Shown here: piece after piece, positions 1-64,000 of the stretch
How positions within the stretch are numbered: position 1 is the first letter of the stretch
Layout: every line of letters starts with the position of its first letter
Assembly: GCA_021513695.1 (NCBI GenBank)
Contig: CP084166.1
Location: forward strand, 992,001-1,056,000
Reading direction: 5' to 3'
Length of the DNA stretch: 64,000 nucleotides
Source of the DNA: Candidatus Heimdallarchaeum aukensis
Lineage (GTDB): Archaea > Asgardarchaeota > Heimdallarchaeia > Heimdallarchaeales > Heimdallarchaeaceae
The notes under the pieces: generated by a model
Told to the model about the DNA's origin: nothing
Database searches by the model: none
The model's input: only the letters and a program-made list of their open reading frames with translations
Made by a program: the position numbers and the translations under genes

Positions 1-1
1 A

Positions 2-646
2 GATGTAAAGGGTCTTTCAATCTTAGATGCTGGATGTGGAAATGGATATTTAGCTAGAAAACTAGCAAAGCTAGGAGCTAAGGTTACTGGAGTAGATTTT
101 TCAAAGAATTTTATTGATTATTGCAAAAGTAGAGAAGAGCAAGAGAAACTAGGATGCAAATTCTTTACTGCTTCGTTAGATGATTTGAGTATTTTTGATG
201 AAGAGAGTTTCGATCTAGTTGTATCAAATATAGTTTTTATCGATGTAAAAAACTATGAACAATCCTTTTCAGAGATCAGCAGAGTATTAAAACAAAATGG
301 AAGGTTTATCTGGTCAAATCTTCATCCATGTTTTGGAAGAATAAACCAATTTAACATGAAATTACCTTTTGATAATCCGAGAAATGAAGATAAAATAATT
401 ATTTTTGACCGTTATTTCGATTCTAGAGCTAAACTTATCTCGTGGGGAAAAATAAAACCTATTTGGCAATTTGAAAGAACTTTGACAGAGTATTCTAAGG
501 CTTTAAAAAATGCAGGATTTGTAATAACAGAAATAGTAGAACCTAAACCAGAAATAGAAAAAATACAGAAACACCCAAAATTTCTAGCTTTTGAATATGA
601 GAGAGCTCCAACTTTTATAATCTTTGAATGTCAAAAAATTAAATAA
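2..646 (+). CDS. Class I SAM-dependent methyltransferase, 5'-partial (runs off the window start)
   Basis: The reading frame is open from position 2. Translation gives ...GLSILDAGCGNGYLARKLAKLGAKVTGVDFS..., with the glycine-rich motif I (LDAGCGNG) and acidic motif II (VTGVDFS) of Rossmann-fold SAM methyltransferases. It continues into the listed ORF 185..646. Confidence 0.75.
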   Translation, partial: DVKGLSILDAGCGNGYLARKLAKLGAKVTGVDFSKNFIDYCKSREEQEKLGCKFFTASLDDLSIFDEESFDLVVSNIVFIDVKNYEQSFSEISRVLKQNGRFIWSNLHPCFGRINQFNMKLPFDNPRNEDKIIIFDRYFDSRAKLISWGKIKPIWQFERTLTEYSKALKNAGFVITEIVEPKPEIEKIQKHPKFLAFEYERAPTFIIFECQKIK

Positions 647-807
647 TCTTAAAACAAAGTCTTTTTTCATTTTTTTAACAGTAACTTACAACTAAATCAG
701 ATATTTTCTTCAAAATGTCCTGTGTTGCACTCTGTTTCGTTATTAGTTAAACTATTGGCGGAAAAAGGTAAAAGTAACATTAAAAAAAGTTAAACATACG
801 ATAGAAA

Positions 808-1065
808 ATGAATATGAAAATGAAAATTGTAGAATGGAAATGGACTATACTTTCTGTTTTAATTACAACAATTTCCTTAATTTTAACAATAGTTTACGGC
901 TTTCCATTTTTATTTCTAATGATTTTTCCTCCCCTATTCTTAGGAAGAAAAAAATGGAAATTTTACGAAGAAGAACTAGTTGGGCAATACTGTGAGAATT
1001 GTGGATACCAATACCAAGGTTTTGAACAATACTGCCCTATATGTGGTTTTAAGAAAAATAAATGA
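808..1065 (+). CDS. Small membrane protein with a C-terminal CxxC...CxxC zinc ribbon
   Basis: A hydrophobic N-terminal half (two predicted TM helices) is followed by CENCGYQYQGFEQYCPICGF. Confidence 0.4.
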   Translation: MNMKMKIVEWKWTILSVLITTISLILTIVYGFPFLFLMIFPPLFLGRKKWKFYEEELVGQYCENCGYQYQGFEQYCPICGFKKNK

Positions 1066-1085
1066 ATAAAAAAAAGAAGGGAGAA

Positions 1086-2231
1086 TTAAAGAATTTGTGT
1101 AATGTTTTTTTCTACCCATTCAATAGGTTGATCGAACACTTCTTCTTTTCCTGCTTTCCATGATTTTGTTTCTGTATCAAAGTTTTTGTGATAAAACCAA
1201 TAGAGCATACTGTGGATATGATCCAGATGGTAATACTCAAGTTTGTCACATATCCCCCATAATAGATTGCTAAAAGCAGATGTATATACGGGAGGTAAAT
1301 TAAGTCTCCATAAAAACCCATCTTCTAGAAGAACAAATCCTGAATCAAAGGGAACCGGTGAATCATGAAGTAATTTGTAAAGTTTAAACTTGACTTCATC
1401 TGAACAATAAGCTCTAAACATTATTAGATCAACAAATTGAACTTTAGCTCTCCTATAGCCTAATCTGTATTCTTTGATTACATTATCGTTGAGAAATTTT
1501 ATTCTGCGAGTAATTGTAGCAGGAGAAACAGAAAATTTATTTGCTAATTCAATTTTTGAAAATTCTCTAGCATCCTTTGTTAACTGACGTAGTAATAAAA
1601 GGTCGATTTCAGTTAGTTTTTCCATCACATTTTTACATTGGTGAGGTTGATAGTTGTTTTCAAAAGACATGGTTAAGAAGTGCTTAAACCAAGAACCTAG
1701 GTTTATTTTTCCATCTTCAATTTGCCAGACCCATTCTCCTTTGTCATTGTCATAAAAAGTGAAATCAGGAAAATTGCTGTGGTGATAATCTAGTGAAGGA
1801 AGAGTATTGAAGCTGTCAATTATATTGAGTTTCATTAGTTCTGTAAAAAGATCTTCCAAATATCTGTATGCAGACTGAGGAATGTTGAATTGCAAAAAAA
1901 GTCCTTGTCTACTACCAATAACCCTGTTTCTGTAACTTGTGAAATTATGAAAATCGGCAAGTTTTTCCAAGAATTTTATATTAGATAATTTATTTGATTC
2001 GACAAAAACACTGTAGGTTTTAAGACCTATTGAATCCACACAAATTCTGGCTTGAACACTTTCTAACCCAGCTTTATTTCCAACTTTTTTACCAATATAC
2101 CCTTCAGAGACTAAAATATTATAATGTGCTTTAGCTGTTTTATCTGTAATTCCTAATGCACTAGCTATTTCAGTGAAACTAGCTAATGGATTCTTCTGTA
2201 AATACTGAAATTCTTTGAAGTACGGAATCAT
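1086..2231 (-). CDS. Transcriptional regulator with two winged-HTH domains (Lrp/TrmB-like)
   Basis: There are two HTH-like segments: FTEIASALGITDKTAKAHYNILVSEGYI and LLRQLTKDAREFSKIELANKFSVSPATITRRIKFL. The ATG at 2229-2231 was checked against the sequence. Confidence 0.55.
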   Translation of the reverse strand: MIPYFKEFQYLQKNPLASFTEIASALGITDKTAKAHYNILVSEGYIGKKVGNKAGLESVQARICVDSIGLKTYSVFVESNKLSNIKFLEKLADFHNFTSYRNRVIGSRQGLFLQFNIPQSAYRYLEDLFTELMKLNIIDSFNTLPSLDYHHSNFPDFTFYDNDKGEWVWQIEDGKINLGSWFKHFLTMSFENNYQPHQCKNVMEKLTEIDLLLLRQLTKDAREFSKIELANKFSVSPATITRRIKFLNDNVIKEYRLGYRRAKVQFVDLIMFRAYCSDEVKFKLYKLLHDSPVPFDSGFVLLEDGFLWRLNLPPVYTSAFSNLLWGICDKLEYYHLDHIHSMLYWFYHKNFDTETKSWKAGKEEVFDQPIEWVEKNITQIL

Positions 2232-2281
2232 CTATTTTGTCTCCTAACAAGGTTAATAATAAAGTTGAGAAAAATTAATTT

Positions 2282-2740
2282 TTAAATAACTCTTATACCA
2301 ACGTATGGATCTCCTTCACTTCCTCCAGGGGGGTCAAAAATCATTATGTCAGTTACCGATAACCATCCATTGTTATTGGTTATGATAGAAGCTTCAACTA
2401 TATAGTCTCCAGAAACAGTAGCATGATTATAGAAAATAACTTCAAATCTTAATGATTTCAAGGAAGTAAATACGTGATACATAACTGTACTTTCTTCATT
2501 AATGGGGTTAGTTAGCGTCACTACTAAATAGTATTTTTCAGTGGTTGAACTTGTATCTACATTAACTGTTAAGTAAGTATAAATGTCAGTATCGATATAA
2601 TACGCGTCATCAATTATAATTTCATGTACATCAACAGAAAGTGTTCTCACAGATGCTGCATCTACTGCAGCGATTTGAGAAATAAAAAATAAACTAGAGA
2701 TCAAAAGCAAATATGAGAGCAATTTATATTTACTATTCAT
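2282..2740 (-). CDS. Secreted hypothetical protein (signal peptide)
   Basis: N-terminal MNSKYKLLSYLLLISSLFFISQIAAVDAAS has signal-peptide character. No recognisable catalytic motif. Confidence 0.4.
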   Translation of the reverse strand: MNSKYKLLSYLLLISSLFFISQIAAVDAASVRTLSVDVHEIIIDDAYYIDTDIYTYLTVNVDTSSTTEKYYLVVTLTNPINEESTVMYHVFTSLKSLRFEVIFYNHATVSGDYIVEASIITNNNGWLSVTDIMIFDPPGGSEGDPYVGIRVI

Positions 2741-2824
2741 ATGAAAAAGAAAGTTTTTTATTATAAAAATTTTTCCGAAAAATTTACTTTCAATTGAATA
2801 AGAAAAAAAGAAATTTCTATCTCG

Positions 2825-3625
2825 TTAGAGATAGAAGAAAACTCCGGTATCGCCATCAAATTCTTGAGGTGTATCTCCACCGTCATAAGGATAAACGGAT
2901 AGAGCACTATCAAAAGTCTCTTCCATTGAAGCTGAACCACCATATATTCCAATAAGAGTGTATTCTAAGAAGTAATAGGTCCAAGCTCCATTTTGATGAG
3001 TAGGATCATCATATCCGTATCCATCGTCGGTGCAGGTTGTGGTCATATACACCTTAGCAGCATTAGCGTTTTCCATAACTTCATTCATACCGCCACTGAA
3101 GCAGTGATCAAGGAAAATGAAGGTGTTACTTACAGATGGGGCCATCATATCTTTAAGTTCTGAGTCATAAATTAGACCATCTTCTCCATTTTGACCAGCA
3201 CTTGTGTCCCACATGCATAATGCTTGAACATAGACACGAGTCCATCTGCTTCTTCCACCAATGTTGACCTCTGTTCCATGACCTGAACTTATGAATGCTA
3301 CGATATCGTTTTCGTCAGCTTGTGCAAGTATGTTTGCCCAAGCAGTTTTTACGTTATATTCTGTGGCTAATCCATCATATTGTGGATAATTTGCAGGATT
3401 GCTATCTCCTAATAATACTATTTGATAGCCTAATCCATTTAAGTAATTATACCAATCGGTAGCATCTTCATCGCAGTATGATAAGTCGCTAATTACGTCA
3501 TAGTCGCTTATACCGATAATAAGAGCATATTTGTCAACAGGATCAACTACAGCTTTTGCTGCTGTTATTGATGTAAACAATACCATCAAACCGATAAAAC
3601 CCATAAGGATTGTTTTTCTTTTCAT
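2825..3625 (-). CDS. Secreted caspase-like (clan CD) cysteine peptidase
   Basis: A signal peptide is followed by YALIIGISDY...SSGHG...FLDHCFSGG, the His-Gly and Cys dyad arrangement typical of caspase/legumain/gingipain-type peptidases. Confidence 0.5.
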   Translation of the reverse strand: MKRKTILMGFIGLMVLFTSITAAKAVVDPVDKYALIIGISDYDVISDLSYCDEDATDWYNYLNGLGYQIVLLGDSNPANYPQYDGLATEYNVKTAWANILAQADENDIVAFISSGHGTEVNIGGRSRWTRVYVQALCMWDTSAGQNGEDGLIYDSELKDMMAPSVSNTFIFLDHCFSGGMNEVMENANAAKVYMTTTCTDDGYGYDDPTHQNGAWTYYFLEYTLIGIYGGSASMEETFDSALSVYPYDGGDTPQEFDGDTGVFFYL

Positions 3626-4033
3626 TTGTTATCACTTGGGTTAAACCCAATTAAATTCGATTTTTTTAATTAATAAAGGTTATGAAAAAAATCAGAAAAA
3701 GCAAATTAAAAATTCCGAAAAATATTATATATCTTTCTTTTTTCAATATTCTGAAGAAAATAATAAAAAAAGGTAAAGTAAGGCAAAAAAATAGAAAAAA
3801 GAAGGAAAAGTGATGTCAGAAAAAACAGAAATTAACAAATTTACATAGAAATTTTCTTATTTAGTGTAAGTAATGCAAATGAGAATTGAAATGAAACGAA
3901 GTTAAATTGTTAAATTAGCTTAAAGAACATATTTGTAAATTAATGAAGAAAGGTGTATCCGAAAAATAAAACTTTTGAAATAGTGCAAAAACGTACAGAT
4001 AAACTATTTAAACAGATTTTTTAATATTAATTT

Positions 4034-4765
4034 ATGTCTCATAATTTTCAGTTTTTAACTTGGGAAGATGTAAAGAATCTAGATAAAGAGAAAACAGTTA
4101 TACTTCTTCCTTTAGGAAGCATTGAACAACATGGACCTCAAAATCCTATAGGGACTGATTATCTTATTTCTTCATATATTGCAGAAAAGTCTTCAGAAAA
4201 AAACCCGATGGCTTACTGTTTACCTCCAATACCTGTAGGTGTTTCTTCACATCACCGTAACTTTCCTGGAACTTTATGGTTCAGTCCAGAAGTGTTTAGA
4301 TCTATAATTAAAGAAATATTTCTGGCTCTTAAACACCACGGATTCAAGAAAATTATCGTTGTAAATGGACATGGAGGAAATACTGCTTCAATAATGGAAG
4401 TTATTGGAGAATTTAATGATAAACATGATTTTGTCTCCCTATTGTTTGAGTGGTGGAAAGATGAAAAGATATTAGAAGAAGTTATAGGTCATTCACAAGT
4501 TATCCATGCAGATGAGGTAGAAACTTCTGTAATCTGGGCTGTTAATGAGGAATACGTGAAGAAAGAGAAATTTGAAAATTTGACTTCATCTCCAAAGTGG
4601 GGAAGATATATTGGTGATCTATTTCTTTCTTCTCGGACAGACCAATTCACAGAGAGTGGTATTGCTGGGGCTTTAAATAACATTTCTCGTGAGAATGGTT
4701 TGAAAATATTAGAAGAATGTATAAAGAAACTTGATAGACACATTGATCTTTTAAGTAAGTACTAA
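4034..4765 (+). CDS. Creatininase-family amidohydrolase (ArfB-like formamide hydrolase family)
   Basis: Motifs LPLGSIEQHGPQNP, VVNGHGGN and HADEVETS match the creatinine amidohydrolase fold and its metal ligands. Confidence 0.7.
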   Translation: MSHNFQFLTWEDVKNLDKEKTVILLPLGSIEQHGPQNPIGTDYLISSYIAEKSSEKNPMAYCLPPIPVGVSSHHRNFPGTLWFSPEVFRSIIKEIFLALKHHGFKKIIVVNGHGGNTASIMEVIGEFNDKHDFVSLLFEWWKDEKILEEVIGHSQVIHADEVETSVIWAVNEEYVKKEKFENLTSSPKWGRYIGDLFLSSRTDQFTESGIAGALNNISRENGLKILEECIKKLDRHIDLLSKY

Positions 4766-4912
4766 TTTTTTACTTTTTTTTAAAGGTAAATAGGATGATT
4801 CTCTTTTTCCGAAATTCGAAATTATAGGAAAAGGGGAAAAAAGAAGAGAAGAGGAAAAAAAGAAGAAGAAAGGAGAGGGGAGGAGAGAAGAGGAGTGGAG
4901 TGAAGATGAGGG

Positions 4913-4921
4913 TTTTAAATA
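4913..4921 (+). promoter_or_regulatory. Archaeal TATA box of the tnpB promoter
   Basis: ttttaaata lies about 30 bp upstream of the tnpB ATG (4951) and is preceded by a G-rich BRE-like stretch (gatgaggg). The same box, as ctataaaaacccc, sits upstream of the second tnpB. Confidence 0.4.
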
Positions 4922-4950
4922 GGGAAAAAAAGTAAGATAAATGAAAAAAA

Positions 4951-6208
4951 ATGAGGAAAAAGGTGTGGCGAACTGAGGAAATATGGGTGAAAGATTCGAT
5001 CACTCTAAAACAGTTAGCACACAAGGTAAAAAACTTGTATAATCAAGCAAATTACATTATTAAGTATCAGTTAAGAAGAAGTAAATATTTCACAAAAGAG
5101 TTTGAACTAATGAATATTTTAAGGTATCACCCCGACTTACACAGCTTTACCTGGTCATACGGCACAACAGACGATAAAGTTTCTATGTTTAGCGTGGAAA
5201 GGGTATTTTAGGTCTTTAGAAGAATGGAAAAAGGAACCAGAAAAGTTTAACGGTAAACCTCGTCCTCCAAGATATAAGAAGAAAGAGGGACTAGGTATAA
5301 TCTATTTTACTAACTCTCAAGTGAAAATTAAAGAAGAAAAAGAAAAAGAAAAGAAAAGTAAAGGTAAATTCTTTATCTCTTTTCCTAAACGTGTAGGACT
5401 AAAGATAGTTACAAGACTCGACCCTTCAACTAAAGTGAAGTTTGCCCGGCTCATACCTATGGGAACGAAGTTTAAATTAGAGATAGTTTACGAGAAAGAG
5501 ATAGAAGAGCTAAAAGAACGACCAGCAGAAAGAGTTTTAGCTCTTGTTCTGGGAGTGAATAACCTTGTAGCTGGTTTGACCACTATTCCTGGTGAAAAAG
5601 GCTTCCTGATAAATGGTCGGCCCATTAAAGCTGTTAATCAGTGGTTCAACAAACGTAAAGCAAAATTACAGTCAATCTATGACAGACAAGGGTTAACCAC
5701 TTGGGGAAGAAAAATGCTCACCCTCCAGTTAGAGCGAATGTGTAAAATAGCTGACTATTTCCATAAAGCAAGTAGAAAAATAGTAGACTACTGTTTAGAA
5801 AAAAACATTGATACAATAGTTATAGGTTATAACCCCCGATGGAAACAGAAGGTTGATATGGGTAAAAAAAATAACCAAAACTTCGTTTTTATCCCCTTCA
5901 AAACCCTCATTGATAAAATCACTTACAAAGCAGAAGAAAAAGGAATAAAAGTTATTCCTACCAAAGAATATTACACTTCTGTCTGCAGTTTCTTGGATAA
6001 TGAAGAGATAGCTTTTCACACTCATTATGCTGGTAAAAGGATCCACCGTGGACTGTTTATCAGTGCCCAAGGATTAAGAATTAACGCTGATATCAACTCT
6101 GCAGGTAATATCGGTCGCAAAGTATTCCCCACGTTATTCTCTGTTATGTCTAACTACGGGATAGTCTGGGGTGCCGTGGTTCACCCTGTCCGTTGGAAAA
6201 TAAGTTAG
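4951..6208 (+). pseudogene. tnpB: tnpB (IS605 OrfB / RNA-guided nuclease family), frameshifted and catalytically degenerate
   Basis: The N-terminal 86 aa (frame 1, 4951-5211) and the remainder (frame 2, open from 5123 to 6208) join as ...YHPDLHS|LPGHTAQQTIKFLCLAWKGYFRSLEEWKK..., which matches the TnpB region around the conserved ...lpsqsaQq...afk.ff... segment. A +1/-1 shift therefore lies near 5125-5150. The RuvC-I segment reads ALVLGVNNL where GIDLG is expected, so the Asp is lost. The RuvC-III segment NADINSAGNI is retained. Only one Cys remains in the zinc-finger region. Confidence 0.65.
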
Positions 6209-6375
6209 CAAGTTAAGTTAGTCCAGCTCTTACGCTGTTCTTTCTCTTTCTTTATTTTTCGACCGACTAAACTTACTACTTCTTCCGATTTTTAATCAAA
6301 ATCGGAATTTGGGAAAAGGTAAACCATAAAACTTAAAACACCCTTTTTTTTGCTTGCTTATCTTAAGGTGTTTAA

Positions 6376-7662
6376 ATGACTGAACAGTTGGATCTCTCTT
6401 TGGTATATACTCCTAAAGAACAATATCTTACTCTAATTGGGGTAGTTATGGCTTGGATGTTTGATGCAGCAGATTTTTTGCTGTTGACATTCTTAATTAT
6501 ACAAATTGGAGAAGATTTTGGGATAGACTCTCATACAAAGAGCTGGTTATTAGGATTGCAGTTACTGGGTACAGGATTAGGAGGATTACTTTTTGGTTAC
6601 TTAGGTGATATTTTAGGAAGAAAAAGAACTTTGATTTTTGTTATTAGTATATATAGTATTTGTACAGCAGCAACAGCTTTCGTATGGACTATTGAAGCTT
6701 TATTTGTAGTTCGGATATTAACTGGATTTGGTGTAGGAGGAGTATGGGCTTTAGGTTCAAGTCTTATTTCAGAAATATGGCCAAAAGAAAAAAGAAATGT
6801 AGGAATAGCAATAACACAAGCAGGATGGCCTTTAGGTGAACTGATCGCTGCTTTAATTGTATCATTTATTGTTCCAGTTTTTGATGCTTCACATGTTGTT
6901 GTAGGCTCAAAAGTATTGCATGGATGGAGAATGGCTTTTCTCTTTGGGGGTTTAGCACTTTTTAGTGCATTATTTATTCACCTTTTTGTTCCAGAATCAA
7001 AGGGGTGGAAGAAAAAACAATCCTTAAAATTGAAAGACAGAGGAGAAAATAATCTAGAAATAAGAGTTTTCAGGGAACTTTTCTCTAAAAGATTGTTCAA
7101 AACGTTTCTTTTAGGTTTATTATTTGGTATTACTGGAATGATGACTTTCTATTCAATAAATTCATGGCTACCTGAATATTTCCAAAGAAATGGTTTAAAA
7201 CTGAAAGATTCTGCTTTAATGATCGGTTTATTTTGGGGAACCTCTGGATATATTGGACATGTGCTTTTTGGATTTATATCAAATAAAATAGGTAGAAAAC
7301 CTACTTTTATTGGTTATACTTCTTTGGTTGTATCTTCTGGAATCATAATGTATCTCTGGGTAACTGAAACATGGGCAAAATATTTAGGTTTGGCCTTATT
7401 TACATTTGGTTGTGGATACTTCTCAAGTTTTGGTGCAGTGTTCAGCGAGATTTATCCAACTGAGGTGAGAAGCACAGCTTCATCAATCTCATATAATGGA
7501 GCTAGAGGTTTTTCATTAGTTGCACCTCCATTGGTCATTTGGGTAGGAGACGTCTTTAATAACATGGGTGCAGGCTTAATGGTTGGTGGATTCTTTGTTA
7601 TTTTAAGTTCTATAATATTGTTCTTTCTTCCAACAAAAGAAGGACAAGATATTATAGACTAA
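6376..7662 (+). CDS. MFS transporter
   Basis: About 12 predicted TM helices and the MFS loop motif GYLGDILGRKRTLIF between TM2 and TM3. Confidence 0.8.
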   Translation: MTEQLDLSLVYTPKEQYLTLIGVVMAWMFDAADFLLLTFLIIQIGEDFGIDSHTKSWLLGLQLLGTGLGGLLFGYLGDILGRKRTLIFVISIYSICTAATAFVWTIEALFVVRILTGFGVGGVWALGSSLISEIWPKEKRNVGIAITQAGWPLGELIAALIVSFIVPVFDASHVVVGSKVLHGWRMAFLFGGLALFSALFIHLFVPESKGWKKKQSLKLKDRGENNLEIRVFRELFSKRLFKTFLLGLLFGITGMMTFYSINSWLPEYFQRNGLKLKDSALMIGLFWGTSGYIGHVLFGFISNKIGRKPTFIGYTSLVVSSGIIMYLWVTETWAKYLGLALFTFGCGYFSSFGAVFSEIYPTEVRSTASSISYNGARGFSLVAPPLVIWVGDVFNNMGAGLMVGGFFVILSSIILFFLPTKEGQDIID

Positions 7663-7826
7663 TTTTTTATTTTTTAAATAACTATTAAGAGACTGTTAGG
7701 AATAATTGTATTAACTTTTTGGCATATTCGTTTAAATAGATTATTTAAGTTCAATTTAATCTCTTTTTCAAAAAACTTTGCTTAATTCAAACGAAAAAAT
7801 TCTTAAATACTTCATAGATTTTAGTC

Positions 7827-9539
7827 TTGTTGAATATGAGTACGCTAGATGAAGTTCCACAAGAATTAATTGAACAAAGATTAAGATATGAAGCATTAGG
7901 ATTAAGTATCAATACAGGAAATAAAATTGCAAGCTGGTTGAAAGTTTTGTATACTTTTTGCTTGATTATACTTTTGCCTACTTTACTATTACTATCTGAT
8001 CCATTAAAGGATAATGTCACATACATGTACCAGGCACTAGGTATTGGATTCAGAATCTTGTTAGCTTCAATGATTATTTATTTTATTTCAAAAATAGCTC
8101 CACTTCTTTATGCAGCTAAAAATGATTATAATAAATTGTTAAGTACAGTAGGCTACAATGACCCTGAAAAAAATACTAAAGATGAGGTTCAATTAGTTAG
8201 AAGGAAGTTTGTTATCGATTACATTTACTTAATATCTTTAATATCTGTTCTTCTAAGCGTGTTTGTAGTTAATAACAGAAACAATATTGCTTTTATTATA
8301 GGTCATGAAGTAATTGTTTTTGTTATTCTTGTTGGATTAATTCTAATTTGGAAATTTTGGTTGTATAAAGATTCTACAAAAGTGCCCTTTTTAGGAGGAC
8401 GGTTACTCGTTTTGTCTTTCATTCCTTTAGTAACCGTTTGGGGAATTGAAATATTTATAGAATTTTTCAGTACTCTATCAAAACCAAGATTTGATTTTAA
8501 CAGGCTACAATTAACTTATTCATTAGTTTATCCAATTGTCTTCATTTTGATATCAGTTGCTGTTTTAATTTCTACAAAGAAAACAAAAAGAGAAAAGCTA
8601 GCATTAAGAAAAGAGAAAGATTATGAAATTACTCGTAAGTCAAAGTTTATTGAAGATAAAAATGTATTAAGCAAAGCCTTTTTCAAAATTGAAACAACAA
8701 TATACAAGATAAAGTCAACTTTTCGAAAAGAAATGGACGAACAGAAACTTGAGAAAAAACTGGATAAAAAACCAAGTTATATACTAGTCCAAAGTATTTG
8801 GATTGCATTGATTCTTTCCTTTATACCTCTTTCAATTCTGATATCATGGAACCTTTTCCCGCATGATGGAATCTTTATGATTGTTTCTGTTATAACAGCA
8901 TATGTTTATTCAATGGTTAAATATCATCGCTATGACATAGATGTAATAGGATATATAGAGAAAAAAGCAGAAAAAGAACCTCCATTACTCAGAAAACCAG
9001 AAATTTCTTCACAACTATTTCAATCTCTCTCATTAGTTAGTGTAGTATTTATTGTAGCAATTATGATCGTAGGACCTATTATTACAAAAGGAGATTACTC
9101 TGGTTTTAACGGAATGATTGTTACTGCATTCTCCTGGATCAGTGTTATTCTTTCGTTTCCTCTTTCTATTAGACTTATGTACTTCTTGAAACAAGGATTT
9201 GATGAAACTAGAAGAAAAGAAGATACTGCACTTCCTCTACAAACTCTTCTACCTATATTAATAATGGAACTTGCATTAGTAATCGGAATGTTTGCAGCAC
9301 ACATTTATGTGCCAAATTTTGGGATACAATTTCTAGCTAACATCTCTTTCTACTTGATTTTATTAATTATATTCTTAGTTCTAGTTATTCCTATTTCATA
9401 CATTCTTGTAGTACCATTTGCAAAAGATGATAAACAATACCAAATTATTACAATAGGTTTCTATGCTTTGCTATTCTGTTCTATTATGGGTTCATTTGTT
9501 TGGTTTATTTTTGATGTTATAATAGGACAATTTTCTTAA
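7827..9539 (+). CDS. Polytopic membrane protein, function unknown
   Basis: Hydrophobic segments run along the whole 570 aa. No catalytic motif recognised. Confidence 0.45.
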   Translation: MLNMSTLDEVPQELIEQRLRYEALGLSINTGNKIASWLKVLYTFCLIILLPTLLLLSDPLKDNVTYMYQALGIGFRILLASMIIYFISKIAPLLYAAKNDYNKLLSTVGYNDPEKNTKDEVQLVRRKFVIDYIYLISLISVLLSVFVVNNRNNIAFIIGHEVIVFVILVGLILIWKFWLYKDSTKVPFLGGRLLVLSFIPLVTVWGIEIFIEFFSTLSKPRFDFNRLQLTYSLVYPIVFILISVAVLISTKKTKREKLALRKEKDYEITRKSKFIEDKNVLSKAFFKIETTIYKIKSTFRKEMDEQKLEKKLDKKPSYILVQSIWIALILSFIPLSILISWNLFPHDGIFMIVSVITAYVYSMVKYHRYDIDVIGYIEKKAEKEPPLLRKPEISSQLFQSLSLVSVVFIVAIMIVGPIITKGDYSGFNGMIVTAFSWISVILSFPLSIRLMYFLKQGFDETRRKEDTALPLQTLLPILIMELALVIGMFAAHIYVPNFGIQFLANISFYLILLIIFLVLVIPISYILVVPFAKDDKQYQIITIGFYALLFCSIMGSFVWFIFDVIIGQFS

Positions 9540-9563
9540 CTTTCTCTTTTTTTTGTGATTTGA

Positions 9564-10313
9564 ATGACCTATATGATAAAGACACTAAATTTGACAAAAT
9601 CATTCAAAGAAAAAGTAGCTGTAAATAACATGAACTTACTTGTACCAAAAGGTACTATATATGCTCTTCTTGGACCTAATGGGGCAGGAAAAACAACCAC
9701 TATTCGTTTACTTTTAGGTTTGTTAAAACCTGATTATGGAAAAATCGAAATAAATAACATTGATGTTGTATCACAACCTAAGGAAATAAGAGGAAAAATA
9801 GCCCTATTGCCCCAAATATCTGCTGCATACCATGATCTGACTCCAATGCAAAATATAAAATTCATACTTGAGTTAAATAATATTCAGTTTGATGAGGTAA
9901 AAGCGGAATTAAACTATTATTTGAGAAGGTTAGAAATAACAGCTGATCTTCTTCTAAAACCTTTCTCCAAACTATCAGGAGGAGAACAAAGAGCTATTTC
10001 TTTTATCATGACCATTATACTAAATAAAGACTTTCTTATCCTAGATGAACCTACAAGTGGGCTCGATATCTCTAGAGGAAAATATGTTCGCGAAATAATT
10101 CTTGATCTCGCGAAAAAAGGAAAAACGATAATGTTATCTTCCCATATTATCTCAGATTTGGAAGAACTGGCAGAGTATTGCGGTATAATGAAAAATGGTT
10201 TTCTCACTTTCCAAGATAAAAAAGAGAAGCTTATAGAGAAGTATGCTCCGAACACTGAAGATTTCGAAGAAGCTATTATACAAGCATTTAGAGCTCCTAT
10301 AAACGGTGAATAA
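9564..10313 (+). CDS. ABC transporter ATP-binding protein
   Basis: Walker A LLGPNGAGKTTT, ABC signature LSGGEQRA, Walker B ILDEPTSGLD and an H-loop SSH. Confidence 0.85.
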   Translation: MTYMIKTLNLTKSFKEKVAVNNMNLLVPKGTIYALLGPNGAGKTTTIRLLLGLLKPDYGKIEINNIDVVSQPKEIRGKIALLPQISAAYHDLTPMQNIKFILELNNIQFDEVKAELNYYLRRLEITADLLLKPFSKLSGGEQRAISFIMTIILNKDFLILDEPTSGLDISRGKYVREIILDLAKKGKTIMLSSHIISDLEELAEYCGIMKNGFLTFQDKKEKLIEKYAPNTEDFEEAIIQAFRAPINGE

Positions 10314-11541
10314 GATGAAAGAAACTAAAAAGACTTTGAAGAAAAAATTAAACTTACAACAATTTAAGGCAATTTTAAAGAAAGATTTATCCTTACTATT
10401 TAGAAAAAAAATAGCTTTCTTCATATTTGGAGGACCGTTCTTATTAATGTTTTTTATGTTTATAATCCCAACTCTTTTTTCGACTTCTACTCAATTGAAT
10501 CTTCTGATATATAATGAAGATCAAGGATACATGGATCAAAATATAGGGGACTTAATAGTTCAATCATTAAATCTATATTATTCATCAAATGATTCTCTTG
10601 TATCAGTAATTTTGGTCGATAATTACTCTGCAATTTTAAAAACAGAAGACCTGGGATTATATATTCCCTCGAATTTTTCTACTCTCGCATTTTCTTCATC
10701 ACCAAGTTTGTACATAGTTGATACCCTACAAACAATCACTTCTCAAACGCAAATATCAATTATCTACAATATTTGTCAGAAAGTCATGACCACTGCTATA
10801 GCAAATAGATCTATTCCTGACATTCAAACTGTTCAAGTTTCTCCAGTTTCAGGAACAGGAGAACAAAGTCTAAGCGTTAAAGCTTCAATTGTCGCGTATC
10901 CTCTGGGATATATGATCTTTTTACTGATTGCATTGAACTCTTCATCAAATAGTCTAATAGGTTTTGCAAGAGAAAAAAGAATGCGAACTATGGAAATAAT
11001 GCTAGCATATACAATAAACCATCGTTCTCTCATTATCTCAAAAGTAATTACTGGCGTAGTAGCTTCTGTAGGGTCAACACTCTCTTATTTTCTAGGAGTA
11101 GGAGCTGCAGCATTAATTATTAATAGAAACTCTGAAACTAATTTCTTTGATATCTTTTCTTTAAATCTTAACTTGCTCAATTTTTGGGATATTCTTTTGG
11201 TAATATTGAGTGTAATTGTTGCTCTATTTCTTTCTACTTTAATGACTATGGCCGTTGACTGTAATTTAACAAGAGAAGCTAGTGAAAGATTAAGCCCTTT
11301 GATATCAATAGGCTTTAGTTTCTTCTTCTATTTCTTGATAATTGTAAATCCTTTTGCTTTTTCAACAGCGTTGATGATTAATCCTTTTTATTGGCCATAT
11401 AGACTTGTACTACTAGTAGTATCAAAGAAATTCACCATAGAGGTGATAATATATATAATTGAAATCATATCATTAACTTTCATACTAATATATTTTGCAA
11501 CAAGAGGAATTGAAAAAGAGAAAAACTTATACTTAGAATAA
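10306..11541 (+). CDS. ABC-2 type transporter permease
   Basis: Overlaps the upstream ABC ATPase by 8 nt, suggesting an operon. It has an N-terminal TM helix, a large extracytoplasmic loop and then about 5 TM helices, which is ABC-2 permease topology. Confidence 0.6.
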   Translation: MNKMKETKKTLKKKLNLQQFKAILKKDLSLLFRKKIAFFIFGGPFLLMFFMFIIPTLFSTSTQLNLLIYNEDQGYMDQNIGDLIVQSLNLYYSSNDSLVSVILVDNYSAILKTEDLGLYIPSNFSTLAFSSSPSLYIVDTLQTITSQTQISIIYNICQKVMTTAIANRSIPDIQTVQVSPVSGTGEQSLSVKASIVAYPLGYMIFLLIALNSSSNSLIGFAREKRMRTMEIMLAYTINHRSLIISKVITGVVASVGSTLSYFLGVGAAALIINRNSETNFFDIFSLNLNLLNFWDILLVILSVIVALFLSTLMTMAVDCNLTREASERLSPLISIGFSFFFYFLIIVNPFAFSTALMINPFYWPYRLVLLVVSKKFTIEVIIYIIEIISLTFILIYFATRGIEKEKNLYLE

Positions 11542-11547
11542 GAAAAG

Positions 11548-12024
11548 TTACTGAATATTTTTCCAAATAATCCAAATTAGGCCATTTAAAGCTGAAACCA
11601 TTGCAAAGCTGACAAATATGATGAAAAGAACATCAATAAATTGCTTCCTGAAAATCGATAGTTTACCTATAGAATTATCCTCCTTTTCTGGGGGAGTAAC
11701 CTTTTTTCTGTTTGTAGAAGCATAGAGTTCTACTAAACCACCAAAGATAGTATTACTAATTGCAATGAATATGTCAACACTCTCTTTAATGCCTTGAGAA
11801 AAACGTAATAGAGAGTAGATAACAGCAAACATGAAAAATGCACTAGACGCAATCATAGGAATGATATAGAACCTGGGGTATTCATACCAATATGAAACTA
11901 GTTCATTTGAACAGACAGGACAATCATGCTTTTCAACAATGTCTTTTTTTCTTGTAAATAGTTTGAATAGAAAAACCTCTTTTTTGCAACTAGTACAGTA
12001 GTGTTTTCGTTCAAGGAAAATCAT
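11548..12024 (-). CDS. Membrane protein with an N-terminal zinc ribbon
   Basis: CTSCKK...CPVCSN is followed by three hydrophobic helices. Confidence 0.4.
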   Translation of the reverse strand: MIFLERKHYCTSCKKEVFLFKLFTRKKDIVEKHDCPVCSNELVSYWYEYPRFYIIPMIASSAFFMFAVIYSLLRFSQGIKESVDIFIAISNTIFGGLVELYASTNRKKVTPPEKEDNSIGKLSIFRKQFIDVLFIIFVSFAMVSALNGLIWIIWKNIQ

Positions 12025-12146
12025 TATAATTCTGCTTAAAATTGAATATAAAAATTCATCGATTTTAAGTTTAATTTGCTTTGCAAAACTTTTTAAATGT
12101 TCTTAAGTCGATGTTTTCAGTATTGTATACGTAAGAGGTTTAATAG

Positions 12147-14624
12147 ATGAAATTTACAAATCGGTTACAAGTACTGATTAATTCTGTAATAATTTTAAGT
12201 TTAATAACAGTAGGAATGGTTACATCTTCTGCAATTCAGATCAATTCAGAAGAGAATTCTTCTGTTAGAGAAACAATTACTGAGGATACAGTCTGGGAAG
12301 GTATAACAATCTACATTAATGAATCAATGCTTTTCAATGCCAAATTAACAATATCTAACTCAATTGTAATTTTTAAAGCAAATGCTACAAATGAGGTTAT
12401 TTTAGAAATAGGGGATACTTTAAACATAACTGACAGTCAAATATTAGCAGATGATCCTGATTACAACGGAAAAATCAAAAGTTTGCTCGGAGAAGAAATA
12501 ATTATAAGTAATTCTGAAATAAAGAATATAGATATTAGCGTCAATAGTGCAGAAGTGACTATAATTGACTCAGTTTTTGACAACTGCTATGAAGTAAAAT
12601 TCTTGACATTGCCAGAAACAAGTATTATAGCAAGAAACACTTTCAAGAATAATGAAACAGGATTATCACTTACTTACTCTCCAATAGAGTTAATAAATAA
12701 TACTTTCGAGAACTTAGATATAGGTGTATCAGTATCCTCTAGCGAAGGTATTTTGATTAAAGGAAATTCCTTTACCAACATTGCAGAAACTGCTATTTAC
12801 CAAACAAAACAGGGTGCAACAATAGAAAATAATGAGTTTACTGATGTTAATCGTGGAATAACCATTCAACAATCCAAAGCTGTATTAATTAAAGAAAATA
12901 CTTTTGAAAAATCTTATACAGCTATCATGACTCTAGACTCAAGCTATGTTACTATATCTACAAACAGTTTCGCAAACAATGAATTTAGTATTGACATGTC
13001 TGAAACTTATTATTCTGAAGTTTCAGATAACACAATAGAAAACACAACTGAAATAGCAATGCAAATACTAGAGTCAGATTATGTTGATATTCTAAATAAT
13101 GAGATAACTAATAGTTCAATTGGAATAAAATTAAATGAAAATAGAGCTTCTGCAATTCAATATAACACAATTACAGATGCTTTACTTTCCATTGATATCG
13201 AACATTCAAGATCCATCGATGTGATAGCAAATACAATTATAAACTCTGAAACAGCAATGTATATCGAAGATTCAGACAAAGCAACTTTAACTGCAAATGA
13301 TATCTTGACTTCCAATATTGGTATATCCATTTGGTCTTCAACTTCTCCTGCATTATCAAGTAACAAAATACTTGATACTAATATAGGAACAGAGTTGATA
13401 CTTGTTTCAGAAGGGTTATTACTAGGAAATGAATTTACTAACTCTCAAATGGGTATTTATGTTGTAGATACCAGTGAAACAAAGGTTGTAGATGGAACAT
13501 TAGTTAATGTTGCAGATGGTATAAAAATAGTCGAAAGTCCTAATTTTGAAGTAAGTGGAAACACTTTTGAAGACATTTCTGGAGATGCAGTAATTTTTGA
13601 TGATAGCAATGACTCTGTTGTTTATCATAATAACTTTTACAATATTACTGGTAAATATGGTAGCATAATTGATTGTATTGTTAACTTTGAATACGAAGTT
13701 TCTAATGGAACAATTCACGGTAACTACTATGAAGGAGTAGACGAAACATCAGTCTATATTGACACAGTCACTTATGAAGGAAAAGAAATTGAAATCTATG
13801 ACAATCATCCATTGACAGAAAAATACACTGTTCCTCCAGCAATAAGTGTTGTAGAAAGAGATGTACAAGATCCTGATGACACAATGATCGTAAATGTCAC
13901 AGCACAAATCTATAAACCATCAGAACTTTCAATTTCAGCATACTTAGATTACATGTCAAACTTTGATGATGATTGGACATCAGTTGAAATGACAATTGTA
14001 TCTTCTGTTGGTCAAATATACATCTATCAATCTTCTATACCTAAATTAGACTACGGACTTGAAATAACCTACAGGATTAGAGTAGTTTATGAATCTGAGT
14101 CTACTATATCAAGCAATTATACATATGTTGTCGAATACTCTGATGAAACACCTATCATCATTAATAATCCAACAGTAGTCGTAAGAGCTGAAGGTTCAGA
14201 TAAATTTACTTACACAAGTGTATACTATGATCTATACTATATAGTTGTGCAAGTTAGAGTAAAGAATCAAACAGCTAATCTCGCAAAAATAGATGGAAGA
14301 GATTATGTCAATATCTCATGGACATTAATAACAAATGAAGGAAATGAAACACATGATAACATAATGTTCTACAACACCACTACAGGAGTGTTCGAACTAG
14401 AATTAGGAAAGTTTACAGCCAATTCTAACATTACTTATCGAATATATGCAGAAGACGAACTAGGTAATTCAAGATGGACATTAGAAACCTATGAAATACA
14501 CATCACCTCTGAAACTACTGAAGAAACAGGTTTCGATAGCGTTACATTAATAGGAATAACAGCAAGTTTATTCATAATTCAAACTATAGTTGTTATTCAA
14601 AGAAGAAAAAGACAAGAAAACTAA
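12147..14624 (+). CDS. Cell-surface protein with right-handed parallel beta-helix (PbH1-like) repeats and a C-terminal TM anchor
   Basis: A signal peptide is followed by many ~22-aa repeats (N..I.N..I.....GI.L..S..N.I) and a C-terminal TM plus basic tail: VTLIGITASLFIIQTIVVIQRRKRQEN. Confidence 0.6.
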   Translation: MKFTNRLQVLINSVIILSLITVGMVTSSAIQINSEENSSVRETITEDTVWEGITIYINESMLFNAKLTISNSIVIFKANATNEVILEIGDTLNITDSQILADDPDYNGKIKSLLGEEIIISNSEIKNIDISVNSAEVTIIDSVFDNCYEVKFLTLPETSIIARNTFKNNETGLSLTYSPIELINNTFENLDIGVSVSSSEGILIKGNSFTNIAETAIYQTKQGATIENNEFTDVNRGITIQQSKAVLIKENTFEKSYTAIMTLDSSYVTISTNSFANNEFSIDMSETYYSEVSDNTIENTTEIAMQILESDYVDILNNEITNSSIGIKLNENRASAIQYNTITDALLSIDIEHSRSIDVIANTIINSETAMYIEDSDKATLTANDILTSNIGISIWSSTSPALSSNKILDTNIGTELILVSEGLLLGNEFTNSQMGIYVVDTSETKVVDGTLVNVADGIKIVESPNFEVSGNTFEDISGDAVIFDDSNDSVVYHNNFYNITGKYGSIIDCIVNFEYEVSNGTIHGNYYEGVDETSVYIDTVTYEGKEIEIYDNHPLTEKYTVPPAISVVERDVQDPDDTMIVNVTAQIYKPSELSISAYLDYMSNFDDDWTSVEMTIVSSVGQIYIYQSSIPKLDYGLEITYRIRVVYESESTISSNYTYVVEYSDETPIIINNPTVVVRAEGSDKFTYTSVYYDLYYIVVQVRVKNQTANLAKIDGRDYVNISWTLITNEGNETHDNIMFYNTTTGVFELELGKFTANSNITYRIYAEDELGNSRWTLETYEIHITSETTEETGFDSVTLIGITASLFIIQTIVVIQRRKRQEN

Positions 14625-14734
14625 AAAGTCTCTCTTTTACTTTTTATTTCTTTTTTATGTTTTTGAAAAAGTTTTATATTTATTTCAAACTCTTTAAATA
14701 AAACAGTTTATAAACAACACCGACATTTTTAATA

Positions 14735-15448
14735 TTGAAACTTCAAAAATTAAATAAGAAAAGAGGAAAAGTAATGAAAAAAAAATTTATTATGATTTTT
14801 TTGTTTATAGCTATTATATTTAGTTCAGTTCCCTTTTTGGCAAAAGGAGAAACGAAAACCGAAACTGTATTGGAAGAATATAATATAATTTTTGATTGGG
14901 GATATGTTTATTATTTTACAGAAACAACTCCTGCAAAGCAAACCGAAGTTACTCTTGAAATAAGTAGTGATCAATCTCTCATTTTCTTTGTATGCAATAA
15001 GGAAGACGCAGAAAACTACGCAAATGGTGAAGAAATAGATGTATATTATGTTAACTATGATGTGTCAGTTACAACATTAACTTTTGTTTTGGATGAAAAA
15101 AGAACCTATGACTTTGCTTTTGATAATACAAACTCAGAAAATGCTGCAGCTAACATCGATTATGTTATTATTACCTTTACTTATGAAACATCAAGCAGTG
15201 GATGGATAGTATGGGTTATTATCCTTGCAGCAGTAATTGGTTTTGTAATCTTAATTGTTAAAAAACGCAGCAAACCTACTGCAGAAGGGTACATTCAACC
15301 TTCACAATATACTGCCTATGAACCTCCTTCAACAGTTCAACAAACCTATCAACAACCAGTGACGCCGTCTAATTATTGTACAAATTGTGGAGCAACAAAT
15401 GAAGAAAACGCAATGTTTTGTACTAACTGTGGAGCAAAACTAGTTTGA
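14735..15448 (+). CDS. Membrane protein with a C-terminal double-CxxC zinc ribbon
   Basis: Signal/TM segment, a central TM helix, a Q/P-rich linker, then CTNCGATNEENAMFCTNCGAKLV. Confidence 0.45.
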   Translation: MKLQKLNKKRGKVMKKKFIMIFLFIAIIFSSVPFLAKGETKTETVLEEYNIIFDWGYVYYFTETTPAKQTEVTLEISSDQSLIFFVCNKEDAENYANGEEIDVYYVNYDVSVTTLTFVLDEKRTYDFAFDNTNSENAAANIDYVIITFTYETSSSGWIVWVIILAAVIGFVILIVKKRSKPTAEGYIQPSQYTAYEPPSTVQQTYQQPVTPSNYCTNCGATNEENAMFCTNCGAKLV

Positions 15449-15573
15449 TTGTTGTAAGAAAGTGATGAATAATGTTTCCACTTTTTCTTTTTCTTGAACT
15501 AAAAATTTCTAGTAAAATAAAAATAGATTTTATTACTATACAAAACTCTTTAAATGTTTAAATAATTCAAGGG

Positions 15574-16323
15574 ATGAGGAAAATGGGTCATTATGTACCA
15601 AAAAGAAGAAAATTCATCGATCGTAGGAATTTAGTTCAAAATATAGTTTTAGGAGTAGTATTAACAGCATCGGTTGTATTAGGTTTTATTTCAGGAAATC
15701 CCCTTTTTAAAATAATCGGATTTATTATTATTGCAATACTCACGGGGACATTCTTCTCTGGAGTTATGATCCGCTTTTTGACAGGAAGAGGATATGCTAT
15801 AGCTAGTGCTATAAATGAACTATTGTATATTTTTGTAGCTATACCAATAATTGTGATGGCTGCGACATACTTACCTGTTAGTATATATCTAACCTTTTTC
15901 GGAACTCAATGGTCATCACAAATCTTGATTGGAATATTTTTTATTACTGGAATGTTAATGTTAGGTTCCATTCTCTATCTAATTAAAGGTCATCTTAGAG
16001 ATAAGAAAATGGGTTTATTTAGCTACATAGCCTATTTATTTGATTTTGAAAAAAGAGCTCAAGAAAGAATAAAACAAAAAGAAAGAGTGAAAAGAATTGA
16101 TGAATTCTATGCTGGATTTCATCAAATAGAATCTGCTGTAGCTGCTAAAATGGAAAAAAGAATGACTGGTTTCCAAGAGTTTGATTGGAAAGCAAGATTG
16201 AACGAGACTCCAGAATGGATGAAAGAACAAGAGCAGGAACAAGAGCAAGAGCAAGAGCAAGAACAAGAGCAGGAACAAGAGCAAGAGCAAGAGCAAGAAC
16301 AAGAGCAGGAACAAGAAAATTAG
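15574..16323 (+). CDS. Membrane protein with a C-terminal (Glu-Gln)n low-complexity tail
   Basis: Four or five TM helices are followed by a charged domain ending in EQ repeated about 30 times. Confidence 0.5.
   Translation: MRKMGHYVPKRRKFIDRRNLVQNIVLGVVLTASVVLGFISGNPLFKIIGFIIIAILTGTFFSGVMIRFLTGRGYAIASAINELLYIFVAIPIIVMAATYLPVSIYLTFFGTQWSSQILIGIFFITGMLMLGSILYLIKGHLRDKKMGLFSYIAYLFDFEKRAQERIKQKERVKRIDEFYAGFHQIESAVAAKMEKRMTGFQEFDWKARLNETPEWMKEQEQEQEQEQEQEQEQEQEQEQEQEQEQEQEN
16225..16314 (+). repeat. Hexanucleotide (GAR-CAR)n microsatellite that encodes the EQ tail
   Basis: gaacaagagcaggaacaagagcaagagcaa... repeats for about 90 nt. The antisense strand yields a spurious poly-Leu ORF (16036..16314). 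Confidence 0.8.
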
Positions 16324-16393
16324 ATATACTTAAGCTTAAAGCAGTTCTAAAAAAATAGTATAAAAATATACTTTATAAACTAAATTAATTTTT

Positions 16394-17050
16394 TTGATTA
16401 AAATGATTAAAGTTGTTATTTTTGATTTTGATGGGGTAATTTCTGATTCAAAAAGAGCATACGCTCTGCAAATGCAAGAAACAATAAAAAAGATTTCAGG
16501 AAAAGATATCTCTATTTCAGAGTTTGATAAAAGGGGAGGAAATACTGATCAAATAGACGATTTCAAGCATTTGTTACAAACAGAAGATAGAAGTGTTCTT
16601 GATAAAGCGTCAAAAATATATCAAGAATTAACTGTAAAATATAAAAACATGCGTAAACTTTATCCTGGAGTGAAAGAAACTCTGAAGAAAGTTAGAGAAA
16701 TGTGTAAAATAGCAATTGTGTCAAGAAAAGAACAAAATAGGTTAATTGAATGGATCAATTTTTATTCTATTGGTGAACTCATAGATAAAGCAATAGGAAC
16801 ACTTGACCATTCTAAAGCTCCAGCAATTAAAAGAGTTCTTGAAGAGTTCAATTGCCAACCAGAAGAAGCTCTAATGGTGGGAGATACTGCATTTGATATT
16901 GTAAGTGCAAAAGAAGCAAAGGTTAGAAGCGTTTTAGCAAAGTATGGAACAACAATGTATGAAGAAGCTGTTGAACAAAAACCAGACTTTATTATTGACT
17001 CAATAAGCGAAATTATAACATTAATAAATCAGCTAAATAATGAAGAGTGA
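16394..17050 (+). CDS. HAD-superfamily hydrolase (phosphatase-like)
   Basis: Motif I VVIFDFDGVISDS (DxDG) and motif IV MVGDTAFDI. Confidence 0.7.
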   Translation: MIKMIKVVIFDFDGVISDSKRAYALQMQETIKKISGKDISISEFDKRGGNTDQIDDFKHLLQTEDRSVLDKASKIYQELTVKYKNMRKLYPGVKETLKKVREMCKIAIVSRKEQNRLIEWINFYSIGELIDKAIGTLDHSKAPAIKRVLEEFNCQPEEALMVGDTAFDIVSAKEAKVRSVLAKYGTTMYEEAVEQKPDFIIDSISEIITLINQLNNEE

Positions 17051-17093
17051 ATTCCAAAAGTAACTTTTTAAATATCCCAATACATTTCTTTTT

Positions 17094-17891
17094 ATGAAAA
17101 TTGGCTTCTTTCAATTTGAACCTAAATTTTTAGATGTAGAAGAAAATATAAACCAGATTATATCTGAATTAGAAAAATCTCAAACTTTTGATTTGATAGT
17201 TTTACCAGAGTTAGCTAATTCAGGTTACCTCTTTAAGAAAAAGGAAGAGTTAGAACAAGTAGCTGAAGAAATACCTGGGGGAACATTTGTTTCACATTTA
17301 GAAAGCATTTGCAAGAGTAAGAATGCATATATTGTTGCTGGAGTTGCAGAAAAAAAAGGTTCAATATTCTTTAATTCTTCAGTGTTAGTTGGTCCTGAAG
17401 GGTATGTTTCTACTTATAGGAAGTTACATCTGTTTGATAGAGAGAAACTGTTTTTTGAACCAGGTAATAAACCGTTAGAAGTCTATGATATTGGAAAAGC
17501 CAAAGTGGGATTAATGATTTGTTTTGATTGGATATTCCCTGAAACAGTTAGAGTCCTTGCTCTAAAAGGTGCTGAAATCATATGTCACTCTGCAAATCTT
17601 GTTTTACCGTACAGTCAAACAGCAATGTTAGCACGATCAGTAGAAAATGCAGTCTTTACAATAACAGCAAATAGGATTGGAACAGAAAAAAATGATGAAC
17701 TTATCTTAAGTTTTACAGGACAAAGCCAGATTACATCTCCAAAAATGAAAACTCTAGCTAAAGCAGAAAAAGATACAATAGAAATAAAAATTGTTGAAAT
17801 AGACCCTGAATTGGCAAAAAATAAGTGGATAAATGAAAGAAATAATTTATTCGAGGATAGAAGAGTAGATTATTACGCAATTTTAACCTAA
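17094..17891 (+). CDS. Carbon-nitrogen hydrolase (nitrilase superfamily)
   Basis: MKIGFFQFEP followed by an E...K...C triad, with the Cys in GLMICFDWIFPE. Confidence 0.8.
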   Translation: MKIGFFQFEPKFLDVEENINQIISELEKSQTFDLIVLPELANSGYLFKKKEELEQVAEEIPGGTFVSHLESICKSKNAYIVAGVAEKKGSIFFNSSVLVGPEGYVSTYRKLHLFDREKLFFEPGNKPLEVYDIGKAKVGLMICFDWIFPETVRVLALKGAEIICHSANLVLPYSQTAMLARSVENAVFTITANRIGTEKNDELILSFTGQSQITSPKMKTLAKAEKDTIEIKIVEIDPELAKNKWINERNNLFEDRRVDYYAILT

Positions 17892-17947
17892 AAATAATAA
17901 AAAAAACATCAAAACCTTTTTTAAATTTTAGTAGATTATAATTAGTT

Positions 17948-18841
17948 GTGAGGATTATGAGTGTTGAAGAGTATTCAGGTAAAGACAGAGTTAATTTGGA
18001 GTACCTTGTGAAAGTGATTGATGATTTAATTAAAAAAACAAATCTTATTGAGAAAATGTTAACTGATGAAAAAGAGGGTAGAATTAATCAATATAAAGAA
18101 TTAACAAAGAAAATTGAAAAAAGTGAAAAAGAAACTAAAAGTATTAACACTCAACTGTCAAATTTAAAAACAAAACAACTGTCAAGCCTTTCTAAAGAAA
18201 TTGAAGATTCAAAGAAGGCGTTATTAATTATAAAAGAAAGAATTGATGAAAAAGATAAAGATATTGAAAATCTTGAGATGAAAATTAGTGAAGTAAACAA
18301 ACTGTTTGAACAGTTTAAATCTAATCTAAACGAAGAAAAACAGATCAGAGAAGAAAAAGAACAAGAAATACAAGAGCTAAAAGAAAAGAATAGCGAACTA
18401 AGCATAAGGTTAGAAGAAAAAGAAGAAAGACTGAAACAACTTGAGAATGAATTAACAAAATTAAAAGAACAACTAGGTTCATTGAAAGATAAAAAAGAAA
18501 ATCTTACTTCTAAAATTGAGAAATTAAAGGAAGAAAAGAAAGAACTAAACGAAAAATTGAAAGAAATCGAAAAAGAATATAAAAACTACAAAGACAATAT
18601 GGAACCAGTAATTGCTCAAAATACACATATTAAAAAACTACTTGACGAGAGTTTACAAGGAAAAATATATCTTTACTTACTAGAAAAATATCCAAAAACA
18701 TCAAATATTGATGATATAGCGAAAGAAATAGACTCTCCTGCTGTGAAAATAAAGTCAGAAATACTAGCAATGCAAGAAATGGGTGTAATAAGATACAATA
18801 CTGATACAAGAGAAGTTTTTATCACAGAAAAAAAAGTCTAA
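17948..18841 (+). CDS. Coiled-coil protein with a C-terminal winged-helix domain
   Basis: A long E/K-rich heptad region is followed by a C-terminal wHTH-like segment LLEKYPKTSNIDDIAKEIDSPAVKIKSEILAMQEMGVIRYN. Confidence 0.5.
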   Translation: MRIMSVEEYSGKDRVNLEYLVKVIDDLIKKTNLIEKMLTDEKEGRINQYKELTKKIEKSEKETKSINTQLSNLKTKQLSSLSKEIEDSKKALLIIKERIDEKDKDIENLEMKISEVNKLFEQFKSNLNEEKQIREEKEQEIQELKEKNSELSIRLEEKEERLKQLENELTKLKEQLGSLKDKKENLTSKIEKLKEEKKELNEKLKEIEKEYKNYKDNMEPVIAQNTHIKKLLDESLQGKIYLYLLEKYPKTSNIDDIAKEIDSPAVKIKSEILAMQEMGVIRYNTDTREVFITEKKV

Positions 18842-19107
18842 GATATTTTTAGTTAATTTTTTTATCATTCTTTTATTTGAAAAAATAAGTAATACAAAAA
18901 AGAAAATGTATTACGACTTGTTTTTGATTTATCAACTCTAAGCCTATTTAAAAAAATCTTTTAATTAGGAAAAACTATTTTAATGGAATAAAGTGCTTTT
19001 TCAAAAAACTATGTAGTTGAGTGTGGTGCATATAAAATAAATATTTGTGGAGTAACTTTTTACTTTTGTGCATGGTAAGGTTTATAAAAATTTAATAAAA
19101 AAATAAC

Positions 19108-19368
19108 TTGATGATGCAAACGAAGTTTCCTATTCCTTACTCAACGGACAGTGAAAGAGAAGAATTTATTGATCATATGTTTTGCCCTATTTGTAAACTG
19201 TCAAGCAAAAAAGATATTGTCTCTAAGTCCGAGTTAGAAGAGCAAAGAATTACCTATATTGTATTCACTCTTCGTTGTGATAACTGTGATAAACTGTATG
19301 AAGTAACTTTTTTTGACGAAAATCAAATAGATTCAATTGAAAAATTGAAAACTTATTCATTTTATTAA
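19108..19368 (+). CDS. Small zinc-ribbon protein
   Basis: CPICK...CDNCDK. Confidence 0.35.
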   Translation: MMMQTKFPIPYSTDSEREEFIDHMFCPICKLSSKKDIVSKSELEEQRITYIVFTLRCDNCDKLYEVTFFDENQIDSIEKLKTYSFY

Positions 19369-19613
19369 CTTCTAATTTTATTCATATCTCTAAATCTATT
19401 AAGTTGTTCTTCATCATAGAATTTCAAAGGAAAAACTACAAAAAAATAATTTCACCTGATAATGGTCAAATTAAAGGTGTAGTTCTCTTCTTCTTTCTTT
19501 TTTGTTGTAAACAACAACAATGATTACTTGTTTTACACTTTGGACAATACATTCTGATCTTTAACTATATGAATTTTTCATTTGTTCCTTTATATGTTTA
19601 AGTAAACACAAGC

Positions 19614-20264
19614 TTATCTCCAGTCAAAATAAACTGAACTAAACTTTTCTGGAATTTCGATATTGTTAAGTAAAATAATGTCGAAACTTAATTTCTTAGG
19701 GAAAAATACAAAGTTAGCTTTTTGTAAAGGCTTAGAGTTATAATACGGAATATAAGGAGATTGTAATCCAACCCATCCTTTTGCATTACTTGTTTCTGAT
19801 AAGTACAGACTTAAATCTTTTGCTTCTTGTATAGATAGGTTTTTTATGTGGATAATGTCGATCCAACCAAAGGGAATAGAATTCCCAAAACCTGCTAATT
19901 GAAATTCCCAAGCAAGCATGAATCCTTTAACTTCTTTATTTTTTTCATAAATAACACAATTAGTAATTGGTTGTTCTAGTAACCATTTAAAATCTTCAAA
20001 GTTTGGCTCTATAGATGCGTTAAAATCTTTAGTTAGATTAGTAATCAACTCAAATAAAATAGGGATATCATCTTTTCTAAATTTCCTAAGATTTGCTCTG
20101 TTTTTTATTTTCTTATTCTTTTCTTTCAATTTGAAAAAATATTTTTCGTAAAATTTTAGTTTAACAACTTTTGAAACCTTTTCTGAATTGAAAACCCTAA
20201 TGATGAACTTGTTAGTTTCATATGGACGAAAAACTTGAAAACTTTTTTCTCTAGCAACTGACAA
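19614..20264 (-). CDS. Hypothetical protein; region with ambiguous, conflicting gene models
   Basis: A 216-aa ORF with a K-rich N-terminus. It conflicts with a GNAT-like fragment on the opposite strand (see 20261..20509). Confidence 0.3.
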   Translation of the reverse strand: MSVAREKSFQVFRPYETNKFIIRVFNSEKVSKVVKLKFYEKYFFKLKEKNKKIKNRANLRKFRKDDIPILFELITNLTKDFNASIEPNFEDFKWLLEQPITNCVIYEKNKEVKGFMLAWEFQLAGFGNSIPFGWIDIIHIKNLSIQEAKDLSLYLSETSNAKGWVGLQSPYIPYYNSKPLQKANFVFFPKKLSFDIILLNNIEIPEKFSSVYFDWR

Positions 20265-20509
20265 AGCTGTATCAATTCCATGTTGTAGGTTTTTTGGGCT
20301 TAATTCCTAGAGAATTTAGGATAAAGAAAGAAACTTACAAATTTGCTATTCCTGCTTGGTTAGCTGTACATCACCAACATAGAAGAAAAGGTTTAGCAAA
20401 AATGATGGGCAAAAAGATGCTTGAGATTGCTCAACAGGAATCATTTGATGGAGGTCTTGCTTTATTTGAACCAGAACAACATCGTTTGTTTTCTTGTAAA
20501 CAGCTCTAA
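20261..20509 (+). pseudogene. GNAT acetyltransferase motif-A fragment (possible gene remnant)
   Basis: FAIPAWLAVHHQHRRKGLAKMMGKKMLEIAQQESFDGG matches the GNAT motif A (R/Q-x-x-G-x-G/A) core. No upstream N-terminal half lies in frame, since there is a stop at 20258-20260. Confidence 0.25.
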
Positions 20510-20834
20510 CAAAATAGTTTTTCTTAACTGTTGGAGAACCAAAAATTAACTTTATAGTTTTACCAGAAAAAAGAATAGAAGCTCCTTCTTCAATAGCTGC
20601 AGGGTCAGATAAGAAAGATTCAGAGAGTAGATCAGCTATTTTATTGTATTCTTTTTCTTCCAGCGTATATTGTTCTATTAGATAATCCTCATTATTCATC
20701 TGTTTCAAAAACTTGAAGTTGTTTTTATTTTTTTCTCGATTTAAGAAAAAAGAGAAGTCAAAGATTTTTACAATTGAACAGTAATAGTCTAAGTTCGACA
20801 ATAATAGTCTATATCCGATAGTAATAATAAACAC
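20346..20834 (-). CDS. Hypothetical protein, possibly only the N-terminal ~100 aa are real
   Basis: MNNEDYLIEQYTLEEKEYNKIADLL... looks protein-like. The C-terminal third overlaps the GNAT-motif fragment on the opposite strand and looks less protein-like. Confidence 0.25.
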   Translation of the reverse strand: MFIITIGYRLLLSNLDYYCSIVKIFDFSFFLNREKNKNNFKFLKQMNNEDYLIEQYTLEEKEYNKIADLLSESFLSDPAAIEEGASILFSGKTIKLIFGSPTVKKNYFVRAVYKKTNDVVLVQIKQDLHQMIPVEQSQASFCPSFLLNLFFYVGDVQLTKQE

Positions 20835-20854
20835 TTTATTAATACAACGATAAA

Positions 20855-21361
20855 TTGAAAAGTTTTATATTTGTGTGTTATTTTATTAAAGTGGCAAAGA
20901 AAAATAAAGGAAGAAGAAAAGTGATTGAGTCAGTCTATATTATTTCCCGAACAGGATTACCTTTACTTTATGTAGATTTTGTTTCACAAGAAGATGATGT
21001 AGATGCCGTAACTTTATTTTCTGGAATAATTTCAGCGATACAAGTAGCAATGGCTGAAATTGATGTAGGTGTTCCGTCATTCTTTGATACAGAAAAAAAT
21101 GAAATCTTCATGAATGTAACAGAAAAATTTGCTATTGCTGTAGTAAAAAACCAAGAACCAATAGATAGAAATGAAATGAATAAACTAATGGATCAAATTC
21201 AAACCCTAGTATCATTTGATCAAGAAGTGGAAGATTTTAGTACCATTAGTGATGAAACAAAAAATAAAATTTCCAAAAAAATAAGGGAAATAGTTAATAA
21301 CTGGGAAGACTATATTAGCGAGAGAGAAGCAACAAAAAGAATAACGGAATCATTATGGTAA
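20855..21361 (+). CDS. Roadblock/LC7 (MglB-like) domain protein
   Basis: VIESVYIISRTGLPLLYVDFVSQEDDVDAVTLFSGIISAIQVAMAEIDVGVPSFFDTEKNEIFMNVTEKFAIAVV follows the Roadblock beta-alpha-beta-beta-alpha pattern. The true start is probably an internal GTG; the track starts on an alternative codon. Confidence 0.6.
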   Translation: MKSFIFVCYFIKVAKKNKGRRKVIESVYIISRTGLPLLYVDFVSQEDDVDAVTLFSGIISAIQVAMAEIDVGVPSFFDTEKNEIFMNVTEKFAIAVVKNQEPIDRNEMNKLMDQIQTLVSFDQEVEDFSTISDETKNKISKKIREIVNNWEDYISEREATKRITESLW

Positions 21362-21378
21362 AAAGGTGAAAAATACAA

Positions 21379-22122
21379 ATGGTTGTCTGGCAAAATAAAA
21401 TTCCAATAAGTTCTATAATCTTTGAACTAGTGGTTGTTATTGCGCTAACTTTTATGGTAATAACAATTTTTGCAAGGTATTTTGCAAAAAGAAAAAAACC
21501 TGTGTTATATCTGGCTTTAGCATACCTGTTTTACGATCTTGCAACTTTAACAAGCTGTATCGGTCGGTGGTTAGGTTATTTCTCTTCAATTCCCTATACC
21601 GAGTTCTCATATACTGACTTTACAACCTTATTTGCATATGTGCTAATGGCTATAGCGAACGTATTTATTGCTGCATTTATTGACACAATATTTATTCAAA
21701 AAGGAGTAGATTTTGTCGCATTCTTTGCTATATTGAGCGGAATAATAATAGGTATGATAGTCCCTATACTGAATTTTGAATGGGGAAACATGAGATCACA
21801 TGTCTTAATAGTATCTTACCATTTAATACTTTCAATATTAATATTTCTAATACTAGCAATTGTGTCTTTAAGAGAAGCTAAAATGAATAAAAAGAAAATA
21901 GCAAAAATAGGTTTCGCTCTAATTGGAACCTATGCTATATTCATGATTCTATTATTTGTTTCATTTACATCAGATTCACTGCTTATAACTTATGTAGACG
22001 CATTTTCAAAGGGATACTCTCCTGCATATTACTTTGGATGGACACTTTTAGTTATAGGATCAATAATAGGTTATCTTGGACTAATTATGCCTAAATGGTT
22101 CGTAAAGATGCTTAAGTTATAA
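21379..22122 (+). CDS. Polytopic membrane protein (about 7 TM)
   Basis: Hydrophobic helices throughout. Starts 18 nt after the Roadblock gene. Confidence 0.5.
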   Translation: MVVWQNKIPISSIIFELVVVIALTFMVITIFARYFAKRKKPVLYLALAYLFYDLATLTSCIGRWLGYFSSIPYTEFSYTDFTTLFAYVLMAIANVFIAAFIDTIFIQKGVDFVAFFAILSGIIIGMIVPILNFEWGNMRSHVLIVSYHLILSILIFLILAIVSLREAKMNKKKIAKIGFALIGTYAIFMILLFVSFTSDSLLITYVDAFSKGYSPAYYFGWTLLVIGSIIGYLGLIMPKWFVKMLKL

Positions 22123-22207
22123 TTAAATTAAATAAAATATAAAATCACTTTTTTCTTTTTTTTTAATATTACTTCATTATTCATGAGTTGAAATTTTACT
22201 TAATTTC

Positions 22208-22412
22208 TTCAGGACTCTACCCAACCAGTCAACAAACATATCGAAAGTTGTGAGGACTGGGTTAAGAGAACATGAAAGACACAGTCTTAATTAAGTTCTC
22301 TAGGGGGTTCATCTCCTGATTCCGGGCACTCATCACTCCCACAGGGAAGACCGGGTGTCGTAGGAATGAAACCTACGTCTTTAAGCATCTAGCTCAAGAC
22401 ACTATATAAATG
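22208..22412. ncRNA. Candidate structured non-coding RNA (GC-rich island with several hairpins); class not assigned
   Basis: About 200 nt are near 50% GC inside a 470-bp intergenic gap in a ~30% GC genome. Hairpins include cgtagg-aatgaaa-cctacg, agagaac...gttctct and cagtc...gactg, plus the palindrome cttaattaag. Confidence 0.25.
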
Positions 22413-22593
22413 ATAATTGATTATATAAAGACAGCTGAAAAGTCTTGACACTCCCCCATATCGTGTAATCTTTCTAATAACTCCACAAACTAAAAATTTA
22501 GTTCTTTACGTAAAAAAGTATTTCATCTATATTTGTGTTAAGCAAAAATGGTTGATGAAACATATTCTTTATAAAAGTTAATGTGAAAGATAA

Positions 22594-23313
22594 ATGCGTA
22601 ATGTGGGTTTTATGAACAAATCATCCGTGAAAAGAAATTTAATGATTGTAAGAGAACAGGATGTTGTTGTTACTGGCGGTGTGGTTTTTATTGGAGATGG
22701 ACATACTGGCAAAACGCATACAGCTCTTAATCTTGTAAGAAATAAGGATAGATATAAGAAAACAGACTTGATCTCGAAGTCAATAAATGTAGAATTTGAC
22801 TATTTTGTTTATCAATCTAATTACCAACAGTATAAATTTACAATAAGTGCACAATTGTTTATATTTCCCGGGCAAAAAGGACGAGCGAAAAAAGGAGAAG
22901 GGTTAGCATTTGAGGATGCTCTAGACCTGTATTTTGATGTTAGAACGGTGAAAGAGGTTATTGTTCTAATACTAACTTTCAATCTTACAGATATAGCTAC
23001 ATTTCAAAACTTAGAATATTGGGTTAAAACAGCTATAGAGAATAATTTAGTCTCAGAAGCAACTAACATAATTTTGTTAGGTACTCACTACGATAAGAAA
23101 TCAAACATTGCTGTGAATGAAACAGATATTATACATGGAAAAAAATTTGTTCAAGAACAAATTGCTAATGAATTGAATATTGATTTTCCTCTGAAACAGA
23201 TCACTGAAGTGAATATATCAAATTTGACAGAAGAAGGTATCGAAAATTTAATTGGAGCGATTATAGACGCTTTTTTCAACGTTTTTAATATAGATGAGTT
23301 TAATTTAATTTAG
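22594..23313 (+). CDS. Ras-superfamily small GTPase (divergent)
   Basis: P-loop VVFIGDGHTGKTH, a switch-II-like FPGQKG and an NKxD-like LLGTHYDKK. The true start may be the internal MNKSS. Confidence 0.6.
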   Translation: MRNVGFMNKSSVKRNLMIVREQDVVVTGGVVFIGDGHTGKTHTALNLVRNKDRYKKTDLISKSINVEFDYFVYQSNYQQYKFTISAQLFIFPGQKGRAKKGEGLAFEDALDLYFDVRTVKEVIVLILTFNLTDIATFQNLEYWVKTAIENNLVSEATNIILLGTHYDKKSNIAVNETDIIHGKKFVQEQIANELNIDFPLKQITEVNISNLTEEGIENLIGAIIDAFFNVFNIDEFNLI

Positions 23314-23334
23314 AAATAAAAAAGGTAAAAAGAA

Positions 23335-26300
23335 ATGAAGTTTCAAAAGCATATAATAATCACAATAAATTTTTTATTAATTTTACAGTCATTGTTATAT
23401 ATTCAAAATATTAGCAATTCACAAAAAGATAGACAGAATATTACTCAGATTATCCCAGGAAACATTGAAAACAATCAACAAGAGAGTATTTATCATTCAG
23501 ATGTTTCCTCAACAAATGTACATACAACTCTTACTCAAGGAACAAACAAAACTTTTGGTTTCTTTACGCAAGATAGCTATGTAAATTTAGATTCTGATGG
23601 AAATGTGTTTCAATGGGAAAAGTATGATGTTGTAAAAGATACAGGTGATAATAGTGTTTATGCTGATTTTGCAATGGATTACTCTTATTCTTATACTTGG
23701 CCAAGTTCTCCTAATAGCTATGTTCCATTAATTGATATTGAAACAGGAACACAACTAGCTTCAACCTTTAGTCCTCCTTTTTCAGAGACTACTTATCTAT
23801 CAGGAAAAGTTTACTTCTTAACATATATTTCCACTTATGTATCAAGTTTTACCATTACTTTAACTCTCAGAATTCGATTGTGGTTATATAATCCTAATGA
23901 TGGAGGACTTACAGAAATTTTAACTATCGAATCTGTTCTTCCCGATAATTCTGATTTAACACAACGTGTTTATTCTTCAACTTTAGAAGATAAAGTTACC
24001 ATCCCCTCAGGTTATAGATTAAAAGTAACTTATGAAGCAAAAACGAGCAGAATAGATAGAGCTGCTTATGTTCATCTTGAAACTGGAGAATATTCAGATG
24101 GTGACCAAGTTAACTGGCAGATAAATGACGCAGAGTATTCTAACACTTATACTTTAAATGACGTTACTTCAGCTCTAGGTGTACAGTTGTATATGTATGA
24201 TGAAACATATCCTACTATTTCAATTTCTGGAGCAGAAAACAATACGATTTATTACGATACTAATGAAATAACAATCAGTACATCTGGAGCAGTAAGTAAT
24301 TCCTACAAATGGGACAGTAATTCATATACTGCTTTTGATCCTCCTGTGAATACAACTCTCCCTTCATCAACAGGTTGGCATTATTTGTATATTCAAGCAC
24401 TAGATGAATATGATAACAAAAATGAAGTAGTATACAAAATAGGCTATGAAAGTTCTAGCATAGTTTTACATAATGCAAACAATAATTCTTTAGTTCCAAA
24501 TAATTTTCTTCTTAACTTTAGTTTGTCTGGATACGATTCAGCGCAATATGCTTGGGATAGTGGAGGAAATTATACTTTTTCTGATCCTTATGACATTTCA
24601 GTACCAGATTTCTCAGGAGAGCACACACTCTATATTTATACAGTAAGCAGCTTTGGAGAAAATAAAACTGTTTATGTTTTTGAAGTTGATAACAGCCCGC
24701 CCTTAATCTCCTTAAGAGACTTAAGCAACGATACTACACAACCTACAAACAAGAAAATTGAACTGAATATTACAGATCAAACTTCAACTATTGAAGTTCT
24801 ATATAATTGGGATAATGTTGCTAATTCAACCTGGAGCCCATTAGAAGGAACAATCTACCAAACTTTTGCTCCAGATACTGATGGTTTTCATTGGCTCAAT
24901 GTATATGCAAACGATAGTTTTGGTCATATTATTGATGTACATTACAGATTTAATATTAGTTCAGACTATTTGCTGGTAGAATTAAGAACAATGATAAATG
25001 ACAGTTATTATTACGGAGGAAACACAGTTGAGGTTACGATTACAGGTACAAATGGGACAATAAAGTATCAGTGGGACTCAAATGGATTCAAAGATGGGGT
25101 AACAGTTGATTCAATCTTGTCTTTATCAGGTTCAGAATCATTACCGAAAGACCTTGGAGTGCATTATCTTACAATAATAGTTGGAGATGTAGATGACAAT
25201 CCCAAATCAACTTTGTTTAAATTTACAATTGACCAAGAAAATCCTGTAGTTTCTAATTTTGGAAATTACAATAATTCAAGATTACACAGTTCCACAATAA
25301 TTGATCTTGAAATAACAGATAATTTTACTTTAAGTAGTGAAATAGAAGCATGGGTATCAATAGATGGAGGAGGAAATATATCTTTTACGTATCCCTATGA
25401 TATTAAAATATCTTCTTTAGAAGATGGAGTTCATAATATTACTGTTTTTGCCTTTGATATTGCGCGAAATAATGTTTCTTGCTTAATAATTTTTGAAATT
25501 GATACGACAGCTCCAGAAATAGATATTGTTTCCATTCAAGGGTTAGAAGTTTCTTCTAGCGGTGTTTCATATATTCCCGGAAATGCAGCAATTGAATGCT
25601 CTTTTGTTGATGCAGACCCCGAAATTTATCACTTTTATTCATGGAATAACTCAGCTTTTACACTATTTGCTGGAAATACTTTTAATTTACCTGATACTGA
25701 TGGAAACGCAACCCTACGCATTTTAGCTAATGATACATTAGGAAATGAGAAAATTTTAACATTAGATCTTTTTATAGACACTACTCCTCCTCAATTGTCT
25801 ATACTGTTTCCTAATAACTACTCTAAAATCAATGAAGCGACACCTTTATTGTTTTTTGCTAATGATAGTGCAAGTGACACCATTTCTTCAATTTCTGCAA
25901 AATGGGACCAATTTCTAGAAGGAAAAATAGACCTTTCTCCACCTTATTTTACAATTTATTTATCAAGTCTTAAAAAACTCTATGAAGAGTTATCAGTTGC
26001 AGAGTTATATATTGATGCAAAAGATATTCTAGGAAATAATTTTACGTATATTTATTCATTTAATCTTGATTTTTCTCCGCCTTCCTACAATTTAGTAGGT
26101 GCCCAAAATAATACTTTTGTAAGAAGTGATACAATCCTTCAATTTGAAAATTTAAGTAATGACTTAATGAAGTTCGTTTATTATTGGGATTCTAATGATA
26201 TATCTATCTTAGATGATCCGTGGACTATATCAATACCAAATAATGATGGGGTACATAATCTTACAGTAATTCTTTACGATAACACAGGTGAGGGATATTA

Positions 26301-27942
26301 CCCAAATTGGGTTAAATCATTTTACACTTTTGTTGTTGATGATATTGGGATTGAAATTACTAGTCCGTCAAGTTTTTCCAATAATACAGAAGTTGGAATT
26401 GTATATAAACAATCATTTACCTTTTCTGTTGATGTCTACGATACAGCAGACAATCAAATTATAGATAATCTTAATTTTGTAATTTTAAACAATACACTGA
26501 ATCTAGAAATAGAGAATGAAACCTTAGATGGAAAAACATATACGATAACCATTCATGGTACAAATGTTGGATCAACAAGATTAATTTTTCAGTTTTCTAA
26601 GGGAAATTCGAATAAACATCAAATTGTTGTTCCTCTTACGATTGAAAAGAAAGAAGGAACAGTTTCATTGTTAGGGACAAGCGTCTTAAGCGTGATATAT
26701 GAAGAAAATTTCACTATAATACTGAATTTAGAGGATGAAAACTCTAATCTTTTAAATATTACCCGGGTGACTGTTAATGGTAGTTTAGTGAGCGATTTTA
26801 TCTATTTAGATGAATATCATGCTATACAATTTAATTATTCTTCAAGAGAAACAATAGGAAAAGGAGAATATAATCTGTTAGTTAATATTGAATCTAATTA
26901 TTACTATGGAGAAAAAATAATTGGCATTGAGGTTAAACCTATCCCTATTATTCTAAGTTTATCAGTCTCAAGTTATACTGTAATTGAAGGTTCTCAAGTT
27001 GCAATTACAGGAACTCTTACTTTTACAAATGGGACTCCGATACCTTCTATAACTCTATACTTTTCTATATATATAGTCTATAAGAATCAGTCCAATAATA
27101 ATGTCATGGCTCTGCCTTCAGAATACGGAAGTAAGGTTGTTTTCTCAGGATTAACTAATTCCTCTGGACAAGTAACGATTGCTTTTGAAATGACTTCAGA
27201 GATAGATTATATTTCAGTTGATTGTTCTTTTGGAGGGAGTAATATCTTTGACACAGTTTACTATGAAATGGAGGAATATATTTATTCTATACCTACTCCA
27301 AAACTTCCAACTTGGATATTATACACAATAATTGGTGGAAGTATTATATTGGCAGCAATAATCTCCTTTGTTGTTTATAAGCTTACTAGACCTAAACCAT
27401 TTGATGAGATATTAAATTCAATTTCTGATAATGATATCGTGATGAACATGACCCGTATCTGCCCTGGTGTTGTTCTATCAATCTTTGATCAACGCAAAGG
27501 TGCAATTCCATTAGTGTCTGATCATTCATTGGATTATAGTTACAGTGGAAGAATTAGGATAGGGCTTGAAAACTTTATGTTGAAAATTTCAGATCAAGCT
27601 TACTCTTCATTGGGCTTTGAAGAGCACCATTCTGGGCGTAGAACAGGAACAATTACTCTACCAAATGAAGGACTTGTAGGTTTTATTCATGGGATACAAT
27701 TGGAAAATAAAGCTGCGAGAGGAGGTTTTGAAAACCTTTCACTTATTGTGCTTGTAGAAAATGAGTACGGGACAATGTTACTTAGTTATCAAGAATACCT
27801 GTATCCCTTAATTGATGAGTTAATTTCCATGCTAAAAAATAAGAAACCGTTGGAGGATATTGAAGAACAATTATCGAATATACGTAGTCAAGCAACAAAA
27901 ACAGTTTTAGCTTCATTAGAATATGAAAATGCAATGTCTTAA
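23335..27942 (+). CDS. Giant receptor-like surface protein: signal peptide, repetitive Ig-like/beta-sandwich ectodomain, single TM, and a ~200-aa cytoplasmic tail
   Basis: Signal peptide MKFQKHIIITINFLLILQSLLYIQNISNS. It has many ~90-aa repeats that each contain a W-D-S-N / Y-x-W-D-S motif. The TM helix is LPTWILYTIIGGSIILAAIISFVVYKLTR, around residue 1320. The C-terminal soluble domain has Roadblock-like secondary-structure periodicity. Confidence 0.6.
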   Translation: MKFQKHIIITINFLLILQSLLYIQNISNSQKDRQNITQIIPGNIENNQQESIYHSDVSSTNVHTTLTQGTNKTFGFFTQDSYVNLDSDGNVFQWEKYDVVKDTGDNSVYADFAMDYSYSYTWPSSPNSYVPLIDIETGTQLASTFSPPFSETTYLSGKVYFLTYISTYVSSFTITLTLRIRLWLYNPNDGGLTEILTIESVLPDNSDLTQRVYSSTLEDKVTIPSGYRLKVTYEAKTSRIDRAAYVHLETGEYSDGDQVNWQINDAEYSNTYTLNDVTSALGVQLYMYDETYPTISISGAENNTIYYDTNEITISTSGAVSNSYKWDSNSYTAFDPPVNTTLPSSTGWHYLYIQALDEYDNKNEVVYKIGYESSSIVLHNANNNSLVPNNFLLNFSLSGYDSAQYAWDSGGNYTFSDPYDISVPDFSGEHTLYIYTVSSFGENKTVYVFEVDNSPPLISLRDLSNDTTQPTNKKIELNITDQTSTIEVLYNWDNVANSTWSPLEGTIYQTFAPDTDGFHWLNVYANDSFGHIIDVHYRFNISSDYLLVELRTMINDSYYYGGNTVEVTITGTNGTIKYQWDSNGFKDGVTVDSILSLSGSESLPKDLGVHYLTIIVGDVDDNPKSTLFKFTIDQENPVVSNFGNYNNSRLHSSTIIDLEITDNFTLSSEIEAWVSIDGGGNISFTYPYDIKISSLEDGVHNITVFAFDIARNNVSCLIIFEIDTTAPEIDIVSIQGLEVSSSGVSYIPGNAAIECSFVDADPEIYHFYSWNNSAFTLFAGNTFNLPDTDGNATLRILANDTLGNEKILTLDLFIDTTPPQLSILFPNNYSKINEATPLLFFANDSASDTISSISAKWDQFLEGKIDLSPPYFTIYLSSLKKLYEELSVAELYIDAKDILGNNFTYIYSFNLDFSPPSYNLVGAQNNTFVRSDTILQFENLSNDLMKFVYYWDSNDISILDDPWTISIPNNDGVHNLTVILYDNTGEGYYPNWVKSFYTFVVDDIGIEITSPSSFSNNTEVGIVYKQSFTFSVDVYDTADNQIIDNLNFVILNNTLNLEIENETLDGKTYTITIHGTNVGSTRLIFQFSKGNSNKHQIVVPLTIEKKEGTVSLLGTSVLSVIYEENFTIILNLEDENSNLLNITRVTVNGSLVSDFIYLDEYHAIQFNYSSRETIGKGEYNLLVNIESNYYYGEKIIGIEVKPIPIILSLSVSSYTVIEGSQVAITGTLTFTNGTPIPSITLYFSIYIVYKNQSNNNVMALPSEYGSKVVFSGLTNSSGQVTIAFEMTSEIDYISVDCSFGGSNIFDTVYYEMEEYIYSIPTPKLPTWILYTIIGGSIILAAIISFVVYKLTRPKPFDEILNSISDNDIVMNMTRICPGVVLSIFDQRKGAIPLVSDHSLDYSYSGRIRIGLENFMLKISDQAYSSLGFEEHHSGRRTGTITLPNEGLVGFIHGIQLENKAARGGFENLSLIVLVENEYGTMLLSYQEYLYPLIDELISMLKNKKPLEDIEEQLSNIRSQATKTVLASLEYENAMS

Positions 27943-28049
27943 CAAATTTTTTATAGAAAAATAAAACTAATGCTTTTTTTATTTTTTATTTGCACCTAGG
28001 AAAATGTTATTTATTGTTAACGAACTATTGGTATAATAGGAGAAGCAAT

Positions 28050-29462
28050 ATGTCTTATCTTTTAGATGAGTTAAAGAGGAAAAAACAAGCTGAAACCGAC
28101 GAAACCATTGATAAAATACTTCTAATGGGACTTCAAGAAGCTGGAAAAACAGCTATTAAAGATGTTGTTTTTTTTGATAAAGATCCTGAAGAAGTTGTAG
28201 AATATATGGCAACAACTCATTATCAAAGACAAATCATTGGAGACAAAAAAAAGAATTTACTTATCGATTCAGGAGGACAAGAAACTTACTGGAACGAAGC
28301 AGTAACATATTTTCGCTACTTGATTTTTTCTAATGCTAAAATCCTTATTTGGGTGGTAGATTTAACTCATCCTGAACTTTTTGATGAATCAGAAAGAAGA
28401 TTTAGCTTCACAATTAGACAATTTAAGAAAGAGAACAAAGATGGAAAGGTCTATGTTTTTTGTCATAAAGCTGATGTTGTTGAACCAGAAAAACTAGATG
28501 CAGTAGTTGAGCATGTAAAAGAACTGTTATCTGATCCCAAATTTGAGATTGAATTTAAAATTACATCAATATTCAAAAAAAATGAGTTAAAGCAAATAAT
28601 GAATAAAATTCTCGAAGAATCTTCAATTGATCAAGAACAAATAGAACTTGTCACTGATGTTGAAAAGAAAATTGAAGAAAGCCCTGAATTTGTTAAATTT
28701 CTAGAAGAACATAAAGCAGATCCACGAGTTAAAGAACTCATGGAATATATTAAACCTCAACCAAAACAATATTTACCTTCATTTGGGAAAGTAGAAGTAG
28801 ATGTGAACCTTGAAAATTATGGTATTATTGAAATCATTATACTTGATAAAGAAACATTGAAGCCAGCAATAGGAGCTTCATCACATATCATCTCTAATAA
28901 AAAACAATCATTTGAATATATTCTGGCTCTTAATTATTTTAAAAACTTAATAAAATCAAAAGAACAGAAAATTGAAGCTCTTGGAAGTACCTTTAGTTAT
29001 CCTGAAGGTGAAGTTCATGCATTGATTTTTAATTTGAAGAATAGTTACATTATAATTACCTCATTTAATGAAATAGATGAAAACATAAAAAAGGAATTAT
29101 ACAAATTTATTCTCAAATTTTCAGATGAAATGGTAAAAGAAAAATCACTCGTTAAAGAAGAAAGCATTTCTAAACCCCCTAGTATAGCAACTGAACAAAG
29201 CGTTGAAATAGAACAATCAATAGCCCAAGAAGTGAAAAAAGATGAAAAGAAGGTTTTTGCAGAAGAAGTTTCTTCAACGCAAAAAGAAACTTTAGTCAAA
29301 GAAGATGAAGAACAAAAACAAATGATAAAACAAGTCTCCTCTGAAAAAGCTAAATTAGAAGAAAAGAAAAATGGAGTAGGTTTAGATATTACAGAGAGAG
29401 ACATAACTAAAATAGCTAAATTTCTATATGATCAGCTGGATAAAGAAAAAAAAGAAGAGTGA
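28050..29462 (+). CDS. Rag/Gtr-like GTPase with a C-terminal roadblock-type domain and an acidic/K-rich tail
   Basis: G1 LLMGLQEAGKTA, G3 LLIDSGGQE and G4 FCHKAD (hKxD) follow the RagA/Gtr1 pattern. The ATG at 28050 lies after aggagaagcaat. The track ORF starts at 27990 on an alternative codon. Confidence 0.7.
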   Translation: MSYLLDELKRKKQAETDETIDKILLMGLQEAGKTAIKDVVFFDKDPEEVVEYMATTHYQRQIIGDKKKNLLIDSGGQETYWNEAVTYFRYLIFSNAKILIWVVDLTHPELFDESERRFSFTIRQFKKENKDGKVYVFCHKADVVEPEKLDAVVEHVKELLSDPKFEIEFKITSIFKKNELKQIMNKILEESSIDQEQIELVTDVEKKIEESPEFVKFLEEHKADPRVKELMEYIKPQPKQYLPSFGKVEVDVNLENYGIIEIIILDKETLKPAIGASSHIISNKKQSFEYILALNYFKNLIKSKEQKIEALGSTFSYPEGEVHALIFNLKNSYIIITSFNEIDENIKKELYKFILKFSDEMVKEKSLVKEESISKPPSIATEQSVEIEQSIAQEVKKDEKKVFAEEVSSTQKETLVKEDEEQKQMIKQVSSEKAKLEEKKNGVGLDITERDITKIAKFLYDQLDKEKKEE

Positions 29463-30686
29463 TTAAACTGGTCTACTTTTTCCAATACTTCTGTATTCAC
29501 AGTTATTGTCAAGAAGAATTGGAATCTCTCTCATTTCAGTTATACATTCATGAATTGGGTATAATTCTATAGTTGTAGTACCAAATCCTTTCTTAATTTG
29601 AATTGCATGCTCAAAATTATCAGCATTCTCTAAAGCTACCTCTAATATTGATTTATGTAATTCTCTTCCACAAATGTCACATTTAAAGTAAATTTGCTTA
29701 TTGATCTTGGTTTCTAATTGTTCTTTGTTTAATATGTTATGAGATTCGAAAAAGGTAATCAATTTATCTTTAACCTTTATTTTAGCAACAGAGATGACTT
29801 CTTCTGTTTTGAACATTTTTCTCATTTGATCACAAATTTCATGAAAAGTAGAAATCTGCTGATTTAACTGTTCTTGCGAAGAAAAAACTGAAGTAATGAC
29901 AAGGTCTTCTTCGATTTCTCTAATAAATATCCTTGAGTCACTCAAAGAAAAGACAATATAATTCAAATCAAGACTAGGTGAGTAGATCTTAACTAGTTCA
30001 GAGCGTAATCTGGAAAGATTGAGATTAACTTCTTTTTCTGGTTCAGAGTATAAAACCAAACCTTTGGAAGTTGATAGGGTTAGAAGATTTAGATTATATT
30101 CTGATACTATCTCTTGAATGTTAGAAGCTTTTGTTAGGTCTCTAGGATAAACAACAGAAAAAATTCTTTGCATTGCATCCCATATATTCTCTTCAAAGAT
30201 AGAAGTTTCATAGATTTCAGAATTGGGATACTTGCTCAACTCAAAAATATCTTTAATTGAACGTGTAATAGCAGCCCTTTTGTCAACAGGAACAACATCC
30301 ATTTTATGGGCGAAAACATAGATTCTAGCGCTAGAACCAATTTTTTTAAGATTATCCAAAGTAAGATCAAAATAATATTTAGAACGCATGATGTTAGAAG
30401 CATCAGAAATATCAACAACATAAATCAAAGCTTTAAGGTCACTAAAAGTTCTTTCAGTATATTTCTCAAAAAGCTCATTTAAATAAGAAGATTGACCTCC
30501 TACATCAACAAGATTAATAGAACTTCCTGCAAAATTGAAAAGCTTACGATTAATTCGAACTGTAGCAGGATTAAGAGAAGTTGCTTGAGGAGCAAAGCCT
30601 TCAAAAACAACTTGACGAATAGAAGTTTTACCAGATTGAGATAACCCCAGAATAACAATTTTTGATTGAAGTGAACGATCATTCAT
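29463..30686 (-). CDS. Rag/Gtr-like GTPase with a C-terminal roadblock-type domain and a zinc finger
   Basis: G1 VILGLSQSGKTS, G3 LVDVGGQ and G4 FAHKMD. The C-terminus carries CDICGRELH...HEC. It is convergent with, and abuts, the other Rag-like gene. Confidence 0.7.
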   Translation of the reverse strand: MNDRSLQSKIVILGLSQSGKTSIRQVVFEGFAPQATSLNPATVRINRKLFNFAGSSINLVDVGGQSSYLNELFEKYTERTFSDLKALIYVVDISDASNIMRSKYYFDLTLDNLKKIGSSARIYVFAHKMDVVPVDKRAAITRSIKDIFELSKYPNSEIYETSIFEENIWDAMQRIFSVVYPRDLTKASNIQEIVSEYNLNLLTLSTSKGLVLYSEPEKEVNLNLSRLRSELVKIYSPSLDLNYIVFSLSDSRIFIREIEEDLVITSVFSSQEQLNQQISTFHEICDQMRKMFKTEEVISVAKIKVKDKLITFFESHNILNKEQLETKINKQIYFKCDICGRELHKSILEVALENADNFEHAIQIKKGFGTTTIELYPIHECITEMREIPILLDNNCEYRSIGKSRPV

Positions 30687-31174
30687 TATATAATAATTAA
30701 ATCATACGAACTTAAAAAAGTGATTATTATCAAATTTATTTTGCAAAAAAAAGTAATTTCTATTATTCTTTATGCTAAAGGGTATTTGGAAATAAAACAT
30801 GCTTATTACACCCTATTCAAAAATTCAAACTAGTACTTAAAATAACTAAAATAATTTTAGTAAAAGTGAATTTAACATCTATCTAAATCTTAATAAAATT
30901 TTAACATTGTTTGAATTCGGTGGCAAAAAATGGGTGAATACGTTTGTCTACAAAGATTTTATGAATAATAAAGTATTCTCACTTAGCAGACCCACTAAAA
31001 AGCCACAGCAGTATTTTTCTAGCTACTTGGAGTTAATAGGTAATACACCTTTAGTTTTTTTGAATAAGGTGAGTAAAGCTATTAACCACGAACTCTATGA
31101 TTTACTTTTTTACGTAAAGTTTTTCGCGCTCTGTCTTGCAAGAGAGAAAACAAGTAAAAGTTTAATCTCTTGAA

Positions 31175-32995
31175 CTCAACCAAGCCATACAATGCTATGA
31201 AGAGGATGAGACAGACATCATACACGAATCGTGGGAATCATAAAGAAGAAAAGAACTAAAAACTCTTTTCTTCACTCCACGAGAGACAAAAAGAAAGAAA
31301 GATTTCCTCCTCCTACAGGAGAGAATTTGTCCTTTCGTTTTTGTCTACTGGGACTGCAACCAATGGCTGAGCCCTAGGCAAACAGTGAAATGGGTAGAAC
31401 TGTATCTTTGACCAGTGAGGTAATCAGTGATAGTGTTTCCTTGAGGACTGAAAAGAGCACCAAGGAACTTACGAGCGATATTCATTGCTCCTGTGAGGTC
31501 AGAGTGGAAAGTGTAATTGCAAGAAGAACAATGAACTAAACCTCTTACTGGACGGACAACTTTCCTTCCACAACGAGCACAGTGAGAAGATGTCCCTTTT
31601 TCCTCTATCGTTAATATTCGGTGAGGGTCAAAACCTCTTAATATTAGTGCCCGACGGAGAAGAGTAAGAACAAGGTAAAAATTCCACTGATGAAGTTTCC
31701 TGCGAAACTTACGAGTACTTTTACCTTTCTCTTTTCCTTTCTCCTCGCGAACATGTTTAGGGTAACCTACAACGACGAAAAGGTCATACATTCGCGCATA
31801 GGTCTCTATCGTCTGCACAACCTCACTTACAAATTGGTAAATATAGGCTCGTTTAACGTTTCTATATCTTCTTCGAAGAAGACTAAGAAAACGATAAACT
31901 TGATGTTTTTTACCCGACTGGTCGTTTAAAGCTGCTTTTCTCTGAAGACGGGAAAGTTTGACTTTATATCGATGGTTGACTCTATTCCACTGTTTGGTAT
32001 GCCAGAATTTTATCTCCTTACTTGTTAATTTCTTTTTAGGGGTTAGTAACACTCCTGCAGCAGGAATGTTTATCCCTAGATCTATTCCCAGCACAGCTGG
32101 GGGGAGAGAAGAAGAATTCTCTTCTTTAGGAGGATAAAAAGAAGAAGGAAGAACTCTTAGTTGGAAATACACCCACCATTCATGTGTAGAACGTTTATAT
32201 CTTAGTTCTAAACTTTTCACCCTCCCTTTTTTTAACTCTTTCTGGTGGAAAGTGCTCATCTCTAAAGGTAACCATAACTTCTGATGATAGGAGGTGTTTC
32301 TTCTCCACGTATCTAACGAGTCTCTTATCCCCACCCACCAACGAGTGAGAGTGTTATTCTTCTCTTTAGGTAAATGGACGAGAACGAACCTCTTTGCATT
32401 AATTAGTTGTCTTCTCACTCTCTTTATTGGAGGACGAGTAGAACTGGGTTTATAACCTTGTTCGTATAATTGCACAGCTATATCTCTACATTCTTGAAAT
32501 TCGTTGTGGGAACAATAAGGGAACATTTTCTTCAGGTCGTGAGGAACAGTCTTTCTTCTCTCTTCTTCTTTAACTTTTGAAGTCGTTAGCGTCAATTCAT
32601 CTAGTTTTCCTCTATGAACTCTTATTTTCCCTTTTTTAGTTTTAGCACATATTTTTCTTCTGTTGTGATGAATTATTCTCACATACTTCTCTATTATCCT
32701 CGTGTCTCTCCCCGTTATTCTCCTTAACCTTTCCTTTTTCCTCGTCGTCAACACCTCATTCTTTATTCTCACTTTCAAGGTTTTGACGACGTCCTCCACC
32801 ATTCTTTTCCTTCCTTCTTTTCTTTTTCTGTTTATTTTTTCTCTTGTTTTTTCTTCTTATCTTTTTTTATTCTACTTTTTTTCCCTATAAAAACCCCTCT
32901 CCTCTTTCTCCTCTCCTTTCTTCTCTTTTTTCTCTCCTTCTTCCTCAACAACTGTAAATTACGTGAAAAATAGACACATGGTGACACAGGAAAAA
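31175..32995 (-). mobile_element. IS200/IS605-family TnpB-only element: leader, tnpB and a 3' flank that may encode a guide RNA
   Basis: The upstream leader on the gene strand (32803-32990 on +) is purine-rich and carries ctataaaaacccc. That sequence is homologous to the leader of the first element (cttactttttttccctat..aaaaccc shared). The 3' flank at 31175-31345 shares tctttctttcttt and gtggagtgaaga with the first element. Confidence 0.55.
31345..32802 (-). CDS. tnpB: TnpB (IS605 OrfB-family RNA-guided nuclease homolog), apparently intact
   Basis: RuvC-I is AVLGIDLGINIPAAG, the zinc finger is HCARCGRKV...CSSCNYTF and RuvC-III is HSDLTGAMNIARKF. The RuvC-II position reads VVVGYPKHV, with no Glu at the canonical position. 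The other copy has the same change, so it may be a family feature. Confidence 0.75.
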   Translation of the reverse strand: MVEDVVKTLKVRIKNEVLTTRKKERLRRITGRDTRIIEKYVRIIHHNRRKICAKTKKGKIRVHRGKLDELTLTTSKVKEEERRKTVPHDLKKMFPYCSHNEFQECRDIAVQLYEQGYKPSSTRPPIKRVRRQLINAKRFVLVHLPKEKNNTLTRWWVGIRDSLDTWRRNTSYHQKLWLPLEMSTFHQKELKKGRVKSLELRYKRSTHEWWVYFQLRVLPSSFYPPKEENSSSLPPAVLGIDLGINIPAAGVLLTPKKKLTSKEIKFWHTKQWNRVNHRYKVKLSRLQRKAALNDQSGKKHQVYRFLSLLRRRYRNVKRAYIYQFVSEVVQTIETYARMYDLFVVVGYPKHVREEKGKEKGKSTRKFRRKLHQWNFYLVLTLLRRALILRGFDPHRILTIEEKGTSSHCARCGRKVVRPVRGLVHCSSCNYTFHSDLTGAMNIARKFLGALFSPQGNTITDYLTGQRYSSTHFTVCLGLSHWLQSQ

Positions 32996-33000
32996 TAAAA

Positions 33001-34553
33001 TGGAAATTTAAAACTGGGGGATCAATAAGAGCATCTCCAGCTCTAGGAGATCTTAACAATGATGGCTATCTGGATATAGTTATAGGGTCTTCTGATTCTT
33101 ATTACTATGCATTTAATGGAAGAACTAGGACAATCCTCTGGACACTCAAGACAGAACTAATAATAGGGGGAACTGCTCCAACATTGGCAGACGTTGATGG
33201 GGATAACGAACTAGATGTCCTACTTAATGGTAAAAATGTGTATCTTGTTGGAGGAAGAAAGGGCAATTTAATCTCTATTTATAATCAAAATGAAGAGGTT
33301 GGAACTTCTATCACTGTTGGTGATTTGGATAATGATGGCAGTTTTGAGATGATATATGGTTCCAAAAGTGGAAACGTTTTTTGTTATACGATTACTAATT
33401 CTGATAAAACAAGTTATAGGATCTATTGGCAGGGGGATGGTGGTGATTTCTTCAATTCTGGAAACAGTTTTACAATAGATAAAGATGGAGATACTGTTTC
33501 TACTTTCTCTGAAAAAATTATTGGAACAGACCCAGAAAAAAGGATACGGATGGAGATTTTCTTATAGATGGATATGAAATATCTGCTACTAAAACAGACC
33601 CCTTAGTTCAAGATTCAGATAATAATAATATCGGAGACCAGAATGAAGATTTTGATGGTGATGGGTTAACAAACCTAGAAGAATATAAGAAAAAAACAGA
33701 TCCTTTGAGTAGAGACACAGATGAAGATTTTATACCAGATAAAATTGATATTTTCCCAATTTTGTTTCCAGAAGGTTTAATTTATCTCTCTCTATTCTTT
33801 CTTTTATCAATATTAATAGTTTCTACAATAGTAAAAAAGAGAATAGAAAATAAAGGCGATAAAAATGAAAGTCTTATTCTTAAATTTAAAATGAAAAGAA
33901 ATCAAATATTATCAGAGATATCTTGGAAAGGCTCTTATAATAATTACAAAAGTGTTCATTTACAAGCTTTTAGATGGTTTGGAATTTTTGCTATTTCATC
34001 TGCAATAATGATTAATTTTATCATTTATCCACTTTTTAAAACAGAAATTGTTTACCATGATATTGTAAAAACAAGCTATTCTACAGTTATCTATGTTTTA
34101 ATTAATGTTATTTATTTTGCGTTATTTTATTTATTAGGTTCTGGTTTTTACTCGCTAGGGTTTTCAAGTAATGGAGTAACTTTTAGCTATGATTCTATTG
34201 CTACAAACTTGTTTCTTTCTTCTCTTATCATTTTAAGCATTTCTTTCGTAAAAGTATCAATAAACTTAATTTTACTTCCAATTTTAACTTATTTACTTAC
34301 ATCTGCTTTCATCACACTTTATAATATACGAAAGGAAAAGATTACTAATAGTAATAATCTCTTAAACTTTGTTTTCATCCTTTTTCCAATATCTTTTCTA
34401 TCTCTTTTATGGTATCAAACGCTTTCTTTCTATTTTGCTATTCCACAACAAATTTTGAGGATAATTTCTTTGATAACAGGAGTGTTAATGTTTCTTCTAG
34501 CACTAGAAATCTTTACATTATCTACTCTGAATTCTCGTGAAAAAACAAAATAA
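33001..34553 (+). pseudogene. FG-GAP repeat + thrombospondin-type-3-like (DxDxDG) repeat + polytopic membrane domain gene. It is interrupted by a frameshift in an A7 run and lacks an in-frame start next to the IS leader
   Basis: The frame is open from a stop at 32971 and reads WKFKTGGSIRASPALGDLNNDGYLDIVIGS... (FG-GAP). At cagaaaaaaggatacggatgg (about 33536-33556) the reading shifts. It then continues DTDGDFLIDGYEISATKTDPLVQDSDNNNIGDQNEDFDGDGLTNLEEYKKKTDPLSRDTDEDF... into the listed ORF 33705..34553, which has 7 or more TM helices. Confidence 0.5.
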
Positions 34554-34990
34554 AGAGCATTTGAAATCTAACAATTCTAGTACTCCTTTCTAATTTTTTT
34601 ATCTCACATAGATAATAGTTAGTTGTAATGTTTGAAAACAGGTTGTGAATAAAGTAATAATAGCTCCTCTGTCATTGATTATGCAATAAGTATAATCTTC
34701 CATATTCTTGACATTACATCTTATCTCTCAAATATGATTATCTATATGAACTCATTTCTTTAAACAAACTATCTTCATTTGCTTATTTTTGTAAATAGTA
34801 CATAATTTCCTATTATTAAGACAACAAAAATCTCCTAAAAAGTTCGGTAATACATGATTGAAAGAAGTCGATTGATGGAGAAATCCTGGTGATTAACTTC
34901 TTGAGAGATACTAATTAATTATTTTCGAGCAAATGCTCAAGAAAATGATTATTCTTCTTGGAACTCTTTAAACTACAAGACAGAGTAATT

Positions 34991-36031
34991 TTATGCTCTT
35001 TCACATTTATTTTTTTCATTATTTTCTACAATACATAGTTCTAGAAGTATATCATACGTTTTTATCATCTCTCTCATAGTTTTTAACATTATTGGGTAAA
35101 GACGCATAATACTATGATTCTTTGTATATTTATAATCTGAATGATAATTAGGATAACGCGAAGCACCAACATGTTTTTCCAAATTCATGCTTAAAATAAC
35201 TATATATGCAAACAGTAGTATAAGATAAAGATAACTTTCTATTTGTACTAACCAATCTTCTTTCTGAATTTGTGTGATAAATTCTTCTCTCAACATTCTT
35301 CGCTCATCAGTTTGCAATTTGATATTATATTCTTGTTCGATTGTTTGAATGACATAGTCTGTTATGCTAATGAACTCTTCTTTCACAATTTTATCAAAAT
35401 TTTCTTTTCTTATGGATTTTATTCCTTTCCTAAATAATGAAAACAGCTTGTTGTATTTAATTAATATTTCCTTTAATGTAGTGTGTTCAAGATACAGAGT
35501 TTCTTCTGATTTCCTTTTTTGCTCATAATCACTCAAATATTTATCAATTGCTTCTATAATGCTTAAAAATCCTTCTCTTTGGTTATCATTAGAATAATCA
35601 GCTAAAGATTCATAGAGATCTTTTAGTTTTTCGAAGAAGAATTTAGTAAAAGTATGTCCAACTTTTATAAGCCGTTCAGTTTGACACAGTCCAGTAAGTA
35701 GAAGTAGTGATTTTCCTAATTTCTCAACAGATTGTTGGAGGAAGAAAATAGACTGTGCATATAGTTTCTTGTGATATAGAATTTTTGAAGCTCTTAAATC
35801 CTCTTCAGCAGTATCTAACAGTCCTAAAGCTGATATTAAATCTCTCTTTTCTGGTGGGATCTCATACTGTGATCCATATTTTAATTGCCATATTAATTGC
35901 CTTTTGATATCTTCTATATCTGTTTCTTGTAATGCAATTTTGTCATTATTATCATTCATTAAATAGCACTGATGGTTAATATTTAAATAATTAATGGCAA
36001 CTATTATCATAATGCAATAAAAATCGAGCAT
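34991..36031 (-). CDS. HEPN-domain protein
   Basis: ASKILYHKKLYAQSIFFLQQSVEKLGKSLL is a HEPN N-terminal helix, and ERLIKVGH is an Rx5H motif. The likely true start is the internal MNDNNDK at about 35959. There is a C-terminal hydrophobic segment. Confidence 0.5.
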   Translation of the reverse strand: MLDFYCIMIIVAINYLNINHQCYLMNDNNDKIALQETDIEDIKRQLIWQLKYGSQYEIPPEKRDLISALGLLDTAEEDLRASKILYHKKLYAQSIFFLQQSVEKLGKSLLLLTGLCQTERLIKVGHTFTKFFFEKLKDLYESLADYSNDNQREGFLSIIEAIDKYLSDYEQKRKSEETLYLEHTTLKEILIKYNKLFSLFRKGIKSIRKENFDKIVKEEFISITDYVIQTIEQEYNIKLQTDERRMLREEFITQIQKEDWLVQIESYLYLILLFAYIVILSMNLEKHVGASRYPNYHSDYKYTKNHSIMRLYPIMLKTMREMIKTYDILLELCIVENNEKNKCERA

Positions 36032-36183
36032 CTGCTCTTTAAAATGAGAAACTATTTTATATTAAAAACTCTTAATTGGTTTTAAAACATGATAATTAAA
36101 GAAAAAAGAATAATTAAATCCTTCTATTTAACTATAAGGAGGAGTAAATAAACATAAAAAAATTGTGAGTAGAAGGGAAATAT

Positions 36184-37419
36184 ATGTCATTTAATTTTGA
36201 AGTTAAAAATACAATTGCATCCTTAAGGCAATCAAGGTTGAAGCTTGGCAATGTAGAAATAGAAACACCAAATTATATAATGACACATATTGAAACTAGA
36301 CGACTTACTACAGGGTATAATCTTGTTGGGAGTCGTGAGCCTAACCCAAAACTGAATGAATTAATTAGTGATCATATACCTGATAGATTAACTGCACAAA
36401 AAATATTTGAAAACTCCGATGAAATAGAAAAATTATGTAACAAGCTAGATAACTTGACTAAATCTGATCGGATGAATTTTGTTCAATTTCGTTTGAAGGC
36501 TGGAAATGAAATTAGCAAATATGAATTATGTCAAATTGTTAGGTTGCAGTCTGATATGAACAAATTTTCCATTATAACAATACCTGATCCTACTTGTTCA
36601 TATAATAACTCTTGGATTGATTCTATGGAAGCAGCTCTCTATGAGGCTAAGGTTTCACAAGAAGTTGGAACATCGGAACTATTTATGCCTACTGTTTCGC
36701 TTGCTCAGCCTTTATTGGATGTGGAAAAGAAAATTTCGTGGTTAATAGATAAGCAAGTTCCATCCATTGGATTAAGAGCACACGGGCCACATTTTCCAGC
36801 TACTTTGCACAAATCAACAAATCTGATTACACAATCAGATAATCCGATTTGGATTCATCTGTTTGACTTATCCAAAAAATATAAGAATGTGTCCCAACTG
36901 CATTTGGCACCTTTGACAAGTGTTGATACTATTTCCTTGAAAAAAAAACATGGGTATAGCAGCAGCAAGAAAAATATTATGGATGGTTTATTGCCAACAC
37001 CAGAGAATATATCTTTAGAACCAACTGCTAGGGAAATAGAAGAACAAAAGGTCAGAGAGATAAAGCGTAGTCAACGGTTTTTGTTTGAGCAATTAGCTTT
37101 AGGTTACATTTCTATAAATGAGCGGACTAAATGGATTGGTCATGAACTTTCTTGTACTTGTCCCATTTGTAAAAAGACAAAAGATATAGATACCTTTAGG
37201 ATTTATCTCTCAACACATGATAAAAACTCACTTCTACAAGTGCATGAATATACTGGTTTTAACCAGGAAATGTTGGCAATTAGAAAAAATATTAGGGATA
37301 ATGATATCTCAGAGTATTTTAGACAAAAAATATTAGTAAAACGACATAGACGCAAACTATCTAAAAGATATCCTGAGCTTGAAAGGTTTATTAATCCGCC
37401 TTTAGATAGTTACTTCTGA
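36184..37419 (+). CDS. Divergent tRNA-guanine transglycosylase (TGT) family protein (ArcTGT/DpdA-like)
   Basis: The N-terminus MSFNFEVKNTIASLRQSRLKLGNVEIETPNYIMT parallels archaeal TGT (FEIK..GR.G.L....IETP..MPV). Candidate catalytic Asp residues sit in QSDMNKF and HLFDLS. The zinc site is ELSCTCPICKKT...H, followed by LLQVHEY. About 100 aa of C-terminal extension are basic. Confidence 0.6.
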   Translation: MSFNFEVKNTIASLRQSRLKLGNVEIETPNYIMTHIETRRLTTGYNLVGSREPNPKLNELISDHIPDRLTAQKIFENSDEIEKLCNKLDNLTKSDRMNFVQFRLKAGNEISKYELCQIVRLQSDMNKFSIITIPDPTCSYNNSWIDSMEAALYEAKVSQEVGTSELFMPTVSLAQPLLDVEKKISWLIDKQVPSIGLRAHGPHFPATLHKSTNLITQSDNPIWIHLFDLSKKYKNVSQLHLAPLTSVDTISLKKKHGYSSSKKNIMDGLLPTPENISLEPTAREIEEQKVREIKRSQRFLFEQLALGYISINERTKWIGHELSCTCPICKKTKDIDTFRIYLSTHDKNSLLQVHEYTGFNQEMLAIRKNIRDNDISEYFRQKILVKRHRRKLSKRYPELERFINPPLDSYF

Positions 37420-37447
37420 GATATTTATCCAAGAAAAGGTGATATAA

Positions 37448-38059
37448 ATGAATCAAAAAGCGACAAAAAATATGTCGGAAGAAGAAAATAAAATGATAAA
37501 AAAATGGATCTATTTAATGTTAGCTGCAGATAACAATAGTTCAATCAAAGGAAAAGTTAGAATAACTAAAGAATTCTTTTTGATTACCAAGCAGTTAGCT
37601 CCTGAAGTATTTAAGGCAGCTCAATTCTATCCTTATCACTTTGGGCCTTATAGTACTCGTTTTGCTGTTTGTGTTAACGAACTGATTAAAAGTAATCATA
37701 TTAATATATTGTATAAAAGTGGAGATTATCATTATGAGTTGTCAAAAAAAGGTTTAGTTGAAGCTAAAAAATATTTGAAAACAATCCCTAAGAAAGAAAA
37801 ACAAGTAATTGATGATATTAAGAAAAAAAGTAAGTCTCAATCTTTAAAATCAATGTTAAAAGAAATTTACGAAAAATATCCTAAGTATACAGTTCGTTCT
37901 GTTATTAAAGCAGATCTTGATACTAAAAAAGTAAACTTAGATTCTGTAGAAAAAGTAGATGATAGTTCAGGGTTTGTTTCAAGTGATATGAAACATGAAC
38001 GTGACATCGTCTTGAAAGGTGAAGCTGCAAAAAGATTTCTAGAAATAATCTCAAAGTGA
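37448..38059 (+). CDS. Hypothetical protein, candidate antitoxin for the downstream GNAT toxin
   Basis: It ends 7 nt before the GNAT toxin. Its C-terminus ERDIVLKGEAAKRFLEIISK resembles the toxin-binding C-terminal helix of DUF1778 (TacA/AtaR) antitoxins. At 203 aa it is much longer than typical. Confidence 0.4.
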   Translation: MNQKATKNMSEEENKMIKKWIYLMLAADNNSSIKGKVRITKEFFLITKQLAPEVFKAAQFYPYHFGPYSTRFAVCVNELIKSNHINILYKSGDYHYELSKKGLVEAKKYLKTIPKKEKQVIDDIKKKSKSQSLKSMLKEIYEKYPKYTVRSVIKADLDTKKVNLDSVEKVDDSSGFVSSDMKHERDIVLKGEAAKRFLEIISK

Positions 38060-38066
38060 TACATCA

Positions 38067-38570
38067 ATGACTAGTCATGAAGTAGAGTATAAAATTGAGA
38101 AACTAAATATATCTCATACTCTATTAGACTTTGATTGTGGTGATGAAAACGTTAATGAGTATTTTAATCAGAGAAGCTATGAAGAAGTTGAATTAGGTAA
38201 TGCTCAAATTTATGTGTTTATACTTGTGAATACAAATGACCTCATAGGTTTCTATACGCTTTCAATGAAATCTGTTCGTTTTAACTATGAAGGAAGAGAA
38301 TATGATCAACCTGTGTGTTTGCTTGGGCAAATTGGAGTAAATAAAATTTTCCAAAATAAAGGTTGGGGAACAATATTAATTAAAGATGCAAAGAAGAGAT
38401 GTAAAAAAATCTCAGAAGATATTGGAAGCATTGGTTTATTATTGGAAACATATAAAGAAGAATTAGTGAACGGGTTTTTCAAGAAACTTGGTTTCGAATA
38501 TGTTGAACATCACAAAATGAAAAACCGAGGTACAAGATATAGATTGTTTTGCAAACATGAACATGAATAG
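38067..38570 (+). CDS. GNAT-family toxin of the AtaT/TacT/KacT type (aminoacyl-tRNA acetyltransferase toxin family)
   Basis: LLDFDCGDENVNEYFNQRSYEEVELGNAQIYVFILVNTNDLIGFYTLSMKSVRF, then LLGQIGVNKIFQNKGWGTILIKDA, then IGLLLETYKEELVNGFFKKLGFEYV. These align block by block with AtaT (F.CG.e.Ln.fL / vGyYtL / QGqGwG / LGF). Confidence 0.7.
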   Translation: MTSHEVEYKIEKLNISHTLLDFDCGDENVNEYFNQRSYEEVELGNAQIYVFILVNTNDLIGFYTLSMKSVRFNYEGREYDQPVCLLGQIGVNKIFQNKGWGTILIKDAKKRCKKISEDIGSIGLLLETYKEELVNGFFKKLGFEYVEHHKMKNRGTRYRLFCKHEHE

Positions 38571-38625
38571 AAAAAGGAGAAATGGATATAAAACAGCTTA
38601 CTCTATTTAAAGCTTAAAGCTATTT

Positions 38626-38666
38626 TTGAATATTATTCTTTACTTTTTTCTAGCTCTAATCCTCTC
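38626..38666. repeat. Copy A of a 41-bp dispersed repeat (IS/tnpB-leader-related)
   Basis: ttgaatattattctttacttttttctagctctaatcctctc differs from copy B at 41085-41125 by three transitions. The core tattctttacttttttc also appears in both tnpB leaders. Confidence 0.7.
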
Positions 38667-38901
38667 TTCTTGTTTAATTACTGTAAGTATAATTACTTGT
38701 TCGAGTGTAAGATTGTTGAAGTTCAGTTCAGTACCTAAATCATCCAAAAAAATAGTTATTTAATAGGAATTTATATTTAACTCGAAAAAATCCCATTTTT
38801 AATATTTCTTTATGAAAGTATTTTCAATAAACGGAAAGTTTGCTACAAGAACTCGAAGAGTTTTCTATTACTATTGCAATCCTTCTTTTTTAAAATGTAA
38901 T

Positions 38902-39354
38902 TTATTGTATAGAATCTATGAACCTCTTTAAATCCTCTTCTGGTAAATCAGTATATTTCTTATATCTCTTGAATTTTTTACTGAAGAATTTTATATCAAC
39001 ATAAATTTGTATTTTCTCTTTGCCTTCAATTTGTTTTCTGTCTGTTACAGGAAAAGTTGCCCAATATAACTTGTATTCTTTTGAATGCTTAAGTTCATAT
39101 TGTTGTTGTTTTGGTCTTATCTTTCCTTGATACTCAACACTATCAATTATCATTTTTATGTCCAACAGAAACATGAGTGTAGAAGCAGTTCCAGCATTAA
39201 TTATGTAAAGTCCCCATTCTTTTGCTTGTGGGTTGAATATTGGTCCAGATAAGTTTAGCGAAGCTCTTTTTGGTCTAAAGAAGGATAGGTATACTGTTAC
39301 AACTGACAGAAAAATAGATATTGTAGAGAATATTAATGAGACTACTTCTGTCAT
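38902..39354 (-). CDS. Small membrane-anchored hypothetical protein
   Basis: An N-terminal TM helix MTEVVSLIFSTISIFLSVVTVYLSFF, a second hydrophobic stretch, and a charged C-terminus. Confidence 0.4.
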   Translation of the reverse strand: MTEVVSLIFSTISIFLSVVTVYLSFFRPKRASLNLSGPIFNPQAKEWGLYIINAGTASTLMFLLDIKMIIDSVEYQGKIRPKQQQYELKHSKEYKLYWATFPVTDRKQIEGKEKIQIYVDIKFFSKKFKRYKKYTDLPEEDLKRFIDSIQ

Positions 39355-39589
39355 AAATACTAATACACATTATCAATTAATTAACAGTTCGGTATATTGT
39401 TTCACCCATGGCACATTCACCCCAAGATAAAATACTGAACCATTAGATGTTGGATCAATTGGTAAGGAGATCCTAAAGATTAAAGAGTAGTTTGATTTAG
39501 AGATTATTACTATAAATAATACTTATGTTGCTTTGTTTTGTAATGTTAAAAAACAAGTGATAAGCCAAATTTAAGGTTACTAAGTCTAA

Positions 39590-40933
39590 TTATTCCTCAT
39601 GAAGTAAAGGTGTTTCTAAAAGGACATTTGTTAAGTCGATATTGTTAGGGTTTATTTTTTTTGGATAAACAAAAGAGAAGTGGCAGACGTAAGATTTGTT
39701 GTTTCTTATTATTTTGATCCAAACATTTTCTGGTTTTTCCATTATTATTCTTAACATCCATGATGTATTTTCTTCTGATACTCTAAGCAAGGCATAAAGA
39801 GTTCTTTTTTTTAATTCTAGTGTCTTATACTTTTCGAATTTTTCTTTTAACTGTTCTGCGTTCCCCCAAAAAAGGTTGGGAAAAACTTTTTCATCTTTAT
39901 CAAATACTATTGTTATCTCTTTTATTTTATTGTACTCTGAAATATCTTTCAAGATTTCCTTCTTTTCATCAATAGGGATTCTTTGTTGAATACCTCTAGA
40001 TTTTCTTAAAATTTGATCGAGGAGAAACCATATTGAATTGTCCATATATTTAATAAACGAATTAATTTCCATTTTAAATGCAACTTCTGTTTTTTGTATT
40101 TCTACATTACCTTTTTTATTTATCCAACCGTTTATTTTAAAATAAGAAAAACGAGGATCGACATATTCGAAAGATTGTTTGGGTGGAAAGGTTTTTCCAT
40201 TTTTTCTTGCCAAAGTTATTGCATCTTCTATCCATAATTTGAAATTGGTATTTGCTGACCTTGCGGGAATTTTGTCAATAATAACCCATATCTCATCGTT
40301 ATTGAAATCCAGAACTTTTTTACCACTATGTGTAACAGTATTACGTAAGTATAGAAACACACTGAATGCAAGTGATGGATTGATATATTTATCTGAATAG
40401 GGCTCGTAATGTCTAATTAGTTCATCAAAAATACGTTCATACCTATATCGTTTTAATTCGGGAAGATTATTTAAATACGCTTCTGTGAATCTTGAAGTTA
40501 GTTCCAAAAGTTCCAGACCAGCTGAAACATATGTTTCAAAGAGACATATAAAAAGGAACTTTATAGTTGGTATTTTAGTCCAATCAAATCGTATTTGATA
40601 ATACTCTATTTGGTCTCTTACTAATTGGAAGTACGCAAGTCTATATTTAATGCTGTTTAATGTTTCAATATACCTTCCTTTTTTCACTAATTCATTAATA
40701 TGAAAAACTAGTAAACTGTAGTCTCTTGATTCGTTATGTGCTTCCAGATAGTATGAAAACATACTCAAAACGCCAAGACTTGTATCAAGAACATGCCGAG
40801 AAATACTAATTTCTTTTTTTTCTTTTTTTTCTTTTAACGAATTAAAAAACTCATATTCGTTAAGCAAAATTTTTAACAAAAGTTCATGAGATTCTTTACT
40901 TTCTATTTCTTGCTTATCCTTATTTTGATTCAT
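39590..40933 (-). CDS. Hypothetical 447-aa protein, no recognised domain
   Basis: A long ORF whose 5' end faces repeat copy B and its pyrimidine-rich leader-like tract. Confidence 0.45.
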   Translation of the reverse strand: MNQNKDKQEIESKESHELLLKILLNEYEFFNSLKEKKEKKEISISRHVLDTSLGVLSMFSYYLEAHNESRDYSLLVFHINELVKKGRYIETLNSIKYRLAYFQLVRDQIEYYQIRFDWTKIPTIKFLFICLFETYVSAGLELLELTSRFTEAYLNNLPELKRYRYERIFDELIRHYEPYSDKYINPSLAFSVFLYLRNTVTHSGKKVLDFNNDEIWVIIDKIPARSANTNFKLWIEDAITLARKNGKTFPPKQSFEYVDPRFSYFKINGWINKKGNVEIQKTEVAFKMEINSFIKYMDNSIWFLLDQILRKSRGIQQRIPIDEKKEILKDISEYNKIKEITIVFDKDEKVFPNLFWGNAEQLKEKFEKYKTLELKKRTLYALLRVSEENTSWMLRIIMEKPENVWIKIIRNNKSYVCHFSFVYPKKINPNNIDLTNVLLETPLLHEE

Positions 40934-41084
40934 TTGTTATTAATATTATTTTATAACAAAATAAAAAAGTTTAGTTAAATATTACTGTGCAATTCTTCCT
41001 CTATTTTGATAAATAAATGAACTAGAATAATTTTCTTTCCAAGAATAAACTGCCTTTAAGGATAGTTAATAAGTAGTTAAAGGT

Positions 41085-41280
41085 TTGAATATTATCCTTT
41101 ACTTTTTTCCAGCTCTAACCCTCTCCCCTCTCCCATCTTTACAATCCTTCTTTCCCCTGAAATTATTTTTTTTGTTTCCTTTTTCTATATTCTCTTTTCT
41201 TTCTAACCAACCTTATACTCTTTTTCTTTACCTTTGTTCTTGTTATTGCTTTTGTTACTGTTTTTAGTCCTAGTTCTGTA
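41085..41280. repeat. Copy B of the 41-bp repeat, followed by a pyrimidine-rich leader-like tract
   Basis: ttgaatattatcctttacttttttccagctctaaccctctc is followed by about 150 nt of C/T-rich low complexity, like the leader region 5' of tnpB-2. Confidence 0.65.
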
Positions 41281-41500
41281 CTATTAGTTCAGTCTCTTTT
41301 TTAGGATAATCTGTGGATAGTAATTCTTCAAGAAATTAGAGGAAAAATATGAAATCAATAATAAACTTTCTCTAAATTGTCTTAAGGTCTTCTTCTAGTT
41401 ATAACCTCCTTACAAGAAGATGCTTTACTTTGCAACAAAATGAAAAATAAACTAAAGAAACTATTCATAGGGTTTAAATACTTATTTCTCGTATAGGCTA

Positions 41501-42637
41501 ATGATGGAAATAAACAAAATTTATCTTAAAGATTGTATAGAAGGTATGAAGGAACTTCCTGAAGATAGCATAGATTTAATATTTGCAGATCCACCATATA
41601 ATCTTCAATTGAAAAATGAATTATATCGACCTAATCAGTCATTAGTGGATGCTGTAAATGATGAATGGGATAAATTTTCATCATTTGAAGAGTACGATGA
41701 TTTTACAAAAAAGTGGTTATCAGAATGTAGGAGGGTGTTAAAAAAAACAGGTTCTATATGGGTAATAGGGTCGTATCACAATATATTTAGAATCGGAAAA
41801 ATAATGCAAGATTTAGGTTTCTGGATATTAAATGATATCATTTGGATAAAAACAAACCCTATGCCAAATTTTAGAGGTACTAGATTTAATAATGCACATG
41901 AAACTCTGATTTGGGCTTCGAAAAATGAAAAAGCTAAACCTACTTTTCATTATAAAGCTATGAAGGTATTTAATAATGATAAACAAATGCGAAGTGATTG
42001 GTATATTCCAATTTGTATAGGAAAAGAAAGGTTGAAATTAAACGGAAAAAAATTACATTCTACACAAAAACCTGAAGCATTGCTATATAGAATAATAATA
42101 TCAACATCAAATGTAAATGATATAGTGCTTGATCCTTTTATGGGTTCAGGTACTACAGCTGCAGTAGCAAAGAAACTAAGAAGGAATTTTATTGGTTTTG
42201 AAACAAATGAAATATATGTAAAAGCAGCAAGAGAGAGAGTTGTTAAAGTCATACCCATGGATCCTGACATTTTGGATTATAAAGTGGAAAAAAAACCACC
42301 AAAAGTTCCTTTTGGTACTTTAGTAGAACATAATTATATTAAAGCTGGAGATTGGCTTTATTCAAAAGATATGAGATATAAAGCAATAATAAAAGCAAAT
42401 GGGTCAATTGAATATCAAGGTAAAAACGGTTCTATTCATAAAATTAGTGCTCAAATTTTAAATAAAAAAGCAAATAATGGATGGGATTTTTGGTATGTAA
42501 AAGAAAACGATAATCTTGTATCGATTGATACTATTAGAAGAAATTATGCAAGTAAAAACATGAATTATATGAATGATGAAATAGATATGAGAAATAAAAA
42601 AGTAACAGACAAACTTTTAACTAATTACTTGGAATAA
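41501..42637 (+). CDS. DNA methyltransferase, beta-class (N6-adenine or N4-cytosine), part of a Type II R-M pair
   Basis: Motif IV IFADPPYNL lies near the N-terminus and motif I LDPFMGSGTTAAVA lies downstream, which is the beta-class order. About 130 aa of C-terminal extension follow. Confidence 0.85.
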   Translation: MMEINKIYLKDCIEGMKELPEDSIDLIFADPPYNLQLKNELYRPNQSLVDAVNDEWDKFSSFEEYDDFTKKWLSECRRVLKKTGSIWVIGSYHNIFRIGKIMQDLGFWILNDIIWIKTNPMPNFRGTRFNNAHETLIWASKNEKAKPTFHYKAMKVFNNDKQMRSDWYIPICIGKERLKLNGKKLHSTQKPEALLYRIIISTSNVNDIVLDPFMGSGTTAAVAKKLRRNFIGFETNEIYVKAARERVVKVIPMDPDILDYKVEKKPPKVPFGTLVEHNYIKAGDWLYSKDMRYKAIIKANGSIEYQGKNGSIHKISAQILNKKANNGWDFWYVKENDNLVSIDTIRRNYASKNMNYMNDEIDMRNKKVTDKLLTNYLE

Positions 42638-42642
42638 TCTTC

Positions 42643-43512
42643 GTGCTTACTAATTATCTTCCCTATGAAGTTTTTAAAAGAATATTAACAAAGACAATCT
42701 TTCAAAATGCTAAAATAAGTTTATTAGAAAAAGTTGCTAAATATCCTTCAAGATATACAGGTTTATTTAGGCCTACCAAACCTAAATTAAAATTAATCCA
42801 GAACATTACTCAATCAAATGAAATTCTATTTGGCGATGCTTTTGAGATCATAATTAATGAATATTTGAATAGATTAGGTTTCTCTCCAATTAAAAAAAAT
42901 TATTCCTATAATGGAAATGACTTAATGTTTGATCAGATTGTAGGAAAAGAAAATACTATTATTTACATAGAACAAAAAATAAGAGATGATCATGATTCAA
43001 CAAAAAAAAGAGGTCAAATAGAAAATTTTGAGAAAAAGGGTGAATTATTATTGAAACTATATCCTGATTTCAAAATTACTGGTATAATGTATTTTATAGA
43101 CCCAAATTTAAAGAAAAATCGAAGATATTATATGCAAGAATTACAAAGAATAAGTACTCAATTTAATTTTGAAACTCATCTCTTTTATGGAAAAGAGTTT
43201 TTTGAATGGATAGGAAAAGATGAAATCTGGTTAGAAATAACAAGCTATTTATCAAAGTGGAAAGAAGAGATACCTGATTTTCCCACAATTAATTTTGATG
43301 AAAATCCCGAAGAATCTTTTGAGGAAATCAAGCATCTACAACCTAATTTACTGATAAAGCTTCTAAGAAATGATGCAATATGTAAGGAGATTTTTCCCGA
43401 ATTGTTCCCGGAAAAAACGACATTAAATCTACTTCTGGAATACTATATTCATGAAAGAGAAAAAAATAAGACTAATACAATGGTTATTGAACATTTAAAA
43501 AAAGTGTTGTGA
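42643..43512 (+). CDS. Putative Type II restriction endonuclease, cognate to the methyltransferase
   Basis: It starts 5 nt after the methyltransferase stop. A PD-(D/E)xK-like arrangement is present: ...DAFEIII... D..MFDQIV... IIYIEQKIRDD (D...ExK). Confidence 0.45.
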   Translation: MLTNYLPYEVFKRILTKTIFQNAKISLLEKVAKYPSRYTGLFRPTKPKLKLIQNITQSNEILFGDAFEIIINEYLNRLGFSPIKKNYSYNGNDLMFDQIVGKENTIIYIEQKIRDDHDSTKKRGQIENFEKKGELLLKLYPDFKITGIMYFIDPNLKKNRRYYMQELQRISTQFNFETHLFYGKEFFEWIGKDEIWLEITSYLSKWKEEIPDFPTINFDENPEESFEEIKHLQPNLLIKLLRNDAICKEIFPELFPEKTTLNLLLEYYIHEREKNKTNTMVIEHLKKVL

Positions 43513-44322
43513 AAAAAAATCTAAAATCACAAAAAAGATCTATATAATTGTACGATTTTTTGTTCAAAAAAAAACTATCACCGTTTGATTGACATGTTAT
43601 AAAAATAGTTTCTGAAGAAAAACCTTTACATCCATTAACTCTCAGATGCTTTATACCATTATTTTGAAATAGATACTACATGCTTGAATTAAAATGAATT
43701 TCTGGACTAGTTGATTTTCCTTTCTTAATTATAAATTATATAATTTTCCTAATTGAATTGAGAGATAATTTTTCTTTTTCAAACCAAGCATGATCTATTA
43801 TAGGAGGTTTTAAACGGAGAAGATTCAAACTTTGGATATATATTCTACATATATTATAAATATTGTTTGATATTCATCATTTGAGTTTCTCAATAAAAGA
43901 TTATTCCATATTTTAGTTTCTAGTTTGAAGATTATGAATTATTTAATAAATGTCTTAAATTCGGGATACCTTTCTTTCATATTTTCCTCAGAATCATGTA
44001 ATGGAATTTGTAGTGTTCCTTTTACTAATATTCTATATTCCTCAAGTTTAAGAATATGATTTGATTATAGCAGTGTGCCATTACTTGTTATGTTTGTTGT
44101 TATTTTTTTCGATAAATGTAGAGATTCTGGTAAAGAAATAATGTTTTCAGTTATGAATTGTATATTATCATGAAATCTAACCTTCTTAATTTAACTCAAA
44201 TTAATTAAGTAGTAAAGATAATAAAAGAAGGTATCTAAATGTTTATTGCGGAGATTTATTATAGGGTTTTTAATTTTCATCTCCCACATCGAATAATACG
44301 CATTTATCAATAAATCCTTATA

Positions 44323-45342
44323 TTAATTAGAGCAATATGAAGTTTTATTTGTGAAAATTTCAGGATCATCTAGTTCTCTCAATCTTTTAAGTGTAACACT
44401 TTTCCATTTATCATAAAAATCAACTAAAATACCTTCTTTTTCCTTTAATGTTGGTTTTCCTGTATCATCATCCATAATAAATTCAAATCCGTAATCAATC
44501 TTAAAATTAAATTGATCTGTATGCAAAACTCTTTCATGAGGAAACTTAATATCGTTATCCAAAGATGAACAAAAATTATAATGTCGAACTTCAATATGAA
44601 TTGATGAGTTTGAATATAAACCAAGCCAGTCCATTATATTTTTCTTTGTTGATTGAGGATTATATCTATTTGCTTTCGGTGTTGTAGTACAAATAATAAA
44701 ATTGCCATTTCTTATATTCTCCTTTTCAAATTGTTTTACTAACCAATTTAATGTTTTATAGTGTCGCTTATTATTAACTAAATTTACACCAAGATATCTG
44801 TCCACAATCATTACTTCCTTTGCAAATCTGAATATCTTTTTGATAAATCTTGAATGCACTTCTGTTAAATTATTTAATTCTGCTAAGTTTAATGATGTAT
44901 TCTGTATTTTATTGTAGAAATCTATTTCTGTAATTAATTCCTCTGATACATAGCTACTACTCAATTTTCCAATTTCACACTTATTTCTACAATTATTGTA
45001 AGGAAGTATTATCCAATCTGGATTTTCTCTGCTTTGAATTTCACAATAAGCTATACATTCATCTTTTTTTTTCTTTCCTTCAATTTTAATTTCAATTATT
45101 CTTCTATTATTTTGCATATTCGAAAGCATTTCTTCTATGATGAGTCTTTCTTCTATTGGTATAAGTGAAAGGGTTTTTGATTTAATAGGTAAACTAAAAC
45201 CTTCTGGTTTTAGAAGTATACCGTTTTTTCTAAGGGAAATCAATAAAGAAACTAATATTTTAGAACGATACATAATAAGCGTAGAATTTTCAGAATTGTC
45301 ATCTAAAATTTTAGGAGATAATACAAATGTCTGTACCGTCAT
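44323..45342 (-). CDS. Hypothetical 339-aa protein, partner of the upstream ABC ATPase; candidate nuclease/effector
   Basis: Its start overlaps the stop of the ATPase gene by 4 nt. It contains an acidic cluster EFIMDDDTGKP that could be a DxD metal site. No confident domain assignment. Confidence 0.45.
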   Translation of the reverse strand: MTVQTFVLSPKILDDNSENSTLIMYRSKILVSLLISLRKNGILLKPEGFSLPIKSKTLSLIPIEERLIIEEMLSNMQNNRRIIEIKIEGKKKKDECIAYCEIQSRENPDWIILPYNNCRNKCEIGKLSSSYVSEELITEIDFYNKIQNTSLNLAELNNLTEVHSRFIKKIFRFAKEVMIVDRYLGVNLVNNKRHYKTLNWLVKQFEKENIRNGNFIICTTTPKANRYNPQSTKKNIMDWLGLYSNSSIHIEVRHYNFCSSLDNDIKFPHERVLHTDQFNFKIDYGFEFIMDDDTGKPTLKEKEGILVDFYDKWKSVTLKRLRELDDPEIFTNKTSYCSN

Positions 45343-47249
45343 TCAAATAGCTCCTTATAACTTAGATCAAAGAAATCATCTGGCCATTCATTTATAAAAT
45401 TACCATGTTTGTCAAATTCGATAGGAACTATATTAGCTCCTAGTTTTGTTTTTTCAACAAATATAATTGATATAAGTTTTGGACTTATTTTCTTTTTCCT
45501 AATGAGTTTTTTGATTCGTAGAATTAATTGTTGACTATGAGTTTCAATTATAAATTGTTTTGATAAATTCCTTTTAACATGTTCAACAAAAAATTCTCCC
45601 AATTCAGCTTGCAATCTTGGATTAAGATGTATCTCTGGTTGTTCTATTAAAAGAATTTCATTTGGTTTATTTGACATTATCGTTTGTACAAGAATGGGGA
45701 GAACCTGACTCACACCAAATCCAATATCCGGTAATGCCACCGGATATTTTGTGATATTATCTTCGAATTTCAAGGAATATACCCCTGATAGTTTGTCTTT
45801 ATCTGCTGTATATGAGACTGTGTAACCGATTTTTAGTTTTTTCAACCAATTATTTAGTTCATTTATTTTATTTTTATATGAATAGATAAAATCTGCTGTT
45901 TTTGATCCTGAAACACCTACATTAATAGGTCTACTCCCTCCAAATATGTAATATCGAGATGGTTTATCTCTAAGAGGACCAATAAAAGTAATGCTCTTCA
46001 TCAATTCAATGAATTGATTTCTATTCTCTTCAGTCACGTCATAATCAAAATATAAATTCTTTTTTCCATGTTCAAGTTTAAAAAACGTGTTGATTTTAAG
46101 TAATTCACCTTTAATTGGATTACCAACAAATTCAATAGATAAATTATGATGAATAAACTTAATTAATTTGTTAATTAGATCTGTTTCTATCTCCGATGGG
46201 TCTTTAAACATAATAATTCTAAATAATTTCTCAATTTTCATATTAATTGATTCTTCAATTAGAATCCTAAAATCATGATCGATTAAAATATCATCTTTTA
46301 TTTCATTTAAACCAATTTCAACCTTTTTGCAAATTTTTTCAATTATTTTATCTTTTTTTAACAGAAAAAATTTGTTTTTTTCTAATTCTCTTCTAATTTT
46401 TTCTACTATATTTTTAATTTCAATTTTTTTCGCTTGACTATTTTCCTGATAAATTTTCAATATAGTTTCTATAGGAACTTTAATATTAATCGTAGGAATT
46501 TTATCGTTATCAAAATGAATCTTCTTTTCAATTTTTTCTTCTATATCAAAGACATCAATTTTAAATTTCTCTTCATATGCAGAATAAGAGATTATAAATG
46601 GTGTATCAATGTTTTCAACAATTGTGATTTTCTTGTATCCTCCAGATATTGACTCTCTCAAAAACGGTAAAAGAATCATCGGTATAACTCTTTCTGTACT
46701 TATTTTTGAAAGAGAACAAGTATATTTTATCCGCTGATAAATCCTAGAATTTTCTGTTTTGCAATATACTAATTTTGCTGAAATTAATGATTTTTCAATC
46801 TTTTTGCCATAATTTCTAGATATTCCCCATATTATTTTATCTAAAAGAATGTAAGGTCTCTCTTCAATCTTTTTTGAAATGTATGTTAAGTTGATTTTGA
46901 ATTTTTTAAAAATCCTTTCCTTGTATGGTGAAATATGAAGATAATCTGAGGATCGCCACTGTAACCCAATTTCAACTCTTTTTCTAGTATCATGACCAAA
47001 AACAATTTCTTCGAAAGGTCCAATATCAACATAAGTCCCTTGATGTAGAAGAACATTATTTGGGTCATTGTCTTCTATAGTTTGTTTTAAGGCTAAAAGT
47101 GATTTCAAAATAGATGATTTTCCACTACTATTTTCTCCAAATATCAGTGTAATCGGTTTACATGGTATTCTAGAGCCCTTTTTTCCAAAGGCTTTAAAAT
47201 TTCTTAAATAAATTTCAGTTAACATGAACAAACACCAAGTTTCTTTCAT
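45339..47249 (-). CDS. ABC-type (AAA_15/AAA_21-like, OLD/AriA/LmuB-like) ATPase with a split nucleotide-binding domain
   Basis: An N-terminal IYLRNFKAF...ITLIFGENSSGKSSIL (Walker A) is followed by about 480 aa of insertion. Then comes LLIEQPEIHLNPRLQAELGEFF (Walker B/D-loop, reading E-Q where D-E is usual) and IIETHSQQ (H-loop). Confidence 0.7.
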   Translation of the reverse strand: MKETWCLFMLTEIYLRNFKAFGKKGSRIPCKPITLIFGENSSGKSSILKSLLALKQTIEDNDPNNVLLHQGTYVDIGPFEEIVFGHDTRKRVEIGLQWRSSDYLHISPYKERIFKKFKINLTYISKKIEERPYILLDKIIWGISRNYGKKIEKSLISAKLVYCKTENSRIYQRIKYTCSLSKISTERVIPMILLPFLRESISGGYKKITIVENIDTPFIISYSAYEEKFKIDVFDIEEKIEKKIHFDNDKIPTINIKVPIETILKIYQENSQAKKIEIKNIVEKIRRELEKNKFFLLKKDKIIEKICKKVEIGLNEIKDDILIDHDFRILIEESINMKIEKLFRIIMFKDPSEIETDLINKLIKFIHHNLSIEFVGNPIKGELLKINTFFKLEHGKKNLYFDYDVTEENRNQFIELMKSITFIGPLRDKPSRYYIFGGSRPINVGVSGSKTADFIYSYKNKINELNNWLKKLKIGYTVSYTADKDKLSGVYSLKFEDNITKYPVALPDIGFGVSQVLPILVQTIMSNKPNEILLIEQPEIHLNPRLQAELGEFFVEHVKRNLSKQFIIETHSQQLILRIKKLIRKKKISPKLISIIFVEKTKLGANIVPIEFDKHGNFINEWPDDFFDLSYKELFE

Positions 47250-47317
47250 TCACACTCTTGATGAATTCTTTACAAATTTATGTAATAAAAATAAAAACTT
47301 TTCTGGAATATCTATGT

Positions 47318-50300
47318 TTAATTTTCACTAAGATATTTTATTATTTTAGGAAGTAGGAAAACATTTTTTCTTAATGTTGAAAAACTTAATGCTTCTCCTA
47401 GAAGTGTGTGAACTTGTTTAGGTATTTTTCCAAACATTGGATGACTAACTACATATCCATAGGTAAATGATTTGAAATTCCCACTTTCTATTATTACACG
47501 CATTGGCTCTTCCAACAAGCTCATATCACCAAAGTAAATGCTTGATAATGGTGATGATAATGCTCTTAAACGTTCAATAGTTGCTTTTTCAATATCTTCA
47601 CTCAAAAAAATATCACTATCTTCTATTATATCAAGAGTTATTAATAAATATGAATCACCAGCAAATATAATTGGTGGACTTAAAAGTTTACTAAATTTTT
47701 TTGCTAATGAAAATGCATTATTTGTTGAGTTGATAAAATGATATAAGCTTGGATATTTTCTACTTTTTTCATCTTTTTTTACATTTCTTCCATAATAAGT
47801 TCTGACCATCTTTTCTAAGTAGTTTAATCCTTTATTTATTGTGTATAAGTTTCGAGGTTTTTCCAGATAATTAAGTATTTCTTGTTTATCTGTTTTGTCA
47901 TAAGCTTTTACTGTTACACGAAAACCTTTTGCTATTTGTTGATTAGTGACTTTATAGAATAGATAAGAAGGTATCGTCATATCATTCCATCTACCTGCTT
48001 CATTAAATGTAAGTATAAATTCAGGAGAGGGATATAATCTGAAATGGTTTAATGCTGTTTTTATAGATGGAAAATAATTTTTCAAAAAATCATCTAAATA
48101 GATATTATCAACTGAAAATGCTCTTTTACTAACTCTTCCAAATAGACTGAATTTTCTTTTAGTTCTTTCCGAAATCTTGCTTCTGCTAAAAACTGGTAGG
48201 ACATGTTCATTATTGTTGATTAGTATATCTCTAATAAAACTTCTTAACTGATGAAATTTGATATTTTGATCTTTTAGAGTGGCATTTTTGTTCAAAGCAG
48301 AAATCATAGACACTAATCTTGGCTTCAAATCTGTTTCTTCTCCTCTCATCCTTTTAATTACTTGCCTAAAATATTCTAGATTGATCATAGAATCGAAATA
48401 AGTTGTTGAGCCATAGTCTGTTTTTAAGGGGAAAGGAGGAAGGATAATTAAAATTTCATGCCATGAATATGTAGTTCCAAATGCTAATGAAGAGGTTCCT
48501 ACTATATTTTTTTTAGGTGTTTCTTCTATTAATAATGTGTCACGAGAATCGTGAGTAATAGAAACTGCATCATAATTGTTTAAATGGAGGTATTCTACTA
48601 ATGAATCTACAAACTGTTTATTGTTAACATAAAAAATTACTTTACCCTCTTGTAAATATTTTTCAAATGATTTTTTTCTATTGTCAATTCGTGATTTTTT
48701 TACAAGCTTGTCTAATATTTCAAAAATTTTTTTAAAATTTATTTCCTCTTCATATTTACCCTCACAAATAAATGATGCTGCACAATAATCAATATTGAAA
48801 TTTAAGAGATATCTCAGAAAAATACCTTTAATCGGAGTATTAATTATTTTAAATTCCTCTGGTTCTTGAATGTCTTCATTAAAATTAGTTATTTGAAATT
48901 GTGTCATCCATTTTTTTGAATTTGGATCAACTAATGTGTTCAACATGGAAATTACTAATTTCATACTTGTGATAGATGCATCAGTAATTACAAAGCGAGG
49001 AACATTTATGTTATTATTTACCATTAATCGATTCCTTGCTTCTATTAGTAAATCAATAAAATTTTTTGCAACTGTTGGTCCAGAATTAGTTAATTCATCA
49101 AAGATGAACATATATGTCTTTGTGAATAGTAATTTCCAATTGTATGATTGTTTTAGAAAATAATCTAAAGCTTGGGAAGATACTAATATAACTTTTTGTC
49201 CTTGTTTCTCTAGTGCTTTTTTCAATCGATTTCCTGTTTCACTGAAAATTGTTTCATACCCCTTAAGTGTTATTGGATCTCTTATTAACTCTTTTTCTCT
49301 TTTACCAATAATTAATTCTAAATGGACATTTTTTTCTATATCATTTTTGATTAATCTTTGAATTTTATCTTTAGTTTGTATTAAGGTTGTAATTCTTGGA
49401 CAGAAATACAGAATAGTAAAGTTTTTTTTAGTTTTTGCAAGCTTTTTAATATAATTTGCAATCACATAATTTTTTCCAACACCTTGAGATGAACCATTTA
49501 TTATTATATTATAACAATCATTGGTTAATAATTTTAGGAAGTTCTTCTCATGTTCTTTTCTTACATTTTCTATTTCGTTTCTAGTAACACTCTGTCTTTT
49601 TACGATAGAAGGTTGAATCTTCTCTTTAGTTTCAGGATAAGCTTCAATAAATTCTGTTTTTTCATCCTTCAAAATTATTTTTAACTCCTCTCCTCTAGTT
49701 CCTTCAAAAAAATACATTCTTTTATTGTTTTTTTCTTTTATTCTCATCGATATTTTTCCACTCATAAATAATTCAAAAATTCGTCTTCTTTCAAAATCTT
49801 CCAATATATATTCTTTCTTTTTACCAAATTCTGTTTCCACTATAGTACTAGGAATCAAGTTACATAGAAATCGTAATATTTTCCTTAAATCGGTTTCAGA
49901 TTTAATATGAAAAGAAGATATAGCTCCAGGTAAAACTATTTGAACTTCAATCTCACTGTTATAATTTTGAGTTTCGTTATAATATAATTGTGCATAGGAG
50001 AATACTTTTAAGTATTTCTGGAGAGCTGTTGCAATTCTGTAAAAATCTCTTGCAGGAATCTTTTTGTTCTTATGTAAATTTAGTTTTCTTAGTTTTTCCT
50101 TTGAAAAATCTTCGACAATTAATTGTTCAATATAATCTTGAAGTAATCGCTCTTTCGTCATATTTACAAAAAATATATATGATTTAATATCGCCAATACA
50201 TAAGAACTCGATTTGGTTCATTTCATAATTAAAGGCTTCCTCTTGATTGTTAGATGTTTTCTTTCTAATGATTATAAAATCAGGTTTTTTTTCCCTAAAT

Positions 50301-50779
50301 GTTGGTTCTATAAATATTTCTAATTCTGTATCTGGTTTTTTCCATTCAAGATTTGCATTTAGTAATACCGATATTGAACATTGAAATCCTGTTTTTATCA
50401 TTCTTAAGGCTGTATATCCCACTTTTTGTTCTTCCAAAATATCTGTGATTTCTCTTTCATCAATCTTTAAGTCTGTTCTAAACATTTGCCTTTTTTGAAA
50501 ATAATTTTTAAATATTAAGTACGAATCTGTGATGCTTGATTTTCTGATAAATAAATCGATTGCTTGTTCTATCTGTATTCCAATTACATTTTCAAGATAT
50601 GAATTCAACTCTATTCTATTTTCAATATCTAAAATAGGTGGTTCAATTCTTATGCCTACAAAAGGTTTAATGTTGTAGCATTTTGATTTTGACGCAATTC
50701 CAAGAAAGAATCCAAATTCAAGTGCTTCTCCATATATTAATGGTGCTATTCTATTAATTTTCTTTTCGTAATTTACCAT
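47318..50779 (-). CDS. Large (1153-aa) P-loop NTPase, possibly helicase-like
   Basis: Walker A-like INGSSQGVGKNYV sits around residue 425 and a Walker B-like hydrophobic-DE MFIFDELTNS sits about 125 aa later. There are further helicase-like stretches (VITDASIT, NIVGTSSLAFG). Flanking domains are unassigned. Confidence 0.5.
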   Translation of the reverse strand: MVNYEKKINRIAPLIYGEALEFGFFLGIASKSKCYNIKPFVGIRIEPPILDIENRIELNSYLENVIGIQIEQAIDLFIRKSSITDSYLIFKNYFQKRQMFRTDLKIDEREITDILEEQKVGYTALRMIKTGFQCSISVLLNANLEWKKPDTELEIFIEPTFREKKPDFIIIRKKTSNNQEEAFNYEMNQIEFLCIGDIKSYIFFVNMTKERLLQDYIEQLIVEDFSKEKLRKLNLHKNKKIPARDFYRIATALQKYLKVFSYAQLYYNETQNYNSEIEVQIVLPGAISSFHIKSETDLRKILRFLCNLIPSTIVETEFGKKKEYILEDFERRRIFELFMSGKISMRIKEKNNKRMYFFEGTRGEELKIILKDEKTEFIEAYPETKEKIQPSIVKRQSVTRNEIENVRKEHEKNFLKLLTNDCYNIIINGSSQGVGKNYVIANYIKKLAKTKKNFTILYFCPRITTLIQTKDKIQRLIKNDIEKNVHLELIIGKREKELIRDPITLKGYETIFSETGNRLKKALEKQGQKVILVSSQALDYFLKQSYNWKLLFTKTYMFIFDELTNSGPTVAKNFIDLLIEARNRLMVNNNINVPRFVITDASITSMKLVISMLNTLVDPNSKKWMTQFQITNFNEDIQEPEEFKIINTPIKGIFLRYLLNFNIDYCAASFICEGKYEEEINFKKIFEILDKLVKKSRIDNRKKSFEKYLQEGKVIFYVNNKQFVDSLVEYLHLNNYDAVSITHDSRDTLLIEETPKKNIVGTSSLAFGTTYSWHEILIILPPFPLKTDYGSTTYFDSMINLEYFRQVIKRMRGEETDLKPRLVSMISALNKNATLKDQNIKFHQLRSFIRDILINNNEHVLPVFSRSKISERTKRKFSLFGRVSKRAFSVDNIYLDDFLKNYFPSIKTALNHFRLYPSPEFILTFNEAGRWNDMTIPSYLFYKVTNQQIAKGFRVTVKAYDKTDKQEILNYLEKPRNLYTINKGLNYLEKMVRTYYGRNVKKDEKSRKYPSLYHFINSTNNAFSLAKKFSKLLSPPIIFAGDSYLLITLDIIEDSDIFLSEDIEKATIERLRALSSPLSSIYFGDMSLLEEPMRVIIESGNFKSFTYGYVVSHPMFGKIPKQVHTLLGEALSFSTLRKNVFLLPKIIKYLSEN

Positions 50780-50780
50780 T

Positions 50781-53702
50781 TTATATCAACTTCTCCTGAA
50801 TTTTTATTCTGTTTATCCCTTTGATGAAAATACTTGGATCTAGCAACTTTTTGGAATCAGGATATGGTAGATGAAATAACCTTTTTAAACTTTCAATACT
50901 AATTCCGCCTTTTTCATCTCCGTAAATGGTTAATATTCTTGAGAATTCTTTCAAATAAGAAATAGTTTCTTCAGACGATCTTTCATATGGTATTACAGTA
51001 AAAATAAGAGACGGTTGTAAATCTTTTTTAATTTCACCCTCAAGCTTTTCTTCTCTTCTCGAACCAAAAATCAACATTCCAACTATTTTTCTCTTATCTC
51101 TTCCATTATATTTCAAAGGTTCATTAATATATATAATTAATTGTCTATTTGATTTTGACTTTGGCAGTAATTTTCCAATTTCTCTTGAAGGAGTAAAAAT
51201 AGCTTTTTCATTAAAAACAAACAATGGAATTTTTAATTGTTTATTCTTTTCAAATATCCAGTCAATAATGGTATCTTCTTTACTAAGATCACTATCTTGT
51301 ATTTTTCTATTTACAGATTCAGATATAATGTCATAAGTGCTCTCCGTTCTTGAACTATGTTTAGCTCTTATTAAAATTAGAATATCTTCTTTTGCTAATT
51401 CTGATACTATTAGTGAGGCTAATTCAAAATTTATATCGCATCCTATGTTTCCAAATGAATCTTCTATAAAGTTTTCCTCCATTACATTAATTTCTCGTTC
51501 ATCAGTTAGGTGAGCATAAGCTGCGATATTTCTTATGTATCTTTGTTCTTCTTTAATTATTTCGACCCATTTTTCTGATGAAAGAGAAAGTAATAATATA
51601 TCTTTTGTTTTTATTAATTTATCAAGAGCTTTATCATGTAGAGTATATCCCGCTGTAGAAGTATTTTTTAAGGAGTGTGAAGTAAAATACCATTCATCCA
51701 TAAATAATCTTCCAAAAGCTTTATTTATATTATGATAATTTGATAAAAACTTGTACAAATAGATACCAGGTAAAGCAATTTTTTTCTCTTTGGAAGCTGT
51801 TTGATAAGTAAATAATTCTACTTTACCTATGTTATCAAAAGTATAAAATGAAAAAGGTCCATCGAAGTATTTTAAGATTTGATTTTTTGACCATACTACA
51901 TTCCCGTTTTTTCTAATACCATCTTTTGTCATCATTTGAACATTAATACGTCTTCTTGACCTATTGATTGTACTTTTATTTTGCCAGATTTTCTTTATTA
52001 TTTGCCTAATCTCTTTTTCTTTATATTCTTTTGATAAAGAATCAAAAGAAAAGCCTTGAGAATATTCGAAATATTTTGTTTCCCATGAGTGTACTCCTTT
52101 TAATAACATATAATAAAATTCATGAAAAAGACTTCTTTTTACTTTCTTCGATAAATATGGGATAAACCAAATGTTATCTCCTCCTTTTACAAATCTAAAT
52201 TCATGATTAAGCCTTGTTAAAGATTGTTTAATATCAGGGTCATTAATTAGGTATAGTATTGCACTATCTATAACTGCCTTTAAAGATGCAAAAAATCTAT
52301 AATTGTCGTTGTTTAGTCTTTCTCTCAAATCTGTATTAATTCTTTTGTGATATATTTCAATTTCTTCTGGAAAAAATTCAGTATTTGCTATAAGATAAGT
52401 GATAAATTCTTGTAATCCATATTCTTTATCTCCATACCAGATAGATGTTTTATTTTTTTCATCAATTCCTTCATTCTTTTTTAAATAAATATTTTCATGA
52501 ATAAAAACTATCAATCTTTTTGGATTTATTTGTTTGGGAGAGATGTTTATCTTTTGAATTCTTTCTAATTTCTCTTTTTTTGCGCATAAGTAATGATCAA
52601 ATTCTGGAAATTCACAATTTTCAACAATTTCCTTTAGTTTATCAAATAATTCTTCAAAATCTTTATAACTTATTTCGTTAAAACCTAAAAGTATTGAAAA
52701 AGCGAATAATTTATCTTTAATATCTTCAACCATTTCTAAGAATTCTTGGTCATTTGTATCCATTTGTTCCATTATCCATTCTTGAAGGTTAATGAGTAAA
52801 GGCAAGATTGTTTTTTCTTTATTCCAGCCTTCTCCATATATTCTGAAACAATAAAGGTTTTTATCATAATCTTCATGAAGATTAAGAAATTTTGGGCAGC
52901 TTCCTACAGAGATTAATCCAGGAAAAGAAGGAAATGACATACCTTTGAAACTATGATTTATTATTTTCTCAAACAGAGTTTTCTCTTCAGCTGATAATTT
53001 TTTAATAAATTTATCATTCTTAAGTAAGACGGTACATTCTTTCTTAAAATCTAAATATCTGTCGTATGCAGCATTACGAACTTCTTCATTTCTAATGTAT
53101 TTTATATAATATTTTACTAATTTTTTCTGAACTGGATTATTAATAATGTTTGAAAATTGCTCTGTAGCTTTAATGGAAACTTCTTCTGCTTTTAAAGCTG
53201 TTTTAAAAAATGAAATTGGAATCTCATTTTCATGAATTTTCTCATTTGCGTTTCTAAATCTTGATTCATTTTCTTGAATTTCAATATAAGAAAAAGTAGA
53301 ACCAACTTCTTCTGATTTCCATTCATCTCGCTTTGCTTTATCCCATAATGTTGCTGGATTTTCATACTTTTTTTCTTTTTTCATTAACTCTTCTTTAATT
53401 GTGATTATAACTTTGTCGCTTATCTCTAATAATGTAGTATTAGGACTTTGGACAATTCTAGATTTTAGCTTTTTCACCAGTAACCAATTTTGTAACGAGG
53501 GATCAGATATTTCATTAATTTCTTCTAATGTATTTTGATACGCTTTGTGAACTATTCTACAAAAATCATCAAAGGGATATGTTATAGTACAAAGCATATC
53601 AAAGAATTTTTTATCCTGAATATATTCTGAAATTAATTTTGAGAAGAATATAGACCAAAATTCTTTATCTATTCCTTCTGTTAGTTTTACTAATCTAGCC
53701 AC
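50781..53702 (-). CDS. Large (973-aa) hypothetical protein, first gene of a four-gene operon
   Basis: A long ORF with no recognisable motif. It ends 1 nt before the 1153-aa gene and is preceded by a 670-bp AT-rich non-coding region. Confidence 0.5.
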   Translation of the reverse strand: MARLVKLTEGIDKEFWSIFFSKLISEYIQDKKFFDMLCTITYPFDDFCRIVHKAYQNTLEEINEISDPSLQNWLLVKKLKSRIVQSPNTTLLEISDKVIITIKEELMKKEKKYENPATLWDKAKRDEWKSEEVGSTFSYIEIQENESRFRNANEKIHENEIPISFFKTALKAEEVSIKATEQFSNIINNPVQKKLVKYYIKYIRNEEVRNAAYDRYLDFKKECTVLLKNDKFIKKLSAEEKTLFEKIINHSFKGMSFPSFPGLISVGSCPKFLNLHEDYDKNLYCFRIYGEGWNKEKTILPLLINLQEWIMEQMDTNDQEFLEMVEDIKDKLFAFSILLGFNEISYKDFEELFDKLKEIVENCEFPEFDHYLCAKKEKLERIQKINISPKQINPKRLIVFIHENIYLKKNEGIDEKNKTSIWYGDKEYGLQEFITYLIANTEFFPEEIEIYHKRINTDLRERLNNDNYRFFASLKAVIDSAILYLINDPDIKQSLTRLNHEFRFVKGGDNIWFIPYLSKKVKRSLFHEFYYMLLKGVHSWETKYFEYSQGFSFDSLSKEYKEKEIRQIIKKIWQNKSTINRSRRRINVQMMTKDGIRKNGNVVWSKNQILKYFDGPFSFYTFDNIGKVELFTYQTASKEKKIALPGIYLYKFLSNYHNINKAFGRLFMDEWYFTSHSLKNTSTAGYTLHDKALDKLIKTKDILLLSLSSEKWVEIIKEEQRYIRNIAAYAHLTDEREINVMEENFIEDSFGNIGCDINFELASLIVSELAKEDILILIRAKHSSRTESTYDIISESVNRKIQDSDLSKEDTIIDWIFEKNKQLKIPLFVFNEKAIFTPSREIGKLLPKSKSNRQLIIYINEPLKYNGRDKRKIVGMLIFGSRREEKLEGEIKKDLQPSLIFTVIPYERSSEETISYLKEFSRILTIYGDEKGGISIESLKRLFHLPYPDSKKLLDPSIFIKGINRIKIQEKLI

Positions 53703-54374
53703 AAACTTCTCTCCTCATAGGTAATTGTACTAAAACTTATCTTGAATGTTAAACAATTTCTTTTTTTATTTATATAATTTTTGATAATAAATGTTTTCAT
53801 CTTTTATTCATTTATTATCTGTATTCAATAAATTATTCATGAGTTTAGTTTTATCTTTTTAATATTAATCAAAAATATGCTATATGTTTAACTTTGACGA
53901 CTTAGAGTAATCTCAAATTGTTGTTATAGTAGTTAGATTTATTTTTTATTTATATTCACCCACTAAAGTTTTATTTAACTCGCTTCAACTCTTTAAATTA
54001 AATATGTCTAGTTGATAGATACATTTTCATCCTCCTATACGCTTGAAAATACTAGATGATTCTCTAGTTTAAATTATATGGTTAATGTAAGAAGATATAC
54101 AAGTTTAAATGCCATAAAACGGAGACGTTGGCCATGAAACAAAAATAAATAGAATACTGTTGTTTTCTAAGTGCAAAGAAAAATATATAGAAGTATAAAA
54201 TACAAAAATTAGTGTAAGAGAAAAATAAGAAACTCAACAAGAATTTACAAAAAGTAGTTTAGCATAAAAAATAAGAAAGTATTTTATTATGGTGCAATTG
54301 CTAAGACATGACAAAATAATATGGTTGTTTGGTGATTTAATTAGAAAAATTTAATAACCAAAGTAATTAAAAAA

Positions 54375-55127
54375 TTGAGGATGGAAATAGAGCATATTTT
54401 TTTTGACGACGGAGGAGTGCTAAACAATAATAATTTAAGAGAGAAACAGTGGCAAAAACTAATTTACGAGTTTTTTAGTCCTAAATATGGGAAAACACTA
54501 GATGATTGGAGTAAAGCAAACGAATACGCATTTCAAAGGTACTTAAAAAACTATTACAACTCAATAAAGGATGATCCTGACATAGATTATAAAGAACTAA
54601 TATCTTTCTTAGAGTTCAACTGGATTAAGGATATGTTTGTTTACCTCGATTTAATGGAGAATTTTCCAGATAAACCATTGAAGCTAGCTAGAGAAGCAGT
54701 AGTTTGGATCACACAAAGAGTGCAATCTGCTGTTCCTGGAATAGTTGAAGTCGTTAAAGAGCTAGCTAACCAGGGATATAAACTATATACGGCTTCAGCT
54801 GAAAATTCTTGGGAATTGAAAGGATATTTAAAAGGAATGGGTATAGACCACCTTTTTACCGAGTTTTATGGATTAGATGTCCTAAATAGAGCAGGAAAAG
54901 ATACTATTTTTTATAAACGTATGTTTGAACATGCTGGCGTGGAACCTAAAAATTCTATAGTTATTGACGATAGACCCAACAAGTTGTATTTTGCAAAAGA
55001 AACAGGAGCAACAGTAATACAGTCTAGAGTGTTAAAAGAGCATGATGTGGCAGTGAAATACTTTTATGAAAGAGCGGAAGAACTACTACCTCTTATTGAA
55101 AAAATTAACAACACAAATAAACTATGA
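54375..55127 (+). CDS. HAD-superfamily hydrolase
   Basis: Motif I IFFDDGGVLNNN (DxDG-like) and a C-terminal VIDDRPNK (motif IV DD). Confidence 0.6.
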   Translation: MRMEIEHIFFDDGGVLNNNNLREKQWQKLIYEFFSPKYGKTLDDWSKANEYAFQRYLKNYYNSIKDDPDIDYKELISFLEFNWIKDMFVYLDLMENFPDKPLKLAREAVVWITQRVQSAVPGIVEVVKELANQGYKLYTASAENSWELKGYLKGMGIDHLFTEFYGLDVLNRAGKDTIFYKRMFEHAGVEPKNSIVIDDRPNKLYFAKETGATVIQSRVLKEHDVAVKYFYERAEELLPLIEKINNTNKL

Positions 55128-55185
55128 AAAATTAAAGTGTAGAAACTAAAACAAATAAAAAATGAAAAAAAATTCTTCAAAATTT

Positions 55186-55995
55186 CTATTCTTTTACGAA
55201 AGATTGATGGCCAAAGATAATTATTACCAATAACGCGTAGACAAAGAAAAGAACTGATCTTACTATTTCTGTTTTATCACCTAAATCAAACATTTCTCCA
55301 AAGAGGTTAACAAAAAAATGAAAGAAAATAACTGCTAAAATACTTCTGTTAGTGTTGTTAAATACCCAAGTTATTAATATAGATTGGATTATTATGTTGA
55401 ACATAAATAACCAAAATTGATAACTATTGAACCCTAACTCATTTTGATAAGTTCCTTTAATGAAAAAAAGTGGAATATGCCAAACAGCCCAAATGAGACC
55501 AAGGAATAAACTGGATAGCAAAGCGGAAAAATTAAGTTGTAATTTGTCTAAAGCATATCCTCTCCACCCTACTTCTTCGAAAAAAACAGCAACAAGGTTC
55601 AAGCTTATTGTTACAAAAATTAGACTTGGATTTGTAAAAAAATTTCTTATTCCAGTAAAATTACTCTCACCAAATTTAAAAAGATAAGCTATTAGAATTG
55701 CTAATAGTGAAGCTGATAAAGTAACAACTATTATAATGCCAAACCAAGAAAAACCAATACGACTAAAATTAATAACTCTTTTCCAAAATTCTTTTTTGTT
55801 ACTTTCTTTGTTTAAATAGAGAAGAATAAGAGAAACAACAGAAGGGCCTGTTCCTCCAAGAATATAGAAAATGACAGTAGGAAATTGAAGAGCTTCTTTT
55901 TTGGAGAATATAGCAATAAACCAAAAAGACCAGGAATAAATTAAGGTAAAAGCTAAATAAGACCAAGGAGAAAAAAAAACATTTTTTTCTAACAT
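55186..55995 (-). CDS. CPBP-family (CAAX protease / Abi) intramembrane metalloprotease
   Basis: Eight TM helices with FFEEVGWRGYA (EExxxR), AVWHIPLF (FxxxH) and FFHFFVN (second His motif). Confidence 0.75.
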   Translation of the reverse strand: MLEKNVFFSPWSYLAFTLIYSWSFWFIAIFSKKEALQFPTVIFYILGGTGPSVVSLILLYLNKESNKKEFWKRVINFSRIGFSWFGIIIVVTLSASLLAILIAYLFKFGESNFTGIRNFFTNPSLIFVTISLNLVAVFFEEVGWRGYALDKLQLNFSALLSSLFLGLIWAVWHIPLFFIKGTYQNELGFNSYQFWLFMFNIIIQSILITWVFNNTNRSILAVIFFHFFVNLFGEMFDLGDKTEIVRSVLFFVYALLVIIIFGHQSFVKE

Positions 55996-56187
55996 TTAAT
56001 GTCAATTCAAATAAATCTTATTTAATTATTACCATTTGATTTTTAGAATTAGAAAGTTTCATTGAATTACATTTTCAAAGCTCTAAAATAAGAGAATTTC
56101 TGAAAAATTAGTTTTTTAATATTACAAAAAAGAAAGGAGAAGAAAAAAAAGAAACTTATTTGGTTATAATCTAAACCTTTGTAGAAT

Positions 56188-57369
56188 TTAGAGTAAATTC
56201 AAGGATTTGTGCTTTTCTACAATAGTTTGTACTAACTGATCTAGCGCTTTGAAATCCTCTTCTTTTGGATAGCCTTTACAGTATACTGGAGTTAGAATTT
56301 CGGCACTTTTTAATTTAGGAACCATAGCAACTACTTGTTTTACAGTATTTGAAAACCAGCCGTAGGAACCTATTACAGTTATGAATTTTATTTTTGGTCT
56401 AATAGCATTCAGTAGATAGGTTGCATAAACTGCAAGAGGATGAGGACCTGCATGTACAGTGGGTGTTCCAAGAACAACAGTAGCTGCTCCCACAAGATTA
56501 ATAGCAAGTTTACCTATATCTCCTCCTACTAAATCGAATTGATAAGCTGTTATACCTTCTTCAGCTAACTTTCCTACAAGGTATTCTACCATTTTTCTAG
56601 TTGTCCCGTGCATAGAAACATAAGGAATGACAACCAGATTCTCTCTTTTGTCAGAGATCCATTCTTCATAAGCATTGAGGATAAATTCTGGTTTATCATA
56701 AATAGGCCCGTGACTCGGGCAGATAAGTTTTATGTCTAACTCTGCAATTTTAGCCATATTACGCTTTATAATGTTACTAAATGGCATCATTATTTCTGCA
56801 AAATATCTTTTGGCAGCTTCGTAGACCAACCCCTCGTCAGTGACGTAAAGATCAGTTGTTGCTATATGTGAACCAAAGAAATCACATGAAAAAAGAATTT
56901 TGTCTTCAACTAAATAACTAACCATTGTTTCAGGCCAATGAACCCAAGGAGTATGAATAAAACGTAAAGTTTTATCACCTAAGGATATTTCTTCTCCATC
57001 TTCAACTACTTTAAACTGTTCTTCTGGGATAAGAAGATGGTTTGTTAACATGTCTTTTCCTTTTTCTGTAGTAACTACAGTAGCAGAAGGAAAGAGCTCT
57101 AAAACGGCAGGAATAGCTCCTGAATGATCTTGTTCAGAGTGATGGGAGATGATGTAATCTATTTGAGAAATAGAACTTAGCTGTTCTAATAGTTTCTCTG
57201 TCATTGGTGGATCGACAGAGTCAATTAGCGCTGTTTTTTCCTTTCCTTTGATTAAGTAAGCGTTATAGCTTGTTCCATCAGGTAAAGGAATAAGGGAGTC
57301 AAAAAGCCTTCTATCCCAATCAACAGCTCCTAACCAATATACGTTTTTAATTATTTCACGCATTTTCAT
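56188..57369 (-). CDS. Flavodiiron protein (metallo-beta-lactamase-like diiron domain + flavodoxin domain)
   Basis: An N-terminal VYWLGAVDWDRRLFD, a di-iron ligand motif HHSEQDHSG, and a C-terminal flavodoxin-like VVIPYVSMHGTTRKM. Confidence 0.85.
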   Translation of the reverse strand: MKMREIIKNVYWLGAVDWDRRLFDSLIPLPDGTSYNAYLIKGKEKTALIDSVDPPMTEKLLEQLSSISQIDYIISHHSEQDHSGAIPAVLELFPSATVVTTEKGKDMLTNHLLIPEEQFKVVEDGEEISLGDKTLRFIHTPWVHWPETMVSYLVEDKILFSCDFFGSHIATTDLYVTDEGLVYEAAKRYFAEIMMPFSNIIKRNMAKIAELDIKLICPSHGPIYDKPEFILNAYEEWISDKRENLVVIPYVSMHGTTRKMVEYLVGKLAEEGITAYQFDLVGGDIGKLAINLVGAATVVLGTPTVHAGPHPLAVYATYLLNAIRPKIKFITVIGSYGWFSNTVKQVVAMVPKLKSAEILTPVYCKGYPKEEDFKALDQLVQTIVEKHKSLNLL

Positions 57370-57575
57370 AGTAAAATGAACTATTTATTATTAAAAAACA
57401 TTTCTTTTAAACAACAAATTTGAATGCTTAATTAGTCCGTCTTTTTAAATTTCTATTTTCTAAAACGTTATTTTGCCTTTCCTTTTCTCCTTTTTCTAAT
57501 CCTTTTTCACCATTTTGTTTTTGAAGCTTAGAAACGACCTTTGATTTTTTCCAGTTCTATCGTTAGTTAAGATAT

Positions 57576-58520
57576 TTATAAAATAAAATAAGTTATAACC
57601 AAGATTTCTAGTGGAAGTAGAATCAAAGCAATTAATGTTAAAATCGTTATATATCTGCTTGTTATCGTCCCATCTAAGTTAAAATAGTTAGCGTAAGCAG
57701 TATTATTTACTGCAGGAGGAGAAAGACTTTGTATTATTAAAGAAACTTGAGCAGGAATTGCTAAAGGAAAGAAAAATATGGGTATTGTTGCTAATAACCC
57801 CCCTCCAAATCTGGTGACTATTCCTCGACTAATAGCTGCTTCCTTCCATTCTTGTTTTTTTGGGAATCTGAACTTTAATCCTACTAAAGCTAACATTAAA
57901 AACATTGTTACATCTCTGAAAATATTTACTCCAATGTTATTTGGAACAACGTTTCCTAAACTAACTCTCAAGATCGCTCCGATTATTAAACCTATAGAAG
58001 GTGGAAATAAGAGCATCCCTCTCATTATTTTCCATAGAGACTTTCCTTCAGTAGAACCAAAATAAATACCAATAAAAACGCCCAAACTGTTTCTAAGGAT
58101 CACATTAACTATTAGAAAAATAGAAGCAGCGAGTAATCCATCATTACCTACTAAACCTATGATTATTGGAAAAGGGTAAAAAAGACTGTTCATAAAACTT
58201 ACTGCACTAATTTCAGCTCCTTTTTGTGTATTAGTCATATCTAGTCTGTTTCGTATCCACAACCAATCTATAATCATAGAAAAAATGCAAGTTAGAATAC
58301 CAACTAGTACAATATAACCCCAAGATATTGATGTATCATCAATTCCTAACATTACAAAAATGAGAAGAACAGGAGTAAGAATATTTAAACCAATGAAAGT
58401 CAACCATTTACTTAATTTTTCAGAGTTTTTTAAAAATTGGAGAAGAAAACCAGCTAATATTCCTCCGTAGATAGTACCTATTCTAATAGCTAGTTCAGTA
58501 ATATAATGCATTAATCTCAT
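57576..58520 (-). CDS. Membrane transporter, AEC (auxin efflux carrier/malate permease)-like family
   Basis: About 10 TM helices in two halves, about 310 aa. Family assignment rests on size and topology only. Confidence 0.45.
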   Translation of the reverse strand: MRLMHYITELAIRIGTIYGGILAGFLLQFLKNSEKLSKWLTFIGLNILTPVLLIFVMLGIDDTSISWGYIVLVGILTCIFSMIIDWLWIRNRLDMTNTQKGAEISAVSFMNSLFYPFPIIIGLVGNDGLLAASIFLIVNVILRNSLGVFIGIYFGSTEGKSLWKIMRGMLLFPPSIGLIIGAILRVSLGNVVPNNIGVNIFRDVTMFLMLALVGLKFRFPKKQEWKEAAISRGIVTRFGGGLLATIPIFFFPLAIPAQVSLIIQSLSPPAVNNTAYANYFNLDGTITSRYITILTLIALILLPLEILVITYFIL

Positions 58521-58957
58521 TTCTTTGATTTTATAGTCTTTTTTAAATTTACTTTTTAACGAAATTTTAATACAAAGAGTCTATTTTACTAATGCATAAT
58601 AAAACTATTTTTCTATAGATATTAGTGAATAACTATTAAAGCATTAAATGAACTTGCAAGTTTTAACTAGGTCATCTAAATGCGAACAGAAATAAAAAAA
58701 TTGATTCTAACGAACCAGATTTACAAACATTAACCTAAGAAAAATAATATGAAAAATCAGTAAAAGATATTCAGAAACATTTATTAAAGCTCTTAGAGCA
58801 GACAGACGAGAATAAGAACTTACTTTTGTAGAATCAATGGAAGAAGAAAAAGAAGAATTAGCTATATGAACCTATTAAGACGAGCTGCAACCGAAAGAAT
58901 TGATTTAAGTTAACTATTACGAAAACTATTAATGCTAATGAAGCTATAGTTACTATA

Positions 58958-59200
58958 GTGTATATGTCAACGACAATTCAAATAAAGAAAGAGACAAAAG
59001 AAGCTCTCTTTAATATAAAAAACAGATTAGAAAGAGAATTAGGTCGTCGTTTAAGTTATGACGAGGTTATAGAATATTTATTAGAAAAAAATGAATCCAC
59101 CTTTCCAAAAAAAGTATTAAGTGAATTTGCAGGAACGCTTGAGACTGAAGCCAAAGAAATATACGCTAATTTACGGAAGGAATATAGAGAAAATGACTAG
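58958..59200 (+). CDS. vapB: VapB-like antitoxin
   Basis: An 80-aa protein reading TIQIKKETKEALFNIKNRLERELGRRLSYDEVIEYLL. Its stop overlaps the downstream PIN gene start in an ATGACTAG arrangement. Confidence 0.45.
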   Translation: MYMSTTIQIKKETKEALFNIKNRLERELGRRLSYDEVIEYLLEKNESTFPKKVLSEFAGTLETEAKEIYANLRKEYREND

Positions 59201-59660
59201 TCGCTCCCTAAAAGCTAAAGCTGCAGTTGTGGATACTGGTGTTCTGTTGGAGTATTTGACTTTAGACAAGACAAAAAAAGATTCAAGAAAATATTTTAAT
59301 TATTTGAATTCAGAATTATTCCAAAATCATAATTATAAACAAATATTCATTTCTTTTTTGACAAAAACGGAACTTTTGTATATAAGTTGTAGAATAAAGG
59401 GCTGGAGAAAAGCAAAAGAGTATGTAAGCAGCCTTGTAAATTCTTTTATTATTGTATCTAATGATGAAATTGATGAACTTGCAGCTTTGATAAAATGCAA
59501 AATCCCTATTGCGCTACCTGATTGTTTTAATTTAGCAATAGCTAAAATCTATAAAATACCAGCTTACTTTCTAGAAGAAAAAGAATTATCATCCCAAACA
59601 CAAAGAAAAATAATAACTGAATTAAATATCGATTTACACATTATTCAAAAAAGAGTATAA
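59193..59660 (+). CDS. vapC: PIN-domain toxin (VapC-like)
   Basis: MTSRSLKAKAAVVDTGVLLEY carries the first PIN acidic residue in a VVDTgV context. The ATG at 59193 overlaps the vapB stop. Confidence 0.6.
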   Translation: MTSRSLKAKAAVVDTGVLLEYLTLDKTKKDSRKYFNYLNSELFQNHNYKQIFISFLTKTELLYISCRIKGWRKAKEYVSSLVNSFIIVSNDEIDELAALIKCKIPIALPDCFNLAIAKIYKIPAYFLEEKELSSQTQRKIITELNIDLHIIQKRV

Positions 59661-59680
59661 CAGCTTTAATTCATTTCTCT

Positions 59681-60247
59681 TTACCACTGATTAATCACTT
59701 TCTCAGCAAAACCTAATAATTTGTCTACTTTAACCTCTGTTCCATCATCTAAAATGACTTTTCCAGTAAAATATCCAAAAACTTGATGTTGAACTGATTT
59801 AAAAATCAGCAAGTTTACTTTTGAATTTCTGTCTATAATGGGTTCGAAATCCATTTCAAATCTTCCATCATTGCTTGTGAATTTCCAAGGTTTCAAGTAA
59901 TCAGATTCATCTATGTGAAAAGTAATCTGATCAAGTTTGTGTCCTTTGTTATTGTAATAGAAAATGTTCTCTGTTGCTGCAGAAGTGTCACCAAAACCAT
60001 ATCCTATATTAAAACCTACAGAAACACCATCTTGTATTCCTGAAGCTGAACCCCAGTACCAGATGTCTTTATAAGGCCAAACTCCCCTTCCCCAATCCAA
60101 TACCGCAAAACTATTCTCTTTTTTAAAGCTATACTCTTTATTACCATATTTTACTGTCCCTTCAGTAGGCATACAGTTAATTTTTTGATTATAGTAGAAG
60201 CATTTAGGTTTATTTTTCCAAGGAGTGGCGATAACCATTGTATCCAT
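59681..60247 (-). CDS. Truncated tandem paralog (C-terminal 188 aa) of the downstream 343-aa protein
   Basis: MDTMVIATPWKNKPKCFYYNQKINCMPTEG... is nearly identical to residues ~156-343 of ORF 60450..61481. Confidence 0.5.
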   Translation of the reverse strand: MDTMVIATPWKNKPKCFYYNQKINCMPTEGTVKYGNKEYSFKKENSFAVLDWGRGVWPYKDIWYWGSASGIQDGVSVGFNIGYGFGDTSAATENIFYYNNKGHKLDQITFHIDESDYLKPWKFTSNDGRFEMDFEPIIDRNSKVNLLIFKSVQHQVFGYFTGKVILDDGTEVKVDKLLGFAEKVINQW

Positions 60248-60449
60248 GCCTTTATAGATTCACAATAGTAAGCAACAGAAAAATTGATTTACGATAGCAA
60301 CTCCGAAATTTTATAACACTAGCTACGATCTATAATATTGCTTACTTTCTGAACTAAAAAAGTAATCTTGCTCAATAAAAGGAAGTTATAACTAAACTAA
60401 ATATCACTTGACATAAGAAAAAAAATTAATCAATTTTGTTTCACGTTTT

Positions 60450-61481
60450 TTACCATCGATTCATCACTTTCTCAGCAAATCCTAATAGTTTGTTTATTTT
60501 TACCTCTTTTCCATTGTCTAAGATTACTTTTCCTGTAAAATAACCAAAAACTTGGTGTTGTACTGATTTGAATATGAGAAGATTTACTTTTGAATTTCGA
60601 TCAATTATTGGCTCAAAATCCATTTCAAACCGTTCATCGTTACTAGTGAATTTCCAAGGCTTAAGGTAATCTGTTTCATCTATATGAAAAGTAACTTGAT
60701 CGAGTTTGTGTCCTTGATTATTGTAATAGAAAATATTTTCTGTAGCTGCAGAAGTATCACCAAACCCATAACCTATATTGAAGCCTACAGGAACCCCATC
60801 TTGTATTCCTGAAGCTGACCCCCAATACCAAACATCTTGGTATGGCCAAACTCCTCTACCCCAATCAAGAACTGCAAAACTGTTGTTTTTCTCAAAAATG
60901 TATTCTTTATCGCCATATTTTACTTTTCCTTCTGTAGGCATACAATTTATTTTCTGATTATAATAGAAACATTTAGGCTTATTTTTCCACGGAGTGGCAA
61001 TTACCATAGTATCCATATTTGGTTCTTGATGAAGTAAAAGTTCTCCTTTGATATCTGATTTTTTAGTAAAATTGGGAAAATTAAATCTAATTATCCTTTG
61101 TTCATTCTTCTTTTCTATATTTATACTCAGTTTTTTGCCTTTATACTTAATATCACCAAAATCAGAAGAAAGAGGTAAGTTTGTTCTACCTCTTGTGAAT
61201 AACTTCATTTCTTCTCCTGTAACAAAAGTTTTTTTCTTAAAATCTAACCAGACTATATTATATAATCCCATTATCCCTAAATCAGCTATAGTAAAGGTGA
61301 TCGCATAATCTGGATGAATAACAGCATAATAATCCCATTCTTTTATTCTGAACCATTTTTTCCTAATTTTTTCTCTATTGTATTTTAAATAAGGTTTCCT
61401 TGACCAACCTTTGTAGTTCAAGTGGCCTTTTTCATTTAGTAATTCTCCTTCTGAAATTATCTCATTTTGAGTAGACATCAC
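60450..61481 (-). CDS. Hypothetical 343-aa protein (W/Y/G-rich beta-type domain), full-length copy
   Basis: Contains WGRGVWPYQDVWYWGSASGIQDGVPVGFNIGYGFGDTSAA. No assigned family. Confidence 0.5.
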   Translation of the reverse strand: MMSTQNEIISEGELLNEKGHLNYKGWSRKPYLKYNREKIRKKWFRIKEWDYYAVIHPDYAITFTIADLGIMGLYNIVWLDFKKKTFVTGEEMKLFTRGRTNLPLSSDFGDIKYKGKKLSINIEKKNEQRIIRFNFPNFTKKSDIKGELLLHQEPNMDTMVIATPWKNKPKCFYYNQKINCMPTEGKVKYGDKEYIFEKNNSFAVLDWGRGVWPYQDVWYWGSASGIQDGVPVGFNIGYGFGDTSAATENIFYYNNQGHKLDQVTFHIDETDYLKPWKFTSNDERFEMDFEPIIDRNSKVNLLIFKSVQHQVFGYFTGKVILDNGKEVKINKLLGFAEKVMNRW

Positions 61482-61621
61482 TTTAACAATCTTTTAAAAT
61501 TCAAATATTTTTCTATAAGGGGATTCAAGATATTCAAAGATTAGAATTATAGTGTTTAATCATTTTGAATAATAAATCATCGAAAATTAAGTATATATTA
61601 GTAAACTGGAATTTTATTTAG

Positions 61622-62299
61622 ATGTTTAATGTAAGATTTCCAACTTCTCTCAATGAAGCTAGAAAATTTCAACAAATTGTATCCCAACAAATCTCCCTCA
61701 AAGATGAATTTGGAGATATTAACTATATTACCGGATTAGATATCTCTTACAAGAATAAAAGAGCTTATGGCGCAGCAATTGTTTATGATTGCAAAAATAA
61801 GAAAGTAATTGAGAAAAAAAGAGTAGAAATGTTACCAAAATTCGAATATGTCTCAGGATTTCTTTTTATGCGAGAGGTGCCAATATTTCTAAAATTAGTA
61901 GACCAACTAGTAAATCAATCTGATTTATTTCTTGTAGATGGGCACGGAATAGCTCATCCTGCTTATGCAGGGTCAGCTACCGTTTTTGGGTATTTCATAA
62001 AAAAGCCTGTAATTGGAGTAGCAAAAGCTCCAATGAATGTTTTTGAATTTGGAAGTGAAGAAAAAAGAGAAGATTTTCTTATAACAAACCTTTATGTAGG
62101 AAAAAGACTTGTTGGAAAAAAGATAGCTTACAAAGATAAAAATTGGAAACCAATTTATGTTTCACCAGGTAATAACATTTCAATTTCTTCTTCCTTAGAT
62201 GTAGTTATTAACTTGCTTGACTCAAAGCACAAGCTTCCTAAACCACTATTGCTTGCTCATCTAGCAGCAAATGAGTACAAAGAAAACATATATCATTAA
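61622..62299 (+). CDS. nfi: Endonuclease V
   Basis: ITGLDISY...AAIV...YVSGFLFMREVP...LFLVDGHGIAHPAYAGSATVFGY...VIGVAKAPM matches EndoV conserved blocks (D-x-SY, PYvPG.L.fRE, DG.G..HPR..G.A.H.G, iGvAK). Confidence 0.8.
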   Translation: MFNVRFPTSLNEARKFQQIVSQQISLKDEFGDINYITGLDISYKNKRAYGAAIVYDCKNKKVIEKKRVEMLPKFEYVSGFLFMREVPIFLKLVDQLVNQSDLFLVDGHGIAHPAYAGSATVFGYFIKKPVIGVAKAPMNVFEFGSEEKREDFLITNLYVGKRLVGKKIAYKDKNWKPIYVSPGNNISISSSLDVVINLLDSKHKLPKPLLLAHLAANEYKENIYH

Positions 62300-62460
62300 C
62301 ACAATTGTCCTTCCAAAACTAATAAATAAAATCGCGCTTTTTAAGAAGCATTATCACAAATAATTTCATTGATTCTTCAACCATAAAACTTTGTTTGCAA
62401 CACTTTAAAAAAGAAATAAAAAGGAAAAATAGTTTTAGATTTGGAGTTTAATCTTAGATT

Positions 62461-63888
62461 TTACTTTTTTAAGTTAAATACAAGGCTTTTAACAGTCATG
62501 GGATAAACTTGACCTGAATAGAGAGGTTCTCCAATATCTATCCAGTCTCCTTCTTCTAATTCTATTTCATCAAGGCACATGAAATTATTTTGAAGCGATG
62601 TTTCTCTCTTAAGAGTTAGTCCCACCGTTCCTCCTATGTCTTCTTTAAAAATCAAAATGATCAGTTTGTTGTTACTAATTGAATTAGCAAATGAAGTTTC
62701 TAGTGCTTTTGCAAAAGATTTTATGTAATATTCGCTTCGATAAATCGGTTCGTCAAAAAATAGTGCTACAATATCCTCTCCTTCTTTCATATCAAATTTC
62801 AAATAAGCTTGATGAATAGCCTTTTTTGTCTTTTCGATACTAAATTCTTTTTTGTTCAAGTTTACTTTAATTACTGGAATATTTTTTATAGGTAAGTTCA
62901 AATTTCTATCAACATAACAAGTAGATCCGGAAACAGTGAGTGAAAATGAACCCGCTCCAATAACTGTTGCTCTAATGGTATTTTCAGGTTCAATTAGGGG
63001 AATATCCTTCTCTTTAATCAGTTTTTTTATCTCTTTTGCAAGTCTTTTTCCTATATCATCATATTCTATTGTTTCTTTTCCGTAGATATATTCAGCTACT
63101 CCTCCAGAAAAGGAAAAACCATCTATTTTTACTGAATAATCTAAATCTTCAGTCATCATAAGCTTTTTTGCTATTGTACTTTTTGCTGGACCTAAAAGAA
63201 CTTCGATTAAAACTTCTGCGTAAGTTTTTACTATCTTTTGAATATCACCCTCAGATATTGTATCTCCAACTTGATAACTCAATCCTAATTGCTGCATAAT
63301 AAACTCTGTAGGCTCATCTATTCTCGTAATTTTATAATTCTTATCTACACCAAGTAATCTCCCTCCAATATTAATGCATGCAGTGCTTAACACATCTCCA
63401 CAAGAAGCTATAGCTAAGTTACTTGTTCCTCCTCCAACATCTACATTCATATATGTTTTTTGATCAATTTCTGAGCGAGAAACAATACCACTTCCCATCG
63501 CTGCTAGATAAGATTCAAAATTAGGACCCGCAGTAGCACTGACAAACTTACCTGATTCAGAAGAAAGACGTTGCACTATCTCTTCTGCATTCTTTTTCTT
63601 TGCTGTTTCTCCTGTTATAATCACTGCTCCAGAATTAACCATTTCCTTTTTTATACCAGCTCTTTTATATTCGCTTTGAAAGAAAGAGATTAATTTCTCA
63701 ATATCTATAGTAAAACGGTCAAGCAAAGGAGTATCAATTATTTTCCCTTCATAAATAATTTCTCTATTAGTGAGATGAAATCTGTTCGTCATATTAAGAA
63801 AATTTCTTTCTCTTTGATATGATAAGCGTGAAAAAAATAAATGAGAGGTAGAAGAACCCACATCTATCCCCACACTTAGCAAGGTCAT
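62461..63888 (-). CDS. EutA-like ASKHA-fold ATPase (ethanolamine-utilisation reactivase family)
   Basis: LSVGIDVGSSTSHLFFSRL, SGAVIITGETAKKKNA, VSATAGPNFESYLAAMGSG, VDVGGGTSNLAI and GDVLSTACINIGGR follow E. coli EutA block by block. Confidence 0.7.
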   Translation of the reverse strand: MTLLSVGIDVGSSTSHLFFSRLSYQRERNFLNMTNRFHLTNREIIYEGKIIDTPLLDRFTIDIEKLISFFQSEYKRAGIKKEMVNSGAVIITGETAKKKNAEEIVQRLSSESGKFVSATAGPNFESYLAAMGSGIVSRSEIDQKTYMNVDVGGGTSNLAIASCGDVLSTACINIGGRLLGVDKNYKITRIDEPTEFIMQQLGLSYQVGDTISEGDIQKIVKTYAEVLIEVLLGPAKSTIAKKLMMTEDLDYSVKIDGFSFSGGVAEYIYGKETIEYDDIGKRLAKEIKKLIKEKDIPLIEPENTIRATVIGAGSFSLTVSGSTCYVDRNLNLPIKNIPVIKVNLNKKEFSIEKTKKAIHQAYLKFDMKEGEDIVALFFDEPIYRSEYYIKSFAKALETSFANSISNNKLIILIFKEDIGGTVGLTLKRETSLQNNFMCLDEIELEEGDWIDIGEPLYSGQVYPMTVKSLVFNLKK

Positions 63889-63919
63889 ATATTCTTTCGA
63901 ATCAATTTCTGTAGAATGT

Positions 63920-64000
63920 TTAGTTTCGCTTTGCTCTTCTTTCCTTTCTTCTGAAAATGTTTTCTCTAATAACTTTATTTTTTCTGGTGCTTTCCTTATA
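63920..64000 (-). CDS. 3' end of a minus-strand gene that runs off the window
   Basis: The reverse frame reads ...YKESTRKNKVIRENIFRRKERRAKRN*, with a stop about 35 nt upstream of the EutA-like start. Too short to assign. Confidence 0.2.
   Translation of the reverse strand, partial: YKESTRKNKVIRENIFRRKERRAKRN

Follow-up and report, generated by a model that had tools for sequence, protein, structure and literature searches.

A tnpB pseudogene in a probably decaying IS200/IS605-type insertion sequence of Candidatus Heimdallarchaeum aukensis

The segment 4794-6327 of the window, that is, the whole stretch of 64,000 nucleotides of Candidatus Heimdallarchaeum aukensis DNA that was analysed (G+C ~30%), is very probably a decaying copy of a non-autonomous insertion sequence (IS) whose tnpB has become a pseudogene, the IS itself being still recognisable. 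It has the anatomy of a non-autonomous, tnpB-only IS200/IS605-type (IS1341-like) element of Heimdallarchaeaceae, and it adds a previously undescribed member to a known family. The insertion point is 48 nt upstream of a gene encoding an MFS transporter. The window copy makes no functional nuclease, and a new function is without support. A preliminary description of this DNA had hesitated between a decaying IS and a domesticated, TldR-like TnpB; the former is supported by the differing deletions of the orthologous copies, by the damaged paralogous copies and by a divergence faster than that of the flanks. The features of the locus are collected in Table 1.

Table 1. Features of the tnpB locus and its neighbours, with positions counted from the first nucleotide of the window.
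Feature	Position	Strand	Details
Creatininase-family gene, neighbour outside the element	4034..4765	+	Pfam Creatininase 5.9e-63
tnpB-only IS200/IS605-type insertion sequence	4794..6327	+	1,534 bp; between the creatininase-family gene and the MFS transporter gene
Left end	4794..4950	+	conserved start ..CTTTTTCCGAAAT.., purine-only tract of ~85 nt, promoter-like module
tnpB N-terminal segment, frame 1	4951..5132	+	codons 1-60 of the reconstructed protein; frame continues to the stop at 5209-5211
CCCC run, +1 frameshift lesion	5130..5133	+	one base more than in all related copies
tnpB body, frame 2	5134..6208	+	codons 61-418 and stop; WED/REC and RuvC parts
Val199 at the RuvC-I catalytic Asp position	5546..5548	+	GTT; A to T at 5547
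Key residues of the tnpB body	G292 5825-5827; E339 5966-5968; D380 6089-6091	+	from the 117-homolog alignment
Predicted omega-RNA scaffold	6150..6327 (5' limit approximate)	+	folds, consensus structure across copies
Candidate guide segment AAAACTTAAAACACCC	6328..6343	+	first 16 nt of the flank past the right end; similarity to paralogs stops at 6327
MFS transporter gene, neighbour outside the element	6376..7662	+	Pfam MFS_1 1.1e-51

Reading frame, protein family and catalytic residues

The gene opens with an 86-aa ORF at 4951..5211, and the tnpB body follows in the next frame up to the stop at 6208. The frameshift that had been predicted near 5125-5150 to join these two parts was found as an extra C at 5130-5133, and the deletion of one C from the CCCC run gives a joined protein of 418 aa. 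The site reads CACCCCGAC in the window, CA-TCCGAC in the related copies L002, L003 and L001, and CA-CCCGAC in L004; all five related DNA copies compared are one base shorter at the run (CA-TCC or CA-CCC). Programmed frameshifting was considered as an explanation and rejected, since in all relatives the site is one base shorter and the frame simply continues through it.

The reconstructed protein, scored after the removal of one C, matches the NCBIfam family NF040570 (guided_TnpB) from end to end, with 150.6 bits against a cut-off of 100 bits and an alignment that covers positions 14-389 of the 389 in the profile. Two Pfam domains are recognised as well, OrfB_IS605 (PF01385, 8.8e-16) and Cas12f1-like_TNB (PF07282, 3.5e-09). 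At E<=1e-10, a protein search recovered 2,912 homologs. Those closest to the window protein are 89-98% identical in their best local alignment and are labelled Heimdallarchaeaceae. Residue conservation was counted over an alignment of 117 homologs taken from this search.

Concerning RuvC-I, the replacement of the catalytic Asp by Val that had been described for this copy is present, and the window motif reads LVLGVNNL. Among the homologs this position is Asp in 116 of 117, Asn in the remaining one and Val in none; at the DNA level, the codon is GAT in all the related copies (L001-L006) and GTT is private to the window. Val199 is derived and unique to the window copy.

The canonical RuvC-II Glu, which had been reported as missing, is indeed absent, and this is a feature of the family as a whole: the position is Gly (G292) in 117/117 homologs, within the motif IGYNxxWKQ. 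The suspicion of a relocated catalytic glutamate proved well founded, as an alternative Glu (E339, motif E-x-Y-T-S-K-C) is invariant in 117/117 homologs and kept by the window copy. The RuvC-III Asp (D380, motif NADxN) is likewise invariant among the homologs wherever it is aligned, and the window keeps it in the motif NADIN. Moreover, the best PDB matches of the family profile are Cas12f chains (E ~1e-12), and in the comparison with these solved chains the pairs IDLGV/idLGv, TIQME Glu/Gly and NADYN/nadvn align, G292 falling on the Glu of ..TIQME.. in chain 8j12_A.

Regarding the zinc finger, its region holds one Cys in the window copy, as had been noted, but the loss that had been deduced from it does not stand: the same Cys is found in 114/117 homologs, and CxxC pairs are found in none. 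The supposed loss arose because the gene at 31345-32802, which is not homologous, had served as the reference and been taken for an intact copy of the same tnpB. That gene encodes a TnpB-like protein of 485 aa with a CxxC...CxxC arrangement, which scores 78 bits to guided_TnpB, below the cut-off. The window TnpB and this protein gave no match to each other by tblastn even at E<=10, so it was rejected as a reference; it belongs to a different and very distant TnpB family, not being an intact copy of the window tnpB.

An alignment with the proper family had been suggested as a check on whether the catalytic motifs are normal. They are so for RuvC-II and the zinc finger, whose states (absence of the finger, Gly plus alternative Glu) are ancestral traits of the family, but not for RuvC-I, and the change of Asp199 to Val appears as the sole abnormal residue among the motifs compared. 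RuvC-II-rearranged TnpB clades have Gly in place of the canonical Glu and make up for it with an alternative one (Altae-Tran et al. 2023, PNAS, PMC10691335), and some large TnpB branches have lost their zinc fingers (PMC10691335). By its residues, the protein family can be assigned to this published type. With respect to the features of a functional nuclease, namely an unbroken ORF and a full acidic RuvC triad, the window copy presents, as assembled, a broken frame and Val199, together with E339 and D380.

Ends of the element and its 3' RNA

The boundaries were set with three independent insertion sites: the window locus, one site common to L001, L005 and L006 (the latter belonging to Ca. Heimdallarchaeum endolithica PR6, whose genome is complete), and a third in L004. 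Similarity to the paralogous copies begins at 4794 and ends at 6327 (87.6-92.7% identity) between unrelated flanks, and only two orthologous loci have flanks in common with the window: L002, in a Heimdallarchaeaceae MAG, and L003, on a JGI metagenome contig. Neither terminal inverted repeats nor a target-site duplication are present, the flanks ..AAATAG(GAT) and AAAACTT.. being unrepeated. The first 3 nt (GAT) may be target motif instead of left end.

The left end is conserved in L004 and L006 and partly deleted in L001. It carries an intact promoter-like module, GGTTTTAAATAGGGAAAAAAAGTA, at 4911-4934, ~30 nt before the ATG, which is otherwise present only upstream of the other tnpB-like gene. 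The promoter that had been attributed to the gene is consistent with a TATA-like TTTTAAATA ~30 nt upstream of the tnpB ATG. A scan with sigma-70 promoter and terminator models, which are not relevant to archaea, gave chance-level results. No hairpin better than shuffled sequences was found at the left end (z = -0.8 and 0.0), while the right end contains a hairpin at 6283-6307 with a 10-bp stem (TTCCGATTTT/AAAATCGGAA) and a z of -3.7 when folded as DNA. The left-flank motif at the three sites, the only ones available, is TTGAT, TTGAT and AGGAT; the TTGAT before two of the three is the ISDra2 TAM. No tnpA was found in the element, nor in the window or the regions flanking 85 related loci, where tblastn with an IS608 TnpA query made for a weak search.

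The last ~150 nt of the element fold as a two-domain structure, with z = -3.97 in the window copy and -3.8 to -6.2 in three other copies. In the predicted omega-RNA scaffold a long stem pairs 6188-6203 with 6252-6267 and is followed by the right-end hairpin and the terminus ..GGTAAACCAT. The close copies give a consensus structure and are too similar to each other for covariation; relatives with 50-60% identity have an equivalent 3' RNA with 6 covarying pairs and the conserved terminus ..TCACTCAT. An Rfam scan of 4600-6500 at E<=10 gave two chance-level matches only and no omega-RNA family.

The sequence past ..CCAT differs at each insertion site, as is expected for the guide of an omega-RNA. 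In the window, the candidate guide is followed by T8 (6344-6351) and is located 33-48 nt before the MFS start codon, within the 167-nt gap between the tnpB stop (6208) and the start of this co-directional gene (6376), which had been measured correctly. A guide match near the MFS promoter, which had been proposed as a sign of regulation, did not materialise: within the 64-kb window the 16-nt candidate matches only itself, in its own flank, with no TAM before the site, and matches with 3 mismatches are at chance level. What stands before the guide template is the right-end tip ..ACCAT and not the left-flank motif. The overlap of the guide with the likely promoter region of the MFS gene follows from the insertion position alone.

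According to the known mechanism of the family, the TnpB of an active copy would associate with an omega-RNA formed by the tnpB 3' end and the right end, the DNA directly past ..CCAT would serve as its guide, and cleavage of the empty target site by the complex would favour retention and homing of the element.

Decay of the insertion and alternative readings

In the orthologous loci L002 and L003 this insertion is found again between the creatininase-family and MFS genes, and their flanks share 97-99% identity with the window. Both keep the GAT (Asp) codon and are free of the extra C, and each has been damaged in its own way. L002 lacks 89 nt (window 5676-5764) and, through a second deletion of 18 nt, the tip of the right end, and L003 has a 111-nt deletion (5849-5959) with which a core RuvC segment is gone. 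Independent and non-overlapping lesions of this kind in orthologous copies are the hallmark of neutral decay after fixation of the insertion. Furthermore, three of the four paralogous-copy sequences recovered are damaged: L004 by a 70-nt deletion, and L001 and L005 by the deletion of promoter and start codon. The fourth, L006 of PR6, has an intact ORF of 414 aa with the Asp and is the only intact copy of those recovered; its DNA is 89% identical to the window copy. The paralogs adjoin unrelated genes, the MFS neighbourhood being found only in near-identical strains. The MFS gene itself is intact and conserved in L002 and L086.

In comparison with L002, the element diverges ~2.9 times faster than its flanks: mismatches are 24 in 1,423 nt of the IS and 34 in 5,742 nt of the flanks (odds ratio 2.9, P=1.7e-4), and the excess is still seen without the 37-nt patch described below (P=0.019). 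Between paralogs, dN/dS is 0.13-0.20, so the tnpB family was under selection while active. The coding changes private to the window are 6 nonsynonymous and 3 synonymous, which agrees better with neutrality (P=0.28) than with an omega of 0.15, under which it is marginally unlikely (P=0.064), a weak test of relaxed selection with 9 polarised coding changes only. In the omega-RNA region, the window copy has a private GCAA insertion (~6208-6216) and 5 private substitutions, at least 2 of which (6246 and 6261) disrupt predicted pairs; these substitutions are denser there (5/119 nt) than in the coding region (9/1,257 nt, P=0.005). On the other side, the ORF is full length apart from its lesions and keeps E339 and D380, the 3' RNA folds as in other copies and the promoter-like module is intact, all of which speaks against decay.

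Two further searches were made in a collection of metagenome contigs. A gapped pattern for the empty creatininase-MFS junction (..AAATAGGAT directly followed by AAAACTTAAAACACCC..) and a D/V-tolerant 32-mer for more orthologs both gave 0 matches in it. The 32-mer occurs in L003 and was nevertheless unmatched, so the collection evidently does not include these samples and both negatives are uninformative.

The sequence of events proposed is that the insertion upstream of the MFS gene would predate the split of the window strain from the L002 and L003 strains, and that the element would have decayed ever since. In the window lineage, this would have involved a 1-nt insertion breaking the frame after codon 60, the loss of the RuvC-I catalytic Asp by D199V, and a number of changes in the omega-RNA region.

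The reality of the frameshift deserves attention, as the extra C is a single-base insertion in a homopolymer, a typical error site. Over the 7.2 kb shared with L002, all the indels that affect coding sequence fall within the IS. The flanks (~5.5 kb) have no frameshifting indel, their sole 1-nt indel being at 9546 in an intergenic T-run, so the assembly is not generally prone to homopolymer errors. The frameshift lies in a 37-nt patch (5109-5145) with 7 differences from the orthologs, at 5 of which the window is like L004. Logan short-read contigs of the same strain, found via the flanking proteins, agree with the window at 100% identity along 8.3 kb of flank; they break off at 4977 and begin again at 6300, with both lesions outside their coverage. 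These breaks within the IS suggest further copies or variants in that sample. An exact-protein look-up of the window ORF fragments (86 aa and 295 aa) returned no record of either, which leaves the frameshift allele without independent confirmation.

The first alternative concerns the RNA and the ends more than the gene, and is compatible with the pseudogene verdict on the latter. The nuclease gene would be dead, while the omega-RNA would serve the TnpB of intact paralogs and a TnpA could mobilise the element in trans. In its favour, the window copy retains its right-end hairpin and the terminal ..GGTAAACCAT undamaged, an intact paralog with 89% DNA identity exists in a related complete genome, and the breaks of the short-read contigs may reflect further copies in the sample. 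Nevertheless, that intact paralog belongs to PR6, a genome other than that of the window, the private changes of the omega-RNA break at least two predicted pairs (6246 and 6261), the ortholog L002 has no right-end tip, and no tnpA was found in the window or the 85 loci (in the weak search with the IS608 query). This reading is considered unlikely.

In the second alternative, the frameshift would be an assembly error and a full-length D199V protein would bind omega-RNA and DNA and repress the MFS promoter or another target, as a nascent TldR-like regulator. Several features agree with it: the 1-nt lesion in a C-run, the integrity of E339, D380 and the other fold-defining motifs, a 3' RNA that is still predicted to be structured, and a candidate guide at 33-48 nt before the MFS start, where an archaeal promoter could be expected. 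Besides, a single RuvC residue mutation abolishes cleavage, and TldRs may have one mutated residue (bioRxiv 10.1101/2023.11.30.569447). However, Val199 is private to the window copy, and the orthologs L002 and L003 keep the Asp and are destroyed by unrelated deletions. Transposon ends, absent from TldR loci, are present here, and the association with the MFS gene is limited to near-identical strains, paralogs lying beside unrelated genes. The guide is the element's own flank, as in any IS605 element, and follows ..ACCAT instead of the left-flank motif. In addition, the omega-RNA region shows an excess of private changes (P=0.005), and the absence of frameshifting indels in ~5.5 kb of flank goes against an assembly error. 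Thus the domestication that had been entertained for this copy fails at each feature examined (private mutation, ends present, broken frame, self-matching guide), and a TldR-like function is very improbable. The narrower version, in which the extra C is an assembly error and a full-length D199V TnpB stands at the first step toward a nuclease-dead, RNA-guided DNA binder, is likewise very improbable; if true, it would be a TnpB of an Asgard archaeon caught becoming a DNA binder at the promoter region of the MFS gene. Even if the frameshift were artefactual, the private mutation and the decay of the orthologs would argue for a recent loss-of-function allele over an exapted regulator.

Finally, that both lesions are artefacts of mixed IS copies collapsed in assembly, the real gene being an active TnpB, is hardly credible: copy mixing could yield the 37-nt patch (L004-like at 5 of its 7 ortholog differences) and short-read assemblies do fragment at the repeat, but D199V is a clean substitution ~410 nt from the patch in surroundings that are ortholog-identical and paralog-unlike, neither CCCC nor GTT occurs in any known copy available for mixing, and the flanks are error-free against an independent assembly (100% over 8.3 kb).

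Regarding the preferred reading, a decaying IS copy, it is advisable to annotate the locus as a tnpB pseudogene in a RuvC-II-rearranged, zinc-finger-less, tnpB-only IS200/IS605-type element, and not as a candidate regulator. The significance beyond annotation is small, but the locus gives a small and clean example of how a single fixed IS insertion decays independently in sister strains of the Heimdall group. It also advises caution in screens for nuclease-dead TnpB proteins, where the true family and the orthologous loci should be checked before the loss of a motif is called.

Comparison with known systems

TldR clades are characterised by conserved deterioration of the active site and by the absence of transposon ends (Wiegand et al., bioRxiv 10.1101/2023.11.30.569447), as well as by new conserved gene partners and guides that match TAM-flanked promoter targets (bioRxiv 10.1101/2023.11.30.569447). 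The window copy resembles them in being a TnpB relative with a mutated RuvC residue that adjoins a co-directional, non-transposon gene. It differs by a mutation confined to one strain, a frameshifted ORF, the presence of the ends and a candidate guide that is simply the flank of the insertion site.

With the OMEGA elements of ISDra2/IS608 type, the element shares the lack of terminal inverted repeats and target duplication, a subterminal right-end hairpin, and a predicted omega-RNA scaffold that overlaps the tnpB 3' end and stops at the right-end boundary, with the flank as candidate guide. Unlike them, the window element has no tnpA, a rearranged catalytic site and no zinc finger, and its protein similarity to the canonical clade is distant.

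RuvC-II-rearranged TnpB proteins (RIIr, e.g. RIIr-5; PMC10691335) have in common with this family G292, the invariant E339 and the NADxN motif, in tnpB-only IS200/IS605-type elements with a 3' omega-RNA, which is predicted here. The C4 zinc finger is absent from some branches there and from the whole sampled family here, and the window copy departs from the RuvC-II-rearranged proteins in its Val at the RuvC-I Asp and in its broken frame.

Short-read contigs and variation among copies of the element

Two independent short-read contigs, L086 and L087 (Logan SRR15988954), are 100% identical to window 1034-4977 and 6300-10662. They match both sides of the tnpB-only IS200/IS605-type element and both break inside it, and this identity of the two flanks places the window strain in run SRR15988954.

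The frameshift in the tnpB of the element lies within a 37-nt patch (window 5109-5145) where the window differs at 7 sites from the orthologous copies L002 and L003. At 5 of these 7 sites the window agrees with the paralogous copy L004, and likewise the orthologs agree with the paralog L001 at 5 of 7. Such a density of differences, with each side resembling a different paralog, suggests either gene conversion among copies of the element or copies mixed in assembly.

The ortholog L003 and the paralog L004, whose contigs come from one common JGI study, carry internal deletions starting at the same base, directly after GGAAACAG, and ending at different positions (window 5959 in L003 vs 5918 in L004). 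Furthermore, the creatininase-family gene of L003 has a frameshifting 26-nt deletion, corresponding to window 4643-4668, so there are several deletions in this contig or population. The deletions of L003 may be assembly artefacts.

Features discussed, in window coordinates unless a copy is named
Feature	Position	Strand	Remark
Second TnpB-like gene	31345-32802	-	485 aa; apparently intact
T8 run	6344-6351		immediately 3' of the 16-nt candidate guide
Internal deletion starts	L003 ~1553; L004 ~1485		= window 5848/5849
Promoter-like module GGGTTTTWAWAGGGAAAAAAAGTA	4911-4934; 32873-32896	+; -	identical module 5' of both tnpB-like genes
Left ends of the two tnpB-like genes	4794-4950; ~32803-32975		

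The T8 run after the candidate guide

This run could be an archaeal terminator that sets the 3' end of the predicted omega-RNA. An equal possibility is that the upstream gene already had this run as its terminator.

The second TnpB-like gene and the left ends

The second TnpB-like protein presents a CxxC...CxxC zinc finger, GIDLG at RuvC-I and HSDLTGAMNI as RuvC-III. The canonical Glu position is occupied by Gly (VVGYPK), and EEKGTSSHC holds a candidate alternative Glu. Against the guided_TnpB profile the protein scored 78 bits, below the cut-off of 100. This gene and the tnpB of the element belong to separate families, at a distance beyond the reach of tblastn.

Concerning the left ends, the module GGGTTTTWAWAGGGAAAAAAAGTA has 2 matches in the 64 kb scanned, where 0.01 would be expected. 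A purine-only tract lies 5' of both genes, and the left ends tabulated have similar starts (..TTTTTCCGAAAT.. vs ..TTTTTCACGTAAT..). The two tnpB-like genes may have a common left-end/promoter cassette, or one trans-acting TnpA may serve both.

Follow-up and report, generated by a model that had tools for sequence, protein, structure and literature searches.

What can a giant single-pass surface protein do in an archaeon when small GTPase genes lie on both sides of its own gene? The question is raised by a locus of Candidatus Heimdallarchaeum aukensis, contained in a 64,000-nucleotide stretch of DNA (the window). An earlier note on this DNA had described six open reading frames (A to F) as a signalling gene cluster, and all six were recovered where it had placed them. 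The spacers between the genes are 17 bp (A-B), 471 bp (B-C), 21 bp (C-D) and 107 bp (D-E), while the convergent genes E and F abut (0 bp). The features of the locus, in window coordinates, are as follows.

20855-21361, + strand: Gene A, Roadblock-like; Robl_LC7 is matched below threshold only (Pfam, E=0.0067, 16.6 bits; cut-off 23)
22594..23313, + strand: Gene C, divergent Ras-superfamily small GTPase, 239 aa (233 aa from the NCBI start); Pfam Ras 2.5e-6, above cut-off
23335..27942, + strand: Gene D (K9W45_04185), 1535-aa single-pass type-I surface protein (ORF, hydropathy)
23335..23412, + strand: signal-like hydrophobic segment at the N-terminus, residues 1-26 (Kyte-Doolittle maximum over residues 5-26, after MKFQKH)
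23545..24207, + strand: membrane-distal jelly-roll head domain, residues ~71-291
24208..27294, + strand: stalk of Ig-like beta-sandwich modules, residues ~292-1320 (repeat alignment)
27310..27384, + strand: single transmembrane helix, residues 1326-1350, then K-L-T-R-P-K-P (hydropathy maximum 2.38)
27385..27939, + strand: cytoplasmic tail, residues 1351-1535, in which a longin domain of the FLCN/SMCR8/NPRL2 class comes after two short helices
27499..27504, + strand: G1389-A1390, position of the family "GP motif" at the start of beta-2; translation FDQRKGAIPLVS
27718..27720, + strand: R1462 (loop between beta-4 and beta-5), candidate arginine finger; motif A-R-G-G-F-E-N; translation NKAARGGFENLS
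28050..29462, + strand: Gene E, Rag-family GTPase, 470 aa from a conserved Met; Pfam Gtr1_RagA 1.1e-23
29463..30686, - strand: Gene F, RagA/Gtr1-like GTPase, 407 aa, convergent with E and with no spacer; Pfam Gtr1_RagA 2.2e-32

The product of Gene D is identical to UJG41670.1, which is annotated as a hypothetical protein and, in UniRef, as an Ig-like domain-containing protein. Its full-length homologues (1400–1620 aa) occur in Heimdall-group MAGs only. The signal peptide, single transmembrane helix and ~200-aa tail reported earlier correspond to an N-terminal signal-like segment, one later transmembrane helix, which is located at the same position in all homologues, and a tail of 185 aa. The Lys/Arg residues immediately after the helix and the ectodomain's enrichment in N-x-S/T sequons (39 versus 22.7 expected from shuffles) fit an orientation with the ectodomain outside and the tail inside the cell. 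The ectodomain had been read as ~1300 aa of repeated modules, each with a W-D-S-N signature. Residues ~71-291 are not repeats but form one jelly-roll head, whose likeness to carbohydrate-binding jelly rolls is only generic. The stalk comprises ~9 repeats of ~90 aa and then more divergent Ig-like domains; a Y-x-W-D/N motif is present in six repeats, and exact W-D-S-N in three of these. The Pfam matches of the receptor itself are weak (Big_13, Big_3_5 and Big_5), and the precomputed matches of its homologues are Big_13, Big_3_3 and Big_7.

The tail is predicted by AF2, with a pLDDT of 92.5, to adopt the longin fold (beta-beta-alpha-beta-beta-beta-alpha-alpha). Of the roadblock/longin-like fold that had been suggested for it, the folded state and the superfamily survive, with longin in place of roadblock; the confident prediction speaks against both disorder and a roadblock fold. 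The nearest solved structures are a Lokiarchaeal longin, followed by FLCN, FNIP2/Lst4, NPRL2 and C9orf72-SMCR8, and the structural matches include 6nzd, 8dhb and 7t3b (FLCN-FNIP and GATOR1). Folliculin is also the only Pfam family that recurs among the tails (15 of 30, best E 7e-4). In the Pfam search of the tail it is not significant (13.9 bits against a cut-off of 23.3), the hhalign comparison with FLCN gives non-significant E-values of 0.1–0.2, and FLCN is absent from the profile search of PDB sequences with the tail. Given the model, the tail is a longin domain of the FLCN/NPRL2/SMCR8 class and a candidate for the GAP type.

Two conserved sites bear on the GAP type. At the GP motif most homologues have G-P, and four copies of the family, that of the window among them, have G-A; the motif is kept in 94 of 96 distant representatives, and its placement in the tail agrees with the published description (PMC12290439). 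R1462 is invariant in the close family (46 of 46 copies) and is kept in 93 of the 96 distant representatives. It lies opposite R164, the arginine finger of FLCN, in two independent hhalign runs with non-significant scores; because the similarity to FLCN is not significant, the equivalence of the two residues rests on register and loop position rather than on three-dimensional superposition. The combination of a GP motif and an arginine finger is reported for GAP longins only and is absent from non-GAP longins (PMC12290439).

The flanking of the receptor gene by small GTPase genes on both sides, which the earlier note had pointed out, is stable among Asgard (Heimdallarchaeial) genomes. The order C-D-E-F was seen again in ~30 Heimdallarchaeial MAGs, with neighbours beyond the module varying between lineages. 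The conserved module has four genes rather than six: Ras-like C as its first gene, one to three tandem copies of receptor D, Rag-like E and the convergent RagA/Gtr1-like F. Among loci with room for the respective gene, C lies immediately 5´ of the receptor in 21 of 28, E immediately 3´ in 31 of 40, and F follows E in all 23. All 55 Rag-like genes in 41 related loci are located no more than two genes from a receptor gene or receptor remnant. Co-conservation, on which the proposal of a cluster had been staked, holds for this core. It does not extend to the MglB/Roadblock and membrane-protein genes (A and B), which are absent from every other cluster-bearing locus; their homologues form a conserved two-gene pair of their own, which other genomes carry at a different place; one of these is a MAG that has its receptor loci on other contigs.

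Genes E and F both encode Rag-family proteins. The start of Gene E was placed by conservation at M21 (position 28050) of a frame that is open from 27990, and its product consists of a G domain (G1 GLQEAGKT, G3 DSGGQ and G4 HKAD, read directly), a middle domain that is conserved and an extension that is variable and rich in Glu/Lys. Its profile scores are 1e-15 for Gtr1 and 1.5e-11 for RagC. Gene F scores 2e-30 with Gtr1, 2e-28 with RagA and ~3e-15 with RagC; its G domain (GLSQSGKT, DVGGQ and HKMD) is followed by the start of a Rag-type C-terminal domain, with the alignment extending to residue 268 of S. pombe Gtr1, and by a conserved Cys/His-rich C-terminal module in which C336, C339, H379 and C381 are invariant. 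E and F align in the G domains only, and a Rag-type roadblock domain is not demonstrable in the C-terminal part of E.

In the nutrient sensing of eukaryotes, longin domains of the folliculin type switch Rag GTPases off, and both FLCN-FNIP and GATOR1 are longin-domain GAPs for these GTPases. We judge the chances somewhat better than even that C, D, E and F constitute one functional module, in which a longin tail controlled by the ectodomain docks E and F and, most likely, stimulates their GTP hydrolysis; the receptor would most likely be a membrane-anchored Rag GAP or Rag docking platform. With the jelly-roll head on its Ig-like stalk facing the environment, the tethered tail, which probably dimerises (either with another copy of itself or with a tandem paralogue), would dock E and F, which probably pair like eukaryotic RagA-RagC. 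Hydrolysis would be stimulated through R1462 together with the neighbouring G-P/G-A motif. A change in the ectodomain (ligand, surface contact or clustering) would then alter the pairing or accessibility of the tail and thereby the nucleotide state of the Rag pair, with Ras-like C as a third, obligatory component.

Several lines of evidence argue for this Rag GAP reading: the longin topology and Folliculin as the sole recurrent family with regard to fold, the invariant arginine and the GP position at the start of beta-2 with regard to catalytic-type motifs, and the adjacency of E, F and C despite varying flanking genes with regard to linkage. The tail is also more conserved than the ectodomain (55% versus 34% identity), which points to selection on the tail. 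Independent support for a tail-Rag partnership comes from more distant relatives, of which an exhaustive profile search yielded ~110 (~140 representatives of the tail family in all). Rag-family genes flank five of the seven informative distant loci, whose tails are only ~20% identical and whose proteins (1107–4285 aa) carry unrelated LamG or DUF2341 ectodomains. Most of these loci contain one Gtr1_RagA gene of ~300 aa and one of 520–740 aa; at L048, a 597-aa Gtr1_RagA protein is paired with a 207-aa small GTPase. Against the Rag GAP reading stand the G-A of the window's own copy, the absence of a DENN domain after the longin and of an FNIP/NPRL3-type non-catalytic partner longin from the module, the lack of a demonstrable Rag-type roadblock domain in E, and the non-significant similarity to FLCN. 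Receptor paralogues at six loci (L009, L017, L024, L028, L038 and L040) lack E and F downstream, although at L040 a short gene for a Rag-like G domain lies immediately upstream; the distant loci L042 and L043 have no GTPase neighbours; and F, being transcribed convergently, is not in one operon with D.

Alternatively, the tail may have no catalytic role and serve the Rag-like pair as a membrane anchor or scaffold, resembling Ragulator, whose roadblock-fold dimers tether Rags to the membrane, or the inhibited lysosomal FLCN-FNIP. The conserved arginine would then be structural or serve binding, and the GTPase cycle would be regulated elsewhere, e.g. by protein C or intrinsic hydrolysis. We consider this unlikely, as the arginine is invariant across the ~140 representatives down to 20% identity, within an equally conserved A-R-G-G-x-E-N loop, and forms with the nearby G-P the signature that is reported to be confined to GAP longins (PMC12290439).

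An inside-out arrangement, in which the Rag- and Ras-like GTPases act through the longin tail on giant adhesin- or surface-layer-like proteins, shares the tail-Rag partnership and differs in causal direction alone. The protein would not be a sensor; its insertion, clustering, turnover or cytoskeleton linkage would be controlled, as in the polarity and trafficking control by MglA-MglB or longin-domain adaptors. The same transmembrane helix and tail are found at the end of proteins that range from 300 to 5809 aa and carry many different ectodomains (LamG, DUF2341, Ig-like), some family members form tandem arrays of giants without adjacent GTPases, and the ectodomain is adhesin-like, being repeat-rich, sequon-rich and fast-evolving, with a head that resembles carbohydrate-binding domains only generically. 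The conserved gene neighbourhoods, however, keep no trafficking machinery genes in the module, and we regard this arrangement as unlikely.

Very unlikely, in our view, is a tail that acts on Ras-like C or on unlinked Arf-related GTPases instead of the Rag pair. The analogy would be with C9orf72-SMCR8, a structural neighbour of the tail and a longin GAP that acts on Arf and Rab proteins. No gene is coupled to D more tightly than C (21 bp, same strand), and small Ras/Arf-like genes occur near L048 and L050. In contrast, C-type genes are missing from three of the five Rag-bearing distant loci, and it is the Rag-family genes that the superfamily has in common. All 18 members of the Gene C family match Ras in Pfam, with Rab21/Sec4 as the closest solved relatives (E only ~1e-3), an intact P-loop (GDGxTGKT) and an invariant insert, GxGLAFEDA. 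C may not be a conventional switch, because its G3 (x-M/F-P-G-Q, without Asp) and G4 (G-T-H-x-D/E rather than N-K-x-D) are degenerate. Fortuitous adjacency or mere shared ancestry is hardly credible: a single archaeal class supplies all the close loci, and many of the MAGs are related, but the four-gene core persists amid differing flanking genes and remains adjacent in the rearranged locus L037, none of the 255 other flanking genes in the 41 related loci is Rag-like, and Rag adjacency recurs in the deeply diverged relatives.

Folliculin-FNIP (yeast Lst7-Lst4) is a longin-DENN GAP complex for RagC/D (Gtr2), and GATOR1 (NPRL2-NPRL3-DEPDC5; yeast SEACIT) is a GAP for RagA/B (Gtr1). In contrast to the former, the receptor module has neither a DENN domain nor an FNIP-type partner, its sequence similarity is below the Pfam threshold, and its longin, with a putative GAP role, is the anchored tail of a giant surface protein, whereas FLCN is recruited from the cytosol. 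In contrast to GATOR1, it is a single membrane-anchored polypeptide without a DEPDC5-like component or the NPRL-specific C-terminal domain. Ragulator and SLC38A9, a roadblock-fold scaffold and a lysosomal membrane sensor, hold the Rag heterodimer and communicate with FLCN; there, sensor, anchor and GAP are distinct proteins located at an internal organelle, whereas here a transmembrane helix and a GAP-type longin share one chain, presumably at the cell surface. Plexins are receptors that cross the membrane once and combine an Ig-like/IPT ectodomain with a cytoplasmic Rap-GAP whose arginine-finger activity depends on receptor dimerisation. The likeness would be one of mechanism only (large modular ectodomain, one transmembrane helix, putative arginine-finger GAP), since the RasGAP-like and longin folds are unrelated and there is no homology.

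The receptor had also been called an undescribed family. This applies to the whole receptor and its synteny, of which the literature searched contains no mention, public annotation being "hypothetical" or "Ig-like domain-containing"; it does not apply to the domain class, as a 2025 study (Traffic, PMC12290439) reports 15 Asgard longins of the FLCN/SMCR8 type that carry both a GP motif and an arginine finger. These belong to the same taxon (Heimdallarchaeia), share the domain class and both motifs, and may include members of the receptor family; that study mentions neither membrane anchoring, giant ectodomains nor gene neighbourhoods, the word "transmembrane" being absent from it, and names no GTPase partner. 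It raises the question of whether their partners are ArfR or Rag GTPases. The receptor-Rag linkage across dozens of genomes offers a testable pairing of the kind that the field says is missing. The Lokiarchaeal Roadblock-Longin protein (longin dimer, PDB 8yqg), 15–18% identical to the tail in its longin, is fused to a roadblock domain rather than to a transmembrane helix and ectodomain. As in the bacterial MglA-MglB system with which the locus had first been compared, in which a roadblock GAP acts on a Ras-like GTPase, a prokaryotic small GTPase would be under a putative regulator of the roadblock/longin superfamily.

All six ORFs named in the earlier note are present in the window, which is AT-rich (26–34% G+C) and carries loci K9W45_04170 onward of the closed, 3.08 Mb genome of this Asgard archaeon, Ca. 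H. aukensis. The genes and sites referred to are:

20855-21361 (+), gene A, Roadblock-like protein of 168 aa
20855-22122 (+), the pair formed by A and the membrane-protein gene B
22594-23313 (+), gene C, Ras-like GTPase
23335-27942 (+), gene D, 1535-aa single-pass surface protein (the receptor)
27718-27720 (+), codon of R1462 in the cytoplasmic tail of D
27990-29462 (+), gene E, Rag-family GTPase
29160-29462 (+), C-terminal ~100 residues of E, Glu/Lys-rich and of low complexity
29463-30686 (-), gene F, RagA/Gtr1-like GTPase
29463-29750 (-), Cys/His module of F, residues ~330–407

In public annotation, D goes by 'hypothetical' or 'Ig-like domain-containing', E is likewise 'hypothetical', and F has the label '50S ribosome-binding GTPase'; Pfam has no match for membrane protein B or for D. 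In a scan for sigma-70 promoters and terminators, which is ill-suited to archaea, the counts equalled those of shuffled sequences.

Hydropathy agrees with the receptor layout previously read for D, with a putative signal peptide, one TM helix and a cytoplasmic tail. An N-terminal signal-like hydrophobic segment lies at residues 5–26, and a single later TM helix (residues 1326–1350) is followed by basic residues and a tail of 185 aa (residues 1351–1535). The ectodomain is enriched in N-glycosylation sequons (39 observed vs 22.7 expected) and contains a jelly-roll head (residues ~71–291) and about nine modules of ~90 aa, with more divergent Ig-like domains C-terminal to them; Big_13, Big_3_3 and Big_7 are matched in D homologues. 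The repeats themselves stand, but the W-D-S-N signature ascribed to each of them is found exactly in three alone, and a Y-x-W-D/N motif is present in six. Conservation is far higher in the tail (median identity 55%) than in the ectodomain (34%).

The tail has 35 close relatives of 55–60% identity, all of which are the C-terminal ends of ectodomain-TM-tail proteins from Heimdall-group MAGs. The AF2 model built with their alignment (pLDDT 92.5, pTM 0.88) displays two short helices followed by a β-β-α-β-β-β-α-α arrangement, which is the longin fold (tail numbering: strands 28–35 and 39–47, helix 61–76, strands 86–92, 97–107 and 115–125, helices 126–151 and 156–184). A Foldseek search with the tail independently agreed, with hits to the Lokiarchaeal longin domain dimer 8yqg (1.5e-6), to one chain from the FLCN GAP complex in its active state (3.6e-4) and to one from a GATOR1 complex (6.9e-4). 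The nearest structures are longin subunits of GAP complexes, not SNARE, TRAPP or adaptor longins. Where the earlier note had offered a roadblock/longin fold, the topology and the nearest structures agree on longin and rule out roadblock.

The tail profile, searched exhaustively with HMMER against 1.84 billion representative proteins, returned 138 representative clusters at 50% identity. The window's subfamily accounts for 28 of them; the other ~110 are distant, with tails only ~20% identical. By source name, the distant ones belong to Heimdallarchaeota, Hodarchaeales, Kariarchaeaceae and unspecified 'Promethearchaeota'. A motif and TM census covered those with a length of 280 aa or more (96 distant representatives). 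The TM helix is located 195–235 residues from the C-terminus in 87 of the 96. These proteins reach 5809 aa (21/96 exceed 2000 aa), and their ectodomains, which extend up to ~5600 aa, are unrelated to that of the window's receptor (LamG, DUF2341).

Two sequence hallmarks of GAP longins were followed through the superfamily. The arginine finger of these domains (FLCN R164, NPRL2 R78, SMCR8 R147) sits in the loop that leads into the final strand of the longin sheet. The corresponding β4/β5 loop of the tail, between strands 97–107 and 115–125, contains R1462 within the motif A-R-G-G-F-E-N, and this residue is kept in 46/46 close family copies scanned and in 93 of the 96 distant representatives. 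Two hhalign runs with human FLCN (a sequence 100% identical to 6ulg_L residues 1–276) place the invariant tail Arg opposite FLCN R164, with scores that are not significant; the agreement is one of register only. Judged by sequence position and conservation, R1462 counts as the putative arginine finger of a GAP longin. The second hallmark, a G-P at the start of β2, has been reported to be specific to GAP longins and to occur in some Heimdallarchaeial longins as well (PMC12290439, 2025). The family consensus at the end of the β1/β2 loop is F-D-Q-x-K-G-P-x-P, and G-P is present in 94/96 distant representatives; the window's own tail reads G-A at this position. Tandem receptor copies all retain both the Arg and the G-P.

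Folliculin (PF11704) is the sole Pfam family that recurs among the tails (15 of 30), always below threshold, with a best E of 7e-4; the window's tail reaches 13.9 bits vs a gathering score of 23.3. Two profile searches of PDB sequences with the tail did not find FLCN and gave nothing significant, and these searches together with the two hhalign runs furnish no sequence-level proof of FLCN homology. In FLCN, FNIP, SMCR8 and C9orf72 the longin is followed by a DENN domain. D contains none, as its chain ends 30 residues past the start of the last longin helix and leaves no room for it. Longins of this GAP class work as heterodimers with a longin that is not catalytic, and no partner longin is kept in the C-D-E-F module of related loci. 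Because the Pfam threshold is missed and the DENN domain is absent, the tail can safely be said to work like the GAP longins and to belong to their structural class, and is not called a folliculin orthologue.

Both E (Gtr1_RagA 1.1e-23, 84.3 bits) and F (2.2e-32, 112.8 bits) lie far above the Pfam cut-off of 22 bits and contain GKT, DxGGQ and HKAD (E) or HKMD (F) motifs. Their closest solved relatives are Gtr1/RagA, and both are genuine Rag-family GTPases. F is clearly RagA/Gtr1-like on profile comparison (2e-30 to Gtr1 vs ~3e-15 to RagC), and its alignment reaches residue 268 of S. pombe Gtr1, within the Rag C-terminal domain. E, at 1e-15 to Gtr1, is the more diverged of the two Rag paralogues. 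The two G domains are 29% identical, and the paralogues are always adjacent (23/23). No similarity was detected beyond the G domain of E in the profile comparisons; when a Rag-type C-terminal domain was sought there by comparison with F, the G domains alone aligned. E continues into a conserved middle domain and then a variable Glu/Lys-rich extension, with orthologue lengths of 470 to 686 aa and a conserved short motif at the C-terminal end (consensus I-x-F-S-A-x-D-I-K-x-F-A-x-F-L). At its own C-terminus, F bears four invariant residues (C336, C339, H379, C381) and finishes with a conserved E-Y-R...S-R-P; this module may bind zinc. We know of no eukaryotic Rag with a comparable Cys/His module, and the ~300-aa Rag genes beside distant family members do not have one.

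C is matched by Pfam Ras (2.5e-6), as are 18/18 members of its family above the cut-off. The P-loop is intact, the family's switch II (G3) reads x-M/F-P-G-Q without the Asp, and G4 reads G-T-H-x-D/E. The window's copy has F-P-G-Q, a guanine-specificity motif G-T-H-Y-D and, after switch II, the invariant insert G-E-G-L-A-F-E-D-A. C may thus be no conventional switch, with unusual nucleotide specificity and switch behaviour. Its P-G-Q switch II had pointed to an MglA-like GTPase, which was not supported; the nearest solved relatives are Rab21, Sec4 and Rab33 (E ~1e-3).

To define the gene neighborhood, one genome per species was scanned. The scan gave 38 loci in 30 MAGs, almost all of which bear the label Heimdallarchaeota; three further loci were added by exact look-ups (41 related loci in all). 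The recurrent order is C(+), D(+, in one to three tandem copies), E(+) and F(-), with gaps in the window of 21 bp (C-D) and 107 bp (D-E). Among loci with room to judge, E is directly downstream of the receptor in 31/40, F follows E in 23/23 and C is directly upstream of the receptor in 21/28. Rag-like genes of the related loci lie within two genes of the receptor gene or its remnant in 55 of 55 cases, and none occurs among the 255 other flanking genes. Outside the core, the lineages show at least three different gene contexts; in one rearranged locus (L037) all four core genes are still adjacent. The cluster described in the earlier note is therefore conserved in part: the C-D-E-F order recurs across Heimdallarchaeial MAGs, but A, presented there as an MglB/Roadblock member, and B are found in 0/41 related loci. 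Since A and B are absent from these loci and are paired elsewhere, the module consists of four genes, not six; a gap of 471 bp also separates B from C.

Several related loci depart from this arrangement. C, the receptor and F are all fragmented and E is intact in L001/L002 (9337-13131) and L041 (8839-12491), and the module is therefore decaying as a unit in these three loci. The receptor of L003 (5862-10615) is split into overlapping ORFs of 1377 aa and 204 aa, by a frameshift or a sequencing error, and L022 (5744-10576) has C and a split receptor without Rag genes. Most genomes also contain 'solo' receptor paralogues (L009, L017, L024, L028, L038, L040), which keep the Arg motif and have no downstream E/F; L040 has just a 198-aa Rag-like G-domain gene directly upstream. 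Several solo copies read G-A, as the window's copy does, not G-P. A typical module is also present in L011 (JBHLQZ010000141.1), from a MAG labelled 'Candidatus Thorarchaeota', with a tail 60% identical to the window's, like Heimdall copies; faulty binning or labelling may account for this, and not a true occurrence in Thorarchaeia.

Eight loci of distant tail relatives were inspected, one on a contig too short to judge. In five of the eight, Gtr1_RagA-family genes are immediately beside the giant gene.

Rag-family neighbours of giant genes in distant loci
L047: Gtr1_RagA-family proteins of 738 aa and 302 aa
L048: Gtr1_RagA-family protein of 597 aa and a small GTPase of 207 aa
L049: Gtr1_RagA-family proteins of 302 aa and 703 aa
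L050: Gtr1_RagA-family proteins of 388 aa and 316 aa, two more nearby
L052: Gtr1_RagA-family proteins of 564 aa and 300 aa

The adjacency persists where the rest of the proteins has changed, and no other observation argues as strongly for a joint function of the tail and the Rag-like GTPases. No GTPase genes lie within 8 kb in L042 (1-15683) and L043 (1-14605). In each, three genes for longin-tailed surface proteins stand in tandem, and one of these proteins measures 8856 aa. Arg and G-P are both retained in the first two tails; the third protein (~1000 aa) has a recognisably related tail that lacks both, V-G-G-G-Q-G replacing A-R-G-G-x-E-N. Arrays of motif-bearing and motif-less tails recall FLCN-FNIP and NPRL2-NPRL3, in which a catalytic longin is paired with a non-catalytic one.

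FLCN-FNIP and GATOR1 both act as GAPs on Rag GTPases, by means of an arginine finger in a longin domain. By analogy, the membrane-tethered tail most likely docks E and F, which probably form a pair, and accelerates their GTP hydrolysis through R1462. The tail would probably act as a dimer, and engagement of the ectodomain would modulate tail pairing, so that signals would pass inward. A less likely alternative is a tail that serves as a non-catalytic anchor of the Ragulator type. Somewhat less likely again, the direction could be inside-out, the GTPases controlling giant adhesins. That the true substrate is C, the receptor's usual upstream neighbor, or Arf-related proteins is unlikely. A receptor tail acting as a GAP on E and F is the reading we prefer. 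The protein architecture, the fold class, the conserved motifs and the gene linkage with its recurrence in distant relatives are observed, whereas binding, catalysis, dimerisation of E with F and the direction of signalling are inferred.

The domain class itself is known: Asgard FLCN/SMCR8-type longins with the GP motif and the Arg finger were reported in 2025 (PMC12290439), and Asgard Rag-like GTPases are well documented. Whether the Heimdallarchaeial GP-motif longins partner Arf-related or Rag GTPases was posed there as an open question (PMC12290439). Small-GTPase genes of the cultured Lokiarchaeon are generally outside operons with roadblock or longin genes, and according to a recent paper the pairing of GTPases and regulators cannot be read from its operons. 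In the literature searched, which covered neither the PMC12290439 supplement nor one 2025 Nature Microbiology paper, we found no report of a GAP-class longin that ends giant single-pass surface proteins on their cytoplasmic side, of such proteins as a large superfamily, or of their genomic coupling to Rag-family GTPase pairs; on that literature, these three features appear to be new. The conserved module (K9W45_04180–04190 and the adjacent F; proteins UJG41669–UJG41672) supplies candidate partners from a single closed genome, namely the longin tail, the Ras-like protein and both Rag-like proteins, and makes the question of longin-GTPase pairing testable. If the pairing is true, no longin GAP-Rag system would have been described in a prokaryote before, and a prokaryotic transmembrane receptor would for a first time be connected to a small-GTPase switch of eukaryotic type. 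The many giant Asgard surface proteins now called 'hypothetical' would gain a function, and the pairing would bear on the origin of the Rag machinery upstream of mTORC1 and of its membrane association. Eukaryotes use the Rag/longin-GAP switch on lysosomes for nutrient sensing. We tentatively propose, with more doubt than confidence, that the Heimdallarchaeia hold a 'receptor-GAP' superfamily of these 138 clusters in which a Rag pair of its own is under the direct control of each FLCN-type longin tail, and that the lysosomal switch began as cell-surface transmembrane signalling in the archaeal ancestor, whose GAP (now soluble), membrane anchor and transmembrane sensor later became separate.

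The excluded genes A and B form a unit of their own. A matches Robl_LC7 below threshold (16.6 bits vs 23, E=0.0067), and the 247-aa B has at least six hydrophobic segments. A 148–168-aa Roadblock-like protein and a 247–263-aa membrane protein are encoded as a conserved, tightly spaced pair in several Heimdallarchaeaceae genomes (17 bp apart in the window; L044 10001-11234, L045 4574-5807, L046 5712-6936), including a MAG whose receptor loci sit on other contigs. The pair is independent of the GTPase module and could represent a further roadblock/longin system tied to the membrane.

The surrounding genes (ABC transporter, beta-helix protein, HAD hydrolase, CN hydrolase, HEPN protein, TnpB) were also considered as parts of the system and set aside as unrelated and not conserved with the module. 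They include an 825-aa right-handed beta-helix (NosD-like) protein at 12147-14624 (+) and a HEPN-domain protein at 34991-36031 (-); a 297-aa coiled-coil protein at 17948-18841 (+) is likewise unrelated. A 485-aa TnpB/Cas12f-like protein (31345-32802, -; Cas12f1-like_TNB 1.3e-8), ~660 bp past F, is a mobile-element gene present at this position in this genome only.

Follow-up and report, generated by a model that had tools for sequence, protein, structure and literature searches.

The closest described relatives of the RNA considered here are the omega RNAs (reRNAs) of TnpB, such as that of ISDra2, which lie at the right end of the transposon, are read towards the flank and consist of a multi-stem scaffold of about 120-250 nt followed by a 3′ guide (PMC10097598). 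The bases that precede the guide pair 100-150 nt upstream, and a pseudoknot of these guide-adjacent bases has been described for the ISDra2 omega RNA (PMC10097598). Cas12f tracrRNA-crRNA and other Cas12 guides likewise have a guide-adjacent pseudoknot and a 3′ guide (PMC10097598). The omega RNA of IscB, or HEARO RNA (RF02033), is also a structured guide RNA encoded by a transposon and bounded by its right end (PMC10055086), with the guide at the 5′ end, upstream of iscB. Haloarchaeal sotRNAs have been named among the TnpB-linked RNAs (PMC10055086). The PATEs, defined in Haloquadratum walsbyi (PMC3119063) and described also in Geobacillus stearothermophilus (PMC10055086), are short, protein-less elements that generate no target duplication, carry near-terminal palindromes resembling those of IS605-type elements of the same genome, and form homogeneous families with strain-specific insertions. 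PATEs 'often encode omega RNAs', and the TnpB from other IS elements must then act in trans (PMC10055086).

The locus analyzed here lies in a window of 64,000 nt from Heimdallarchaeum aukensis, a member of the Heimdallarchaeia, which among the Asgard archaea are phylogenetically the nearest to eukaryotes (Wu et al., PMC8813620); neither the main text nor the supplements of the Heimdallarchaeum genome paper (PMC8813620) mention MITEs, PATEs, TnpB or IS605. We consider it probable that a GC island of this window represents an omega-RNA scaffold of the TnpB type, encoded on the minus strand of a 342-bp PATE. As in the TnpB omega RNAs, the RNA would be located at the right end and read towards the flank, and would form a multi-stem scaffold whose pre-guide bases pair far upstream, a pairing predicted here from sequence alone. 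In contrast to them, the element has no tnpB ORF and seems to carry its own TATA-like box instead; with the ORF missing, there is no tnpB transcript of the element from which the RNA could be cut. The scaffold has a GC content of 43-46%, compared with 33-39% for the scaffolds beside tnpB in the same genomes, and resembles in sequence neither ISDra2 nor any Rfam family, HEARO included. Unlike the Cas12 systems, the element lacks a CRISPR array, and the insertion site would determine the guide. The element shares with the known PATEs the properties listed above and differs from them in its host, an Asgard archaeon. It is also modular, the omega-RNA core being nearest to one TnpB family and the palindromes being those of another.

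The island extends from 22208 to 22412, with 47-52% GC compared with 29.8% for the whole window. In windows of 100 nt the GC fraction is 0.48-0.52 at 22250-22399 and 0.16-0.35 in the flanks, and the best 150-nt window of the island (0.48) is the joint top of the 64 kb (mean 0.298, sd 0.050). The other top islands that were checked (2964-3350 and 6021-6270) are inside ORFs, whereas this one is outside any ORF, in an intergenic gap of 471 bp (22123-22593) between plus-strand ORFs at 21379-22122 and 22594-23313. The GC contrast and the intergenic location agree with the initial annotation, and the motifs that it listed were all found: the stems CGTAGG/CCTACG (22359-22364 and 22372-22377), AGAGAAC/GTTCTCT (22265-22271 and 22295-22301) and CCAGTC/GACTGG (22225-22230 and 22255-22260), the palindrome CTTAATTAAG (22286-22295) and the string TAGCTCA (22390-22396). 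Compared with dinucleotide shuffles, the folding of the island gave z = −3.2 for the plus strand (0 of 200 shuffles as good) and −2.1 to −2.2 for the minus strand. Taking together the stems, the folding better than that of shuffled sequences and the GC peak, the island is a real feature and a chance fluctuation is ruled out. Nothing indicates a coding remnant: every frame is closed by stops and a six-frame Pfam search of the element gave no match. No tRNA was reported by ARAGORN for the window; the island had indeed been described as neither readable as protein nor foldable into a canonical tRNA. Rfam searches of the whole window (gathering scores) and of 22050-22650 (E < 10) returned only noise. 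A scan for bacterial promoters and terminators was uninformative, the host being an archaeon.

The island belongs to a larger unit, which is mobile and multi-copy. The whole element, a minus-strand unit of 342 bp, occupies 22183-22524, as delimited by an empty site and by the limits that the copies share; AT is common to both junctions, so that limits of 22185-22526 are equally valid. The empty site is the orthologous locus of the sister species H. endolithica (L004), which aligns to 22123-22184 and then directly to 22522-22556. The same limits with differing flanks were found at L014, L016, L020, L022, L024, L026, L027 and L028. A further 15 matches to the terminal sequence represent full, truncated or cut copies, comprising five occurrences of the terminal 26-mer in H. 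endolithica and 10 copies from JGI metagenomes; another match of the metagenome scan (L019) was rejected as a chance match within a gene. A search of genome contigs with a core 23-mer gave no match, which is explained by the three positions at which other copies differ and by the collection, in which the window's own genome is absent or masked; viral contigs searched with a core 22-mer and a terminal 20-mer gave nothing. Full-length copies of the main family are 82-87% identical overall, with a column identity of about 94% in the core, and such a high identity between copies could mean a recent burst instead of selection. The AT-rich spacer of the window copy (22430-22499) has 33 nt fewer than that of every other main-family copy, with the junction near 22472/22473, and in the diverged subfamily formed by L023 and L021 unrelated sequence takes its place. 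The span first delimited, 22208-22412, holds for the GC island; the functional unit is larger, reaching from 22183 at least to the TATA-like box at 22429, and the element extends to 22524.

The relationship of the core to tnpB came from a covariance model (R1) built on the minus strand of the element core, which matches all the copies of the element and otherwise tnpB 3′UTRs only. Its best non-self match in the window is a tnpB 3′UTR (19.6 bits, E = 2e-5), the next match scoring 10.3 bits and background matches no more than that. R1 also matches the tnpB 3′UTRs of L004, L031, L033/L034 and L032, on the coding strand every time, and the alignments that reach the 3′ end of the model stop at the right-end boundary. 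A truncated model lacking the terminal palindrome (R2) still ranks tnpB 3′UTR regions first, with the window tnpB 3′UTR as top non-self match at 13.7 bits. Local alignment of the minus strand with the tnpB 3′UTRs of L032 and L033 gave z = 5.1 and 4.1, respectively (0 of 400 shuffles); the plus strand gave no significant alignment with the same two regions, and the core, when aligned pairwise with the 3′UTR of the tnpB gene in the window, reached no significance by itself. The segments AUGAGUGCCC and AUCAGGAGAUGAA are identical in the L032 3′UTR and nearly so in that of L033, and AACUCAU at the right-end boundary, where the element ends, is also the last sequence that the L032 and L033 tnpB elements have in common before their flanks diverge. 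Only one orientation of the core thus shows homology to the RNA region that directly follows tnpB genes at their 3′ side. A three-sequence consensus fold of the tnpB 3′UTRs was poorly aligned and added little. The initial annotation named no strand; the homology puts the RNA on the minus strand. Since no ORF is present in the element and 9 kb separate it from the nearest tnpB, so that the RNA is neither within nor just downstream of a tnpB gene, the best reading is a standalone omega RNA such as PMC10055086 describes for PATEs. Rfam also gave no match on genuine Heimdall tnpB loci; therefore the missing Rfam match of the element weighs little, and to take it as a refutation of the structured RNA, as had been suggested, is misleading. 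Annotation by Rfam misses such RNAs.

The nearest tnpB gene (31345-32802, minus strand) encodes a protein of 485 amino acids, with PF07282 (Cas12f1-like_TNB) recorded in Pfam for the exact protein and with 89-91% identity to Heimdallarchaeum proteins named 'transposase' by NCBI. Its own omega-RNA region, the 3′UTR and right end of that tnpB element (31097-31292, minus strand), ends in GUAAAUCAU, followed by AGAG. This TnpB is a possible trans-acting partner of the element. The similarity between the element RNA and that of the resident tnpB element is weak, the closer RNA relatives being found with TnpB family P0058/P0070, whose best named relatives from H. endolithica and H. aukensis in the search are only 37-38% identical; the resident TnpB is therefore no more than a candidate for the cognate nuclease.

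The predicted scaffold, comprising the GC island and the terminal hairpin, covers 22183-22400 of the minus strand, about 218 nt, as defined by R1 and by the alignment to tnpB 3′UTRs. At its 5′ side two hairpins, H1 (22377-22400) and H2 (22360-22376, with the CGTAGG/CCTACG stem), have 98-100% of cells paired in 10 copies. The most conserved block, GUGCCCGGAAUCAGGAGAUGAACCCCC (22303-22327), includes the segment GGTTCATCT to which the initial annotation had drawn attention, and is followed towards the right end by two 3′-domain hairpins kept in all copies, AGAGAAC/GUUCUCU (22265-22301) and CCAGUC/GACUGG (22225-22260), and by the right-end subterminal palindrome GAAAUUAAGUAAAAUUUC (22190-22207), invariant but for one loop base, which makes up the terminal hairpin of the RNA and aligns in the model alignments with the palindrome that the tnpB elements have at their right end. 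A long-range, pseudoknot-like helix joins AUGAGU (22328-22333) with ACUCAU (22183-22188) in all copies; it has eight modelled pairs, paired in 92.5% of cells, with partners 145 nt apart. L032 and L033 have an identical AUGAGU...ACUCAU, and the window tnpB element has UAUGAUU/AAUCAUA, a change from G-C to U-A in which both sides are altered. This helix would be the counterpart of the TnpB/Cas12 pseudoknot. Across the 10 aligned copies the helices have 97% of cells paired and two pairs with changes on both sides; compensatory changes occur in one of the hairpins. In L023 and L021 the tip of the second 3′-domain hairpin has been exchanged for another sequence with pairing retained (CG to AU, CG to UA), and in the same hairpin changes from G-C to G-U and from U-A to U-G keep the pairing on the minus strand only. 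Overall, the strand evidence from wobble pairs is mixed.

Upstream of the scaffold, 30 nt from the first homologous and structured position, there is a TATA-like box, TTTATATA (22422-22429, minus strand), whose TATATAA is invariant in 10 of 10 aligned copies, the neighbouring positions varying, and is kept even in the diverged subfamily whose other half is unrelated. It would act as the promoter, with transcription presumably starting near 22400. At the other side, the element has its right-end boundary between 22183 and 22182, with no run of T before it. From this absence and from the geometry of TnpB omega RNA, in which the guide is 3′ (PMC10097598), transcription is predicted to run past the boundary and the flank to serve as guide, the predicted segment being the flank-derived 5′-GAAUAAUGAAGUAAUAUUAA (22163-22182, minus strand). 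The transposon-encoded end motif (TEM), CUCAU (22183-22187, minus strand), is invariant wherever the end of a copy is present; the tnpB elements of the window, L004 and L031 end in ATCAT. The transposon-adjacent motif (TAM), target-derived and outside the element, is TAGAT in the window copy (22525-22529, minus strand) and NNCAT across copies on the minus strand, 7 of 10 having C at −3 (p = 1e-4), and is thus a weaker motif than the TEM; at the TAM position the tnpB elements have CCAT (window) or GTCAT (L032 and L033). In 12 of 13 cases the insertion point is followed by R. TAM (NCAT) and TEM (CTCAT) are nearly the same, and the window copy deviates with its TAGAT, which counts against the omega-RNA reading.

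Taking into account the scaffold, the TATA-like box and the boundary, we propose the following model. The TATA-like box at 22429-22422 would drive transcription of the minus strand from near 22400, and the RNA would fold into the two 5′ hairpins and a 3′ domain of several hairpins. This domain would be closed by a helix between the ACUCAU beside the boundary and the AUGAGU located 145 nt upstream of it. The transcript would cross the right end into the flank, of which about 16-20 nt (GAAUAAUGAAGUAAUA...) would become its guide. A TnpB encoded elsewhere, for which the gene at 31345-32802 is one candidate, would bind the PATE RNA in trans, with a predicted target consisting of the TAM and then GAATAATGAAGTAATA. 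A Y1 TnpA, also in trans, would excise the element and leave an empty donor joint, which TnpB would cut so that recombination restores the element copy. In this way the element would live off its autonomous relatives, using their transposase as well as their nuclease. A screen of 222 kb of sequence for Y1 transposase motifs by regular expression found none. Most likely, then, the element is of a selfish kind already known, a transposon-borne guide-RNA module and not a housekeeping RNA. The unannotated GC island would be explained as a guide-RNA gene, with a second region of this kind flagged at 31097-31292, and Heimdallarchaeia would carry protein-less IS200/IS605 elements that keep only transposon ends, promoter and omega RNA, in keeping with the view put forward for bacteria, in which such modules act in trans. 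The compact, GC-stabilized scaffold and the candidate TnpB partners constitute a directly testable set.

A bolder version of the model, which we regard as rather unlikely, is that the element is a self-promoted, protein-less guide-RNA transposon whose scaffold derives from a P0058/P0070-like TnpB lineage, of which a protein search of two complete Heimdallarchaeum genomes gave no close homologue. The scaffold might then have been re-tuned to hijack the resident TnpB, only 38% identical, in a cross-family guide capture; alternatively, the RNA might be a host-directed or regulatory guide acting in trans. The GC-rich, stabilized scaffold and the separate TATA-like box would in either case be adaptations to the lack of a linked nuclease gene.

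An inert omega RNA, left as a relic in the PATE by deletion of tnpB and since then copied passively without being transcribed or used, we hold improbable. On this explanation the likeness of the copies would reflect a recent burst, and their identity does fit a recent spread. A relic is also favoured by the truncated and rearranged copies (L017, L029/L025) and by the complete Heimdallarchaeum genomes, in which the search showed no cognate TnpB from the nearest family. However, L023 and L021 keep the core and, at an unchanged distance from it, the TATA-like box even though the other half of the element has been replaced, and the changes at their hairpin tip preserve pairing. Moreover, the stems have kept their GC content in a genome of 30% GC, and a correctly spaced TATA-like box is unexpected for the relic of an RNA that was once part of a tnpB transcript.

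Could the element be a conventional MITE, mobilized by a DDE transposase, with imperfect TIRs (GAG...CTC and palindromes), a 2-bp AT duplication and the core as unrelated cargo? The AT at both junctions and the ends, which match as inverted repeats at 13 of 19 positions, would be expected of such an element. PATEs have no terminal inverted repeats, and on this point the element is ambiguous; the ends of the tnpB elements, with which it shares its near-terminal palindromes, resemble each other in inverted orientation too. The junctions share AT only: the three bases before it agree at 9 of 24 positions in eight copies, that is, at chance level, and a 5-bp target duplication (TTCAT) suggested by the window copy was rejected, since it fails in other copies. 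The layout of the ends (palindrome, 11 nt, TCAT) is that of the tnpB (IS605-type) elements of the window and of the genomes. The left-end subterminal palindrome (22500-22519, minus strand; imperfect, invariant or nearly so in all full copies) reads AGTTCTTTACGTAAAAAAGT on the plus strand, with TTACGTAA at its centre. It matches at 17 of 17 positions the sequence CTTTACGTAAAAAAGTA (31102-31118), which belongs to an end palindrome of the window tnpB element, and a similar palindrome is present at the left ends of the tnpB elements. Added to this, the core is homologous to tnpB 3′UTRs and the terminal AACTCAT is shared with the L032 and L033 tnpB elements, and a MITE is thus very improbable. Taking into account that: (i) the element, with 342 bp and stops in all frames, has no ORF and is too short for a transposase; (ii) no target duplication exists beyond AT, and (iii) its subterminal palindromes are built on TTACGTAA, as in the tnpB insertion sequence 9 kb away, by its features the element is a PATE, a non-autonomous member of the IS200/IS605 family.

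The orientation of the RNA bears on a further explanation, a structured RNA of the plus strand located beside the left end of the transposon, for instance an IStron-like self-splicing intron or a leader RNA. It would account for the slightly better single-sequence folding of the plus strand (z = −3.2 vs −2.1), for the invariant G-U pairs in two predicted helices and for the left flank, which in plus-strand reading ends in YYAT at 12 of 13 loci. In group I introns and IStrons the 5′ exon ends in U and the intron in G on the sense strand. The element, read on the plus strand, ends in T, whereas a group I 3′ splice site needs G, and Rfam gave no match to group I or other ribozymes. The homology to tnpB 3′UTRs is confined to the minus strand, and consensus folding also favours this strand (−52.6 vs −46.9 kcal/mol), so that a plus-strand RNA is highly doubtful. 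Because the ends are near-inverted repeats, their assignment as left and right rests on the internal homology and not on the ends themselves; the left-end palindrome matches in fact the right-end palindrome of the window tnpB element, on the opposite strand. The plus strand as the top strand of the transposon, with YYAT as TAM and the core beside the left end, was dropped when the tnpB 3′UTR homology fixed the orientation. In that orientation the RNA resembled no known guide RNA.

A housekeeping stable RNA (SRP RNA, RNase P RNA, an intron-bearing tRNA, or a C/D or H/ACA sRNA) would suit a GC island within an AT-rich archaeal genome and the GUGAUGA and CUGA strings on the minus strand of the window copy, but it has virtually no chance of being correct, being refuted by the many copies with differing flanks and by the empty orthologous site of the sister species, and having no match in Rfam, even at E < 10, or with ARAGORN. 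Hence, from the initial annotation the general idea of an unannotated structured RNA stands, in view of 10 conserved copies, kept helices and homology to the region 3′ of tnpB, and the housekeeping classes that it named, snoRNA among them, do not apply to a multi-copy sequence bounded by transposon ends. The boxes of C/D sRNAs are RUGAUGA (C) and CUGA (D). A C/D reading was rejected, GUGAUGA being present only in the window and L024 copies and replaced in the others by UUAUGA or UUAUUA (mostly UUAUGA); H/ACA, hammerhead and group I readings drawn from motifs were also rejected for lack of conservation or of a model match. Repeats such as this element break short-read assemblies of Heimdallarchaeum genomes: in the assemblies of three sequencing runs the Logan contigs stop at 22210, 22474 and 22498, at the borders of the element, which also speaks for its mobility.

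The GC-rich island (22208-22412) is most likely a standalone TnpB-type omega RNA carried by a PATE, a non-autonomous element of the IS200/IS605 family. It lies in an intergenic gap of 471 bp between two plus-strand ORFs (21379-22122 and 22594-23313), where the GC content of 100-nt windows rises to 0.48-0.52 (the window mean is 0.298), in line with the contrast given in the initial annotation. Its best 150-nt window (0.48 GC) is the joint highest of the 64 kb, and the other top GC islands checked fall within ORFs. The stems and strings named in that annotation are all present at their positions, and its view that the island is unreadable as protein agrees with the finding that none of the frames is open and that the frame fragments have no match in Pfam. 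Folding is better than that of shuffled sequences on both strands (z = −3.2 for the plus strand and −2.1 for the minus strand). ARAGORN gave no tRNA and Rfam gave no match at gathering scores, nor at E < 10. The island does mark an unannotated structured RNA, but the class suggested for it (SRP, RNase P, snoRNA or tRNA) was wrong. Rfam is blind to this RNA and likewise to those linked to tnpB.

The orthologous intergenic region of Candidatus Heimdallarchaeum endolithica matches 22123-22184 and continues straight on with 22522-22556; the jump from 22184 to 22522 therefore reveals a 342-bp insertion in the window (22183-22524), the small element, which holds the island. The H. endolithica chromosome contains five occurrences of its terminal 26-mer, and a scan of JGI metagenomes gave ten further copies. 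Three short-read assemblies (Logan contigs L001-L003) break at its borders, the effect that a repeat has on a de Bruijn graph, one contig ending at 22210, one starting at 22474 and one at 22498. Full-length copies number eight, that of locus L028 being short by about 10 nt at the contig end; two copies form a diverged subfamily (L023 and L021) with an AT-rich half unrelated to the main family, and one locus has an internal inversion. The flanks of the copies are unrelated, apart from an AT common to both junctions, and since a TTCAT repeat is found at the window copy only, there is no genuine duplication of the target.

At 22472-22473, 33 nt present in every other main-family copy are missing from the window copy, and the Logan contig starting at 22474 begins just to the right of this junction. 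Two JGI loci, L029 (1778-2154) and L025 (3829-3974), share their genomic site with the H. endolithica copy L014 (2001-2377) and differ from it by an inverted segment between the pseudoknot strands ATGAGT and ACTCAT (inverted repeats of 6-7 bp), which points to recombination or cleavage at the short repeats. A truncated H. endolithica copy (L017 7196-7285, CP084167.1) retains only 90 nt of the right-end side, inside a pyroglutamyl-peptidase-like (pcp-like) gene whose middle part is missing. The H. endolithica copies L015 and L018, cut at the edges of sequence blocks, might be linked to tnpB.

The small element has no ORF, and both of its ends consist of an imperfect palindrome based on TTACGTAA, then CAT and the boundary (↓) 11 nt on. 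An intact-looking IS605-type tnpB element is located at 31097-32981 on the minus strand of the window; its tnpB gene (31345-32802, minus) encodes 485 amino acids with PF07282, and its left and right ends are placed near 32981 (CACCAT↓GTGTCTATTTTTCACGTAATTT) and at 31097 (...GTAAATCAT↓AGAG). Its right end, ...CTTTACGTAAAAAAGTAAATCAT↓, matches one small-element palindrome at 17/17 positions, and the left ends of tnpB elements (the 32981 region and locus L031) are related, ...CAT↓G(A/T)GTCTATTTTT(C)ACGTAATTT. The small element has defining features of a PATE, a protein-less IS200/IS605 derivative known from Haloquadratum (PMC3119063) and Geobacillus (PMC10055086); like these it encodes no protein, and its palindromes are akin to tnpB-element ends. 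No Y1 transposase gene was found in the 222 kb examined. Because each end is close to an inverted repeat of the other, it is the RNA homology, and not the ends, that assigns the strand used by TnpA.

Taking the plus strand as the transposon top strand would place the core beside the left end, a position in which no guide RNA is known; this reading was overturned by R1, a covariance model from ten minus-strand copies. Besides the copies, the only significant match of R1 in the window (filters off) is 31089-31292 on the minus strand (19.6 bits, E = 2e-5; next best, 10.3 bits), that is, the tnpB 3'UTR through to the right end of the tnpB element. The tnpB 3'UTRs of L004 and L031 score 10.2 and 11.7 bits, both matches stopping at AAAUCAU↓. 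With the terminal palindrome and end motif left out (model R2), the top three regions are the tnpB 3'UTRs of the window, L004 and L031 (13.7, 9.4 and 8.0 bits). In tnpB genes fetched from further Heimdallarchaeaceae families, L032 (protein P0058) and L033/L034 (P0070), the region directly past the stop codon contains AAUGAGUGCCC and AUCAGGAGAUGAAUCCUUUGAAC (AGCAAGAGAUGAAUCCUUUGAAC in L033), together with CCAGUUUAGGAGGAGUCUUGGAAG (L032 version) and a terminal AAUAACUCAU↓, beyond which the two loci diverge; the small-element counterparts are UUAUGAGUGCCC, AUCAGGAGAUGAACCCCUUAGAGAAC, CUGGUUGGGUAGAGUCCUGAAG and CAACUCAU↓. Local alignment to the L032 and L033 3'UTRs gave z = 5.1 and 4.1 for the minus strand (0/400 dinucleotide shuffles) against −0.8 and 0.4 for the plus strand. 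The R1 and R2 matches and the minus-only alignment therefore show that the core, in one orientation, is a homologue of the omega-RNA region found in tnpB elements. Judged from the sequences, the window-left end of the small element is its right end in transposon terms.

The tnpB 3'UTR of the window (31292-31097, minus) is a second, unannotated omega-RNA candidate. The P0058/P0070 TnpB family is 37-38% identical to the window TnpB, and its search named no close homologue from the two complete Heimdallarchaeum genomes, the best named H. endolithica/H. aukensis relatives reaching 37-38%. Since the closest RNA relatives of the core belong to this family and the RNA of the resident TnpB family is more distant, the small element joins an RNA core from one lineage to palindromes from a second. 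The 3'UTRs at L032 3037-3316 and L033 3067-3349 span about 280 nt and have long exact motifs in common with the small element.

On the minus strand, the target-derived motif (TAM) TAGAT (22529-22525) is followed by the left-end palindrome (22519-22500), an AT-rich spacer and a TATA-like box, TTTATATA (22429-22422). After the predicted transcription start near 22400 come hairpins H1 and H2 (22400-22360), the upstream strand AUGAGU of a pseudoknot-like pairing (22333-22328), the conserved block GCCCGGAAUCAGGAGAUGAACCCCC, the hairpins AGAGAAC/GUUCUCU and CCAGUC/GACUGG, the right-end palindrome as last hairpin (22207-22190) and the element-encoded end motif (TEM) CUCAU (22187-22183), then the flank. 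In the consensus structure of ten copies, 97% of the cells are paired. In the subfamily, the tip of one hairpin is swapped for a different, still pairing sequence (CG to AU, CG to UA), and its changes from G-C to G-U and from U-A to U-G preserve the pairing only when read on the minus strand. The other helices give mixed wobble evidence, and the close similarity of the copies limits covariation overall. In all copies, ACUCAU, the six bases before the boundary, pairs with AUGAGU, which lies 145 nt upstream; the matching places of the window tnpB element carry UAUGAUU/AAUCAUA, a change on both sides. In the ISDra2 omega RNA, guide-adjacent bases form a pseudoknot conserved in Cas12 guide RNAs (PMC10097598), whose counterpart is the ACUCAU/AUGAGU pairing, predicted here from sequence.

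TATATAA is invariant in 10/10 aligned copies, including the subfamily, whose sequence departs from the others from about 25 nt past the box. The homologous, structured region has its first base 30 nt downstream of the box, about the distance expected for an archaeal TATA box, and the box would act as promoter of the small element's RNA. The homologues linked to tnpB lack a box of this kind, and their RNAs presumably derive from the tnpB transcript. There is no T-run before the boundary, so transcription would run on into the flank, the source of the predicted guide, GAAUAAUGAAGUAAUA... Insertion sites tallied from the flanks (window 22180-22182 and 22527; L014-L028) show on the minus strand a quasi-palindromic NCAT↓RR preference, with C at −3 in 7/10 copies (p = 1e-4); positions +1 and +2 are each a purine in 12/13. 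The TAM is nearly identical to the TEM, CTCAT.

We propose that TnpA, acting in trans, would excise the small element and insert it beside the NCAT motif. TnpB, also in trans and loaded with the small element's own RNA, would cleave the empty donor joint (the TAM and the guide-matching flank), and recombination with a sister copy would restore the small element. For tnpB elements such a scheme has been demonstrated, and for PATEs it has been put forward as a suggestion (PMC10055086). Structure and homology are the steps observed here, from which we infer expression, binding and cleavage. Both concepts, the standalone TnpB-type omega RNA and the PATE, are already published; the paper on the two complete Heimdallarchaeum genomes reports neither, its text making no mention of MITEs, PATEs or TnpB, and its authors found 5S rRNA genes not predictable with existing models (PMC8813620).

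The local genes (17948-23313) encode a coiled-coil protein, a Roadblock/LC7-like protein, a 247-aa membrane protein without Pfam family and a Ras/Roc-like small GTPase, and are followed by a 1535-aa protein without annotation. The membrane protein, which flanks the island, is 91% identical to an H. endolithica protein; the Roadblock-like protein and the GTPase, also neighbours of the island, are of a kind often called eukaryote-like in Asgard genomes. Exact matches to the proteins were confined to Logan assemblies of SRR159889xx runs and JGI sample 3300033141. H. endolithica has a tnpB element (L004 39-1785, L031 2001-3700) some 1.5 kb upstream of its orthologue of the membrane-protein gene. 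Downstream of this gene, synteny is unlike among all three relatives examined (the window, L004 and L008), and its neighbourhood is a rearrangement hot spot.

Follow-up and report, generated by a model that had tools for sequence, protein, structure and literature searches.

We analysed a 64,000-nucleotide stretch (the window) of the genome of Candidatus Heimdallarchaeum aukensis, with the sister species H. endolithica (complete genome) and two metagenome (JGI) contigs as comparison set. Every open reading frame (ORF) listed in a preliminary description of this DNA, which had proposed a defence island ending with a restriction-modification (R-M) pair, was found at the same coordinates. Within 20 kb, at least six genes received conflict-system assignments by Pfam, PADLOC, NCBIfam, PDB or fold. 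PADLOC models matched the R-M pair, a 203-aa protein (PDC-M19A) and a neighbouring DUF3696 ATPase; six of the ten proteins scanned gave no PADLOC match.

The leftmost gene (34991..36031, minus strand) is a 346-aa ORF with a Pfam HEPN match above the cut-off (1.5e-7; 32 bits against 22). NCBI places its start at M25 (322 aa), which we take as the probable start. When residues 139-257 were spliced out, the match rose to 38.9 bits over profile positions 4-96 and included R292-YPNY-H297. About 120 inserted aa split the HEPN domain, and this Rx4H is the candidate motif. The assignment to HEPN stands, but the Rx5H (R120-H126) first put forward is probably not the signature motif. The split-HEPN protein would act as a stand-alone RNase. 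Its H. endolithica ortholog carries a TGA nonsense mutation at W48, as expected if these genes are dispensable.

Next to it lies a cassette of three plus-strand genes (36184-38570) separated by gaps of 28 and 7 nt, encoding a TGT-superfamily enzyme, a PDC-M19A-like protein and a GNAT acetyltransferase. The cassette recurs, again tightly spaced, in seven divergent Asgard lineages, on contigs with Heimdall-, Hel- and Odinarchaeota names and with TGT-like proteins 27-48% identical. No description of it was found in the literature searched, and it is the island's most novel part.

The first cassette gene (36184..37419) encodes a divergent 411-aa protein with a predicted TIM-barrel core and a zinc motif, CxCxxC...H (C324, C326, C329 and H354). 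TGT was the sole recurring Pfam family, in seven of eight members of the TGT-like family. An N-terminal strand motif, FEIK..R..L...IETP, and the C-terminal zinc motif can be aligned with archaeosine TGT (1iq8), where they follow each other in the same order. The predicted beta/alpha-barrel core and invariant Asp residues (Asp135, Asp228 and Asp248 in this family) are likewise common to TGT/DpdA (PF01702). In contrast, the protein scores under Pfam and NCBIfam thresholds, its central motifs differ (IPDP, MPTVSLxQP, WIHLFD and GVDT), the zinc motif is preceded by some 50 aa of linker that is variable and of low confidence, and the protein is invariably coupled to a GNAT toxin homologue. At an E limit of 0.1 the PADLOC models, among them those for Dpd if the set has any, gave no match, and no queuosine/archaeosine pathway genes lie near the gene. 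Taken together, the relation to TGT is remote but consistent.

The second gene (37448..38059) encodes a 203-aa winged-helix-like protein, presumed to be an antitoxin or adaptor. It matched PADLOC PDC-M19A (1.3e-14), as did 28 of 28 tested family members, some of which gave further matches to LmuC, to the C-terminal region of DarG and to the tail of a model for Type I S subunits. Its UniRef name is 'SocA-like Panacea' and, as in Panacea systems (DUF4065, PanA), the gene lies directly upstream of the toxin gene; its YHFGPYS motif resembles the GP motif of DUF4065. Membership in Panacea was not established, however: only 4/28 members matched SocA_Panacea (PF13274), at E 0.022-1, whereas DUF4364 was matched by more members (8/28) and with better scores, both families remaining sub-threshold. 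The main text of the two Panacea network papers does not mention GNAT partners.

The third gene (38067..38570) encodes a GNAT acetyltransferase of 167 aa (Pfam Acetyltransf_1 and Acetyltransf_7) that belongs to the TacT/AtaT/KacT family of toxins. With phmmer against PDB it matched 7f37 (8.8e-17) and entries of TacT, KacT and AtaT (range 8.8e-17 to 4.7e-6). The resemblance to the toxins of TacAT, AtaRT, KacAT and ItaRT covers nearly the full length of the window's GNAT and includes FDCGD as N-terminal motif and QNKGWG as acetyl-CoA loop; as in those modules, the GNAT gene comes last in a tight operon, after the gene of a small protein. RHH/DUF1778 antitoxins are the usual partners of GNAT toxins. 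Here, in contrast, no such antitoxin is present, the upstream partner being the PDC-M19A-like protein; a TGT-superfamily enzyme is conserved as third component, and the host is an Asgard archaeon. The window's protein also has Phe138 where 7f37 carries Tyr, a position that is Y or F across the family. We take this Tyr to be the general acid in TacT/AtaT/KacT, and the GNAT of the window could therefore be weakly active or inactive.

Further right on the minus strand, a 447-aa protein (39590..40933) with a predicted HEPN fold is the founder of a small family that lacks annotation and in which E133, R197 and H202 (RNTVTH) are invariant. Its sequence matched no Pfam HEPN family and no PDB chain, and the affiliation rests on the structural model and the invariant RNxxxH. 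The protein also has an insertion rich in beta structure (about residues 208-289) and an additional C-terminal domain (about 330-447). Homologues adjoin a ThaI R-M system, a BrxC/D-like ATPase, AAA_15/21 ATPases, an OLD-TOPRIM ATPase, Fic and an integrase. Such defence neighbourhoods, and the RNxxxH with an invariant Glu upstream, recall known HEPN toxins and effectors (MNT-HEPN such as SO_3166, AbiA and Csm6). Unlike MNT-HEPN, the family has neither MNT nor another conserved partner gene, and the 120-aa C-terminal domain is limited to the closest relatives. We predict that the protein acts alone as an RNase effector, which the insertion and the C-terminal domain would regulate. For this ORF the earlier suggestion of an immunity-related function holds. 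For its neighbour, a 150-aa ORF (38902..39354, minus strand) of uncertain gene status, it is not supported: no relatives or domains were detected, with Pfam, PADLOC and NCBIfam among the sources searched. This ORF starts with a hydrophobic helix (hydropathy peak at residues 4-25), and its first 58 codons lie within H. aukensis-specific DNA. H. endolithica keeps only the C-terminal 91 aa, and a repeated element interrupts the ORF there.

The R-M pair proved to be as first described. A beta-class N6-adenine methyltransferase of the CcrM/M.HinfI type with a RAMA domain (41501..42637, plus strand; Pfam N6_N4_Mtase 3.1e-70, RAMA 1.2e-14) shows the beta-class motif order (DPPY at residue 30, FMGSG at 213) and matches PADLOC MTase_II (1e-171) and, under the equivalog cut-off, NCBIfam CcrM (6.5e-168). 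Five nucleotides further lies the gene of a Type II restriction endonuclease of the HpyAIV/HinfI family (42643..43512, plus strand; NCBIfam restrict_HpyAIV 3.7e-73, 246 bits with the cut-off at 160; PADLOC REase_II 7.2e-76) with the motif D93...E110-Q-K112; PF09520 HinfI matches a relative 90% identical to it. The pair is an ordinary HinfI/HpyAIV-type Type II system with predicted GANTC specificity. Apart from the archaeal host, it differs from known GANTC systems in that avoidance of the site was undetected: with tetranucleotide composition controlled, GANTC showed no depletion in the window (its ratio of 0.90 ranks seventh among 16 comparable palindromes).

Beyond the pair runs a string of four minus-strand genes. 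The first encodes a 973-aa protein (50781..53702) for which no search, those with Pfam and PADLOC included, gave a match, and the second a 1153-aa protein (47318..50779) with a ResIII-type helicase motif (Pfam ResIII 1.7e-6) and no match in PADLOC or PDB searches. They are followed by a 636-aa AAA_15/AAA_21 ATPase with C-terminal DUF3696 (45339..47249; Pfam), whose PADLOC matches (NsnB at 1.7e-58, HEC-03B and PDC-M55A) all fall in the C-terminal half; by these domain matches it would be an OLD/ABC-type defence ATPase that lacks a recognisable nuclease domain. The last gene (44323..45342), whose first 4 nt are also the last 4 nt of the ATPase gene, encodes a 339-aa protein of unassigned function. 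The island extends about 11 kb beyond the right boundary given at first.

Comparison of genomes located the variable span at 39178-54332, with breakpoints at 39178, about 41345-41420, and 54332. H. endolithica lacks 39178-41314 and carries other genes in place of 41447-54332; synteny returns at 54332, approximately the right edge of the island. Conversely, the two JGI contigs contain 41345-53512 at 99.3-99.7% identity with a different left flank. Between these exchanges lies an unstranded junction segment (41345..41447) whose core, 41381-41420, is near-identical in three genomes; its left context differs in the JGI contigs and its right context in H. endolithica. It shows no significant fold and occurs once in the window.

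To the left, the HEPN gene and the cassette keep order and position in H. endolithica, and therefore that half is not demonstrably a variable spot. The HEPN-plus-cassette segment is about 99% identical between the species (divergence: HEPN 1.2%, TGT-like 1.0%, 203-aa 0.3%, GNAT 0%, the two GNAT being 100% identical), whereas adjacent left-flank genes diverge by 4-7% and other shared blocks, 80-94% identical, by 6-20%. This difference suggests that the segment was recently exchanged between species.

Two 42-nt direct repeats, 39/42 identical (38625..38666 and 41084..41125, plus strand), bracket the 150-aa and 447-aa ORFs, as had been noted. Two copies and no third are present in the window (chance expectation 0). 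Copy 1 has a conserved counterpart at the orthologous site of H. endolithica, and copy 2 lies in H. aukensis-specific DNA. Direct repeats of such identity around exactly two co-oriented genes could be attachment-site or target duplications of an inserted 2.4-kb element (38667-41083), the two genes being cargo of a small integrated element, which would be compatible with our main explanation. The 447-aa gene is missing from H. endolithica and forms a singleton cluster, and a tyrosine integrase lies near one homologue (locus L015). Against this, neither integrase nor transposase is encoded between the repeats, and the copies do not fold significantly. The synteny break with H. endolithica falls not at copy 1 but at 39178, which is 512 nt into the supposed element, and the right break, 41314, lies past copy 2, so that the simple empty-site prediction fails; no empty site was found. 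We regard such an insertion as a doubtful possibility.

We take the cassette to act as a type II module of the toxin-antitoxin kind or an abortive-infection module would, with a possible antiviral role. The TacT/AtaT-type GNAT would acetylate charged tRNA and stop translation, and the 203-aa protein encoded directly upstream would keep it in check. The TGT-superfamily zinc enzyme, the conserved third component, most likely binds or base-exchanges tRNA and may serve as sensor, co-toxin or specificity factor. We find it unlikely that the cassette is instead a housekeeping RNA-modification operon, such as one in which a winged-helix regulator accompanies a base-exchange enzyme and an acetyltransferase that work jointly on tRNA. 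Such an operon would agree with the identical chromosomal position in both Heimdallarchaeum species, the zinc ligands and several invariant Asp kept as in an active enzyme, the Phe in place of the presumed general-acid Tyr and the missing RHH antitoxin. However, distribution is very patchy (5.8 billion clusters yielded seven relatives of the TGT-like protein and 46 clusters of the 203-aa protein) and the neighbouring genes differ at every other locus. All nearest structure-solved relatives of the GNAT are toxins, the 203-aa family shares homology with a candidate from defence hotspots and with domains of DarG, LmuC and Type I S-subunits, and the high identity between species indicates recent transfer.

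The preliminary description had also taken the repeats for leader or end sequences of the window's TnpB insertion sequences (ISs), whose activity assembled part of the island. The repeats are real, but an IS origin is very unlikely. Their reverse complement and the purine-rich leaders that precede the two TnpB genes (31345-32802, minus strand, and near 4950, plus strand) share GAGAGGG..TTA.AG..GGAAAAAAGTA..GATAA, with a similarity score in the top 1% among 160-nt windows of the sequence; yet 21-214 of 500 composition-matched shuffles reach an equal score, and MAFFT aligns repeats and leaders only over low-complexity purine runs. Besides the lack of a third copy, the complete H. endolithica genome contains TnpB elements but the repeat core just once, at the orthologous site.

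The strain-variable defence/toxin cluster is genuine. Gene order is not that of a conserved core without defence annotation: the PADLOC matches and the different gene content in H. endolithica and the metagenome contigs bear out an accessory, conflict-gene-rich region. Quite probably, it is an accessory island composed of several conflict systems (about 34991-54332), in which five independent modules, the split-HEPN protein, the three-gene cassette, the 447-aa protein, the GANTC R-M pair and the four-gene string, are swapped between strains at a few fixed junctions. Gene content, the assignments to families and folds, the conservation of the cassette and the differences between genomes are direct results; the biochemical activities, the pairing of toxin with antitoxin and a role against viruses are predictions. 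What is new here is a predicted RNA-cutting protein family and a three-gene toxin cassette, not a new kind of biology. That unrelated genes cluster by coincidence in an ordinary chromosomal stretch, to which the word island adds nothing, would fit a base composition at 35-54 kb only slightly under the window average and boundaries with neither tRNA gene nor integrase, but is hardly credible given the density of conflict-system assignments, the module swaps at common junctions in three independent genomes, and the TnpB gene and repeated 350-385-bp element at or close to the breakpoints.

The region holds a defence island of a well-known kind, the concept itself being ordinary; its most novel content is a three-gene cassette, followed by a new HEPN family, and all functions are predicted ones. 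The preliminary description had placed such an island at 34991-43512, and all the ORFs that it named were found where it put them. Exact protein look-up places the window in Candidatus Heimdallarchaeum aukensis and identifies the gene products as UJG41674-UJG41682, whose locus tags, when present, are K9W45_04220-04255. The mean G+C content over the window is ~30% and that of the island only slightly lower. No tRNA genes were found in the window; Rfam gave zero matches there at gathering thresholds, and none at relaxed thresholds in 38560-41510 or 22100-22620. Wu et al. 2022 (PMC8813620) published two circularised Asgard genomes, of which that of H. aukensis is one. The genome paper never names restriction, toxin or HEPN, so the locus is not discussed there.

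We observed that 32978-39178 aligns with the corresponding locus of the sister species H. endolithica (L001) at 97.5% identity. The adjacent stretch, 39178-41314, is absent from L001, where a repeated element of ~385 bp stands in its place. A short segment (41314-41447) is again common to both, 41447-54332 is swapped in L001 for another AAA_15/21 ATPase and a VapB-like gene, and synteny returns at 54332 with a HAD hydrolase. Similarly, two JGI metagenome contigs match 41345-53512 at 99.3-99.7% identity and carry unrelated sequence on the left. The content is thus variable between conserved flanks, as in a defence island, with 39178-54332 differing in H. endolithica and the left flank changing at 41345 in the JGI contigs. 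Defence-type genes are also clustered: PADLOC matches to MTase_II, REase_II, PDC-M19A and NsnB/HEC-03B/PDC-M55A-like models, which are matches to single models and not to the full system rules of PADLOC or DefenseFinder, occur together with two HEPN proteins and a GNAT toxin. Variability and content therefore both support the island as first described, but it is larger than the interval 34991-43512, of which the right half is demonstrably variable while the left half is syntenic and looks recently transferred. With this locus, a published genome gains a documented island that varies between strains and has defined junctions of exchange.

Divergence between the two species is 1.2% for the 346-aa HEPN gene, 1.0% for the TGT-like gene, 0.3% for the 203-aa gene and 0% for the GNAT gene. 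Since this identity of 98.8-100% stands against a divergence of 4-7% in the two genes to the left and of 6-20% in other shared blocks, the sequence comparison suggests that the HEPN-plus-cassette segment (34991-38570) was recently exchanged between the two Heimdallarchaeum species. On the right, a 40-nt core (41381-41420) is near-identical in a three-way alignment of H. aukensis, H. endolithica and the JGI metagenome contig L025, and occurs once in the window. At this core the left context switches in one genome and the right context in another, and it is a possible recombination hotspot; no significant secondary structure was found in it. The repeated element, ~350-385 bp, has copies at 22182-22533 of the window and at 11725-12109 and 17191-17574 (inverted) of L001, which are ~82% identical and relatively G+C-rich. 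One L001 copy coincides exactly with the break in synteny by which the 150-aa ORF is cut short. Rfam gave no match to the element, a candidate MITE-like sequence or non-coding RNA.

Two 42-nt repeats (38625-38666 and 41084-41125), identical at 39 of 42 positions, occur in two copies in the window where none would be expected by chance, and flank the 150-aa and 447-aa genes. The preliminary description, which had called them IS-related, was right about their near-identity and their placement around both ORFs, but derivation from an IS was supported neither by alignment nor by the shuffle test nor by the genome scan. Their likeness to the purine-rich leaders of both TnpB genes was not clearly above that of shuffled controls. 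Unlike IS or MITE termini, which have many dispersed copies at element ends, the repeats number two in the window, and the complete H. endolithica genome (CP084167) has a single instance of their core, orthologous in position to copy 1. A simple att-site model fails since the synteny breaks do not coincide with the repeats. No significant fold was found for them, and we regard the repeats as sequence duplicated locally, at a junction between modules. Metagenome DNA scans with the 42-nt repeat and the 40-nt core gave no matches and carry no weight, the core scan having missed the known L025 copy.

In L025, the alternative left flank of the restriction-modification block contains an inverted pair, TCCAGCCCTACCTCCC (348-363) and GGGGGGTAGGGCTCGA (878-893), with a loose likeness to the CCAGCTCTAACCCTC core of the 42-nt repeat. 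TnpB/Cas12f-like genes are located at 31345-32802 (-), just left of the island, and at ~4950-6208 (+); their purine-rich upstream leaders form an inverted repeat (arms 4847-4950 and 32857-32941).

The cassette consists of a 411-aa TGT-like gene (36184..37419, +), a 203-aa gene (37448..38059, +) and a GNAT gene of 167 aa (38067..38570, +), separated by gaps of 28 and 7 nt, respectively. It was found in seven divergent lineages, where the three genes often overlap; the 411-aa proteins of these loci share 27-48% identity and the flanking genes are different each time. The neighbouring HEPN gene is missing from the other cassette loci, and its linkage to the cassette was rejected.

From its profile matches, the 411-aa protein is predicted to belong, as a distant member, to the TGT superfamily. 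In the PDB, the profile of its family matched a single sequence, the archaeosine tRNA-guanine transglycosylase 1iq8 (E 0.0022), in an alignment that spans the motif FEIK..R..L...IETP near the N-terminus as well as the zinc motif CxCxxC...H. TGT (PF01702) is the sole recurring Pfam family (seven of eight members, best E 1.7e-4). C324, C326, C329 and H354 are invariant in the family together with several Asp, and the window protein carries CxCxxC...H after the putative barrel, as in the zinc subdomain. The protein scores below all curated thresholds (16.6 vs 26.3 bits for Pfam, 21.6 vs 350 bits for TIGR00432), matched no PADLOC model and has no viral relatives in IMG/VR. Its AF2 model is confident for residues 50-230 only, which form a beta/alpha core. 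PDB sequence searches with the 411-, 346-, 973- and 1153-aa proteins gave nothing useful.

The 203-aa protein belongs to a family of 46 clusters, of which the taxonomically named ones come from Heimdall-, Hel- and Odinarchaeota MAGs. The PADLOC candidate PDC-M19A was matched by all 28 relatives examined (best E 4e-16), and some of them also matched the C-terminal part of DarG, LmuC or the tail of a Type I S-subunit model. UniRef names the protein Panacea. PF13274 (Panacea/DUF4065) did not match the window protein and matched four of the 28 relatives at E 0.022 or weaker; DUF4364 was matched by more of them.

For the GNAT, the 15 best PDB matches ranged from E 8.8e-17 to 4.7e-6 and included chains named KacT and structures of TacT and AtaT, the depositors' names being otherwise those of generic acetyltransferases. 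These similarities to toxin structures are far stronger than its generic Pfam GNAT matches, and by sequence the protein falls in the TacT/AtaT/KacT toxin clade. It differs from known GNAT/RHH modules as follows. Phe138 is aligned with a Tyr of 7f37 in the C-terminal F-Y motif, which we take to be the general acid in TacT, AtaT and KacT, so that the window GNAT lacks this Tyr; the position is Y in three and F in three of six cassette GNATs. Furthermore, there is no RHH/DUF1778 antitoxin, the gene upstream encoding the 203-aa protein without RHH or DUF1778 match. The operon proposed in the preliminary description hence stands as a conserved three-gene cassette with a TacT/AtaT/KacT-like GNAT, but without the canonical RHH partner and the general-acid Tyr.

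Acetylation of aminoacyl-tRNA and a growth arrest relieved by the partner protein are predicted for the cassette GNAT. The cassette couples a homologue of tRNA-acetylating toxins to a TGT-like enzyme in place of the canonical RHH antitoxin. In a possible scheme, a nucleobase-exchange enzyme, the TGT-like protein, would act with, or gate, an aminoacyl-tRNA acetyltransferase, the GNAT. In the literature searched, no toxin-antitoxin or defence system with such a pairing is described; likewise, no paper linking a TGT-like enzyme to GNAT toxins was found there, and GNAT is absent from the main text of the two Panacea network papers. If the TGT-like protein does act on tRNA or DNA in a conflict system, the roles of transglycosylases would widen beyond queuosine/archaeosine biosynthesis and Dpd DNA modification.

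We examined the two ORFs between the repeats, which had been supposed to be immunity-related: the 447-aa protein conforms to this by its predicted HEPN fold and its defence-type neighbourhoods, but the 150-aa ORF gave no domain matches. Among 1.84 billion representatives, searched exhaustively with HMMER, 32 relatives of the 447-aa protein (39590..40933, -) were found, most of them 290-360 aa long and spanning residues 45-310; in a 5.8-billion-cluster collection, a profile search with alignment A1 behind a word prefilter returned at least three proteins. Among 26 aligned sequences (19-36% identity), no residues other than E133, R197 and H202 are invariant; R197 and H202 lie within RNTVTH, an Rx4H motif in the range of the HEPN signature Rx4-6H. 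The AF2 model is confident (pLDDT 84) and shows an all-alpha bundle of helices as in HEPN proteins. No Pfam family was matched consistently by the members and the profile had no PDB match. We regard the 447-aa protein as a HEPN-fold protein of a new family, with a predicted metal-independent RNase activity.

The loci of its homologues carry a ThaI restriction-modification pair, a BrxC/D-like ATPase, ParB_N proteins and an AAA_15/21 ATPase (L016), an OLD-TOPRIM ATPase (L018), or Fic and a tyrosine integrase (L015). A conserved partner gene was rejected, the neighbours at four loci being dissimilar to one another and to the 150-aa ORF. Two concrete families open to testing come from the locus, a small HEPN-fold family unseen by profile libraries and the three-gene cassette. 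We consider it rather unlikely, and put it forward tentatively, that the cassette is a tRNA-directed immune or addiction system with three components, specific to Asgard archaea, and that the 447-aa protein founds a new family of HEPN effectors whose beta-barrel insertion may sense a ligand.

The 150-aa ORF (38902..39354, -), a possible gene, has a hydrophobic helix at its N-terminus, and neither relatives beyond the genus nor domain matches were found. Only its last 91 codons are common to H. endolithica.

The 346-aa ORF (34991..36031, -) passes the gathering threshold of Pfam HEPN (PF05168) with 32 vs 22 bits, over the first 48 profile positions only. Removal of residues 139-257 raised the score to 38.9 bits and extended the match to profile positions 4-96, now covering R292-YPNY-H297; because score and span rise together, the HEPN domain appears to be split by an insertion. 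An Rx4H signature at 292-297 is accordingly more likely than R120-x5-H126. The HEPN assignment of the preliminary description was thus correct, but its Rx5H motif was probably misplaced. In the H. endolithica ortholog, TGG is changed to TGA at codon 48 (L001 ~8441-8443), which truncates the product ahead of the HEPN domain, so the gene is likely a pseudogene there. Kinship of the two HEPN proteins of the island was rejected (hhalign probability 0.2%).

The restriction-modification pair (41501-42637 and 42643-43512, +) is ordinary, and its description as Type II was borne out by the matching HinfI/HpyAIV-type families of the two neighbours. The 378-aa methyltransferase combines N6_N4_Mtase (3.1e-70) and RAMA domains and resembles CcrM/M.HinfI (NCBIfam 6.5e-168, under the equivalog cut-off); DPPY at residue 30 precedes FMGSG at 213, the beta-class order. 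The 289-aa nuclease, 5 nt downstream, is of the NCBIfam HpyAIV family (246 bits, cut-off 160) and shows the motif D93...E110-Q-K112; PF09520 (HinfI) is present in a relative from the same 90%-identity cluster. Family membership points to GANTC as the probable specificity. GANTC avoidance was set aside as evidence for an active system: the 144 sites observed against 229 ± 13 in dinucleotide shuffles reflect a depletion that vanishes with a third-order Markov control and 15 other palindromes. The ratio to the third-order Markov expectation being 0.90 and the rank seventh among 16 comparable palindromes, not an outlier, no conclusion was drawn from site counts.

The stretch from the restriction gene to the 339-aa gene (43513-44322, 810 nt) contains no ORF of at least 60 aa and no Rfam match at gathering thresholds. 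The island runs on to 54.3 kb with a minus-strand string of genes for a 973-aa protein, a 1153-aa ResIII helicase, a 636-aa AAA_15/21-DUF3696 ATPase and the 339-aa protein. A gap of 1 nt separates the first two genes and one of 68 nt the 1153- from the 636-aa gene; between the 636- and 339-aa genes there is an overlap of 4 nt. Only the C-terminal half of the 636-aa ATPase matches NsnB, HEC-03B and PDC-M55A; the 339-, 1153- and 973-aa proteins have no PADLOC match. Unlike Menshen (NsnABC) and HEC-03, the surroundings of this ATPase lack the complete set of partner genes.

Elsewhere in the window, two Gtr1/RagA-like small GTPases are encoded at 27990-29462 (+) and 29463-30686 (-), with Pfam matches at 1.1e-23 and 2.2e-32; such GTPases are eukaryote-signature proteins typical of Asgard archaea. 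A 1535-aa ORF (23335-27942) without PADLOC match adjoins them. Inside ORF 15574-16323, a tandem array of 12-nt repeats of the AAGAGCAAGAGC type (16211-16330) is predicted to encode an acidic Glu/Gln-rich stretch. Finally, a 300-nt direct repeat, 83% identical (59680-59979 and 60449-60748), extends over the start of each of two adjacent minus-strand ORFs, 59681-60247 and 60450-61481, suggesting a tandem gene duplication.
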